A stretch of DNA of 58,624 bases, filler included, from Basidiobolus ranarum (GCA_040143965.1; 7 parts of 7 records of this genome joined end to end with filler, not necessarily neighbours in it), one strand, 5' to 3'; shown: positions 1 to 58,624, counted from the whole stretch's first letter. Notes: a model not told the origin generated them from the letters alone. A program made the numbers and translations.

Positions 1-1417
1 TCGTGTAGCTACGTTCGGGAATCCACCAACTATATTCATATTGGATTGTCGATTTCTTAGCAATTCAGAAAATGTAGATACTTCGAGGCCATCTTGACGG
101 TCAGGAGAGAATATTGGCATTCCATGAAGCCTAGTGGTAAATGTAGTACACACTATAAGCGTAGCAAGGAATATAGTGGGTATCATGAGACTAAATCAAA
201 ATCAAGAGACAGTAAGGCGATTGAAGTTGAAGCTTGATATATACCACGATATACTGAAAAATCTATGTCACTTTGGTACTTTGGGAGAGAACAATATGGT
301 ATAGCTTACTTCACGAAGTGCTACTTATATAGTATTTCACAGCCTATGAGAAGTCATCATATTTTATATTTGCAGGCTTGTAAAGATATAATTGAATCAT
401 ACAATGCATATTCTCCGTTGATTATTCGGTTTGTAGACAAAAAGAAAAATCGTCCTTAAAGGCAGACTACATTATCCTTACATTGGAATGCTTAAAGCAG
501 TTAGGTGGCTTATATGTACATAAATGTACCTCGAGAACTCCACTATTCTTTACAACAAACCAAGTCTATCCTTTAGCGAGTATAGATAGCTCTACTGCCA
601 ATCAACTTCACTGGCTAATTTCTGATCCTTACCTACTCCCCCAAGTCACACCATATATCCCTATTACGCTAAGCAGAAGCTACATTTATGCGTAGGACCT
701 CCCAACTCGAGTTTGCCCATCCATTCAGTTCCATTGGATAGATTTAGTAAAGTAATCTAAATTGAGTGTAAATAACATTTTTGGAGATATCAGGGAGAAC
801 ATTAAATATTATATAGTCCATGTTGTATACATATTGTAGCATCTTTTGCAGAGAAATCAAACTCAATACGTAACAACCGCTGAGATATATGTACAAATCC
901 GTACAGCATAAATTGAATCGTATGCATGCCTACCTCAGGGTTAACCATAAATTGGTGAAGAGCAACACGCACTGTTTTGCCTGAGCGAACGATTATATGA
1001 ACCTAGCGATTTACGTGGGGACGAGTTGAGTTTTTTGTCATCGTTCATTTTGCAAGCCACCAAATATCTAACTTAATATATGAGTGTGGTCAAGGTTCTT
1101 CGCAGGTGCTAGAGCATTCTTCAACTTTGAAAGTTCGAACTTGATTGTATTTATTTAATAAGTTCATTAACTCATTCAACATTCATTCTTTTTTTTACAG
1201 AAAGTCGGGGTGAATAAGGCGTAAATTGACGATGGCTAAAGAAAAATACACTTGATAATCAATGTGAAGGAAACTCTATTTCATATGCAATAACAATCTA
1301 AAATAGGAAAGTACATATATATTTGCAAGACAAAATTGAACATGAAGACATTAGAGAAATTTCGGTAGTGACATAGGATATGAAGGTAGCTGAAAGGCAA
1401 ACATAGCCACCAAATGT

Positions 1418-4400
1418 TTATAATATTTTTTCAAACACCCAACGAGCACCTACTCGTTTTTGCTGAGCCTTTTGCGGGGGAAGTTTCCAATATTTAGGTC
1501 CAAATGAAGGAATTACGAAACATTCCTGTGTATCCTTCAAAGTACTGATAACCCTAGAAATTCAAAAAATAGTTTAGTACATCGACTTTAGACATGAGTA
1601 AATCTTAGAAAGAGCATTACTTCTTTCCTGCGCCATGTGTGTCGAGAGGTTTTGAGAAGCTACAAAGGTTCTTGCCTATTGAAGTCAACCATTTTGGTCT
1701 TATCACAGTAATACCTGTTAAATCAATTTGTTAATAAACCCGTCGTCGAGAATATGAAATCGGACATGAAAATACCTTTCAACCAGATTTTACTGGTTCT
1801 TTGTAGCTCTTGGTAAACAATCATATCGGGTGGTTTGCTATGATACAATACAGACGATGGATGAATGAAAACATCCTCTTCACTCCACATGGTAACGTAT
1901 GGAACACCACGTGTGGACGAGAACCCAGATTTTTCGTTAGTTACCAAATCTTTACGAATGGCCACTTGATCGATAAAACCAGCTAGGATAACCTGTCTGA
2001 TAACCCTTAATTGGTCTGGGGTTGGTGGCTTCATTCTTGGATCCATTACTACATCGATACCAGGACAGTTGATTTGAACCAAATGGGTTAGTTGGGCTCG
2101 CAGTTTACGAATCTCTTGCATCGCCTTGACGCGGACGTAATTGCTATCACAGAACTTTTCAGTTGCTCCTGCAAAATCATATGCACCTACAACGTTCAAA
2201 CATTTGAGCAAGTCGCTTGATGGATCCAAGCCAGCATGTTTCATGTGAGCCTCGTGGAATCTCTTGCGAGCCATCTTTCTGCGAGTTTTCTCGGCAATTT
2301 CTTCGCTGGTGATGTTTCGTAATTCATTTTTCCCTTCTTCATCGCTATCTTCTTCGAGATCCTCTGCATTATCAAGATGGAAGTCCTTCACAAATGGATC
2401 ACCAACCGAAAGTGCGGATACGACCGAGATAATGTATGGCAGACAGCCGTGTTGTTGACCAACAATAAGCATCTTGGCGAATCTAGGATGTACAGGGAAT
2501 ACGGACATCATTTTACCAAGGTCTGTGATACGACCGCTATCCTTTTCAAGTGCGCCTAATTGTGTCAAGAGTTTCTCAGCCTTTTGCAATGATGTGCGGT
2601 CAGGGGGAGTTGGGAATGGGAATTTCATTACATTGTCCAAATTCATACTCTTCATTTGCAATACTACTCCTTCAATGGGCATTCTGTTGATTTCTGGTAA
2701 AGTGAATTGCTTGAACTGGTCATTAAAGACTGCAGATGAATACAATCTATAGCAATGACCAGGCCCTGTTCTACCAGCTCTACCAGCTCTTTGGTCAGCG
2801 GAAGCTTTTGAGGTCCAGGAAATATCGAACGATTGGACGCCAGTTTCAATATCAAATTGACGTTCTTTTACTTTACCACAATCGATTACATATTTAACCC
2901 CAGGGATTGTCAACGATGTTTCAGCAACATTGGTGGCAATAACACAAAGTCTAGACCCAGGTGGTGGTGGCTCAAACACGCGTAATTGCTGTTGTGTAGA
3001 GAGGAGAGAGTACAATGGAAGAATGTGCAAAGGAGCAGTTTCTTCGGCCTCTTCTTCATCTGAAAACCCAGCTTCAGACTCATCACCATCACTCTCAAGA
3101 TCTGTATCAATATCACCAGCATTATCGTCAATATCGTTCACGTCAATCTCTTCAGCTTCAAAATCTTGATCACGCTTGTGCTCTTCATTCTTAATTTCAT
3201 CTTCCAAAAGATTGACTTGAGAATTGCCTGCAGGCATAGGGAACTTCTTGCGGAGCTTTTTGCACAATATCGAGATTTCGTTTTGACCAGTCATAAAAAT
3301 CAGAATTCCGCCAGGAGGCAAACGTTTGTGAATTCTGGATACCTTCTTATATGCTTCGCTGACATAATCCAATGGTGTCTTCTTGTTGAAATGCATCTGC
3401 ACTGGATACTGTCTAGCATTCACATTAACAACAGGAGGTGGAATGCTAAACAAAGTCTGATTCTCAGTGAAGTCTGAAACTCTCAAAGTGGCTGACATCA
3501 CGATAACCTTAAGAGGCTTGACTTTAGAATCTTTCTCTTTGCTCATGTCTTCTCTAAGTTTAAGAACACGACTGACGACACCAATCAAAATATCGGTGTT
3601 TAAGCTTCTTTCGTGAGCTTCATCAATGATAATGGCGGAATATTTGGTGAGCAAGAAGTCTTGGGCTAGTTCACGTAACAAGACACCATCAGTCATAAAC
3701 TTGATTGCAGTCTTTGCGGAAACAGTGGCATCATATCGGATTTGATGAGAAACCTCTTGATCTGAGAGATTTAATTCTTGAGCTACACGTTTTGCCATAC
3801 TTACTGCTGCTACCCTTCTAGGCTGGGTCACACCAATGATTCCTGGGTGCTCACTATCAGGACTACCATACCCAGCTTCATATAAGAACTGAGGTAATTG
3901 AGTAGTTTTACCGGAACCAGTCTCACCACAAATTACTATGACGGAATTATCCGAGATTGCTTCCATGATGACTTGCTCTTCACTGCAAACAGGAAGTTGT
4001 AATCTGGCAGTTTGGATGTCTGGGTTACGGTTGACAATACGATAGTAAGCAGGACGAGCAGGAACAACTTCTTTAGGTTTATCATCAACTTGAATGGTTT
4101 CAGTTTTTTCAACCTTTGGCTTCGGGGTGTGACTTTCAAGCAAATTTGGAGCCAACTGTAGGTCTTCTTGTTCATCAAGTAAAGTGGAAGTTTTGGATCG
4201 CTCGGTATGCTCGTCTGACTTGGAGCCTTCGGATTTGATTTCCTCAACATCAGAGTCGAACTCCGAGTTGGAACTATCAAAAGAATCCTCAGCCTCTTCA
4301 TTCTTCTTTTTGAGTAGATCACGAACTGAACCAAACTTCTTGGTCTTATTCTTCTTTTTCTTCTTCTTGATAGGAACCGCAATTTCACCATCCGCACTAC

Positions 4401-5326
4401 GTTTCAACGCTCCACCAAATACAGTTGGCTTGTCGTCTTGCTTTTTAGCTTGATCTTCTTGTTTTTTCTCGACCTTTTCAACATCCGACATATCATCATC
4501 CTCCTCGTCCTCCTCTTCATCATATGAGTTCATTTCAGCGGAAACATAAAGACGAGAGTTGGGATTAGAGAAAGGTAGACCAGCCTTTTCTTCCTTAATA
4601 GCTTGACGCAAACGCTGTTTAGTTGTGTCTTTCTAAAATGGTTTGAACATAAAAAACATCAACAAGATAATCGATAAAAATGAATTTTCCAGATATTCAC
4701 TTACTCCTTGACCGATTGTTTTACTTGATCTCATCAGATCTGAGGACCATGTGGTAGTGCTAGTGGTATATAAGTTAAAGAAAATAAACACAAAGATTGA
4801 TTGATACACTCTAGCTTAGAAGTTCAATTTAAAAAGGATACGAGAGTTTCTCGAACAATTTGACTCTCTCTTCTTTCTTCAATTTTTTGGTCTATCAGAG
4901 ATAACAAAAAGTTAGAGAATTCGGATATTAACCAATTAAGTATATACTCTCCAATTGTTGGAGAGAGGGATTAAAAAATGCATACGATATAAGCTTCTAA
5001 GCGTTTTTTCTTCTTGCTAGACATTGGGGCCTCTTCAACCTGAATTTGTTGAATAAATTTGTTGAGTTGGTGTCTTATAGTTGTTGAAGTTCGAAGAAAA
5101 AGAAAATACCTTTACTGCAGGTTTCTCTTTTTTTTGGTTTGGGTCGATAATAAGCGCATTAGAATTCTCACTGAGGAAATGAAATATACAACAAAAGAGG
5201 AGTATTGTTATTAGTGCTGTTTATTTCGAGTAAACAGTGGTATACATAAATTACTTACTCTTGGTGGGCTACATCCTTGCCACCAGATCTGGCTTTCTCG
5301 TTATATCTCACGCGTCTTTTACCCAT
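1418..5326 (-). CDS. DHR1: DEAH-box RNA helicase Dhr1/Ecm16 (DHX37), ribosome biogenesis; multi-exon
   Basis: ORF 1723-4611 has GETGSGKT, TQPRRVAA, DEAH, SAT and QRAGRAGR motifs. Small upstream exons start at ATG 5326 (MGKRRVRYNEKARSGG, a DHX37-type N-terminus) with GT-AG introns (donors at 5258, 5109, 4985). Two 3' exons end ...GARWVFEKIL-TAA at 1418. Confidence 0.92.
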
Positions 5327-7017
5327 CTTTCCACAAAGTTTCGACGTTCAAAGAAATGGACCTAAAACGGAATCGAACAATTCACTTTAGCCATATGAAA
5401 TCAGGGTCATTTTTTTTTCTATCCATGCAACATCTTTTTTTTTTAATATATTCTTAACGAAGTTTAATCCGAACGTTGACCCATTAATTTTTTTTCTTTT
5501 TCTTTGCAATTTCTGAAGGTCAGATCTTTCGATTTTAGTAGTCCCAAATTCAAATTATGGATCAACTATCCAACCCATATATCGATATTCAAAATCGACA
5601 ATATCCCTGAACATCCTCTATTGGCTCGAGGAAGTCGAAATACCAAACCACTTGCGTTGAGGACAGCAAGCCCTGATTGCAGTTGAGGCACGTTACGTAT
5701 GTTTAGTGAGAATAGATGAACGCATTTCGTTGGTTTCATTGCTCAAATGAAGCGTTTCTTTCCATGGAGCTATCACCCCAATTGCGTGTATAGGGTAAGA
5801 ACTGACCAATTTTGTTGAGTTAATTTGCTAAATCAAGTCACCAGTTGGTTTTGTTTTGTGCTACTGACAAGAAATCGGGCATTTATGGTTTGGCTGCGGA
5901 ATCAAGTATTGTTGGCACACTCAATAGAAATATTTAAAAAATGAATTGTGTTGTCCTATTCGTTCAATCATTTCGGGATAATACATAGTTACTAGCAACA
6001 AGTGGTTAGGTAACTAGAAGCACGCAGGTTAGCACCTAGTATTATCTAGGAAATGTAGCTCTGCTGCAAATGTTCTCATATTCACCCGGGTCCAGCCTCA
6101 ATTTATCTTTAAGAACCGGATCAGTGTTACAGTATAAAAGGCTGTCGCTCAGAAGCTGGATCGATTTTGGAGATTTATTGATTATTAGAAGAAACAAGTG
6201 TTTGCCTTAGGATGTTCAAATTATCGGATTTATTCGTAACGGAAATTGAGAAGGCTCTGGGTAGTGGTTAGTTAAATAGTCTACTTCACTAACTTGATCA
6301 AAATAGGATATTGTTTTGGTAGCCGCTCTAGCATTTCGTCAGAGTTAAATTGACGATATGGTTAGATGACTTCATGAATCGAGCATTTAGATCAAATTAC
6401 TCTGAATTTCTCAGCAAGGTGCTTTTTCCTGCACATCAGCGCTTGTATTACCATTAAGGAATGTAACGAAACATATGGATGATGATCTGCCTAAAGTTCA
6501 AGAGGACCTCATCTCCTATTCTAATGTTAAGTCCCGCGTATAGAGGAAGGGATGTTATTGATTATAGGGGCTCATCAAGCTCATGTAGCATATGATATAT
6601 CAGCTCGAGTGTCTCATCCCTTATTCTCTATAAATTACTGGGACTTGAAAGTTGGAAGTAATGCCGTCTAATACTCCTATTAAAACTGCCATTGTTTATT
6701 GATGGTGATCATATGTCAAATGAAATGTGCGGAACTATACAGTTGATTCTCCAAATGGTGAGGGTTTCTAGCATTGTTATATAGTGCATCTTTGTTGTAG
6801 AAACAACCAGAGTACTAAGAATTGTCAAATATAGACAATATATCGGTCTGTGTACCAAATAGCGTCGCAATCTATATCACCTCGGATCAAATAGAATGTC
6901 AACACATCTGAGTCGTAACTCAAAGTCAGGGCGAGAGGCTCAGCGGCGTAATCCTAAGGGGCACCATTGACATTAAGCTATGATACCCATCAGGGGAGAA
7001 AGAGGGGTTCAGAATTG

Positions 7018-7024
7018 TATAAAA
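7018..7024 (+). promoter_or_regulatory. Putative TATA box of the small secreted protein gene
   Basis: TATAAAA about 100 nt upstream of ATG 7126. Confidence 0.4.
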
Positions 7025-7125
7025 TCAGGAATTGGCCCATCTCCTGATTCTTTAACACAATCGCTTGCGTTCACAAATATTATACCTTGCTCAACCTAAA
7101 AATTCTTGTTAATAACCATCCTAAC

Positions 7126-7386
7126 ATGCATCCCAAGTCTCTGCTCTCAGTAACTCTGCTAGCAATTATAGCTAGTCAATCAGTTCAAGCTAATGTGTTT
7201 GAAAAAATTTACGAGATGTTGTCACTTAAGGCCCCTGCTGTACCAGATACACCATCGCCTGGAGCTCCTCCAGGTGCTGATGTAGGAAAAGCACCTGAGC
7301 CCCCCAAAGCGCCAGAACCTCCCACAACACCTGATACTCCTAAAGCACCAGCCGGACAACAGGCCGAGGCCGACAGACCTCTTTAA
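7126..7386 (+). CDS. Small secreted Pro-rich protein (86 aa)
   Basis: ATG 7126; signal-peptide-like N-terminus MHPKSLLSVTLLAIIASQSVQA; repeated KAPEPP/PDTP motifs. Confidence 0.65.
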   Translation: MHPKSLLSVTLLAIIASQSVQANVFEKIYEMLSLKAPAVPDTPSPGAPPGADVGKAPEPPKAPEPPTTPDTPKAPAGQQAEADRPL

Positions 7387-8264
7387 TGGGTACCAAGATA
7401 ATTTGAGTAAAGGCAAATGATGGTACTAGCTGACAATTTAATTGACCTGCTGAAATATAACTAAATCACAGTAAATACTCCTTTTACACCGTCTATCAAT
7501 AATACTTTTACTACTTTTAAGTTTCCTTCTACGGTATCTTCCATTGTACACATTGAATTTTTCTCCCTCTATATTTGTAACTCGGATAATCCGGTATTTG
7601 ACTTCACCTAGGTTGTCGTCCGGAATCGTGAACAAATAGAAACGAAAGAAAAGGTCAATTTGTCATTGGAATACTCTTATGACATTTTACCACTTTGAAG
7701 CGCCTTAAACTTTCGTAATAAATGTTTTATAGGATATGCAAGATCTTGTACTCGTTCTCTAATATTTTATGGAGCCAGAGCGTTGTACGCTATATTTCTT
7801 CTTTGGCAGCGTTCTACTAGTATTGAAATTGCTACAACGGCACAAAATAGTTGTTGTTATTTATGTATTAAATAATTTACAAAGTGCAAAATCCCAGCTA
7901 TGTTCTACATAGTGTTGAGGTTGCAATGTATAACATTCAATGCTATTGCTTATACATGTCAGTATGAAAATTTTGGGATTCAAAAACCGCATCACTATTA
8001 AGTTGTGAGTATTTGTGGGAAATTCAGTACATTTATATATGTATGTTTTTGGTCTATTTTTCTTCCATTGCACCAAAAGATTGTTGAAAGTCTGGTGACT
8101 TGTGGTACAAGCAGTAATTCCCAAAGAGGAAAATATGGAGTATGGTGACTGCATCTGAACACAAAGTCAAAGGCCAATCAGTTTCTTGTATAGCTGAAAT
8201 GCTAAAGTACCATACATTGACAGACTAGGTTAAGGTTCCCTAGCAATATAGGCATAGCATACAA

Positions 8265-8314
8265 GGACTGGTAGCTCAGTGGTTAGAGCACCTTGCTAGA
8301 GTGAAGGAGGTCCC
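8265..8314 (+). tRNA. Truncated tRNA-like sequence (tRNA pseudogene or tRNA-derived SINE head), cut by contig end
   Basis: GGACTGG-TA-GCTCAGTGGTTAGAGC-A-CCTTG-CTAGAGT-GAAGG-AGGTC-CC: perfect Pol III A-box and D-arm, imperfect anticodon stem, short variable loop; T-arm missing. Confidence 0.6.
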
Positions 8315-8414
8315 NNNNNNNNNNNNNNNNNNNNNNNNNNNNNNNNNNNNNNNNNNNNTTAATTAATTAANNNNNNNNNNNNNNNNNNNNNNNNNNNNNN
8401 NNNNNNNNNNNNNN
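8315..8414. other. Artificial contig spacer (also 16724-16823, 25128-25227, 33516-33615, 41890-41989, 50259-50358)
   Basis: Identical 44N+TTAATTAATTAA+44N blocks; contig lengths decrease monotonically. Confidence 0.97.
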
Positions 8415-11171
8415 AAGATCAAAAGTACTTTAAGAAGAAAAGTATCATATTCTGTGATTACTATAATAAGAACAGGCAATTTATGCAAATATTGCTTTAA
8501 AAGAATTGCAAAAGAAGGAAACATACCAAATCTGGATATATGGTTACAACAGAAGATTGCTTATGATATCTGCTCTAGCTATGACTACCATCAAGGATTA
8601 TCAGACATGATATATTGCTGCTGGAGCTTCTCAACATTTCACAAATGTAAAATGTTGGTTTGTGGATTATAAACAAATTCCAAATAAAATGTTTTCATGG
8701 GAGATGATGGTATATTGAATGCCATTCAAATGGGAGAAATTCAGGTCAATTCAACTGGAGCTTCTGAGAGAAAGTGTATACTTCCAAAGATATATTTCAT
8801 GTTTTAGATAGTATGCAGAATTTAATATCTGTATGCAAGGCCACCTCAGAAGGGCTAAAAATCAATTATGATAAGTCAGGATATATCATCACTGATTGAA
8901 ATGGGAATTATTAAGCTTTGGGAGAAAAGGATTGGAGCTGATACAAACTTACATATAATCCAGGAGGTTTATGTGTAAGTACAAGTTACTCTAATCAAGA
9001 AGCTATTCAATTATGGCAATAGTGATTTGGCCATATTGAATTTGATTATTTGAGCAATATGATCAAAAATTGCCTAATTTCTGGAATTCAAGTTAACCCC
9101 CCGACCAAAATGGATATTTGTCAGGGCTTAATATATGGAAAACAAGTCAGGTAGCCATTCAAGAGTTCTGGTTTAATCAAATCTGTAAAAAATTGGGATC
9201 TAATTCATTCAGATTGGCATGGACATATGGAAAATTTATCTTTAGGTGGAAAAAGCTAATTAATCACATTTATTGATGATTACACAGGATATACTTGGGT
9301 CTACTTTACAGAAAGAAAAGAAGTTCTCTCTATCTTTGGAGATTTTAAAACACTTGTGGAGACTCAAACTGGAACTAAAATTCAGAAAATATGTACTGAT
9401 AATGGTGAAGAATATACTTCAACACTATTTAATCACTTTTGCAAAGTTCATGGAATTAGGCAAGAAGCTACTGCTCCCTATTTACCTCAACAGAATGGAG
9501 TTGCTGAAAGAGCTAACTGGGCTATAATCAAATGGCAAGATCTATGATAAATGCACAAAATTTAGATCATAACTTTTGGGCAGAATCTGTTGCTACAGCT
9601 GTATATCTAAGAATAGGAGTTTTACTAGAAGTCTATCTAACTCTACACCATATCAAGGTTTGTTTGGAGTTAAACCTGATGTAAAACATTTGAGGATCTT
9701 TGGATGCATTGCCTATGTCAAAATTGTGACTAAAAATTGGTGTAGATATGATCCAAAAAGTAGGAAATGTATACTTCTGGGTTATTGTACTCAAACTAAG
9801 GCTTACAGACTCTCTGATACCAAAATTTCAAAGCTAATCATGTCCAGCAATGTTTTGTTTAATGAAAATGAAAACCTTCACCCAAAATGACCTCAGATGA
9901 TGACAAAAATCAATTTTGTCCTGGTCCAATCATTTAAATTTATTCACACAATAACAATGAAGAAAATAGCATCCCTATGATCCTTTCAACTGATATTCTG
10001 CCTATTGAAATGCCTAATATAATGCCAACAGTTTTACTACCTTTGTCCCAATCCAGGAGAGCAAATTGGATCAGAAATAGCCCTGATTATTATATCAATG
10101 AGTCCCAATGTTGGGCCTATGCCTGAATAGCTCAAATACATGCATTGCAGACTGTAAACAAGGCCCTGAATGGCCCTCACACAAAATTTTGAAGATCTGC
10201 AATGGCTGCTGAGTACCAGGCATTGACTAATAGGCTAACTTGGATGGCAATACTGAAAGGTACAAGGTTAGACTAGTAGCCAAAAGCTATTCCTAAACAC
10301 CATGAATAGATTATGTACAAACTTTTGCTCCTGTAGCAAAGTCTCATTCAATTAAATTGATTGTAGCAATTTCAGCTAAACATCAGTTTATTATACATCA
10401 AATGGACATTAGAGCTGCTTTTTGGAATGGTGAGCTTGCTAGGGAGATCTATATGGACCAGCCAGATGGATTTGCAGACCCTGAAAACCCTGAAAAGCTT
10501 GCAGAGTCCAAAAAATATGCTATGGCTTAAAACAATCTCTGAGAGCTTGGAATTATAGGATTGATCCTTTTTTGGAAACACTCAAATTCTGAAAGAGTAA
10601 TGCTGACTAAAATATCTACTTCAGGCAAGATAAGACCAACTTAGCTTTATCAGCCTTATATGTTAATGACCTCATTGTAGCAATCAATGACTTAGAAACT
10701 TTGTAGAAAACCAAATCCCACTTATCTGCTGAATTCAAAATGATTGATCTTAGTGAATTGATGTATTATCTTGAAATTTAAATTATAATAGATAGAACAA
10801 CTAAACCATAGCTTTAAACCAGTCTAAGTATATCCTAGATATACTAACACTTATATAGTCTTATATAGCTTAGTACATAGTTATCTCATATTTCACTAAG
10901 ATACTGCCCATTATTCTCAATTGGATTTTATTTAGAATATTGACACCAACTCAGAAGTCCTCAGATATATAGATTTTTCACACCTGTGCTAGAAGCCCCA
11001 AACTTTGCACAAATGCTACTGGGACCTTCCTTAACACATTCTACATGTTATTTTGCTTACATCTCTACAAAACTACAAATGTCAACTTTTTATTCAATAA
11101 ATCAATAAGTGAGAACCACCAATTCCTCTAATTCTCTAAACCACTTCCAACAGGCTTCCAAATACTTTAAC
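8415..11171 (+). mobile_element. Degenerate Ty1/copia retrotransposon (family B) with truncated 3' LTR (~10852-11171)
   Basis: Integrase ICTDNGEEY...PQQNGVAERAN, HLRIFGCIAY, RT remnants, many stops and frameshifts; LTR similar to 54181-54518. Confidence 0.9.
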
Positions 11172-11910
11172 TATTTCAACACTACTAAGCACATTTAGCA
11201 TAATTTTACTTTTGATGTATTGAAGTTTGTGGAGTAGCTTTTGGCTAAACTTCATTTTGTGTTGATAATTGTTTTTTACATAAGGACGTTAATAGCACCT
11301 CATGTATATCAATCCCCTACCCCAACTTATCTGGTCACCCTAACACCTATCTCTCTGGCTCAATCCAAGGTTTTAAAAAAATCAGCATACTTGACAGCTC
11401 TTTGCACTATCTAATTTGATACTTTTCTTGCAGAAATTGACTAGTACACAGGAGAAATACTAGTTGCAGCATCTCAAGCTTGTCAAAACCCTTGTTGGAA
11501 TACTGCCCCTATATACAATAGTGTGACGATAACCAGCCACTGGATTAAACTGTAGGATTACAATTTAATACGAATACTGATCTGCATGCTTACCACAAGA
11601 AATGTGCAGTATGTTACAGAACTTTGTTTCATATCAATAGTGATTCCCAGTATGCATATCAGCATAAATCAAGAAGCATAGAATTTTGCATTATTTTTCA
11701 CCATCTGATTGTGGCCCCATTAGCACACAGCCATACTCATTGGTTTTATGGCTTTATGCAAAACAACCGTACGCATTGATATTATATCTTTGTACATAAA
11801 TTAATCTGATCTTAAGATAACAAGAAGCAATTCGCTCAAAGTGACTTAAAAGAAGAGCGACAGTAATCTTTATAAGACTTCATCAAAGTACGTTACTCTC
11901 AACAATTAGC

Positions 11911-13260
11911 ATGAAGTTTCCTTCTACTGACCCTATCACGCGTCAATCATCGATTCTTATTAAGCCAGTTACTCCATCCAAGAACACGGTCGTCGCACTG
12001 TCACCGTTAGACAATATTATTCCTGTCTACGCGTTTAATTTCCAATTTATATATAAAAACGAGAAGAACGATGCAAATTTTATGCACCCAGATGCGATGA
12101 AGGCTTCACTAGCCAAACTCTTGGTGGATTTTCCAACTATGGCAGGAAGAGCTCTAATGGTAGACAAAAAATGGTATATCCACAGTAACGATGCTGGAGT
12201 AAGACTGGACATTGGTCGTGCTAGCATGAAATTGGAAGATCTTGCTATTGGTGACTACGATCAGTTACCACATGGGCTTCGCGTGCAATGGACTTGCCCT
12301 GAGGATCCTGTATGGCAAGTATATATTACCTATTTTATTTGCGGCGGAGTGATGATAGTATCTGAGATGTTTCATCAAGTTGGTGATGGTGAAACCAACG
12401 CAGTTCTGATGCACAAATGGGCGAAACTTCATTCCAACCAGCCCTACGCTCCCCCTGTGTTTGATCCCTCTCTGATCCGGGCCTCAGGTGACTCACCACC
12501 GACTTCGATACGACTATGGGAGAAAGGCATAGACGCAAGGAGTTTCAGGGAGCTAGATAAAAATTTATCACTTAGTACTGCTAAGCTCATCAAATTTTCA
12601 GCTCAAGAGCTTCAAGCTATGAAGAGGGATGCCCAGGGTTTTAATAATAACAACATTTCCTGGATTAGCATCAATGATGCCTTAAGTGCTCATATGTGGC
12701 GGCTCATTACCAAAGCAAGAGACCTACCAGCCAACACAATGACATCTTTGGTACAAGTACATAATGCTCGAAAGAAGATTCAACCAGCCTTAACTTCCGA
12801 TTACGTTGGGAATGTATTGATGTACTGTCAAACAGATCCGGTAGCTGCCAATGAATTGGTTACATCGCATTTGGCTCCACTCGCTGCTTTCTCCCGTCAC
12901 TCTGTTAATCGTATTACTCCGGCCTTCACACAGAAGTTCGTTGACTGGATCAGTTCGACATCAGATGTTAAACCAGTCAACATTGAGATTACTTACGGTC
13001 CCGACGTATTAGTCTCGTCTTGGAGGTCGTTTGATCTTTACACAGTTTCATTTGAGAATGGGGAGAAGCCATACTTTGCAGGGGAAAATCCTAACTTATT
13101 TGACGGTATGCTTAAGCTGGTAGAAGGAAAAGAAATGGGCAGTATATATGTTCACCTTAGCCTGCCGCGAATACATATGGAAAAGCTGCTTACCGACCCA
13201 GAGTTGCACAAATATGCAACTATAGACTTGGCAGATGATGGAGCAAATGGCTTGCCATAG
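11911..13260 (+). CDS. BAHD/Transferase-family acyl-CoA-dependent acyltransferase (Tri101-like fold), intronless
   Basis: 449-aa ORF; LSPLD and FPTMAGR N-terminal motifs; catalytic HxxxDG (HQVGDG); SINDALSAHMW; YVGN; degenerate DFGWG (SFENG). Confidence 0.85.
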   Translation: MKFPSTDPITRQSSILIKPVTPSKNTVVALSPLDNIIPVYAFNFQFIYKNEKNDANFMHPDAMKASLAKLLVDFPTMAGRALMVDKKWYIHSNDAGVRLDIGRASMKLEDLAIGDYDQLPHGLRVQWTCPEDPVWQVYITYFICGGVMIVSEMFHQVGDGETNAVLMHKWAKLHSNQPYAPPVFDPSLIRASGDSPPTSIRLWEKGIDARSFRELDKNLSLSTAKLIKFSAQELQAMKRDAQGFNNNNISWISINDALSAHMWRLITKARDLPANTMTSLVQVHNARKKIQPALTSDYVGNVLMYCQTDPVAANELVTSHLAPLAAFSRHSVNRITPAFTQKFVDWISSTSDVKPVNIEITYGPDVLVSSWRSFDLYTVSFENGEKPYFAGENPNLFDGMLKLVEGKEMGSIYVHLSLPRIHMEKLLTDPELHKYATIDLADDGANGLP

Positions 13261-13647
13261 AATGACATACAATTAGAGAAAATTGCGTTACTATCCAAAA
13301 GCTCAACAATCAAGTAACCAGTCATGGTGCGAGAGATTCAGGAGTATGTTAAATATAGAAACCCAAATCATCACCTTGAATAGTCATGATATGGATGCAA
13401 CCTGTATTGATAGCATGTTACGTTTCAAAAATGCCACCTAGGAATAGAAAGGGAATTCGGGTATTACAATCTGCTGGTCCTAACTAACTGAATAAATGGG
13501 CTACCTTAAATTGTTTACTGCTTAGAGCTAAATATCTAGAACAAAAGTATATTTCAAATACTCCGCCATGATTGCGGTATTATTAAAGAGAAAAAAGGTA
13601 TTTTTTATTTTAGAAATTACCTGAATTGATAACGATCAAGGCACTCT

Positions 13648-14307
13648 TCAAGTATGTATGGTATTAAGTGTGGCAACAATGATGGCCACCATTACAACCA
13701 ATGAGGATATATTAGTAGCATTTGAAGAATTTGGGGCACTAGTCGAAGTCTTTTCTGCCTTGGAGGTTACTACACTAGTTGCTTCACTATTGGTAGAGGT
13801 TGATACACTAGTTGCTTCACTTCCAGTAGGGGTTGCTGTCTCAACTAAACCCTGGAAAATGTGATCATCTCGGCATTTTTGAATACATCTGACTCCATTA
13901 GTAGGATTAGTGAAGTCACAATTTGCCTTGCACTCTCCGATTCCCCGGACTTGCTCGTCGCATTTCTCAAGGCATTGTTTTTTACCATTGCATGATCTCC
14001 AACAGTTCTCTTGTCCATTGTTAAAATGGTGATTCTGTTCTGTTTGGGTGGCGGTGGGACTTGGAGTTATATTTGGTTTGTCTAGGACGTGATCTTCTAC
14101 ACAAGACTTGATGCATTGTCTTCCTTTATCAGGGTTGGTGAAGTCACATTTTGCTTTACATTCTCCGATACCTAGAAGCTGAGAGTAGCACTGAGTTAGA
14201 CAACTTGCATCTCCGTTACAGGCTCTCCAGCAACTTTGGTTATCGGCCGCCTCAACACTGGAAAGTACAAGAGTGGTTAAAAGAATGGAGGATAGAAGAA
14301 ACTTCAT
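13648..14307 (-). CDS. Secreted, probably GPI-anchored protein with two 8-Cys (4x CX3C) domains (219 aa)
   Basis: Signal peptide MKFLLSSILLTTLVLSSVEA from ATG 14307; duplicated Cys domain; Ser/Thr-rich stalk; hydrophobic C-terminal tail; TATATAAA about 55 nt upstream. Confidence 0.8.
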   Translation of the reverse strand: MKFLLSSILLTTLVLSSVEAADNQSCWRACNGDASCLTQCYSQLLGIGECKAKCDFTNPDKGRQCIKSCVEDHVLDKPNITPSPTATQTEQNHHFNNGQENCWRSCNGKKQCLEKCDEQVRGIGECKANCDFTNPTNGVRCIQKCRDDHIFQGLVETATPTGSEATSVSTSTNSEATSVVTSKAEKTSTSAPNSSNATNISSLVVMVAIIVATLNTIHT

Positions 14308-16823
14308 GTTGTCGCTTGATATTGATGATATGCTATGATATGGAATTACTATCGGAGTGTCTTTATATAGAAACATTATTGTTCCTAATCAGCACGAAAA
14401 GTATGGTGGCATTCAATCCCTGCTTCAACCGAAGAACGATCGTTTATGGTAACTACAGCCGTAGCCTTTAGTTCAATCTTTTACTTTGGAACTTCCATGT
14501 ACATTGTTCTTAAGTTGATTTTTCTGTATATGTATACCAGTAGGTGTATACTCTAACTCTTCTTTTGTGGAGTGAAGTCATTAAATTGGCCTAATTTCCT
14601 TATATATTGCGGCTGGCTCTTTTCGTCAAACTGGAGATCTAGAAACACTTAATCGATCGAATTAGAAAAGTTTTAGATCTTGATTGAAAATATAGCTGAA
14701 AATATAATTGAAAATACTGATGCTTGTTCAAATATTCGTTCGACGTTTGAAAGGACATTTTAGTTAACACTTTGAGAAGAACTTCTTATAAGGTCATATA
14801 TAGGCCATACAGAGATTATTGACAATACTTTCTAATATTGCTTATTTGATTAAAATATTGAAAATTCCATTCCATTCAGGGCACCAATAGAATTTGAATA
14901 TAACACCCTGATAAACTTCTACATTAATCATAAAGAATTCCAATTTCAAATCAAGTAGTGTTTTAGCTTGCGATGGTTACTATCTTTGTAGGTTATTTCT
15001 TAATTGTTGGAGTGGAGTGCTTCTCGGCCTATATCATCTGAAGTTTGTACTGGACTACTAGTTGTTGCATTTCCTTTAGATACTTTGAGCTACGTTAAAT
15101 GCAGAATTTCTGAGAACTTGTCGAACTATACTTCATTACCTGTAGTTGTAAATCTAGAACTGGATAGATACTCGACATTCTTTGAACATTAGTATTCGCA
15201 TTCTTAAAATATATACTTATATTAGAGATTATAAACAGAGCATACAGTAATAGTACCTATGTTTTCCCACACCGATTGGCTTGTTTTGTTCTTCGAATCT
15301 ATTAGATTACTTCAGTGAATTGTCAAATTTATTTTCGTGGCACTTGATCACTTTGAATACTTCTCTCCTCATGTCCAAATGATTCTGATACTAGATATCC
15401 TTATTTCATCACCGAAAATTCTGTAATCTCCCATGCAATGAACACTTCAAGCAGAAAAGTCACATTATGAGAGGAATTTATTAGATCAGCACCGAGGGAG
15501 ATAGAATTAAGCCAGTGGCAACGAGCATCATGTGTATTCTTCAGACAACAGAGGCAATCCAGAAAATTCTCTGGATTAGATCCATTAATAATTCCAGTCA
15601 GTAAGCAATAAGTATATCAACAACCTTGTAGCCGTTACTTCGGCTATTGTCATAGCATCCTTTTCTCTCATCAATGTTTCGAATAGAGCTTCAACCAACT
15701 TGGCAGTAGATTTGAGATTTGGGGAATATACTCTAACCTGAAGATCAGAAATAGATCATTTCAAACCTCTTTGCTTGTTATATGGCTTTATTAGCTTTTA
15801 CGTAGCAAAAGCAAATTTTCGAGTACAAATCCACATGTACAGTTTTCAGCTCACCTTTGATCTCTAACTCAATCTAAATTGTCAGTAATGGTAAGCATTG
15901 GAAGAGTGAATCAATGATACTAGAAATACAGGACTTTGTAGTGATACATTAATGATAGACACTTAGATAAACTCACCACCCTAACATCTTGAATCCTGTA
16001 TTCTCTCAGAATGGAGTTGCAGTAGTGAGGCCTCTTTGATTGCCTTGTGAGTGAACAAATCGTTACTACAAATGGAACCATATCTAGAACCATCAATGTA
16101 CATGATGTGAGCCTGATTACATCAACTATGGAGAGTGCAACATATTGGATGTCTTTTCTCAGGACCAAAGTATCAAACTACAAGCATTAGTAATGCTGAA
16201 GATCCATGCTACTTACTGCCTGGTGGTTTAAAAATATAACCCTCGTCATACATCATTGCTTGTATTCTAAGCCACCAACAAATTGGTAAACTTTGTTCTG
16301 TCTTAGTACACTAAAAGTAATTTAATACTGGATTGGCTGTGTGTGAAACACTATATAAACCTGAGATAAGCTGCTTCCTTTTCATCCCTCTTAGTAATAT
16401 ATATGACAAGATAATCACACCTATATTAGATGTCCCTGAGCAAATATTCGTAACACTCTCTTAAAAGAAAATGTTAAATAACTGATGTCTACTCTGACTG
16501 CTTTGACTAGGTTCTCCCATTTACCATCCAAAATGCACTCACACGATCCTAGAACCTAGGATTGATATTACTATTTCTCAACACTCTAATAATCATTCGT
16601 TCCTTTATGGAACGGCATTATTGTAGTTTTGTCATTACATTTTATTCCTCTGCCGATGGTCCTGTCCTCTAACCTTTTCCTTCCCGTAATCGACCCAATA
16701 TTCATTAACGGCTTACATTGATGNNNNNNNNNNNNNNNNNNNNNNNNNNNNNNNNNNNNNNNNNNNNTTAATTAATTAANNNNNNNNNNNNNNNNNNNNN
16801 NNNNNNNNNNNNNNNNNNNNNNN

Positions 16824-17806
16824 ATATATTTATTATAGAATACAAAGGATCTTTCCCTAGGTGAACAAGATCCTGAGTCTGCTATTATCTCCACAAGATT
16901 GGCAGAAGATAGTTCATATAGGAGCCTTCCAAGTTTATCATCAACTGTTGATGCCCTACAGGATGTAAAATTGAGCATCGATGATATTCAAAAAATGGTA
17001 GTACTTTTTCAAGTTTATGAAAAGTTTGTTCTTTGTAAAATTGTTAGACTTGATAAATCCGAATTACTTGTTCTTGTGGACCAGCATGCAGCTGATGAGC
17101 GTGTAAAGCTAGAGAATCTCTTTCAAATTTTCTTTATTAGGATTGGTGGAAACAACCTCATTGTTGATGTAGAGTCGCTACCATTTCCTATAGAGGTTCT
17201 TCTTACTCGTAAAGAGTTCGATAGTCTGCAGGAAGTTCAAGGCCATTTTCAACGTTGGGGAATAAGATGGAAATCAGTTACGAAAGAACTTGATGGAATA
17301 GGATCTCATGTTGCTGATATGTGCTCTATACATTTAACTCATTTGCCGAGGAGTATTGCCAGTCGATGTATACATGATTTTGACACAACTCGAGAGCTGG
17401 TTAAGCGACATATTTACTGGTTAGAAGAAAACCGATGGGCAATTCATCTCCAACCATTTTCATGCCACAGAACATGGGAGCAAAATTTGACCGGCTGCCC
17501 TCATGGTTTTATTGAAGTTTTAAATTCCAGAGCGTGTCGAAGTTTGTATAGCATTACCTAAATCTAAAGTTGAATCAAGTTTTGACATGATATCATAGGT
17601 GCTATTATGTTCAATGACATTCTTGATGAACAAAAGTGTCGACAGTTGATTGACTCATTAAGTAAATGTGCTAATCCTTTTCAATGCGCTCATGGAAGGT
17701 CAGTAGTATCCACTACAAATTGTGTAATAGAATAGCATCTTGACGCCAATACTTATGTTATAACAGACCTACTACTGCGCCAATAGCTATTATACAAAGG
17801 AAGTAA
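16824..17806 (+). CDS. MLH3: MutL homolog Mlh3, C-terminal endonuclease region (5' end cut by contig start)
   Basis: [12 protein letters not shown] metal-binding motif. Splicing introns 17542-17598 and 17699-17766 gives SRACRSAIMFND...PFQCAHGRP, the MLH3 signature. TAA at 17804-17806. Confidence 0.9.
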
Positions 17807-18159
17807 ATTCTGATCATTGCTGAAATATTTACTACGGCTTTTGGCTTATAGCTAGGTATACACTTCGATTATATCATTCCTGAAAGTAACTAACAGATTT
17901 TTTAATACACACAGTTACAACCTACATTTCGTATTTCTATTGCACCGCTGACTTGTGTAAGCTGAATTACGATCTACTTTTCTACTTTAGCATATCTACC
18001 AGAATACAATAAATTTTTGTAATAAATGCCATTAGACCAGACACTCTCAGTTGGTAAGACCACTCCAAGAGCATTATTAGTTATAGTCAGTATGTACTAC
18101 AATGAATGAAGAATACTACAGATGTTGTTGGAGAAATTGAAAGTATGCAACAAAGAATG

Positions 18160-19689
18160 TCAAATAAGTACAGTGGGCAGAGATATTTTCTCCAATTCGC
18201 GGTGTTGCAACAATGCTTGTAGAGCTGACTCGGTTGTCACCATTTCTGGAGCGTACAAATGCTTTAGTAAAGGGCAATTGTCAAGGATGGTATTTACTAA
18301 CAGATCTCCATCCGAAGAAGTATTGTTGATTAATTCCCCAAATGATAGATATCTTAACTTGTGACAGCAACGTAAGAATTGAACCAAATCAAAATTGTCT
18401 ATACAAATCATCTCGATTTGAAAATGCCGAATGTTTTGACAGTTTTGCGCTATTGCTTGTACTGTGTCCGAATCTATCGTGTGTTCTTGAATTTCATCTA
18501 TAACCAATTGGCGCAGGTTCGACCCAGCTTTTCGAAGCAGTTTCCGAACACTTTGCCAGGTAACAAGCCGTAAATTACGCAAAACAATCTTCCTCAAAGG
18601 AGCTCCATGCATTGCGAGAAACTCTATATCTCGGTCTCTGATGAAACAATCGACCAACTCTAGAGTTTTTAGATTTGGAAAGGCAGCGATTCTAGAAAGA
18701 GGAATCTGGCCTGAATCGTTCCTGGATATTTTTAATGTGGAAAAGCTATCATGATGTTGTTCGATCAATGACTCCAATGTTTGAACCAACTGGTCGCTCA
18801 CACCACATATCCTGAGTTCTTTCAAAGAGCCTGGATTTTGATTCTTGATCAATGTAGCCAAATCTCTGTCAAGGATGGTAATTTTTTTACTTTCGACTGT
18901 AATGCAAATTATTTCGAGATTGCGACATGATTTGGCCACATACTCAAGGTGGTTGTCAAAGGGGTGGCCTATATAATCGGCCTTCCATTGTATTTCCAGG
19001 TATTTCAAAGAACAGAGACTCATAGATTCTGGAAAGATACTCTTTAGGGGAATAGATGCGTCCCAAGCCAAGCGTGTGATACATGGGCCACATCTACTCC
19101 TAGTGACATCCCAAAGTTTTAACGCCAGTTTCTGATCAACCGCCACTTCCTCAGGAGTATACTCAGAGCTTAGAAAGGGGAATGGATCTGTCTTGACAAG
19201 ACATAGAAAATCCCGAAGTCCAATTAAATCAAATGTACGAGCTAAACATAGATAGTCGTAAGAGGGTTGGTTAAGGGCAGAATAGTATATAGATTGTAAG
19301 ACTTCTACAGTGTTTTGAAGTTCTGCTTCATCTAAAATTGGATTTATCTGATTGAAAAATGATTGCATCAAGAGATAGAGACGGCTTAGATAACCGACAT
19401 GGGAGCACAGTGCATTGATAGTAGTGATGGCGTCTAGCTCGTCGGGATCTAAAGAATCGTATTCCAAACAACTGAGATACGTTCTGAGCAATTTGGTGAT
19501 GGCTAATTTTCGTTGGTATTGCGACATTCTATCATTCAAGAGTAGATTCCAGGGGTCCCGATAAAGATACAAGACAGACACTTCAGACCAGGTTCGATTA
19601 ACAAAACAAAGGTTGAAGCAGGTATCTTTGTCGTATTTTAGCCACATAAATATCTGTTGTAAGCATGGTGAGGGTAGCTGAATAGACAT
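18160..19689 (-). CDS. F-box / RNI-like leucine-rich repeat protein
   Basis: N-terminal LPSPCLQQIF...CFVNRTW...LYRDP F-box-like motif; C-terminal CxxLxxLxL repeats; 509-aa intronless ORF. Confidence 0.85.
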   Translation of the reverse strand: MSIQLPSPCLQQIFMWLKYDKDTCFNLCFVNRTWSEVSVLYLYRDPWNLLLNDRMSQYQRKLAITKLLRTYLSCLEYDSLDPDELDAITTINALCSHVGYLSRLYLLMQSFFNQINPILDEAELQNTVEVLQSIYYSALNQPSYDYLCLARTFDLIGLRDFLCLVKTDPFPFLSSEYTPEEVAVDQKLALKLWDVTRSRCGPCITRLAWDASIPLKSIFPESMSLCSLKYLEIQWKADYIGHPFDNHLEYVAKSCRNLEIICITVESKKITILDRDLATLIKNQNPGSLKELRICGVSDQLVQTLESLIEQHHDSFSTLKISRNDSGQIPLSRIAAFPNLKTLELVDCFIRDRDIEFLAMHGAPLRKIVLRNLRLVTWQSVRKLLRKAGSNLRQLVIDEIQEHTIDSDTVQAIAQNCQNIRHFQIEMICIDNFDLVQFLRCCHKLRYLSFGELINNTSSDGDLLVNTILDNCPLLKHLYAPEMVTTESALQALLQHRELEKISLPTVLI

Positions 19690-21506
19690 AAGGATTTACG
19701 CTAACAGTATGCACAATATAGCGGCTGTGTGTATGTACAAAGGAGATTTTATACTGGTAACCAAGAATCTGGAAAGGGCAAATGCAACAAAACAAAATAT
19801 ATAGAAGTTGTCTAGGAGATCGACACTACAGAATATATATCGATCAGCATTTCACAGTGTGTGCAGGTTCATTTACATGATAGGCAAACCAATCCCAACC
19901 CTTGATCACGTTGTCATCGTCATGTGCAACGATAAATCGAAGGAAACAAAATTTTAACGTGAAGAACATTAGGAGTAAGAAGTAAAGGAAGCTATAAATC
20001 GAATGAGTAGACGCATCCAATCTGCGAAAAGTCTGTTCTATTCTAATGGAGGACTATTACAAATCTTATGTTTCAGGAATGCCTGGCACGTTAGCAGACT
20101 GCATAATTATGGGTGTCAATCGCACCTATGATTTTCCCCAAATGTATCTGTAAAGAGTCCATAATTTTGGAATGATTTACGACAATCACGTGAAGTGGTT
20201 TACTTAGCCTCTGAGTTTATATTCCTAACGTTGTGCAGAACGTGCAAGTATCTTACAACTCGGTATGTGTACATCTGGCTTTGCACGAGGATTACAGCGG
20301 GTCGGGATTAGCGGTCACGACACAAGTTCAGCACGTGCTTCACACAATTGGTCAAATTCGCACGGGGTAATACCAAATAGCTTATATACATCGTTACAAA
20401 GTTTGGCATATCAATTATTGTGCTAATTATAACAGCAATTAGCTCGCTTAAGTATTTGACACCTACTACTATAACAACTGCTTTGATTCAAAGTAAGCTT
20501 GTTCTTTGTTAGTTCTCAGGTAATATATTGAGCTTATGGAATTTCGGACTCATATTAATACGGAATGATGCTGCTACTGGGTATGGCACATTAGGAATTT
20601 CTTCCAACATTGTCATTTTCAGGGTCCATACAAGCTTTGTAGAAGCAAGGGGGCTGAAACTAAGAATGAGAAATATGAATATGCTCTAGTCCCTTGACTA
20701 GCACAAATCTCACATAGAGACAGGGGATCCTTTGAGTTTTGAAATGATCAAGAATAACATATTGATGTTAAACAAATGAAGTACCTAAGAACTCAAGAGA
20801 GCATTCATGTTGCAAATTTGAAACTATCGAGCCCCTAATTTACGAAAGAGTTTTGTCTTATGGCTCAGATCAGTACAGATACTATTATCACACTATATCT
20901 TGCTTAAACCTGTCCTAATGTGGTTGATATCAAAGAAAGTTATAACATAGTGGTGTCAGCTGTATTTGGGTATCCAAGTGATCTGTAATTTTAGCGTCAT
21001 AGTTGATCAGATTTATAAGCGAGATGACTCTAAATTCAGGTATTATATAAACTATCGGCCTAATACATGCAGCGGACGATCTTTCTATCCCGAATAATGC
21101 AGGAGAAAGTTCAAAACTAATGGATTGCTTTCACGAACTGGAACTTGAATCTGAGCAACCTAATCACCTAAGCTTGCGACTTCTGATGGCGTTGAAGCAA
21201 GGTAATACAGTTAGAACTCACAATGTGCTCCAAGTTAGCATTGCAATTTGAATCAATTCAAGAAGCATCAAATCTAGTAGAACTCGCTAGATGAGCCCTC
21301 AGAGTGAGTAACTTGTCTAACAAACTGATTCGGTCAAGAGAGCAGCAATGCAGATATTGTGATCGTCTCCTAGAAATGGCGATATGGGTGAAGACCAATC
21401 TCAGTATAGCTCAAGATTCAGGTGATTTCAGGGCATTATTTATTTCAAAGATGCAAAGTTTCTAAACATTGGCATTGTTTATGTACAGTGTGGGATTGTG
21501 AAAACT

Positions 21507-22943
21507 TCATATAGCATGATTAAGTTTAGGGGTAGAGGCTCGATGAGAAACAGAGTTCAGATTGGAATTTTGTTCAAGGAAGTCAATTTGGTCAAGATAA
21601 TTAAAATAATCTTTAAACACTTCCGAATACAGTAGGCTAGGGTAAATACTGGGAATTATACTAAAATGGTTACACCCATTGAGCTCGTTCACTTGCCATA
21701 CACCAGCCTGTGGTAACCTAGGTCGATCGTTTAAACCGGAATGATGTTCACAGAAATCAATTCTGTTTGTAATAACGTAAATAACGATTTTGAATCTAAA
21801 ATGAACAGTGAAGTTACCGACCTACATTCTCCAGGATGTACTTGCGAAATAAGGGGACAAACGCCATCGTTCTCTCGCCAACTTGACATATCCTCGATGT
21901 TGGAATTTTGAAATCTCCCAATGAGAGCCGAAGAGATCATAAGGGCCCCATTAATGCAAAATCTAGGAATATGATAGGAAGACCAATTGGGTCTGTAAGT
22001 CTTGACTAATAGTTAGTAAGCTTACTCCTCAATTTGTACCCAATGATTTACATACCATTGACGCTGCAAATGTGCGGTAATAAGTAGATTCATGAGTCTT
22101 GGCTATTTTGTTAAATGTCTCCATGGAGTGGACAGAGAGATCATAGGGAGCATTGTCAACTCCTTCAGCCCAGTCACATCCATACATCAGATGTCTTACT
22201 AACTCAATCCACGACATCCCTGTGCTGGGAGTGAAAGGCCAATGATCCAAATTGAAGTTAAAGACACGTTCTTTGAGCCACTTGATATCTAGCCACTCAT
22301 AAAGAAGAATAGCCCTATACATGAAAGAGCCGGGCGATATAGTGTGCACGCCGCCTATTTCGTCGCCATATCTTCCGACAGTGTGAGTAAGTGGAGTTCC
22401 TCGTAATGGAGAAGAGATTCCAGTTAAACTAAGAACCCAATCGGATTGAGTATCCTGGTGATCTACGAATACTTTTTGATGAAGCAGGTGTTGGAGATAC
22501 CACACGGTGTTTCCTCCCTAAAAAGCACCGTTAATGCTGATTGATATTGAAAAGCCAACCATAACTTACAAATGAGTGGCCCAGAAAATGAAGAGGCTTT
22601 GTTGAGCTCCATTGTGGATACAAACCTTCTCAATTCGAATTAGCTTTCGTGAACATCTCAGTAGCAATCAATATGTAGAATTACCTTGGTAAGTCTTTCC
22701 AAATCGTTGGTGTCCAAACTTTAGGGAATGTTCTTCTCCATAATCCACTCTCCCACCTTTCAATTGATAGAATAACTCACAAACACGATCGTGAAGGGAA
22801 GATACACAACCCAGGTCAAGGTATATCAATTGTCGTTTGCGAGCACCGTACTTTTGTAAATCGCTACCCCAATAATTGGAGCTTCCAAATCCAAGGAACC
22901 CCTCAACTAGAACCAAAGGAATTGTCTCGCTGTAGCTGCTCAT
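21507..22943 (-). CDS. Alpha/beta-hydrolase lipase (resembles bacterial family I.5/I.6 lipases and their eukaryotic homologs); multi-exon
   Basis: LVEGFLGF; SLHDRVCELFYQLKGGRVDYGEEHS; spliced nucleophile motif GHSF|GG; WRENDG (Asp); GCNHF (His); GT-AG introns link the ORF pieces. Confidence 0.85.
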
Positions 22944-23467
22944 ACCAGATGCGTGATAATGGTAATTAAATTGGCATCAGATCGAGGGACAAATCAACTT
23001 TATATAGCTAGTGGGAAGTCCGCGCACAACCCTATGATGCCTATTTTAATCGAGAATTAATAGTTATCATCTCGATCTCGAATGACGATCACGGATGATA
23101 GTCATGTTTGTACAGTTTTCATCGCACTGTGTCCCTTATCATCAGGTATTTTATATATGGAACATTGGTAAAATCGAACTATTAGGTCGAAATTTCCGAT
23201 ACGTTAGTAGACTCCACATCCATGAGGAGACCAGAAATCTAGTTAATTCGAACGTAATCTGGATTGAATACATCGAAATATCTCATAGCATCACGATCGC
23301 TCGGACGTTTCTCCACCGCACTTGTATGCATGACGGGAACACGGACTATGGCTTATATCGCCCGGATACTAATAGAATACATTTGGTGGGATTTGAATTT
23401 TTATTAAGACCAAGTGACAAGGAAGATGGTATGGATTCAATCAAAATATACCAAAACTTATGAGCGC

Positions 23468-24415
23468 TTAGAAGCACTTGTGGTGGACATTTGATGGGCC
23501 TGACTAGTCGTACTCTTGCTTTGAAATACACATCTGTTGGAAAGTAGACAAAAATGTCAAAATAGACCCACCGATTCAGACAGAATATTTACGCTCGGAA
23601 GGTGCAAGGGCAGTGATCTCTTTTTGTATTCCGTCAGCAGTACCAGGATACATGGTGGCACCTCCAGACATGACAATATTACTATAGAGATCCTTTCTAA
23701 TATCAATATGATACTTCATAATTGAGTTATAGGTGGTTTCATGAATACCAGCAGATTCGAGACTAAGGACTGGGCGCTGGAATAGAGCCTCAGGACAGTA
23801 ACTTTATGAACCAGTCAGTTAAATCACGATTTGCCAAGACAAGATATAGAATGGCAGAATAACCTTCATAAACAGGGACAGTGTCAGTGACACTATCACC
23901 GGAATCAAGAACTATACCAATAGTACAGCTGGAAATATAAAGAGATAATACAGCTTGAATAGAAAGGTATGTGTCATTTTTCTCTATTAGTTTTGGGACT
24001 AATAGGAGCTTCAGTCAATAATATAGGGTGTTCTTCAGGAGCAACACGAAGCTCATTCTGTAGAAAATAAACCATTAAAATAAGGTAGAGAAAAATGAAT
24101 TAGTTGAGCTTACATAAAAAGGATGATGTCATATCTTTTCTATATCATTATGTGTTTAATATAATATCTAAGAGTAAGGATGCCTCCTTGTAATGAGTTT
24201 CATCACTAACATACGAGTGTTTTTGACTCATGCCAACCACTAATGACGGGTATGACCAACAATAGAAGAGAAAACCTGGAAAAAAATACTCAGAATCTGC
24301 CTCCTTAATAAATAAAGTGTAGTAATACTTACCGCACGGGGAGCGTCGTCACCGGCAAAGCGGACTTTACACAAGCCAGAACCGTTATTGATAACAAATT
24401 ATAAAGCATAACCAT
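23468..24415 (-). pseudogene. ACT1: Actin pseudogene (non-processed duplicate)
   Basis: Remnants [73 protein letters not shown] and ..VHHKCF-TAA, with stops, frameshifts, internal deletions and two retained introns. Confidence 0.9.
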
Positions 24416-24640
24416 TATTACATACAATGGCTACTTTTTCTTTCGTATTAGAGTTCTGCAAGTAAGAAATGTTTACTAGTTACGTCAAATCTGTATATTA
24501 TAAGCATGATGAAGCTCATCAAAGCCCTGGTCAAACTACAACAATTATCAATAAAACCAAGGTTATATCCTTCCATTATATCGTCCACCAATAATTACGA
24601 GTTGAGAATATTTATTAAAAAAAAATTATATCAATCACCT

Positions 24641-25018
24641 TTAATCTTCTGGCTCATAAACATCTCCAACTAAATGTTCTTCGAAATATTTTATATCTAA
24701 AGTTCCTACATGTAAATTACATACAGGTTCCCATAAAGTTTCAACACGACATCTAAATGTTTTTTTTGTTCTTGTATCTGCTATAACAAATATGTTATCA
24801 GACATCGTTTTACTGTCTCCTATTACAAAAAAGTAGGGTTCTTCATCCAAGGGTTTATAACATTTAAATAATTCATCTGTACCTTTGTTTTTATATTTAT
24901 CGCCCTCTCTAAAAACTAAGTTACATGCGTATTCTCCCTCATCTGTTTTTTTCTTTAAAAAATTCCACTTTTCATCGTCTGTATAATCGGTTCTGAAACA
25001 TATTATATCATCAGACAT
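24641..25018 (-). CDS. DUF6924-like small protein
   Basis: 125 aa; RTDYTDDEKW, FVIGDSKTM and TFRC...NLHVGTLD resemble the DUF6924 pattern (RTDFSDD..W / D..T / FR...NL..ANMD); intronless and very AT-rich. Confidence 0.6.
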   Translation of the reverse strand: MSDDIICFRTDYTDDEKWNFLKKKTDEGEYACNLVFREGDKYKNKGTDELFKCYKPLDEEPYFFVIGDSKTMSDNIFVIADTRTKKTFRCRVETLWEPVCNLHVGTLDIKYFEEHLVGDVYEPED

Positions 25019-25227
25019 CTTTAGTTGGAATAACAGCGGGTGATGGATTTGGAATAACAGCAGGTGGGGGGGGGGGTTAGATTAACAGTGGGTCTACCAT
25101 AAGATCCGTTGGAGCTTACATTTATATNNNNNNNNNNNNNNNNNNNNNNNNNNNNNNNNNNNNNNNNNNNNTTAATTAATTAANNNNNNNNNNNNNNNNN
25201 NNNNNNNNNNNNNNNNNNNNNNNNNNN

Positions 25228-25335
25228 ATAGTAAACTATAAATAGGACATATTCAATTCAATAAAACTTAAGTGTCTAATTCACAAATCCAAATCTTGTC
25301 CAAAACACTTCCAAATCCCCTAAACACTTTTATCA
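25228..25335 (+). repeat. 3' end of copia family A LTR inserted into another element's integrase
   Basis: Ends ...CACTTTTATCA like other family A LTRs; followed directly by mid-integrase sequence (RSDNGG). Confidence 0.8.
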
Positions 25336-27459
25336 AAAATAAGGGTACTCAGGAGTGATAATGGTGGAGCATACTGCTCTAAAAACTTTACTAGTTTTTA
25401 CTCTAAACATGGAATTAAGCAACAAACTACTGTACCTTATACTCCACAGCAAAATGGAGTTGCAGAACATGCTAATAGGACCATAATAGCAATGGCTAGA
25501 TCAATGTTACATGATCAAAAGTTAATATTACCAATAATGGGCTGAATCTGTCTCCAATGCAGTCTATATCAAAAGCTGATGCCCAACAAGATTGCTACAA
25601 AATTTTACTCCATTTGAAGCTCTATATGGATCAAAACCAAGTGTGGATCATCTCAGGATCTTTGGTTGCAAAACATATTACCCAATTGCAGCTCAAAAAT
25701 GCTCAAAATTGGAAGCAAAAAGCAGATCCAAGGCCTACAGACTGTTTGATACCAAAAACCAGAAGTTAATTAAGTGCAGAGATGTGATTTTTGATGAAGA
25801 GGCAAATTTTTCACCTCAAATCACAGTTCTTGATCTAGAAAATACAATCAGCACTATTCAGGAAGCGTCTGACAAAATTCCAGGTGTATCTGAGCTCTAT
25901 TCAACTAAAATTTCAGTCCCAATAACATCAAAGGATGATTCAGGACCCAGAAGATCATCCAGAAGGAGAAATATGCCATGAAACTGGTGGAACACTTCCA
26001 ATGTTGATGTATATGCTTATGCAGCATTTTGTGACAAGCCACAGACTCTAGATCAAGCTTTGGAGTGTCCAGAAACAAAATTATGGGAAAAAGCAATCTC
26101 AGAGGAGTTTTCTTCACTTCTGGACAATAAAACGTGGGTTTTAAATCCTCTTCCATCAGGGAGAAAACCAATAGGTTGGAAATGGATCTAAAAAGTCAAA
26201 ACCAAGCTGATGGAACCATAGAAAGGTACAAAGCAAGATTAGTTGAAAAAGGCTATTCCCAGACTCCAGGAGTTGCTTTTAATGAAACTTTTGCTCCAGT
26301 AGCTAAGTTTAGCTCCATTAGATCCATCCTGGCACTCTCAGCTGTCCATAACCTTGATCTACGTCAAATGGATGTAAAAACAGCCTTTCTGAATTGAAAT
26401 CTAGAAGAAGATATCCATATGGAGCAACCAGATGGATTTGTTGACCTAAAACATCCTGATATGGTCTGTAAGCTGCAAAAGTTGCTATATGGACTCAAGC
26501 AAGCACCCAGGGCATGGTACAACAAGAGAGATATCTAATTGGAATCTCTGGAATTCCAAAAATGCACAGCAGATCACAGTATTTACATCAAAACAACCAG
26601 AAAGAGGATACTTATCTTGGCACTATGTGTTGATGACTTAATCATAGCCACAAATGATCTAGAAGCTCTCAATCAGACAAAAACAGCTTATCAAACCAAT
26701 CTCAGATGACTGATATGGGTGAATTAAATTATTTTCTTGGAATCCAAATCAAGAGAGATAAACCCAATCAGAAAATCATGCTGAATCAGGCTAGATACAT
26801 CTTAGACATCCTAAAATGTTTCAACATGGAGAATAGCAAGCCTGTATCAACACCAATGGATCCCAATGTGAAATTAATTAAAATTTCTTCTGATTTGGCC
26901 CAAACTGGCACAAATCAAAGCCAGGAGTTCCCTTGTCAATCCATGGTTGGAAGTTTAATATATACAATGGTTGAAACACATCTAGACATTGCTGTGGCAG
27001 TGGGAACTGTCAGCCAATATCTCAAAAATCCAGGATCTGAGCACAAAACTGTAGTAAAATAAATATCCAGGTATTTGAGAGGAACTGTAGATCTATTTCT
27101 GGAATACTCTGCCATTCCTGATGCACAAAATTTTGAAGGACACAGTGATGCAGACTGTGGAAGATACCTTGTTGATAGAAGATGAACAACTGGATACACT
27201 TTTCTCTATGGTAATGGAGCCATAACTTTGAATAGTAAGAAGCAACCAACCATAGCACTTTCCACTACAGAAGCAGAGTATATGGCAGCCTCTGCTACTA
27301 CACAAGAAGCTATTTTTGTTATGATCTAAGCATGTCCAATGGTCCTATTTCATAGTAAACTATAAATAGGACATATTCAATTCAATAAAACTTAAGTGTC
27401 TAATTCACAAATCCTAATCTTGTCCAAAACACTTCCAAATCCCCTAAACACTTTTATCA
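25336..27459 (+). mobile_element. Ty1/copia family A pol (IN-RT-RH) with partial 3' LTR (27313-27459)
   Basis: [62 protein letters not shown]; a deletion joins RNase H to mid-LTR. Confidence 0.92.
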
Positions 27460-27472
27460 CACTAAGCACTTT

Positions 27473-28088
27473 TGTCAATTGAGAGTCCATGAGATGTAGA
27501 CAAATTCAGAGAGTGCTTTTACCTGCATGTTGTGAAAGCCAAGGAGAACTTCTGGTAGTCCCTTTGGCTGTATTTCTTCTGCTGAAACAAACATCCAAAG
27601 GTCCTTCTCTTTTAGTACCATTAGCATTTTGAACTTCCAATGGTGAAAATCTTCACCATCAAACTTTTGTGTGGATGCAAAAACTGTGGTAATACTACTG
27701 GTAAACATTCCTATAACTGCTAGCTTGGGGCTCATAACCTGAGAAAAGTGATTAGGGGATCTGACAGTATTTGGGCAAGATTTGGATTTGTGAATTAGAC
27801 ACTGGACTGTTGTTGATTTGAATATGTCTTATTTCTAGATTACTATGAAATAGGACTAATGGATGTACTAGATCAAAATAAACATGCCTGTCAAGCATCA
27901 GTGATAATTTGATATGAATTGGAGAAGTATTGAGAAAATAGTGGAAATTTGTAAAAGTGAACTGATTAAATTTCTATCAATTAGAGCAATAAACAGACAT
28001 TTTTGAATGGCAGAACAGAGTACTTAATAATCAGACTGTAAATTAACTAACTAGCAACTAATGAGTTGCTACTTACCTGATTTCAACA
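27473..28088 (-). mobile_element. Copia family A 5' LTR (27740-28088), PBS and gag start
   Basis: TG...CA LTR followed by GGTTATGAGCCCC; gag KFDGEDFHHWKFKM..LKEKDLW. Confidence 0.88.
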
Positions 28089-29125
28089 AAGTCTTCAAGC
28101 TATTCATATAGTAAAGTATGTTTTTACTCTTTAGAGAAAGGATGAAGAATATATTTCCTTTTAACATTTTTAAGCTTCCAGTATAAAATTTTTGGCTTTG
28201 CTCAAGATTTGTAGTGGGATTGAGCTTTATTTCTGAATATTTAAGTTTACACTCCTGTCCCACACTGCACCATGACAATTCCCAAGATGAAAATTCTGTT
28301 TTTGGCTGTTGTGATGTATATATGGTTATCTGCTGTGCACTTTTGGAATTCCTGTAACTCCATATAAGCCTCTCTCTTGTTGGACATTGTGTTCAGTGCC
28401 TACTTAAGTCCATACAGCAATCTTTGGAGTTTGCCGACACATCAAGGTGGTTTGGGTCAACAAATCCATCTGGTTTTTTCATATAGATTTCTTGGTTGGG
28501 ATTTCTAATAAGAAACAATGTCTTTAGATCTATTTAATGTAGATCTAGGTTATGCATGGCTGAAAGAGCCAGGGTTGATCTGATGGAGCTATTCTTAGTT
28601 ACAGAAACAAAAACTTCCTTAATATTAACTCCTGGAATCTACAAAAAAAGCTTTTGCAACTTGTCATGCTTTGTACTTTTCTAATGTACCATTCACTCTG
28701 CTTTGGACTTTTAGACCTATTTGTCACAAGTTAGCTTTCTCTCTGATGGTAGAGGACTTACAGCCCATGTTTTATCATTCTGAAATTAAGAGAACTGATC
28801 AGACATTGGTTATTGCAATAGTTCAAAACTAGACACACCTGAGCTTAGTCCAGAGTATGTGACTTATCACCAAATGCTGCACAAGCCTTGACCTCCTCCA
28901 CAGAAGTGTTCCACCATCTTCCCTGACACATGCTATGCACTGGATGATCTTCTAAATGCTCTATCATCCCTTGATATAATTGGGCGGAAGTTTGGTTGAA
29001 TTGGGCTTGGATACAGCTGAAATTTTGTCAGATACTTCCTGAATAGTGGTCATTGTGTTTTCTTAAGAAGTATGATTTAGGGTGAAAGGTTTGCTTTTTC
29101 TTCAAAAATCACATCTCTGCATTTA
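28089..29125 (-). mobile_element. Decayed copia RT fragment
   Basis: Reverse-strand homology to the RT region at 25780-26520. Confidence 0.75.
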
Positions 29126-29126
29126 T

Positions 29127-32100
29127 TGAATTATTGAGAGTAAGTTAGGTTCAAGTGGAATACAAAATGTTTGTTGAGTGGGAATGTTGGAATTGGGTAA
29201 AGAGGAGCTCATTGCTTAGTAATTAGTTTATTCATATTCAGATTACTTAGTACTCTAATACTGCCACTCAAAAAGGTCTGTTGAGTACTCTATTTGATAG
29301 AAATATCAACTAGATCACTTTTCCCAATTTTCAGTGTTTTCTCCAAACTTCTCCAAATCACCTGAATTTTCACCCATGCATAACAGACATATTAGTTATG
29401 ATCTAAGCAAGTCCAATAGTCCTATTTTCTAGTAAACTCTCAATAGGCCACATTTAATTCAATAACACTTTAGTATCTAATTTGCATATTCAAATCTTAT
29501 CCAAAACACTTCCTAATCCCCTGAACACTTTTATCAGGCTATGAGGCCCAAGCCAGCTGTTAAAGGAATGTGTACCAGCCCTATTGAATATTTTTAAATC
29601 CACAGAGAGGTTTAAAGGTAAATACTCCCACATTTGGAGGTTCAAGATGCAAATAGTGCTGGAATACAAGGACTTTGGGAATTAGTTGCAGAAGAAATGT
29701 AGCCATAGGGACCGCCAGAAGCTATCCTTGCCTGTAACAAGAAGTAGAGGGAAGCACACCCTGCACTTTGTCTACATCTCAGGGACTCTCAATGGTGGCA
29801 CATACACACAGCCAAAAACATCCAAACTGCTTGGGAAACACTTGAGGGACTACATGAGATTGAAAGTGTTGCAAACAGGATATATCTTTGGTCAACATTG
29901 TTCTCAATTCAGATAAGTTCTGATGATTCTATGGCCAATCAGATAATTCAGATATAAACCATGTCATATCAGCTCTCATCCATTGAAGCCCCTACAAATG
30001 AAGATGACTTAGTTATTACACTACTTGGGAGCCTGCCGGACAAGCTTGGGAACCTCATAATTGCCCTAGAATCATCTGTAGAGTCATTAACAGTGGAATA
30101 TGTTGGTGCTAGGCTTTTGAATGAGGAATCAAGGATATCTAATCCTTGGCAAAACAATGCAGATCGGGAATTTTTGGGAGCTATTAAACTTTCAGCAGGA
30201 TTCAATAATGGTGCCCCTAATAGGCTATTAGTTATCTGCAAGTATTGCAAAAACCAGGCCATATGATAAAAGATTGCTGAAAAAGGATTTTTGCTAAAAA
30301 GCCATAATTGGAACAGAAAATCAAGTAAGCACTGATAAGTTTATATATTTGCATCTGCCCTTCCAGTAACCACTAAGGAAGGCACACAAATGGGGCTCAT
30401 TAATTCAGGAGCTTCTCAGCATATGTCAAACAAGAGAGATTGGTTTTCCATTTTAAACTCATCCAAACCAGGAAAGTCCACCTTAGTATTCACTTTGCAA
30501 AAGATGCAGTTGGTAAGAGTACTGTTGTGCTTGATTTACACCAAAACTCAGCTACACCATCAGCAAAATGGAATAAAGTACTCTGTGCACCAAATATAGC
30601 CAAGAACGTACTCTCAGTAAGCCACGCACCATCTCGAGGACTAAATTACATTTGCAGCAAGGCTGGATGCACTGTCACAGATCAGAATAATTTCAAAATA
30701 GCCACTAAAATCAAAATGCAAAACCTTTACTAGATAGGAATCAAGAAATTCCATTCTGAGCATGCAAACCTAGCCAAAACCAGTGAAATAAGCTGACAAA
30801 CATGGCATAGAAGAATAGGCCACATTGGGAAACAAAAATGGACCCAAATGATCCATTTTCAGCTGATTTCAGGCTTGGAAATTGAAAAGATCACAAAATT
30901 AGATCTGTGTGAAGGTTTCATATTTGCAAAACATCACAGACAGCTGCTTTTACGCTCTGGAGATGTCAAATCAAGTAAGAATTTTGCCCTGACCCATTTT
31001 GACTTATCTGGGCCCATGAAAAACATCTCACTAGGTCTCAAAATGTAATTTATGAAGTTTATTGATGACAAAACAAGATACACTTGGGTGTTCTTTCTCA
31101 AATCAAAATGTGAAGCCTTAGCTGTGTTCAAGTACTACAAAGTAATGGTAGAAAAGAGTCAGTACCAAAAATCAGGGTACCAATGATTGATGATGGTTGA
31201 CAATACTGCTCTAAAGAATTTGCTCATTTTTCTCCTCAACATCAAATCAAGCAACAAACTACTGTGAATTATACTCCACAGCTAAATGGAGGTGTTAAAT
31301 ATGCTTATAGGACCATGGTGGAGATGGCAAAATCAATGTTACATGTTAAAAAGTTAGATTACCAATATTGTGCTGCATCTGTTTCCACTGCAGTCTGTAT
31401 CAGAAACAGATGCCCAACAAAATGGTTACAAAGGTCTACTCCATTTGCAGCCCAATGTGGATAAAAACCAAGTGTGGATCATCTCAGGATCTTTGGTGAC
31501 ACAGCATATTGCCCAATTCCAGCACAAAAATGCTCTAAATTGGAACCTAAAGGCAGCAAATGCATGTTTTGTTGTTACTGTGATGGATCAAAGACACACA
31601 GACTGTTTGATACTAAAATCAGAATGTTAATCAAGTGCAGAAATGTTATTTCTGATGCAAAAGCCAATTTGTCATGTCAAATCTCATTTCTTAATCCAGA
31701 AAACACAAATAGCAATATTCAAGAAGTGTTGCACCAAATTTGAGCCATATAGGAGCCCAATTTAACTAAATTTCCCCCCCAATTACATTGGATGATGATG
31801 ACCCTGAAGAGCATCCAGAAGGAGAAATAAGCCAGGAAGCTGGTGGAACACTTCTAATAATGATGTCTATGCTTATGCTCCATTCTGTGACAAGCTACAG
31901 ACTCTAGATCAAGCACTGGAGTGTCCAGAATCAAAGTTATAGGAAAATGCAATGTTTGATGAGTTTTCTTCACTCCAGGACAACAAAGTGAGGGTTGTAA
32001 GTCCTCTACCAACAAGGAGAAAGCCAATAGATTGCAAATGGCTCTACAAAGTCAAAACTAAGCTGATGGAACCATGGACAGGTACCAAGCAAGATTAGTT

Positions 32101-32230
32101 GCATAAGAGTATTCCCTGACTCCAGGAGTTGATTTCAATGAAACTTTTTCTTCAATAGCTAAGTTTGGTTGCAATTGTTGAATCCTGGCACTTTCAGCTA
32201 TCCATAACCTTGATTTAAATCAAATGGATA
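29127..32230 (+). mobile_element. Copia family A: pol end, PPT, LTR (29185-29536), PBS, gag-PR-IN-partial RT
   Basis: TTGAGTGGGAA then TGTTG...TTATCA then GGCTATGAGGCCC; LLGSLP gag; CKYC knuckle; NSGASQHM protease; integrase remnants. Confidence 0.9.
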
Positions 32231-32233
32231 TAT

Positions 32234-32510
32234 TGGGAGTTGTTTGTGAATAGTGCTAATATATTTTTATGGCATCAACTCACATTGGCAGATCTCAGGT
32301 ACATACAGTGACTATGTAAAGATTGTATCATTGGATATGAGAAACTTTATGACAGGTTTATAGAAGCTAGACTGAATCTATGCCAGCATTCAATATATTG
32401 CCTGCTGCATCTTTTGCAATGCTTTGAGATTATATGTCCTTGCTATATATTCTAGGAGTTCCCAATGGAGGACACCTGTGGTGAAATGATGCTTTGTGTA
32501 AAATTGTCAA
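32234..32510 (+). mobile_element. CACTA/EnSpm-type transposase fragment
   Basis: Translates YEKLY...RLNLC..SIYCLLHL..C....CP.YIF*EFPMEDTCG, matching the H.LLH...GP...W.FPMER.CG motif of CACTA transposases. Confidence 0.65.
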
Positions 32511-32512
32511 TA

Positions 32513-32918
32513 CCCCCTAACAGAAATTTGTGGATTGTTATCATAGGAAAACTGTCACAATTTTAATCCATTTTGGATAAACCATTTACTTACCATCATA
32601 AAACTGTCAAGTTAGATTGGATTTTAATCAATTTTTTCAGTTTCAGGAATGAAATATCAAGCTCTTGCAAAATAGTTGCACATGATGGGCTACAATTTAC
32701 AAGAACTATGGATCAACATGTGTGCAAAAAATGTAACTCAAATTTCACACACTTATCACTTGAATACTAATTTGTCATCTTCAAAATTCTTAGTTGCTTT
32801 AATATATTCTCCTGCATATTTTTTTAGGGTTATTCATACCCAAGTCTTAGCTCATATTCAACACAAGTTTGTCTCAATACCTCCATCAAAACCCACCATT
32901 GTATTAATGTGCTAAATC
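32513..32918. mobile_element. End of an unclassified repeat, probable DNA transposon (other copies 41990-42097 and ~54519-55015)
   Basis: Terminus TA|CCC(CC)TAACAGAAATTT shared with the reverse-oriented copy ending at 42097; internal homology to the reverse complement of ~54715-55010. Confidence 0.65.
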
Positions 32919-33515
32919 TGTTGAAATTAGCATTGCCTAAACACCTATATAGTCATATATAGCATAGTACCTAGTTATCTTATAATTCACTAAGATATTA
33001 TCAATAATTCTCAATTGGAATTTACTTAAAATATTTTCACCAACTTAGAAGTTCTCAGATATATAGATTTTTTCAAACTTGTGCTAGAAGCCCCAAACTT
33101 GGCACACATGTTCCTGGGACCTTCCTTAACATATTCTACATGTTAGTTTGTTTACATCTTGACAAAACTATAAATGTCTACTTCTCAAATTTATGGAACT
33201 TTTCCTTCTTCTGAAAAATTGGATGGAACCAATTATCAAGTTTGGAAAATTAAAATGAAAATGCTGCTGCAAGAAAAATGACTTTGAGACACTGTTGTAG
33301 GAGAAGAAAACAATGCATAGCTATCTGAAACCAAAGTTTTACTCCAGGTTAAAAAAGAACAAAGTGCCTTTAACACAATTTGTCTTAACGTTAAAGACAA
33401 ATTGCTAATTCAATGTTCAAGAGCTAAAACTGCCAAGAAGGTATGGAAAGCCTTGGAAGACACCCACCAAACAAGTTCTGCTGCCAACAAGATGTTTCTA
33501 AGAAGACAATTCTTT
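32919..33515 (+). mobile_element. Copia family B 5' LTR (partial) and gag start
   Basis: TGTTGAAATT start; homology to LTR 54181-54518; gag EKLDGTNYQVWKIKMKMLL. Confidence 0.85.
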
Positions 33516-33615
33516 NNNNNNNNNNNNNNNNNNNNNNNNNNNNNNNNNNNNNNNNNNNNTTAATTAATTAANNNNNNNNNNNNNNNNNNNNNNNNNNNNN
33601 NNNNNNNNNNNNNNN

Positions 33616-34221
33616 ACTGTATTTGAAGATAATCAAAGTTGTATTTCATTAGCTAAAAACCCTACATTTCATGCTAGAACAAAACATATAGATATTAGGT
33701 ATCATTTTGTTAGAGAAGCAATAGAGAATGATATAATTGAACTTGTCTATTGCCTTACTGAAGAAATAATAGCTGATATCTTAACCAAACCTTTAGCTAA
33801 AACACAATTTGAATTATTAAGATATAAGTTAGGTTTAAGAGAAACACAAAATAATTAGTTGAGTAGGAATGTTGAAATTAGGTAAATAGCTACTCATTAT
33901 TTAGTAGTTAGTTTATTCATATTCTGATTATTTAGTACTCAATTCTGTCATTCAAAAATGTGTGTTTATTGCTCTAGTTGATAGAAATATCAATTAGATC
34001 ACTTTTACCAATTCTCACTATTTTCTCAAAACTTCTCCAAATCACCTCAAATTTTCACCCATGCTTAACAGGCATTTTTGTTATGATCTAAGCATGTCCA
34101 ATAGTCCTATTTTATAGTAAGCTATAAATAGGACATATTCAATTCAATAAAACTTAAGTGTCAAATTCACAAATCCAAATCATGTCTAAAATGCTTCCAA
34201 ATCCCCTCAATCATTTTATCA
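33616..34221 (+). mobile_element. 3' end of young copia family A element: RNase H, PPT, 3' LTR (33870-34221)
   Basis: EDNQSCISLAKNPTFHARTKHIDIRYHFVRE; TTGAGTAGGAA PPT; 352-bp TG..CA LTR. Confidence 0.93.
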
Positions 34222-36057
34222 GAAGCTAACATCAGAATAAGCAGATGAATAAGCACTGATAGGGACCATATATATGTGTCTTCTCTATCAGTAATCACTA
34301 AGAAAAGCTCAGAAATTTAGTACATTGATTCAGGAGCTTTCCAGCATTTGTCAACAAGAATGACTGGTTTTAAAGCTTAAAGACCATCTAAGCAATAGAG
34401 GCCTTCTTGAGTGATGACTATGCACTAGATGCAGTTGGTAAGGACATTGGTGTGCTCAATTGATATCATGTTAGCCACACAATCTGCAAAATTGGATGCT
34501 GTGCTCTATGTACTACATATAACCAAGAACCTGTGCACAGTAGGCCAAGCAACAGCTCAAGGAGGAAAGTTTCAACTTAGCAAGGCTAGAAGCACTATCA
34601 CAGATCCAAACAATACCAAGTTAGCTACTGGGATCAAAACTTTGAATTTATGCAAGTTAGAAGTCAAAAAATTGCATTCTGAGCATACAAACTTGGCCAA
34701 AACCAGTGAATTAAGCTGTCAAATGTGGCATATAGGTTAGACCACATTGGGGAACAAAAACTAACCCAAATGAACAACATTAACTTGTTTCAGGCTTAGT
34801 AATTGACAATTTCACTAAATTGGATCTGTGTGAAGGTTGAATACATGCCAAACATCACAGACAGCTGTTTTCAAGCTCTGGAGAGATCAATCCACTCAGA
34901 TTCTTGCCCTGATCCAGTCTGACTTGTGTGTCCCCATGAAAAATGTCTCACTGGATGGCAAAAGGTTATTTATGACCTTTATTGATGACAAACAAGATTG
35001 ACATGGGAATTCTTTCTCATATCTAAGTCTGAAGCTTTAGCTATGTTCAAGCACCACAAAGCAATGGTAGAGTAATAATCAGCACAAAAAATAAGGGCAC
35101 CAAGGAGCAGTAATGGTGGAGAATATGGCACTAAAGACTTGGCTAGTTTTTGTTCTAAACATGGAATCAAGCAACAAACTACCGCACCTCACACTCCACA
35201 ACAAAATCAAGTTGCAGAACATGCTATTAGGACTAAAGTGGTGAAGGCAAGATCAATGTTTTATGATAAAATATATGATTACCAGTATTTGGCTGAATAT
35301 GTCTCCACTGCAGTATATGAGAAACAATGCCAAACAATCTTGCTGCACAATTGTACTCCATTTGAAGCTCTATATGGATCAAAAGCAAGTGTGGTTCATC
35401 TCAGGATCCATGGTTGCACAGCTTATTGCCTGATTCCAGCTCAAAAACACATTAAATTTGAACCTAAAAGCAAAAGATGTTTATTTCTTGGTTACTGCAA
35501 TGGATCTAATGTCTTCAGACTGCTTGATACCAAAAATCTTAGGTGATTTAGGTGCAGAGATGTGACTCTTAATGTAAAAGCAAATACGTCAGTTCAAATC
35601 ACAGTTCTTGCTCCAGAAAACACAAGCAGCACTATTCAGGGAGTGTCTGACAAAATTCCAGCTCTGTCTGAGCCCAATTCAACTGAAAGTTGAGCTGCAA
35701 CTACATCAGGCATAATTCAGGACCCAGAAGATCATCCAGAGGGAGAAATAAGCCAGGGAACTGGTGAGGTACTTCCAATAATGATGTATATATCTGTGCA
35801 GCATTTTGTTACCAGCCAGACACTCTATATCAAACTCTGGAGTGTCAAGAATAAATTTATGTCAAAAAGAAATGTCTGATAGGTTTCCTTCACTTCGAAA
35901 CAATACAAAGTGGGTTTTAAGTCCTCAACTATCAAGAAGAAAGCCAATAGATTGCAAATGGTTCTATAAAGCCAAAAACTAAGCTGATGGAACTATAGAA
36001 AGTTACAAAGCAATACTGACTTTAAATGGTTTTCTCCAGGCCCCAGGGGATGATTTT

Positions 36058-39000
36058 TGATAAAAGTGTTTGGGGGACTTGTAAGTGTTTAAGACAAGAT
36101 CTGGATTTGGACTTAGATACTTAAGTTTTACTGCTTTGAATATGTGCTTTGGTAGCTTACTATGACATAGGACTATAGGATGTGCTTAGATCATAACAAA
36201 CATCCTGGTTGGGCATGGGCAAACATTTGAGATGGCTCAGAGAGGTTTTGAGCAAATAGAGAAAACTGATAAAAGTGATCTGATTGATATTTCTATCAGT
36301 TAGAGTAATAAACACACATTTTTGAATGGCAGAATTGAGTAATAAATATTCAATATTAGAATAAACTGACAAATAGATGATGAGTTGCTCTGAACCTAAT
36401 TTCGGCATTCCCTCTCAACTGGTTATTTTGTGTTTCTTTCAAACCTAACTTATATCTTAATGATTCAAATTGTGCTTCAGCTAAAGATTTGGTTAAGATG
36501 TCAGCAATCATTTCTTCAGTTGGGCAATAGACAAGTTCAGTTATAGCATTCTCTATTGCTTATCTAACTAAATGATGTACAATATCTGTATGTCTGTTCT
36601 AACATGAAATGTAGGCTTTTTAGCTAATAAATACAACTTTGATTATCTTCAAATACGATGTTAGAATGTTTTTGCATGTATCCTCAGTCTGGAAATAACT
36701 TCCTAAACCACATAGCTTTTTGTGTAATAGCAAAGGCAGCCATATACTCTACTTCTGTAGTGGAAAGTGCTTTTGTTGGTTGCTTCTTAGGACTTGTTCC
36801 ATTGTGCCATGATTGATTGGACCTTGGATCAATATATCAGAGTAAATGTGATTCAAATTGATTATGCCAGAGGGTGATGGATAGTGCCAAATTGTGCCGC
36901 ATAAATTTTAGAATAATTCATCCAATATGATATATACAGCACAATCTGGCACTATCACAGAGAACAAGTCCTCACTGTTCCAAGTTATGGCACCTTTACC
37001 ATAGAGAAAAGTGTACCTAGCTGTTGATCTTCTATCATCAAGGTTTCTTCCCCAGTCCACAGCACTGTAGCCTTCAAAAGTTCATGCATCAGGAGTGGCA
37101 GAGTATTTCAGAACCAGATCTAAAGTTCCTCCAAAATACCTGAATATTTGTTTTACTGCAGTATTATGCTCAGATCCTGAATTTTTGAGATATTGGCTGC
37201 AAGTTCCAACTGCCAGAGCAACATGGTGGATATATTACAACTATCTAATACATTAATCTCCCTAACATGTATAGTTCAGGGAACTCTGACTTTGATTTGG
37301 GTCATTTGGTCTAAATTTGATGGATTTTGATTAATTTCACATTGGGATCCATAGGTGTTGATACAGGTGTGCTTTTCTCCATCTTGAGGAGGTTTAGAAT
37401 GTCCAGGATATATCTTGCATGATTTTGCATGCTTTTCTGATTGGGTTTTTCTCTTTTGGTTTGGATTCCAAGAAAATGACTTATATGACCCATATCAGTC
37501 ATCTGAAATTGGTTTGATAAGCTGCTTTTTGTCTGATTAACTACCTCTTGATCAATTATGGCTAAAATCAAGTCAGCCACATATAGTGCCATACTAAGGA
37601 TCTTAGTTCTGGTAGTTTCAATGATAATACTGTGATCTGCTGTGCATTTTTAGAATTCCATTGATTCCAATTAGGTCTCTATCTTGTGTTACAATGGCCT
37701 GGGTGCTAACTTGAGGCATTATCACAATTTGTGCATCTTACAAACCATATTAAGATATTTGGGTCAACAAATCTATACAGGTGCTCCATATTGCTCTCTT
37801 CTCCTACATTTACATTCAGAAAGGTTGTTTTTACATCTATTTGATGTGAATCAATGTCATGGATGGCTGCAAGTGCCAGGATTGTTTTATTGGGGCTACA
37901 TTTGCTACTGGAGCAAAGGTTTTATCAAAATTAATTACTGGAGTTTGAGAATAACCTTGTGTAACCAATCTTACTATGTACCTCTTAATGGTTCCTTCAA
38001 CTTGGTTTTTGCTTTGTATACCCATTTTCAATCTGTTGGCTTTCTCCTGGTTGGTAGAGGACTTGAAACCAACATTGTATTGTCCTGAAGTGAAGAAAAC
38101 CTAGCAGACATTGCTTTTTTGCATAATTTTAATTCTTGACACTCCAGAGCTTCATCTAGAGTCTGTGGCACTTCACAGAATGCTGCATAGGCCTATAGAT
38201 CCTCATTGGAAGTATTCCACCAGTTCCCTGGCTTATTTCTTCTTCTGGATAGTCTCCTGGGTCCTGATTTGTCCTCTGATATACTATGGACCATAATTTT
38301 GGTTGAATAGGGCTCTCAGACAGCTGCAATTCCGTTAGACACTTTGTGAATAGTGCTGATAGAGTTTTCTAGATCAAGGATTGTAATTTGTGATGACAAG
38401 TTTGCTCTTTCATCAAAAATCACATCTCTGCACTTAGTTAACTTCTGATTTTTGGTATCAAATTGTCTGAAGGCCTTTGATCAATTACAGTTACCAAGAT
38501 ATATGCATGTTCTGCTTGTGGGATCCAATGTAGAGCATTTTTGAGCAGGAATTAGGCAATATGCTGTGCAACCATAGATCCTGCAATGATCCACACTTGG
38601 TCTCAATCCATATGGGCATCAAATGGAGTTGAATTTTGTAAAAATCTTGTTGGGCATCTCTTTTTTGACATAGACTACTGTGGAGACATATTCAGACCAA
38701 TGTTGGTAATCTTACTTTTGATCAAGTAACACTGATCTTGCCTTCTCCACTATGGCCCTATTAGCATGTTCTGTAACTCCATTTTGCTGTGGTGTATAGG
38801 CTACAGTAGTTTGTTGCTTTTCCATGTTTAGAACAAAAACCAGCAACATCCTTAAAGCAGTAATCTACATTATTATAACTTCTTAGTACCCTTATTTATG
38901 TGCGGATTTGTTCTCAACCATTGATTTTTAGTGTTTAAATGTAGCTAAGGCTTCAGATTTTGATTTTGGACATAATATCCAAGTATATCTTGTTTTGTCA

Positions 39001-40881
39001 TCAATAAATGGTCATAAGTGTACCTTTTCACACCAAATGAGACATTTTTCATGGGCCCACATAGATCAGAATGAATCAGGGCAAAGCTCTGAGTGGATTT
39101 GATCTCTTCAGAGCTTTAAGATGGCTATCAGTGATGTTTCTCATACATGCAATCTTCACACAGATCCAACTTAGTAATATTTTCAATTTCTAAGCCTGAA
39201 ACAAGCTGATTTTTGATCATTTGGGTCAGTTTTTGTAACCTAATTTTGCCTAAACTTCTATGCCATGTTTGACAGCTTATTTCTCCTGTTTGGGCTTAGG
39301 CATTGAATGCAATTTGTTGATTTCCAGCTTGTATAAAATTTGAGTTTAGCTCCCAGTAGCTAACTTAGTATTATATGAATCTGTGATAGTGCATCCAGCA
39401 TTGCTGAGCACAAAATTTTGTCCTTGAGTTGTTGCTTAGCTTACTAAGAGTAGATTCTTGGTTACATTTGGTACATTGAGTACATCCTCCAATTTTGCAG
39501 ATGGTGTAGCCATATTTTGATCTAAATTTGGCACAAATGTGCCCTTACCAACTGCATCTTGTGCATAGTCATCACCTAAGCAGACTTTCCATATTTGCAT
39601 AGGTTGTAAGTAGGAACACCAATCTTGCTTGTTTGACATAGGTTGGTATGTACCTGATTCAATGTACCATGTTTCTAAGTCCTCTTTAGTGGTTACTGAT
39701 AGGGCAGACACAAATAGATGATTCCTATCAGTTCTTACTTGTTCAGCTTGTTCCAATTTGAGCTTTATGGCAAAAATCCTTTTTCTGCAATCTTTGATTA
39801 TATCACCTGGTTTCACGTAATATCTGCAGATGATTGATTTCCTATTAGGGGCACCATTATCGGAGCCTTTTGGAGATTTTACAGCTCCAAAAAAAGCCTA
39901 TTCTGCACTATTTTACTGAGAATTAGGTTCTCTTTAATCCCTCATTCAAAAGCCTAGCACCAACATATTCCCTTGTTAGTAGCTCTGATTGATGTTAGGG
40001 TAAATATGAGATTCATAAATCTTTCTGGCAGGCTCCCAAGTGGTTTCAAGACTAAGTCACTTTCATTTAGAAGTACTCCAATGGATGAGAGCTCATTTGC
40101 CATAGTTTTTATCCAATTTATATGAATAAGCATGGGATTATGAGAATTTACCTGAATTGAGAAATTCATTTGCCTAAAATATAGCCTATTAGACAGACTT
40201 TTAGTCTTGCATAGTCCCTCAAGTGTTTCCCAGGCATATTGGACATTTTTGACTGATTGTAAGTGTCTCAATTGAGAGTCTCTGAGATGTAGACAAAGTG
40301 TACAAAGAGCTTTTCTCTGCTTCCTGTGAAAGGCAAGGATAGCTTCTGGTGGTCCCTTTGACTCCATTTTTTCTCCTGTACCAAATCCCAAAAGTTCATT
40401 GTGTTTTGACACCATTTGCATCTTGAACTTCCAAAGATGGAAGTCTACACCATAAACTTCTTTGTAGGTGCTAAAACAGTGGAAACAGTACAGGAAGACC
40501 TTCCTTTAACAGCTAGCTTGGGGCTCAACATGATCAAAGTGTTTAGGAAACTTAGTAGTGTTTTGGACAAGATTTGGATTTGTGATTTAGACTCTTGAGT
40601 TTAATTAGATAGATTATGTCCTACTTATAGTATACTATTAAATAGGACTATTGGATGTGCTTAGATCATGACAAGCATGCTTGTTAAGCATGGGTGATGA
40701 TTTGAGATGATTAGGAGAAGTTTTGTGAAAATAGTGAAAATTGTTATAAGTGATCTGATTGATATTTCCATCAATTAGAGCAATAAAGACGCATTTTGAT
40801 TGGCAGAGTTGAGGGCAAAATAATCAATATATCAGTAAACTAACTACTAAATAATGAGATGCTATTTACCTAATTTCAACA
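36058..40881 (-). mobile_element. Full-length degenerate copia family A element (~4.8 kb), LTRs 36058-36407 and 40531-40881
   Basis: Two diverged LTRs, PPT, eroded PBS; gag (39954-40421), PR, IN, RT (LYVADL) and RH in copia order on the minus strand. Confidence 0.92.
36790..36971. mobile_element. 182-bp Tourist/PIF-Harbinger-like MITE
   Basis: TIRs GGACTTGTTC / GAACAAGTCC; 3-bp TSD TTA/TCA; interrupts the RNase H sequence seen uninterrupted near 41841 (TGCTTCTTACTATTCC). Confidence 0.8.
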
Positions 40882-41118
40882 ACTTAATGAAACTTTTGCT
40901 CCAATAGCTATGTTTAGCTTGATTAGATAAATCCATGAAATTTCAGCCATCCACAACCATGATTCACATCAACAAGATGTAAAAACAGCCTTTTGGAATG
41001 GAAATCTAGCAGAAGAGGTCAATATTGAGCAACCAGATGGATTTGTTGACCCAAAGCTTCATGATAAGGTGTGTAAGCTGCTAGGTTTGCTATATACACT
41101 TAAGCAAGCACCCAAGGC

Positions 41119-41889
41119 TGATAAAAGTGTTTAGGGGATTTGGAAGTGCTTTGGACAAGATTTGGATTTGTGAATTAGACACTTAAGTTTTATTGAATAT
41201 GTCCTATTTGTAGTTTACCAAAAAATAGGACTATTGGACGTGTTTAGATCTTAACAAACATGCCTGTTAAGCATGGGTGAAAATTTGAGGTGATTTGGAG
41301 AAGTTTTGAGAAAATAGTGAAAATTGGTAAAAGTGATCTAATTGATATTTCTATCAACTAGAGCAATAAACACACGTTTTTGAATGACAGAATTGAGTAC
41401 TAAATAATCAGAATATGAATAAACTAACTACTAAACAATGCGTAGCTATTTACCTAATTTCAACATTCCCACTCAACTAATTATTTTGTGTTTCTCTTAA
41501 AACTAACTTATATCTTAATAATTCAAATTGTGCTTTAGCTAAAGGTTTGGTTAAGATATCAGCTATCATTTGTTCAGTAGGACAATAGACAAGTTCAATA
41601 ATATCATCCTCTATTGCTTCTCTAACAAAATGATACCTAATATCTATATGTTTTGTTCTAGCATGAAATGTAGGGTTTTTAGCTAATGAAATACAACTTT
41701 GATTATCTTCAAATACAGTAATAGTACGTGTTTGCATGTATTCTAAGTCTGTAAATAACTTCCTTAACCACATAGCTCCTTGTGTAGTAGCAGAGGCAGC
41801 CATATACTCTGCTTCTGTAGTGGAAAGTGCTACGGTTGGTTGCTTCTTACTATTCCAAGTTATGGCTCCATTACCATAGAGAAAAGTGT
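41119..41889 (-). mobile_element. 3' end of young copia family A element: RNase H ORF and 3' LTR (41119-41465)
   Basis: Open ORF 41477-41803 (EDNQSC, TKHIDIRYHF, ADILTK); highly similar to 33616-34221; several CpGs retained. Confidence 0.93.
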
Positions 41890-42107
41890 NNNNNNNNNNN
41901 NNNNNNNNNNNNNNNNNNNNNNNNNNNNNNNNNTTAATTAATTAANNNNNNNNNNNNNNNNNNNNNNNNNNNNNNNNNNNNNNNNNNNNATCAAATCTAA
42001 CTTGACAATTTTATGATGGTAAGTAAACGGTCAACCCCAAATGGATTAAAATTGTGACGGTTTTCCTACGATAACAATCCTCAAATTTCTGTTAGGGTAT
42101 TCTCATA

Positions 42108-42341
42108 AGGAATTTACTTAGAAGTTCTCAAATATATAGATTTTTTTCAAATGTGTGCTAGAAGCCCCAAACTTTGCACACATGTTCCTGAGACCTTCCT
42201 TAACACGTTCTACATATTAGTTTGTATACATCTTGACAAAACTATAAATGTCAACTGAATACTCAATAAATCAAAAAGTGAAAACCACCAATTTCTCTAA
42301 TTTTCCACACCACTTCCAACAGGCTCCCAAATACTTTAACA
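42108..42341 (+). repeat. Partial copia family B LTR
   Basis: GAAGCCCCAAACTTTGCAC...AGGCTCCCAAATACTTTAACA matches other family B LTRs. Confidence 0.8.
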
Positions 42342-42887
42342 ATATGAGCCTTTTTTTGGAAAAAAATTTGGATTGAAATCAGGTCAAATAAAGAAAATGA
42401 TGGACCAGAAACCATCAAAATCACTATAGTAGGAATAGGAATAGATATGATGGCATGACTTTATAATTAATCCAATGGAATTTACTGATGATAATTTGGA
42501 TAACTTTATGGTTTAAGAGGTTCATGCAAAGGCTCATATGGCTGTAGAGTTAATCAACCACGGTTTATATTTTTTAGTAAAGATAATAGTAGTAAATTGA
42601 AAAATTGATGCAATAAACAAACTCATACTTGAGCAAAATTTTTCACTAGAGCCTTTATTGGTGTGTCAATAATATTCTATATCCTTAGATAAACATGCTA
42701 CTCTACCTGTCCATTGATGGATGTTTTGATCGGCTATGAAATACTGCACGACTGTGGTTTTAGATAATCATGCTATAGGCGGTTAAACTACTTGGGTTAT
42801 TATTTACCATAATTAACTTAATTATGCGAAATTGAAATACACTTGAAATCACGAATTTAGGATTGAAAATTGAGTATGTTGCAACAA

Positions 42888-44388
42888 CTAAAGAGGAAAG
42901 CTTGGTCCCACATCTTTGACGGTCAACGGGTTACGTCTGATACGAGTGCTTGATAACTCGTCGGCACCAATATCAGGCTTTCCATCATCACGAAGCTGGC
43001 CTTGAATATCGTCGCTAACTTCAAAGATGTTTGTCACCGCGGTACTATTAACGGATGGGCTAGTGGAAGTCAACAAGTAGTTACTGTTCAATTTAAAATC
43101 AGCTACGGCAACAAACCCATCAGCAGGAACATCTTTGGCACTTTTCAGAATCAAATTTCCAGAATAAGTAGTCTTAAGTTGCTTGGTCATTTTGAGAATG
43201 ATGTTAGCACCTCCAACAACGTTGTTTGCAATGGTATTCTCAGATGGAAATAAGGAAGAATCGGTTGGGTTTTTATCCCAAGACATTTCAATTGGGGCAA
43301 AAAAGGTGTTGTGGACCGACTGAGATTTGATGGCAGGTCTGTGTGTTGCATCACGTCTACCACTCAGCTAAAAATTGAGAAGGGTTAGTCTAGATAATCT
43401 GTAACGGAACTCAAGTACCACTTACCATGAGTGCGTTTCCAGCGATGTTGTAAACTAAATTGTTATAAATACTATGCCCATTTCCATGTAAGCGGATTCC
43501 AGTGGAACCCTTTTTGTTGTTACCATCAATGATATTACCATAAACCTTGGAGTTATCAGTGTTTCTCAAGACAATTCCTCCAGCACTGTTGCGGATGGTA
43601 TTGTAACGGACTGTAGCCTTACTAGACTTGACAGAAATGATTTCTGGATCACCATCACATGATTCAAAAAGGTTATACTGAACATTGGCTCCAGATATCG
43701 GACCGTCAGGGAAATCCGCATGAGTGTTTCCGAGTGCGATCGCTTCGCCACCATTTGGAGAAGTGGCGACAAGGTCATGGAAGTAAGAGCGATCAACTTG
43801 CAAGTTCGTAGCAATCGGAATGATCTTGGAGCTTGGATCGCATGTTACCAGGATTGGCGAACCTTGAGCCTTTTTTGGTCCGAATTCACAACGATCAATA
43901 CGGACAGAGTCGGAAGTAGATTTGACGACAACCCAATCGTAGTTTCCTCCATCAGCAGGATCTTCTATCTTAAAAGTAGATCTTGTGATACGACAGCTTT
44001 GGCAATCAACAATATCTACCCGTTGAGATGGCCCATTGAAGGTAAAGCCGTCGAGTACTACGTATGCATTATCCCTGAAGCTGAATATTTTTGTGAGTAC
44101 AGCTTTACCAGTGTTCTTTGCACGGATAACAATTGGTGCGTCTTTAGTGCCTTTCACTTTTCGAACGCCCACAAAAGAACTATAATCCCCGTCGTTTAGG
44201 ATGAAGCATGAACCGGGAACAGCTTTCTCTAGCTTAGTATTGAGGTCATTTGCATCAGATATTTGAAGCGTTTGGACACATGGTGGAAGAGGGTCATCCA
44301 AAATATCACGTTTAGGGCGAACAGCGCTGACCGTGGTAAATAAGGATGCAAGTATGCCACCAGCAAGAAGATTAGATAGACAAACCAT
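42888..44388 (-). CDS. Secreted polysaccharide lyase family 6 (alginate lyase/chondroitinase B-like), copy 1, 480 aa
   Basis: Exons 44388-43426 and 43367-42888; intron GTAAGT..GACTAAC..TAG; signal peptide; NGGE, CDGDPEIISVKSS, GGIVLR and PDIGADE...PLTVKDVGP motifs. Confidence 0.9.
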
Positions 44389-44917
44389 AGTGAATATCTT
44401 TCATGACTAGTGATGACCTTTTATGTTCATTGCCTGCAGAGTTATTAAATGACATAATTGTACTCTTCCAAAAATCTGTTAGAATACATAAAGAGTCTTC
44501 ACCATTTAGGAACTCATACAAGTATTACTGCTCCACTACCTGACTATCGGTGACCGAATGGATTTATAAGCAAAAGCGGAAGATCTTCAACATCTTTTAA
44601 CCAAAACAAATATTTAGTCTCTCTGTAAGATTATTTGTGAGCCCACACACTTCCAACTGCTCCATCATGTATCTCCCAAGGTAGGACTTATCCAGATATA
44701 TTCCTGAACGAATAAATGAAAAATTTAATCGCGCCCGATTTTTCGAATGCATTACCTCACTTTGAATGCCAATTTAGATAACTTCGTTACTATCAATTAT
44801 TAGCAATGCATTTCATTAATTTCGTGTATCTTAAACAACATAAACCTGGTTGGTATTGACACGTTTTTCAGTGAATATTTATTAAATTGCATGATTTCCT
44901 ATATAAAATACTCTAAC

Positions 44918-46435
44918 TTAAAGAGGAAAGTTTGGTCCAACATCCTTGACAGTTAAAGGATTACGCTTAACTCGCGCTTCAGAAAGCTCATCAGCACCAA
45001 TATCTGGCTTACCATCATTACGAGGTTGGCCTTGAATATCATCGGTAGTCGAAAAGATGGTTTTCACTGCAGAAGTATTAACAGCTGGACTGCTGGAAGT
45101 CAACATATAGTCACTGTCCAATTTGAAATCAGCTACGGCAACAAATCCTTCAGTAGGAACATCTTTAGCACCTTTTAAGACCATATTTCCTGAGTAAGTA
45201 GTCTTTGATTGCTTGGTTAATTTGAGAATGATGTTGGAACCACCCATTATGTTGTTAGCAATGGTGTTCTCGGATGGGAAAAGTGAAGAATCAGTAGGGT
45301 TTTCATTCCAGGACATTTCAATGGGGCCGAAGAGTGTATTGTGGACCAACTCTGATTTGGTAGCAGCTCTGTGAGTATCACCACGTTTAGGACTCAACTA
45401 AATGATGGGAAATGGGCAATTAGTACAGGGCTAGGAGTGGTATAAATCGGGAATAAAATGAAAATGCTTTACCGCAAGTGCGCGACCATCAATATTGTAG
45501 ATCAGATTGTTGGAAACAGTATGACCGGTTCCGTGAATACGAACTCCAGCGGATCCTTTTTTGTTCTTACCATCAATGGTGTTACCATAGACCTTGGACT
45601 TATCGGTATTTCTCAAAACAATTCCTCCAGCACTGTTACGGATGGTATTGTAGCGGATTGAAGCCTTACTAGACTTGACAGAAATGATTTCTGGGTCCCC
45701 ATCACATGATTCAAAGAGATTGTATTGAACATAGGCGCGGGCTTCGGGGCCATTAGGGAAATCTGGATGAGTATTTCCTAGTGCAATAGCTTCACCACCA
45801 TTGTCGGACGCAGGAATAAGGTCATGGAAGTAAGAACGATCAATTTGCAAGTTAGTGGCAATAGGGTCTGTCTTAGAGGCTCCATTGGAAGGCATGATAA
45901 TTGGGGAACCCTGGCCTCTCTTGGGTCCGAATTCACAATGATCAATACGAACAGAGTCCGAGGTAGATTTGATGACAAGCCAATCGTGATTTTTTCCATC
46001 GGTGGGATCTCTAATCTTGAATGTTGATCTTGTGATACGGCAACTCTGGCAACCTTCAACTTCAACACGTTGACCTGAACCACTGAAGGTGAAGCCATCT
46101 AATACTACATATGCGTTGTCTCTGAATTTAAGATCTTTGTTGAGAACAGCCTTACCGGTTTTCTTAGCACGGATCACAATTGGCGCTTTCTGAGTACCCT
46201 TAGCATTACGAATGTCACCAAGAGCACTGTAGTCGCCATCGTTTAGGATGAAGCATGAACCTGGTTTAGCTTTTCCCAGTTTAGCGACAAGGTCTTTGAC
46301 ATCTGCAATTGGTAGTGTCTGGACGCATGATGGAAGTGGATCGTTCAAGATATCACTTTCTGGGATGGCGGCATTGGCAGTGATGAAGACTGTCGCAAGG
46401 ACAGTGCTTGCAAAAAGAGTACAGAGATGAACCAT
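44918..46435 (-). CDS. Secreted PL6 lyase, copy 2, 480 aa
   Basis: Exons 46435-45473 and 45397-44918; intron 45398-45472 at the same codon position as copy 1; same motifs. Confidence 0.9.
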
Positions 46436-47147
46436 AGTGAAGATGATTTACAAGAAGGGGTGTGTATGCCTATTTATGTGAGTTAATAACTGGCTGTCTG
46501 CGGTAGGGCATGCCTGTACAATATCAGAATAAAGAATTTAACCCAAACAAACCAATGAAAAAGCAAATTGATTTGTTAGTGTCCAGGAACTTGTACAGGT
46601 ACTACTATAGTAAACTTCCATACACCGAGATCATATCAAGTAAAGTTCACTGTTTCTTTTCAAAGCGACCGTGACTAAGTAGATATGTATTTCGGGCTTA
46701 TATTCTGCATCAGTGAGTTAAAATAAATGTATTATAATTGATTTGATAACTGGTGTGTAACATAACTACGTAGAACCCTTAGCAGAATACAAAAGAAAGT
46801 AAAGAGTTGACGATCCTTGGCGATCTTAGAGTAAATATCTATCCGAGACTTGTGAGTTCCATTGCTACAATGTGAAAAGTTGAACTACTCTACATATGAG
46901 GCTCAATCTTTGTTTCCAAATTGTAAAGGTTACTGTGATTTGCTATATAGAAGGATCAGCCATGTTAATGGAAAACTTCAACTGAGCTTACACGTTACCT
47001 GCAACGTTCGTTACACACCATAATCGTTATCATTTATGTCAATGCTAATTGGGGGAAAATCAAGACAAATTTCCGAAATAGGTTGACCATTTCAAGGGCT
47101 GGGAAATCTCTATCATTATTGCATGCTATTTAGGTAAGTACTAGATT

Positions 47148-47226
47148 TAGTTAACAGCATATCAATTTGTATAGTTAACAGCATATCAATTTATATAGTT
47201 AACAGCATATCAATTTGTATAGTTAA
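47148..47226. repeat. 24-bp tandem repeat x3.3
   Basis: TAGTTAACAGCATATCAATTT(G/A)TA repeated without spacers. Confidence 0.9.
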
Positions 47227-47590
47227 TCATAGGGACAAGATATAATATAGCATAACGCATCAGCATAGGATTAACAAAAAGTGATTAATGAATACAAGAA
47301 TAAGGAATGCTATCAATTTAATAGAATTCTGCTCACCAGACCTATTACATAATAAGTGTGATTACAACCCAAGATTTTTGCTCTGTTAATAAATACTGAT
47401 ATGCAAGTGTTTGTGATGAGTACAATCCACAATTACTAGCCTAAAAATGATCCTAAAGATACTTTGGCTATTTTCTGTTCAACAAATAAATTACGCAAAT
47501 AGTAAGTATAATTCTAGCCCAAAACTTTTAGTCTGCATAAAGCGTCAGTATATACTACTGTACATATACTACTGTAGGTAATGATGTAGC

Positions 47591-48363
47591 CTAAAGAGGA
47601 AAGCCTGGCTCAACATCCTTAGTAGTTAGTGGATTACGCTTGATAGGGGCATTGGAGAATTCATCAGCACCAATATCTGGCTTTCCATCATTACGGGGTT
47701 GACCTTGGATATCATCATTAGTCGAAAATATAGTTTTCACAGCAGTGCTATTAACGGCTGGACTATCAGAAGTCAACAAGTAGTCACTGTTCAATTTGAA
47801 ATCAGCTACGGCAACAAACCCTTCAGTAGGAACATCTTTAGCACCCTTTAAGACCATATTTCCAGAGTAAGCAGTCTTTGATTGCTTGGTCAATTTAAGA
47901 ATGATATTAGAACCACCGAATAAGTTGTTAGCAACGGTGTTCTCGAATGGGAAAAGAGAAGGGTCAGTTGGGTTCTCGTTCCAGGACATCTCAACTGAGC
48001 CGAAGAGTGTGTTGTGAACCAACTCTGATTTGCTGGCAACTCTGTGTCCATTACCACGTTTAGGACTCAACTAAATGATAAAAAATGAGAGATTGGTCCA
48101 AAGTTAAGAACGAAATTGTTCAAAATAAAATCAAAATATATGTACCGAAATTGCACGACCAGCAATATTGTAAATCAAATTAATTGGAAATAATGTGGCC
48201 AGTACCATGTAAGCGGACCCCGCTTGAACCCTTTTTATTTTTACCATCGATGGTGTTGCAATAGACTTTAGAGTTATCAGTATTTCTCAAAATAATTCCT
48301 CCAGCACTGTTACGGATAGTATTGTAGCGGATTGTAGCCTTACTAGACGTGATAGAAATGATT
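47591..48363 (-). pseudogene. PL6 copy 3 pseudogene (5'-truncated, frameshifted)
   Basis: Open exon 2 (47591-48070); intron 48071-48145; exon 1 remnant with +1 insertion (TCC AAT T AAT) and Lys->Thr in IISITSS; breaks off at a (TA)n tract near 48364. Confidence 0.85.
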
Positions 48364-48827
48364 TATATATATATATATTTATGTAAAATATCGGCCATGT
48401 GTTTGTATGTTAAACTTGATCCTTCTAATTATGTACCTACCTGAATGATAAGTTAGGACCAAATTCCCAGGTACATTCATTGGTATCCAGTCAACCAGAA
48501 AACTGTTACCTAAAGTTCATTATTACTTCCAAAGCAGTTAAAACCAATAAGTTCATAGTTGGTGTTGATAAAACAGAAGAGCGTTTAGATATGTAAAATA
48601 TTCGGTCATAGCGTAAATTTAAGCAGGAGACACTGTTGTTCGTCACTACCATGTGAAAATTACTGCTTTACACACATCTCTCATAGAATTTAGAGTAACT
48701 TTTTCTTCTACGAATCCAAGAGCTTTATTGGAACACCTAGACCATCATGACGAATTTTAAATGGAAAGATCGGCCATGTGGATGGGAAAATCCCATGGAC
48801 CCCGCACGTTGGTTACACAATACTCGT

Positions 48828-49420
48828 ACTTCCCGAGTAAGTAGTTTTTGATTGCTTGATCAACTCGAGAATGATATTAGCACCACTGATTAAGTTGTTA
48901 GCTATGGTATTATGTGATAAGAATAGAGGAGTCAGTGAAGTTTCATTCCAGGACAATTCAACTGAACCGAATGAGTGTCTTGTAAACCAATTCTGATTTG
49001 GTAGCAGATTTGTGTGTATCACCACGCGTAGGTCGCAACTAAATGATACAAAATGAACAATTAAGATTCATCCAATCTTAATGTTCTCCATTGGTGGGAT
49101 CTCTAATCTTGAATGACGATCTTGTGACACGTAACTCTGACAATCAACAATTTCGATGGCCCATTGAAAGTAAGGCCGTCAAGTGATACGTACGTGTTAT
49201 TTCTAAAGCAGAGAATCAACAATTTCGATGGCCCATTGAAAGTAAGGCCGTCAAGTGTTATTTCTGAAGTTTAGTATTTGGGTGACTGCCCTTAGCATTA
49301 CGGGTATCACCGATAACACCACAGTCGCCATCATTTAGATTGAGCTTTGCCAAGTTTAGCGATAAGGTCTTGGGCATAAGCCATTATCCGTGTTTGGATA
49401 CAATGTGAGATTGAGTCGTT
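48828..49420 (-). pseudogene. PL6 copy 4, heavily deleted pseudogene
   Basis: Exon 2 remnant (FGSVELSWNE...IANNLISGANIILELIKQSKTTYSG); exon 1 scraps; internal ~44-bp duplication at ~49142 and ~49214. Confidence 0.8.
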
Positions 49421-49792
49421 TCAGATAGCGCAATGAAATAGTGCAGCATTGCCATTTTGTATTAAGTAATGCCACAAATAAATAGAGCATGTTAGACACT
49501 GGCACTTTGCATTAGTTATGAGGAACAAGCAAGTATATTCATTCAATGAGGAGGGATTGTCAAGCATTGTGTCGGAAATTGCTCAAATATTTATCCAAGC
49601 TACTAGGAATTTTAGCTACTTACCTAATTTATCATCAGAAGTTTTTAATACGTGACCCAAAACAATTCGATTTAAAACAATTAATGAATGCTAAAATCAA
49701 TCGTGCTATTGGTTTATTAGTATTCGAATGAATTACGTTCAACAGTATTACTTGGATAATAAATATCATTCTATTACAGGTAATGATGTAGC

Positions 49793-50258
49793 TTAAAGAG
49801 GAAGTCCTGGTCCAACATCCTTAGTAGTTAATGGATTGCGCTTGATGGGAGCATTAGACAGCTCATCAGCACCAATATCTGGCTTTCCATCATTACGGGG
49901 TTGACCTTGAATATCATCGTTAGTCGAAAATATAGTTTTCACAGCAGTGCTATTAACGGCTGGACTATCAGAAGTCAACAAATAGTCACTGTTCAATTTG
50001 AAATCAGCTACGGCAACAAACCCTTCAGTAGGAACATCTTTAGCACCCTTTAAGACCATATTTCCAGAGTAAGTAGTCTTTGATTGCTTGGTCAATTTAA
50101 GAATGATATTAGAACCACCGAATAAGTTATTAGCAACGGTGTTCTCGAATGGGAAAAGAGAAGGGTCAGTTGGGTTCTCGTTCCAGGACATCTCAATGGG
50201 GCCGAAGAGTGTATTGTGGACCAACTCTGATTTGCTAGCAGCTCTGTGGGAATCACCA
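49793..50258 (-). CDS. PL6 copy 5, exon 2 only (rest cut by contig end)
   Basis: Open frame nearly identical to copy 3 exon 2, with shared 3' flank AGGTAATGATGTAGC. Confidence 0.8.
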
Positions 50259-50358
50259 NNNNNNNNNNNNNNNNNNNNNNNNNNNNNNNNNNNNNNNNNN
50301 NNTTAATTAATTAANNNNNNNNNNNNNNNNNNNNNNNNNNNNNNNNNNNNNNNNNNNN

Positions 50359-51830
50359 AGTATTCTGGACACATTTCCAGTCAGAATTAACAGGCCCAAA
50401 AGCAATCAAAAGCTATTCTATTCTGGCAAGTACAAAGCCCACTGTGTAAAGTTCCTATCATGATTCTGATCTCGGCATACTGATCCACTGCATATGGAAC
50501 TCTTCTATTATGCGGGCCCGCGTGTTTGAACAATGGCAACAATACTTTGATGGAGCAAATCACAAAACTACAGTATATTGTGATCATAAGAACCTTCAGT
50601 ACTTTAGTAAAACCAAAGTTCTCAACCAATGTCAAGCAAGATAATCATTATTTCTTGCCAGTGTTGATTTTGTGATTATATATCAACCAGGTCGCCATCA
50701 AGGAAAACCTGATGCCTTATCACGTAGAGCAGAATTTCATCCTAAAGATGGGGATGAGGCCTTTGGCCAACACAATATTTCCTTACTGAAGCCCCCCAAC
50801 TTCAAATTAGTGCAACTGCCCTTTCTCTGCCTAGTTCAAGCATATTCCATGAAGACCTATTGTTAATATCAATCAAGAAGGCCCAGGAAGTATTCAAAGG
50901 CCTCTCAAGCTTGATCTTGTACCACTCTTTCTCTATCATCAATGATCTCATGTTTTATAAAAAGTGCCTTTACATTCCAGACCACACTTCCAGACTCAAA
51001 ATCATGCAGGAAAGATTTGACTTGCCACTTGCAGGACACTTTGGTATTGCCAAATCATATATGTTGGCATCCAGGGATTATTGATGGTCCAAAATGTTTG
51101 CATTTGTCAAGACTTATGTTTCCATCTGTGATACTTATGCTGAAGTAAAGACTCCAAAACATCAGCCCTATGGGCTCCTACAGCCACTTCTAATTCCTAA
51201 TAAGTGGTGGAAATCCATATTCCTAGATTTCATAACAGATCTACCCTTGTCTACCGAGTATGATTCAGTTCTGGTAATTGTTGAGCATCTAACAAAGATC
51301 ACCCACTTTGTGCCCTTCAGCAAGTCAATTGATGCAAAACAAAGAGCAGAATTGGTAACTCTAAACATCTTCCACCTACATAGACTCCCTGAAACTATCA
51401 TCTCTGACCAAGGACCTTTATTTGCGTCCAAATACTGGAAAAGTCTTCTCCAAACCTTGGGTAACTCTACCAATCTCTTGACTGCCTTCCATCCCCAATC
51501 TAATGGCCAAACTGAAAGACTCAATCATGTTTTGGAACAATATTTGTGAAACACTATCCACTATAATCAGGATAATAGGATGCAACTCTTGCCTCTTGCT
51601 GAATTTGCCTACAACAACCCTTATCATACCTCAACAATACAAACTTCTTTCTTTGCAAAGTATAGATTCCATCCTGGTTTCACAATTTACCCACCATCCA
51701 ATTTACCTTCCCCTGCTGCCTGAGACCATGCCACTTTCCTTAAGGACATCCATAAGCAATTTATATCCAAGTTGGAGCATGCTCAATCCCAATACATAAG
51801 CTTTGCTGATAAGAAAAGTTGTTGTTTCCA
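50359..51830 (+). mobile_element. Ty3/gypsy (Tf1/Tf2-like) RNase H-integrase fragment
   Basis: CDHKNLQYF, YQPG...KPDALSR, GHFG, YGLLQPL, DFITDLP, IISDQG, AFHPQSNGQTER. Confidence 0.9.
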
Positions 51831-51859
51831 GTTCTTGTCCAGTTCCTTATTGTGACACA

Positions 51860-54518
51860 TACTGATATTGATGGATAATATACTTCAACACTAGTTAAGC
51901 ATTTTTGCAAAATTCATGGGATTAAGCAAGAAACTACTGCCCCCTATTCAACTCAACATAATGGAGTTGCTCAAAGAGCTAACAGGACTATAATAGAAAG
52001 GGCAAGATCTGTGATAATTGCACAAATATCTCATAGCTTTTGGATGAAATTTGTTGCTACTGTTATATATCTGAAGAATAGAACTTTTACTAGAAGTTGT
52101 CTAACTTTACACCATATCAAGCTTAGTTTGGAGTCAAACATGTGTGAAACATTTGAGGATCTTTGGATGCATTGCTTATGTCAAACTTATGACCAAAAAT
52201 TAGTGTAAACTTCATCCAAAAAATAAGAAATGCATAATTCTGGGTTATTGTACTCAAACTAAAGCCTACAGCCTCTATGATACCAAAATTTCCACGTTAA
52301 TGAAGTCCAGGGGTGTTTTTTCAATGAAAATGAAACATGTTCAACCAAAATGATCTCCAAAGATGACTAAAATCAATGTTCCCCTGACCCAATCATTCAA
52401 ATTGATTTACAACAAAATATTGAAGAAAATGGCATTCCTGTGGACTCTTCAACCTAAATTTTTTATACTGAGGTGTCCTATAAACTTCCAGAAGTTGTAG
52501 CACCTTTATGCCTAACCAGGAGATAAAATTGGATTAGAAATAGCCCTAAAAACTATATCAATGAGTCATGAAATTGGCCCTATGCCTTCACAGCTCAAAT
52601 ACAAGAATCACAAACTGTAAAAGAGGCCCTGAATGGCCCTCACACAAAACTTTGGAGATCTGCAATGGCTGATGAGTACCAGGCTTTGATTGATAATCAA
52701 GTTTGGATTTTAGCCAAGTTACCAGATGATAGAAAATCAATTGCCTACCAATGGGTGTGTAGAGTTAAATTCAAATCTGATGGCAATATAGAAAGATACA
52801 AGGCTAAAGTAGTAGCCAAAGGCTATTCCCAAATGCAAGGAATTTGATTGTACAGAAACTGTTGCTCTTATAGCAGAGTTGAATTTAATTTGATTGAGTT
52901 TAGCAACTTTAGCTAAATATCAGTTAGTTATATATCATATGGATGTTAAAAATACTTTTTTGAATAGTGAGCTTGCTGAGTAGATCTATATAGACCTACC
53001 AGATGAATTTGTTGACCCAGAAAATCTAAATAAGTTTGGAGACTCCAGAAAACACTCCATGATGTAAAACAATCTGTAAGAGCTTGCAATAGCAAGATAG
53101 ATGCTTTTTTTGAAACAATCAAATTCCTAAAGAGTAATGCTGATCATAGTATCTACTTCAGGCCAGATAAGACAAGCCCAGTTTTATTAGCCTTATATGT
53201 TGATGACCTTGTTATAGCAACCATTGACTTGAAGACTTTGGAGAAAACCAAATCCAGCTTAGCTGCCAAATTCAATATGACTAATCTTGGTAAACTGATG
53301 TACTGACTTTGAATTCAAATTCAGATATATAGGACTACCAAAACAATGACTTAAAGCTACTCTAAGTATATCCTAGATATACTAAAGATGTTTAAAATAG
53401 AAAAATGTAATCCAGTATCTACCCCAATGGAGACAAATCTTAACTTGACCAAAAATGCCTCAAATCAGAAATTTTTGAATTTAAATGCAAGATAGAAATA
53501 TTCTTAGCCATTGATGGTTGATTGTTTGATGTATATTAGGGCTGGAGCATGGCCAGATATTGCATATTCTGTGAGAGTTATGTGCCTATATCTTCAAAAT
53601 TAAGGATCTGGTCAAATCATAGCAGTTAAGAAAATTTCAGATATTAGAAAGGTACTGTGAATCCATGCTGGAAATACATATATTCCGGATCCAATTTTGA
53701 TCTGATGGGGTACTCAGATGCAAATTGGGGAAGAGATGTTGAAGAGAGGTGATTTACAACAGGTTACTTATCTTGTGGTTGTAATGGAGCTATTTAGTTG
53801 AATTCAAAGAAACAACCTACCAGAGCACTTTCAACTACAGAAGCAGAAAATATGGCTGCCTGTGATACAACAAAAGAAACAATATGGTTGAGGAAACTTT
53901 TAACATATTTAGGCTATTCTCAAAATTCACCAACTACAATATTTCAAGATAATCAAAGTTGTATCAAATTAGCTAAAAATCCAACATTTCATAATAGAAG
54001 CAAGCATATTAAGCAACACTTCATTATAGAGATCATAGAGCATAGGTTTATTGACTTAATTCATTGCTCTACAGAAGATATGTTTGCTGATATATTAACC
54101 ATACCATTAGCCAGACAGAAATTTGAGAAATTTAGATCTTTATTGGGATTAGCTTATATGACTATTTAGTTGAAGGAGAGTGTTGAGGTTACTGTTGCCT
54201 AAGAATCTATATAGTCATTTATAGCTTAGTACTTATTTATCTTATTTTTCATTAAGCTACTTTCCATTATTCTAAATTAGAATTTAGTCAGAATATTTTT
54301 ACCTAATTAGAAGTTCTTGGATATATAGAGTTTTTAAAGAAGCCCCAAACTTTGCTCACATGTTCCGGGGACCAAACTTAACACATTCTATATATCAGTT
54401 TGTTTACTTCTTGATAAAACTAAATATGTCAACTTTCTACTGAATAAATCAATAAGTCAAAACCACCAATTTGTCTAATTTGCCAAATCACTTCCATCAG
54501 GCTCCCAAACACTTAACA
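51860..54518 (+). mobile_element. Copia family B IN-RT-RH, PPT and 3' LTR (54181-54518)
   Basis: Collinear with 9400-10850; LYVDDL, STTEAE, QDNQSC; TTGAAGGAGAG then TGTTG...TTAACA. Confidence 0.92.
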
Positions 54519-55019
54519 CTTGAACAGTATCTTCAAAAGTATGAAGGGCTAAATGCAGTGAAAATATGCATAAAGTGGCTTCAGAAGAAGAACTTTCATC
54601 TTAACATAAAGTATGGTGTTGACCATGCAGATATCTGGCAAGAACATAATACAGAGTGACATAATAACAGAAGGTATTTACCAGACAGCTGGAAGAATTT
54701 TGATTCCACAACACTAATAGTATGGTGGTCTTTGATGGAGATATTGATACAGACTTGGGTTGAATATGAGCTAAACCTTGGGCATGAAAAACTCCATAAA
54801 ATTATTATGAAGAATATATCAAAGACACTAGGGAATTCAATGGTGACAAATTGGCATTCAAGTAATTAATGCATGAATTTGAGTTATAGTTTTTGCATAT
54901 GTTTTAATTGATAGTTTTCCAAGATTGTAGCTAATCATGTGCAACTATTTTGCAAGATCTTGGAAATTCACTGATCAAGCAGAAACAATAGATGTAGACC
55001 ATTTCAATCTTTTATTCAC

Positions 55020-57600
55020 AGGTTTTATGCAGTAATTGATGTTGCTTTACATGTATTTATGGGCTCCCCAATTGAATCAGCTGGATTCTGAGTGCATTTG
55101 ACAAATTCCTATCTTTCTTAATTTGTGGAGAATTTGATCTCCTTGAACCCTCATTTGCAAGTCTAGCTATAACCTGTTCTATTGGACATGGCTGTGATCT
55201 TGATTCTGGAGCTTTTAAGATGCTCCAAAGCATATCTGTCTGCCTTCCAAGTAGTTTCATAACACCTCATCTTAAAACAAAGGATCTCCATTGGCAATGA
55301 ACTGATATGTCATAGGTTTGAGAGTATATATGATATAAGCAATAGAATCTGCCAAATTCATTAAAATTAGGACTACCATGTTGAGGTTTATTGTCTTTAT
55401 CATGTTTATTATCTCTATCTATATACACCTAACTATTTCATATATCACATATAAGTTAGTTTACATTACTTAGTCAAATATCACTTAGCTGAAAATTGAA
55501 ACATATATTATATATATATGTGAATAATGTGAGAATTAGTAATTCCATATTGGAAATTTCAAACTTGTCCAAATTGCCACAAAGATAGCTCATTTTACTC
55601 CTACAGATGTTCTGAACACAAACCCAGTGTTAGTTTTCTGTATTTCCACCAAAAAGTATAAATGCTTTATTTCTGGACAATAAACAATAATTGCACAAAG
55701 CTACTCACAACTCCACTTTTCTAAAGTTCCTCCAAACAGCCCTTATTTTCCCAACATAGCAGTTGTGCAACATAGAGCATATTTGCTTGACATTAAGACT
55801 CAATTACTTCCTTGAGTGTTTTCCCAGCTTATTGGATACTTTTGGCTTAGCGTGTATTTCACATATCAGAGTTCTGGGGAGATGGACAGAGTACATTTAG
55901 GGCTTTCCTCCACTTCTTGTGGAGGGTAAGGCTAAGTTCTGGTGGCTCCTCTGACACTACAGTCTCAAGTTCTTGTTTTCTTGTACCATATGTCTTTGAC
56001 ATCCATAAGCTAGATGTTTTACAATTAAAATTCTTGAAAATGAGAAAACTGCAATAGTAGCATGGATGCATGTTCCTTTGACAGCTACCTTAGGGCTCCT
56101 AGCTTGATTAAGGCCATAATGGGGTATACAAGTGTTCTGACAAATTTTAGAATAGTAATTCACACACTGTACATTTATTGTAATTAACATGTCCAGTTTA
56201 TAGATTTCTTTGAGGTAGGACTATGAAGATACCTTAGATTGGAGTGAATATGCCTGTAAAGCAAGGGTGAGGATTTGAGGTGATAAGGTGAAATTTTCCA
56301 AAATTAGTCAAAATTGATGAAAATACTATGATTGATATATATATCTGTAAAAACCATAAAGGCATAGTGTTCAACGTCAGAATGGAGTGTGAAATTATCA
56401 GTATTTGAATAAGCTAATAATCAAACAATACATTAGTGTTAAGCTTATGTGAGCATTTACATGCAACCAATAATTTCATATGTCTCCTGGAAATAGACTT
56501 TAGAATTTCAAAATTAACATCTGCTAAAAGTGTGGTGGAGGTGTCAGCAAACATTTCTCAAATAAGGTAAGTGCCATGATACCATATTTTTTAGCTTCTC
56601 TAACAAATTTATGCTTAATATCTGCAAGTTTAGTTCTACAATGAAGTACATATTTTATAGCTGATGGAACATGACTTGACTGTGTCAAATACATGGTATC
56701 AGGTTATTTCATGTATGCCAGTTAAAAAAATAGCTATCTTAATCACATAGCTTCTTGTGCTGAAGCAGCTACTGCCACATATTCTGCTGCTATGTTGAAA
56801 ATGCTGCAATAAGTTGCTTCTTGCAATTCCAAGTTTTAGCATCAATACTTTAATAAAGTGTACTAAGTGGTTGCTTGTCTAAAATCAACATTATTTCCCC
56901 TGGGTGGATCACTGTAGCCTTCAAAATATGCACTTCAAGAGTGGCAGAGTATTCCAGTACTGTATCTACAGTTTACCTGGCATATCTGGACATTCATTTT
57001 ATTTATATTCTGAGCTGAAATCCTGCATTGTTGAGGTTATAGCTTACATTACCTGCCACTATAGTAATGTGTGATATATTGAAGCCCTTTTCTATAGTGA
57101 ACTACCCTCTATGCATATATGTGGGCACTCCTGGCTTTCATTGGGGCCATTTTGCAACAAATTGGTAAAATATTTCATCTATATCACATTTGGAGCTATT
57201 GGGATCCATACAAGCTTGCAAATCTCCATGTCAAAGCTTTTTGAGGTCTTAGAGATATAGACAGATAGATTCAGCACCAATTCAAGATGGGATATACCTC
57301 AATTGACTTTTATTGGAGCAATATTAGTTATTCAAAATCAGCTGATTATTGTCTAATTCAAGGCTCACATTTCAATGTTGCTTTGAGCCATTTATTCTCA
57401 CAAAGTGGCAAAATAGGGATCCCATTGTGAGTAATACATAAGCAGATACTCCTGTCTTATATGCTGTTTTCAGTGTCTAGTGACTCTAAATACACATCTG
57501 CTCTGTCAAACCATTACCTGCATACTGTCTTGATTGGTACTTTGTTAAGGTTTTAAGGCACTTTATGTCATTGAAACCCAAAACCAGCAAGTTTATGTTG
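55020..57600 (-). mobile_element. Highly decayed copia gag, LTR-like and pol remnants
   Basis: Reverse-strand gag-like (KWRKALNVLC) and RT/RNase H-like remnants with many lesions. Confidence 0.6.
55379..55756 (+). repeat. Solo LTR of a third type (378 bp)
   Basis: TGTTG...CAACA termini; flanks TACCA/TAGCA (4/5 TSD match); AATAAA near the 3' end. Confidence 0.7.
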
Positions 57601-57639
57601 CTGTGGTACTTCTCACAGTTTATGATGAAGATAACTCAA

Positions 57640-58624
57640 GTTTGGAAATTAGGTAAGTAGCAACTCATTATTTAGTAGTTAGTTAATTCATATTGTGATT
57701 ATTTTGAATTTAATTCTTCCACTTGAAATTGAGTGTTTATAGACCTAACTAATAGTAATATCAATTAGATCACTTTACCAATTTTCACCATTTTCTAAAA
57801 ACTTCTCAAAATCACCTAAATTATCACCCATACTTAACAGGCATATTTGTTAAGCTCTAAGCATGTTCAATAGTTTGTTGCATTGAAACTATGAATAGGA
57901 CATATGCAATTCAATAAAACTCAAATATTTTAATGCAAATGCATATCCTGTCTAAAACACTGCAAAATCCCCTAAACACTTTTATCAGGTTATGAGCCCC
58001 AAGCTGGCTATTGAAGGAATGATAACCATTACTATACCAACATTTTTGCATCCACCAAGAAGTTTAATGGTGAAGAATTTCACCTCTGAAGGTTTCAGAT
58101 GCAAATGGTGCTAGAGACAGAAACCTAGGGGGATTTGTTGCCTGAGAAGAAATAAAGCCAAAGGGACAACCAGAAGCTATCCTTGCCTTAAACAAGCAGC
58201 AGAGGAAAGCACTCTCTACACTTTGTCTACATCTCAGAGATTGTCAATTGAGGCACATTCAATCAGCCAATAACATCCAAAATGCTTGGAAAACACTGGA
58301 GGGACTATATGAGACTAAAAGTCTGGCTAATAGGCTATATCTTAGGTGAAAATCATTCTCAATGCAGATGAATTCTGATGATTCTATGCATAATCATATA
58401 AATCAGAAAAAACTATGGCAGAGCAGCTCTCATCCATTGGAACACCTCTAAATGAAGATAACTTAGTCATGGCACTACTTGGGAGCCTGCCAGACAAGTT
58501 TGGGAACCTCATAATTGCCCTAGAATCAAGATCAGAGCCATTAACAATGGAATATGTTGGTGCTAGGCTCTTGAATGAAGAATTAAGGAGATCTAATTCT
58601 CAACAAAATAAAGCAGAACAGGTA
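57640..58624 (+). mobile_element. Copia family A 5' LTR (~57640-57987), PBS and gag
   Basis: LTR ends TTTTATCA, followed by GGTTATGAGCCCC; gag KKFNGEEFH..., LLGSLPDKF. Confidence 0.9.

Follow-up and report, generated by a model that had tools for sequence, protein, structure and literature searches.

Five PL6/chondroitinase-B homologues lie on the minus strand between positions 42888 and 50258 of a 58,624-nucleotide stretch of DNA from Basidiobolus ranarum, a fungus of gut and soil. This stretch, hereafter the window, consists of seven contigs (8314 to 8266 bp) joined through artificial N44-TTAATTAATTAA-N44 spacers, and the array occupies the whole of one of them, an 8269-bp contig (41990..50258) containing only PL6 copies and non-coding DNA (Table 1). 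A tblastn search with the spliced copy-2 protein as query finds no homologue elsewhere in the window and bears out the initial annotation, which had described five same-strand copies on a single contig. Two of the five, copies 1 and 2, are intact (tblastn spans 44388..42891 and 46435..44921, both complete); copy 3 lacks its 5' part and is frameshifted, copy 4 is degenerate, and copy 5 ends at the contig edge. Spacers of 0.5-1.1 kb separate the copies. Eukaryote-type genes and genes of LTR retroelements occur on contigs of the window. The repeat downstream of copy 1 recurs at 10949-11174, 33043-33182 and 54304-54518, linking the array contig to three other contigs of the window, and a second repeat piece, 41990-42097, has an inverted recurrence at 32515-32622.

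Table 1. Positions of the PL6 copies, a dispersed repeat and the contig boundaries in the window
Feature	Position	Strand	Description
Artificial spacer N44-TTAATTAATTAA-N44	41890..41989	.	contig boundary
Dispersed repeat	42116..42343	.	228 bp, downstream of copy 1; recurs at 81-92% identity
Copy 1 exon 2	42888..43367	-	159 codons + stop; C-terminal beta-helix turns and tail
Copy 1 intron	43368..43425	-	58 nt, GT..AG, phase 0, in-frame TGA, CTAAC branch-point-like motif
Copy 1 exon 1	43426..44388	-	321 codons; signal-peptide-like N-terminus, most of PL6 beta-helix, Lys254 and Arg275; PF14592 E 1.7e-30
Copy 2 exon 2	44918..45397	-	159 codons + stop
Copy 2 intron	45398..45472	-	75 nt, GT..AG, phase 0, in-frame TAG
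Copy 2 exon 1	45473..46435	-	321 codons; PF14592 E 7.7e-33; PDB 6qps E 3.9e-31
Copy 3 pseudogene	47591..48364 (tblastn 48341..47594)	-	residues ~257-480 only
Copy 3 exon 2	48070..47591	-	frame open
Copy 3 intron	48145..48071	-	75 nt, GT..AG, position as in copies 1 and 2
Copy 3 exon-1 remnant	48364..48146	-	1-nt insertion leading to TAA
Copy 4 degenerate remnant	48827..49453 (tblastn 49453..48831)	-	patches of residues ~20-156 and 322-391, several frames
Copy 5	49793..50258 (tblastn 50257..49796)	-	exon 2 only, residues 327-480 + stop, open frame, contig end
Artificial spacer	50259..50358	.	contig boundary

Spliced as predicted, copies 1 and 2 each encode the 480-aa protein described initially, with one terminal stop, and because both divide into 321 + 159 codons, their introns are in phase 0 after the identical codon. 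The spliced products equal the Basidiobolus ranarum gene models K7432_011988 / P0004 (copy 1) and K7432_011989 / P0272 (copy 2) of NCBI in every residue, an agreement which means no more than that the intron was placed identically by an annotation pipeline. The reported sharing of a phase-0 intron by copies 1-3 at one codon is likewise borne out, each of them having GT..AG there. In copy 4 the final ~25 nt of the intron survive, joined to an upstream exon-1 fragment, a remnant absent from the initial annotation. The presence of the intron in copies 1-3 and of its remnant in copy 4 makes it older than the duplication of copies 1-4. Bacterial PL6 homologues align without interruption over the exon junction of copies 1 and 2, and PL6 proteins of Streptomyces and from metagenomes align with the exon-2 tail of copy 1. 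The dN/dS ratio between copies 1 and 2 is 0.16 (dS 1.05), indicating past purifying selection on both.

Each of the five full-length Basidiobolus proteins starts with 22-23 uncharged hydrophobic residues, small ones closing the stretch, and residues 1-29 are unstructured in the AlphaFold (AF2) model. Six Cys and one N-glycosylation sequon are conserved among the Basidiobolus proteins. The signal-peptide-like N-terminus suggests that the two intact products are most likely secreted.

The other three copies are broken or incomplete, and the array is therefore partly decaying. The patches of copy 4 have 28-65% identity to the copy-2 protein (tblastn), and this copy bears an internal deletion as well as a 50-bp internal duplication (49139-49188 / 49211-49260). 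Residues 327-480 of copy 5 are 88% identical to the copy-2 protein (tblastn). Copy 5 matches copy 3 with 94.7% nucleotide identity over a 471-bp BLAST alignment that includes about 15 bp of 3' flank, and with 93.9% over 462 aligned exon-2 bases. Since position 50258 is the contig end, copy 5 is possibly complete in the real genome. The array is currently turning over, copies 3 and 4 being pseudogenes and copy 5 being truncated by the assembly.

Membership of these genes in the PL6 family, as first annotated, is confirmed by Pfam, PDB sequence search, the AF2 model and Foldseek, and their homology to bacterial PL6 proteins extends end to end, taking in the C-terminal tail quoted initially. PF14592 matches spliced copies 1 and 2 with 106.8 and 114.5 bits (cut-off 24); exon 2 of a copy taken alone has no Pfam family match. 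All 15 matches of the PDB sequence search are PL6 lyases, with 6qps the best (E 3.9e-31), and each PDB match listed by Foldseek for the model (pLDDT 82.6, pTM 0.87) is a PL6 structure down to rank 26. Lys254 and Arg275 align with Lys-249 and Arg-270 of BcelPL6, to which catalytic roles are ascribed (PMC6879350). In a sample of 102 sequences, Lys254, Arg275 and Glu249 are each present in all 102, Glu215 in 100 and Asn212 in 92, and an acidic residue (Asp or Glu) occupies position 247 in 101. From their family membership, the products would be Ca2+-dependent beta-elimination polyuronate lyases, with Lys254 as the base and Arg275 as the acid.

The residue after the catalytic Arg is Asn, not His, in all five Basidiobolus proteins. 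[quoted passage not shown] Because Asn replaces this His, the activity of the Basidiobolus enzymes is possibly low or different, and they are unlikely to be poly-M-specific alginate lyases of the BcelPL6 type.

Our first guess is that the products may have alginate MG/G-type activity, for example on bacterial exopolysaccharide in gut or soil, and our second that they may act on dermatan sulfate in the manner of chondroitinase B. The latter would make them lyases of animal glycosaminoglycans in host gut or tissue, not alginate lyases. Dermatan-sulfate lyases exist within PL6 (1dbg and 7o78 are among the PDB matches), Basidiobolus is described as a herptile gut dweller and possible opportunistic animal pathogen (PMC9391592), and the residual activity of the chondroitinase B mutant makes Asn appear tolerable at the His site of such an enzyme. 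We nevertheless regard this as unlikely: chondroitinase B is the weakest of the 15 PDB sequence matches (E 2.4e-09, with alginate lyases reaching 3.9e-31), its structures are the lowest-ranked PL6 entries in Foldseek (ranks 14, 25 and 26), and alginate lyases make up most of the characterised PL6 enzymes, the one characterised Streptomyces enzyme being endo-poly-MG (PMC4954714).

The bacterial alginate lyases BcelPL6 (6QPS), Pedsa0632 (7O84/7O7A) and Pedsa3628 (7O79) consist, like the Basidiobolus proteins, of one right-handed parallel beta-helix domain of ~430-480 residues, and share with them PF14592, the catalytic Lys and Arg and the surrounding acidic/Asn residues. They give the best PDB sequence matches (E 3.9e-31 to 9.4e-25) and the top Foldseek matches, but when aligned by structure in Foldseek they are only 23-26% identical to Basidiobolus. 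The Basidiobolus genes differ from those of single-domain bacterial PL6 alginate lyases by the intron, the putative eukaryote-type signal peptide and the fungal host, and from BcelPL6 also by the Asn in place of its essential His. The chondroitinases B of Pedobacter heparinus (1DBG/1OFL) and Pedsa3807 (7O78) share family and fold with Basidiobolus and stand farthest from it among the solved PL6 matches.

When 5.8 billion protein clusters were searched by word index, Basidiobolus proteins filled the best six of the 120 rows listed (72-90% identity); the remaining rows have 32-44% identity, and all organism-named ones among them are Streptomyces, Embleya or Kitasatospora. Most of the nearest rows are metagenome proteins, presumably bacterial. 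An exhaustive HMMER scan across 1.84 billion representatives gives the Basidiobolus cluster 617 bits, after which the score drops to 195 bits. The best 80 loci from 185,579 prokaryote genomes are 32-38% identical, and a metagenome scan yielded a single relative, 28% identical. The description of PL6 as a bacterial family agrees with CAZy of June 2016, in which PL6 is reported as all-bacterial (PMC4954714), and with the ESM Atlas, where the PL6 (PF14592) clusters among those returned are 100% Bacteria. Absence from other fungi refers to the best rows of the protein databases, one metagenome scan and the literature.

With PL6 otherwise bacterial and the contig both short and devoid of genes other than PL6, the array might represent bacterial contamination of the fungal assembly. 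The argument first drawn against contamination from a neighbouring host-type LTR finds no footing in the adjoining retroelement ORFs (41477-41941 and 50400 onward), which sit on other contigs past the artificial spacers and are no neighbours of the array. Contamination is still extremely improbable. The GT..AG introns, with their in-frame stops, break a frame that is continuous in bacteria, and the contig combines intergenic spacers and decayed pseudogene copies with dispersed repeats common to three other contigs. Its GC content of 0.382 falls within that of the other six contigs (0.35-0.39), with 0.43 in the CDS and 0.37-0.38 at GC3, against 0.65-0.72 in actinobacterial and Myxococcota relatives; Calditrichota and Neomarinimicrobiota relatives have 0.43-0.44. 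Among the matches listed, bacterial proteins do not exceed 44% identity, and the Basidiobolus clade includes an 84%-similar orthologue from B. meristosporus, located on a 146-kb contig of an independently assembled genome.

In a tree of 99 rows, of which five are Basidiobolus and the others prokaryote-type, the Basidiobolus rows group together as a single clade (SH-aLRT 100) with a stem of 1.39. The long stem, together with the identity of at most 44% to any bacterium among the matches listed, marks the PL6 acquisition as old. Both features would also suit a eukaryotic or fungal gene of great age that descended vertically and disappeared from almost all other lineages, or a transfer between eukaryotes, in place of a bacterial source. 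We consider such an origin very unlikely: no named eukaryote other than Basidiobolus occurs among the 120 homologues listed, the 1.84 billion representatives contain a single 50%-identity cluster close to the query, and both CAZy in 2016 and the returned Atlas clusters are wholly bacterial for this family. The PL6 gene has a single intron, set against medians reported for Basidiobolus of 2 in genes of fungal origin and 0 in transfer candidates (PMC7466969).

The best tree favours a donor in a Myxococcota-containing group. Basidiobolus falls inside a group of 43 rows (SH-aLRT 90) in which five Myxococcota / delta-proteobacterial MAG loci are the only rows with a name, and the forks nearest to its stem have support of only 84-90. 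An actinobacterial, Streptomyces-like donor appears doubtful, even though the actinobacterial resemblance noted in the initial annotation is real. The PL6 proteins of Streptomyces, Embleya, Kribbella and Amycolatopsis match those of Basidiobolus in length (475-480 aa) and architecture and align with them end to end, tail included, at 34-38% identity (34% for the Streptomyces type); Streptomyces-type proteins predominate among the named matches listed; and a tree constrained to join Basidiobolus to 16 actinobacterial rows is worse by 24.3 lnL units and is not rejected (p-AU 0.31). In the best tree, however, Actinobacteria are not the closest group and occupy the opposite half. The N-terminal motif D-P-L-P-x-C-x-x-T is common to Basidiobolus and the 43-row group and missing from the Streptomyces proteins, the top-scoring matches outside Basidiobolus are metagenome proteins and not those of Streptomyces, and the dominance of Streptomyces among named matches may mirror the number of Streptomyces genomes sequenced. 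The actinobacterial proteins also differ in their TAT-type signal (a weak PF10518 match), in being encoded by intronless genes with GC of 0.67-0.72, and in retaining the His after the catalytic Arg. Sven0074 of S. venezuelae, the characterised example among them, is reported to be a PL6_2 endo-poly-MG lyase (PMC4954714).

We therefore favour, with a probability of roughly 0.8, transfer of a PL6 gene from a bacterium to a fungus and its subsequent amplification in the array, the intact products being predicted lyases. A bacterial single-domain gene of ~480 aa would have entered a common ancestor of B. ranarum and B. meristosporus, where its composition would have drifted to that of the host, its bacterial export signal would have been swapped for a eukaryote-type signal peptide, and one phase-0 spliceosomal intron would have been gained prior to repeated duplication. 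The common origin and the amplification after intron gain, both proposed initially, agree with the single clade and with the intron of copies 1-3 and its remnant in copy 4. Copies 1 and 2 diverged long ago (dS about 1), probably before B. ranarum and B. meristosporus separated.

Transfers of this kind have precedents. Tabima et al. 2020 identify 2-5% of Basidiobolus genes as transfer candidates (PMC7466969), and transferred CAZyme genes are described in gut fungi, Neocallimastigomycota (PMC11291939); these cases share with ours a fungus living among gut bacteria, host-like composition and few introns. The main text of PMC7466969 deals with secondary-metabolite genes, and the terms lyase, chondroitin and carbohydrate are absent from that part; the PL6 gene may already sit in its supplementary candidate table. 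The alginate lyase of Nitzschia (PMC11960938) is likewise a polyuronate lyase transferred into a eukaryote with ensuing gene duplication, but its lyase family, host and habitat differ, PL6 appearing in that source only in the reference list. The PL6 array of Basidiobolus would represent an old bacterium-to-fungus transfer followed by amplification, in a genus in which many such acquisitions are already known (PMC7466969).

The window is made up of seven separate small contigs glued together and does not represent one genomic stretch. Runs of 44 Ns occur in six pairs, spaced about 8.4 kb from one another, with TTAATTAATTAA between the two runs of every pair, and the resulting N44-TTAATTAATTAA-N44 spacers, with stops in all frames, occupy positions 8315-8414, 16724-16823, 25128-25227, 33516-33615, 41890-41989 and 50259-50358. 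The pieces follow each other in descending size (8314, 8309, 8304, 8288, 8274, 8269 and 8266 bp). As the pieces are separate contigs, inference from neighbours across the spacers is invalid. The sixth piece (41990-50258, 8269 bp) holds the array of polysaccharide lyase family 6 (PL6) homologues, which takes up most of that contig.

The copies of the array were located by a list of stop-to-stop ORFs, by the minus-strand sequence and by tblastn of the spliced copy-2 protein against the whole window, where the matches to this protein are confined to the array. The ORF list and tblastn agree on the five tandem same-strand copies on one contig described in the initial annotation, and the sequence agrees with its two complete 480-aa copies and with the phase-0 intron at the same codon in copies 1-3. 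The observation of the array is correct and far beyond chance. In the two intact genes, copies 1 and 2, exon 1 contains exactly 321 codons and exon 2 contains 159 codons and a stop, so that the introns are in phase 0 and follow the same codon. The predicted spliced products are 480 aa long with a sole, terminal stop. Both introns start with GT, end with AG, contain an in-frame stop and carry a CTAAC/CTAAT-type motif 5' of the acceptor.

The remaining copies are incomplete. Nothing of copy 3 is found upstream of residue ~257, and a 1-nt insertion creates a TAA in its exon-1 remnant. Copy 4 contains a 50-bp internal duplication, and its early exon-1 fragment is followed at once by the final ~25 nt of the intron and by part of exon 2; the retained 3' end of the intron shows that this copy, too, descends from an intron-bearing gene. 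Copy 5 ends at position 50258 and consists of exon 2 only, because the contig ends there. It is close to copy 3: a 471-bp BLAST alignment that takes in ~15 bp of 3' flank gives 94.7% DNA identity, and exon 2 by itself (462 aligned bases) gives 93.9%.

Features of the PL6 contig and of the other contigs in the window (copy extents and residue ranges are those of tblastn with the copy-2 protein)
Feature	Position	Strand	Description
PL6 copy 1	44388..42891	-	residues 1-480; intact; 71-74% identity to copy 2
Copy 1, exon 1	44388..43426	-	
Copy 1, intron	43425..43368	-	58 nt
Copy 1, exon 2	43367..42888	-	
PL6 copy 2	46435..44921	-	residues 1-480; intact
Copy 2, exon 1	46435..45473	-	
Copy 2, intron	45472..45398	-	75 nt
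Copy 2, exon 2	45397..44918	-	
PL6 copy 3	48341..47594	-	residues 257-480; frameshifted and 5'-truncated pseudogene
Copy 3, intron	48145..48071	-	75 nt, GT..AG; same position as in copies 1 and 2
PL6 copy 4	49453..48831	-	degenerate patches, residues ~20-156 and 322-391; 28-65% identity, several frames
PL6 copy 5	50257..49796	-	residues 327-480; 88% identity; cut by contig end
Dispersed repeat, ~228 bp	42116-42343; 10949-11174; 33043-33182; 54304-54518		on four of the seven contigs; 81-92% identity
108-bp piece	41990-42097		inverted at 32515-32622, on one of the contigs with the dispersed repeat
LTR retroelement piece	39954-40505	-	contig to one side of the PL6 contig
LTR retroelement piece	40931-41941		same side
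LTR retroelement piece	50645-52208	+	contig to the other side
DEAH-box RNA helicase gene, eukaryotic type	1723-4632	-	969-aa ORF; DEAD, Helicase_C, HA2 and OB_NTP_bind domains
Transferase-family ORF	11845-13260	+	intronless, 471 aa; PF02458, E 3e-53; ~670 bp downstream of a dispersed-repeat copy
MutL-type ORF	16839-17561	+	MutL C-terminal dimerisation domain, E 8.5e-08
ORF with F-box-associated LRR match	18160-19695	-	511 aa; weak match, below cut-off

GenBank already contains both intact genes, entered as hypothetical proteins of Basidiobolus ranarum. The spliced products of copies 1 and 2 are identical, letter for letter, to KAK9762350.1 (K7432_011988) and KAK9762351.1 (K7432_011989), respectively, and the contig given for either entry is 8269 bp long. 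The public annotation thus uses the same intron, which agrees with the predicted gene model while not amounting to experimental proof. Copies beyond the window were counted from the protein database. The B. ranarum proteome holds further PL6 models, K7432_013077-79 on a 6871-bp contig and K7432_016796 on a 2733-bp contig; their identity to copy 2 is 80-90%, which marks them as further paralogues and not alleles. The first three form a second tandem array and the last is an additional copy. Two paralogue models of 251 aa start at residue 1 of the 480-aa protein but reach no further than residues 251 and 245, and are probably truncated models or broken copies. In B. meristosporus CBS 931.73 the homologue is a 480-aa 'pectin lyase-like protein' (ORX95839.1) encoded on a 146-kb contig.

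The assignment of these proteins to PL6 is borne out by profile and structure comparisons. The Pfam family PF14592 (Chondroitinas_B) matched exon 1 of copy 1 with 106.8 bits, exon 1 of copy 2 with 114.5 bits and the full copy-1 protein with 105.6 bits, far above the cut-off of 24; exon 2 alone matched no Pfam family. Among NCBIfam models no PL6 model matched, the sole match being the generic beta-helix repeat TIGR03804 (21.6-25.1 bits). All 15 sequence matches in the PDB are PL6 lyases, from the best, 6qps (the bacterial poly-M-specific alginate lyase BcelPL6, E 3.9e-31), to the weakest, chondroitinase B (E 2.4e-09). An AlphaFold (AF2) model built from a 20-row alignment (pLDDT 82.6, pTM 0.87) has a beta-helix from residue ~38 and leaves residues 1-29 unstructured. 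Foldseek against the PDB listed exclusively PL6 structures down to rank 26 (E 2e-17 to 1e-11), and other beta-helix families start at rank 27. The ESM Atlas's own model reached a TM score of 0.84 to an actinobacterial PL6 cluster. The proteins are thus predicted to adopt the right-handed parallel beta-helix fold of the solved PL6 enzymes.

Among the matches listed, close relatives of these proteins were found in Basidiobolus only. A word-indexed search of 5.8 billion clusters returned 282 matches; the best 120 include six Basidiobolus sequences at 72-90% identity, while the rest show 32-44%, and every organism-named one among the latter belongs to Streptomyces, Embleya or Kitasatospora. HMMER, run exhaustively against 1.84 billion 50%-identity representatives, returned 2466 matches, the best 150 of which serve as evidence of distribution. 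The score drops from 617 bits for the Basidiobolus cluster to 195 bits (42% identity) for the next, and none of the ten best non-Basidiobolus representatives looked up, all of them metagenome proteins, carries an organism name. Among 185,579 prokaryote species, each represented by one genome, 439 relatives were found. The best 80, at 32-38% identity, come mostly from Streptomyces, Embleya, Kribbella and Amycolatopsis, together with one Calditrichota MAG, one Neomarinimicrobiota MAG and five loci of Myxococcota or delta-proteobacterial MAGs. The PF14592 clusters returned by the ESM Atlas were all 100% Bacteria, and all 177 PL6 entries in CAZy as of June 2016 are given as bacterial in the text consulted (Mathieu et al., PMC4954714). 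In a metagenome scan for Basidiobolus-like DNA, a single one of 126 pattern matches encoded a relative, at 28% identity. In the protein databases and prokaryote genomes searched, the matches listed (best 120 and 150) exceed 44% identity in Basidiobolus only; the other named ones are bacterial, and many are unnamed.

For phylogenetic analysis we sampled 102 sequences: the five full-length Basidiobolus proteins, 23 loci from the best 80 in the prokaryote genomes (16 actinobacterial ones and all seven others), the top 50 representatives, every sixth one among the following 99 and seven metagenome rows from the word-indexed search. Sequences were trimmed to the profile-matching region, and the omission of three short rows left 99 rows and 475 columns. 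An unrooted tree was computed in IQ-TREE under LG+C20+F+G4 PMSF with a quick search. All five Basidiobolus rows group together (SH-aLRT 100), and the stem leading to them measures 1.39 substitutions per site. Their clade falls in an unresolved group of 18 rows (84), itself part of a group of 43 rows (90) whose only named members are the five Myxococcota-type MAG loci. This single clade nested in bacterial-type diversity, in a quick and unrooted tree of 99 rows, favours the one transfer from bacteria proposed earlier. The direction from bacterium to fungus is well supported, and the data also support a single origin in Basidiobolus. On this view a bacterial-type PL6 gene would have been acquired once by the fungus, gained its intron and then been amplified. 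Copy 1 is the first to branch within the Basidiobolus clade (support 89), and the B. meristosporus protein is placed with the copy-2-like paralogues. The copy-1/copy-2 duplication is probably older than the split of B. ranarum and B. meristosporus, as consequently are the intron and the acquisition.

The resemblance to actinobacterial proteins pointed out in the initial annotation holds. Full-length alignments show 34% identity to a Streptomyces protein over 456 columns and 36% to the best metagenome protein over 488 columns; both run from residue ~32-48 to the last residues, including the C-terminal tail that had been quoted as a point of likeness, and are ungapped at the intron site. In the best tree, however, the opposite half holds the 16 actinobacterial rows, as a clade with support 100. 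Constraining them to group with Basidiobolus makes the tree 24.3 lnL units worse, and this grouping is not rejected (p-AU 0.31).

Bacterial contamination, the alternative to acquisition by the fungus, had been argued against from the intron and a neighbouring host-type LTR. To the extent that it relies on the flanking retroelement ORFs, a Copia-like one at 41477-41941 and the integrase ORFs from 50645, the LTR argument fails, because these sit on other contigs. The pieces on these contigs are a gag of Copia type (PF14223, E 8e-23), a pol C-terminus that looks Copia-like by eye and has no Pfam match, and integrase fragments of Gypsy type, whose matches to PF17921 and PF00665 both stay under the curated cut-offs. 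The PL6 contig itself carries no host gene. The composition of the array is host-like: the GC content of the PL6 coding sequences is 0.43 and GC3 is 0.37-0.38, and the contig has a GC content of 0.382 against 0.35-0.39 in the other six, while the actinobacterial and Myxococcota relatives range from 0.65 to 0.72. One copy of the dispersed repeat shared among contigs lies downstream of copy 1; alignment of the repeat copies established no LTR or TIR hallmarks. The predicted spliceosomal intron, the host-like GC and GC3, the shared dispersed repeats and the orthologue on the 146-kb B. meristosporus contig together argue that the array is physically integrated in the fungal genome and does not represent contamination. 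The eukaryote-type genes (DEAH-box helicase, MutL C-terminal domain) and LTR retroelement genes on the contigs of the window support their being fungal DNA.

The active site of the Basidiobolus proteins combines a conserved core with one divergent position. Lys254, Arg275 and Glu249, in the numbering of the 480-aa protein, each occur in 102 of the 102 sampled sequences, the first two thus in all five Basidiobolus proteins; Glu215 is found in 100, Asn212 in 92, and Asp or Glu at position 247 in 101. In line with what is described for chondroitinase B and AlyGC, Asn212, Glu215, position 247 and Glu249 would be putative ligands of the Ca2+ that neutralises the +1 carboxylate. The HMMER alignment with 6qps places Lys254 (E-I-I-S-V-K-S motif) on Lys-249, the catalytic base, and Arg275 (G-G-I-V-L-R motif) on Arg-270, the catalytic acid; both residues are reported to be required in BcelPL6 on the evidence of mutation (Stender et al., PMC6879350). 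By these alignments, the Basidiobolus proteins are PL6 members with an intact core catalytic pair. In all five full-length Basidiobolus proteins, Asn occupies the position right after the catalytic Arg; across the sample the residue there is His in 62 sequences, Ala in 14, Asn in 8, Gln in 5, Ser in 4 and others in 9. This His is described as 95% conserved in PL6, and its replacement in BcelPL6 (H271N) as inactivating, while AlyGC and AlyF, which are G-specific, can do without it and a chondroitinase B mutant of the same His retains 25% activity (PMC6879350, in the portions consulted). Being dispensable in the former and partly needed in the latter, the residue does not define the family, and its replacement by Asn in Basidiobolus argues against a BcelPL6-like poly-M specificity.

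The intact copies 1 and 2 differ by dS 1.05 and dN 0.167 (dN/dS 0.16, Nei-Gojobori), values which point to an old duplication and to purifying selection in both lineages. All five full-length Basidiobolus proteins start with 22-23 uncharged, hydrophobic residues ending in small residues, and six Cys and one N-x-S/T sequon are conserved in their mature portion. The products are thus probably secreted, and those of the intact copies would be putative Ca2+-dependent beta-elimination lyases of a polyuronate. Most characterised PL6 enzymes are listed as alginate lyases, and Sven0074 (PL6_2), the sole characterised Streptomyces member, as a strict endo-poly-MG lyase (PMC4954714, in the sections consulted). 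Because the change from His to Asn argues against poly-M and the known PL6 enzymes are mostly alginate lyases, we would first guess at an alginate lyase of the MG/G type, with bacterial exopolysaccharide in gut or soil as its substrate, a tentative choice that falls somewhat short of even odds. A dermatan-sulfate lyase is the second guess and an unlikely one, and the remainder of the probability goes to another polyuronate as the substrate or to a weakened enzyme.

Wholesale acquisition of bacterial genes in Basidiobolus is already established. According to the main text of Tabima et al. 2020 (PMC7466969), 2-5% of the gene models in Basidiobolus may stem from bacterial transfer; these candidates resemble fungal genes in composition and codon usage and are poorer in introns (median 0 vs 2). 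The PL6 locus fits this pattern exactly. The words 'lyase', 'chondroitin' and 'carbohydrate' are absent from that main text, and its supplementary Table S5 may list the B. meristosporus orthologue. Within the literature library searched, no publication on PL6 in Basidiobolus or Zoopagomycota was found. Judged from the sequence comparisons, the case joins a known pattern of bacterial genes domesticated in Basidiobolus and of bacterial CAZymes domesticated in gut fungi, and adds a predicted secreted carbohydrate-active enzyme to bacterial acquisitions so far discussed mainly for secondary metabolism.

With a fungal clade that shows purifying selection, a tandem array, an intron and a predicted signal peptide of eukaryotic type, PL6 would come to include eukaryotes, and the clade would offer a natural His-to-Asn active-site variant for questions of PL6 specificity. 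In its fullest form, to which we give a probability of roughly one in four, our reading is that the Basidiobolus clade would be the first eukaryotic branch of an otherwise bacterial family, that, having fixed Asn at the site of a 95%-conserved active-site His, it would have a specificity of its own, and that a gut-dwelling fungus may secrete its enzymes from an amplified array against a bacterial polyuronate matrix, such as an alginate-type biofilm exopolysaccharide, or against host dermatan sulfate. If true, a bacterial weapon would have been turned by a fungus on bacteria or on its host. The PL6 array itself provides a testable handle on how a gut fungus deals with bacterial biofilms or the host matrix.
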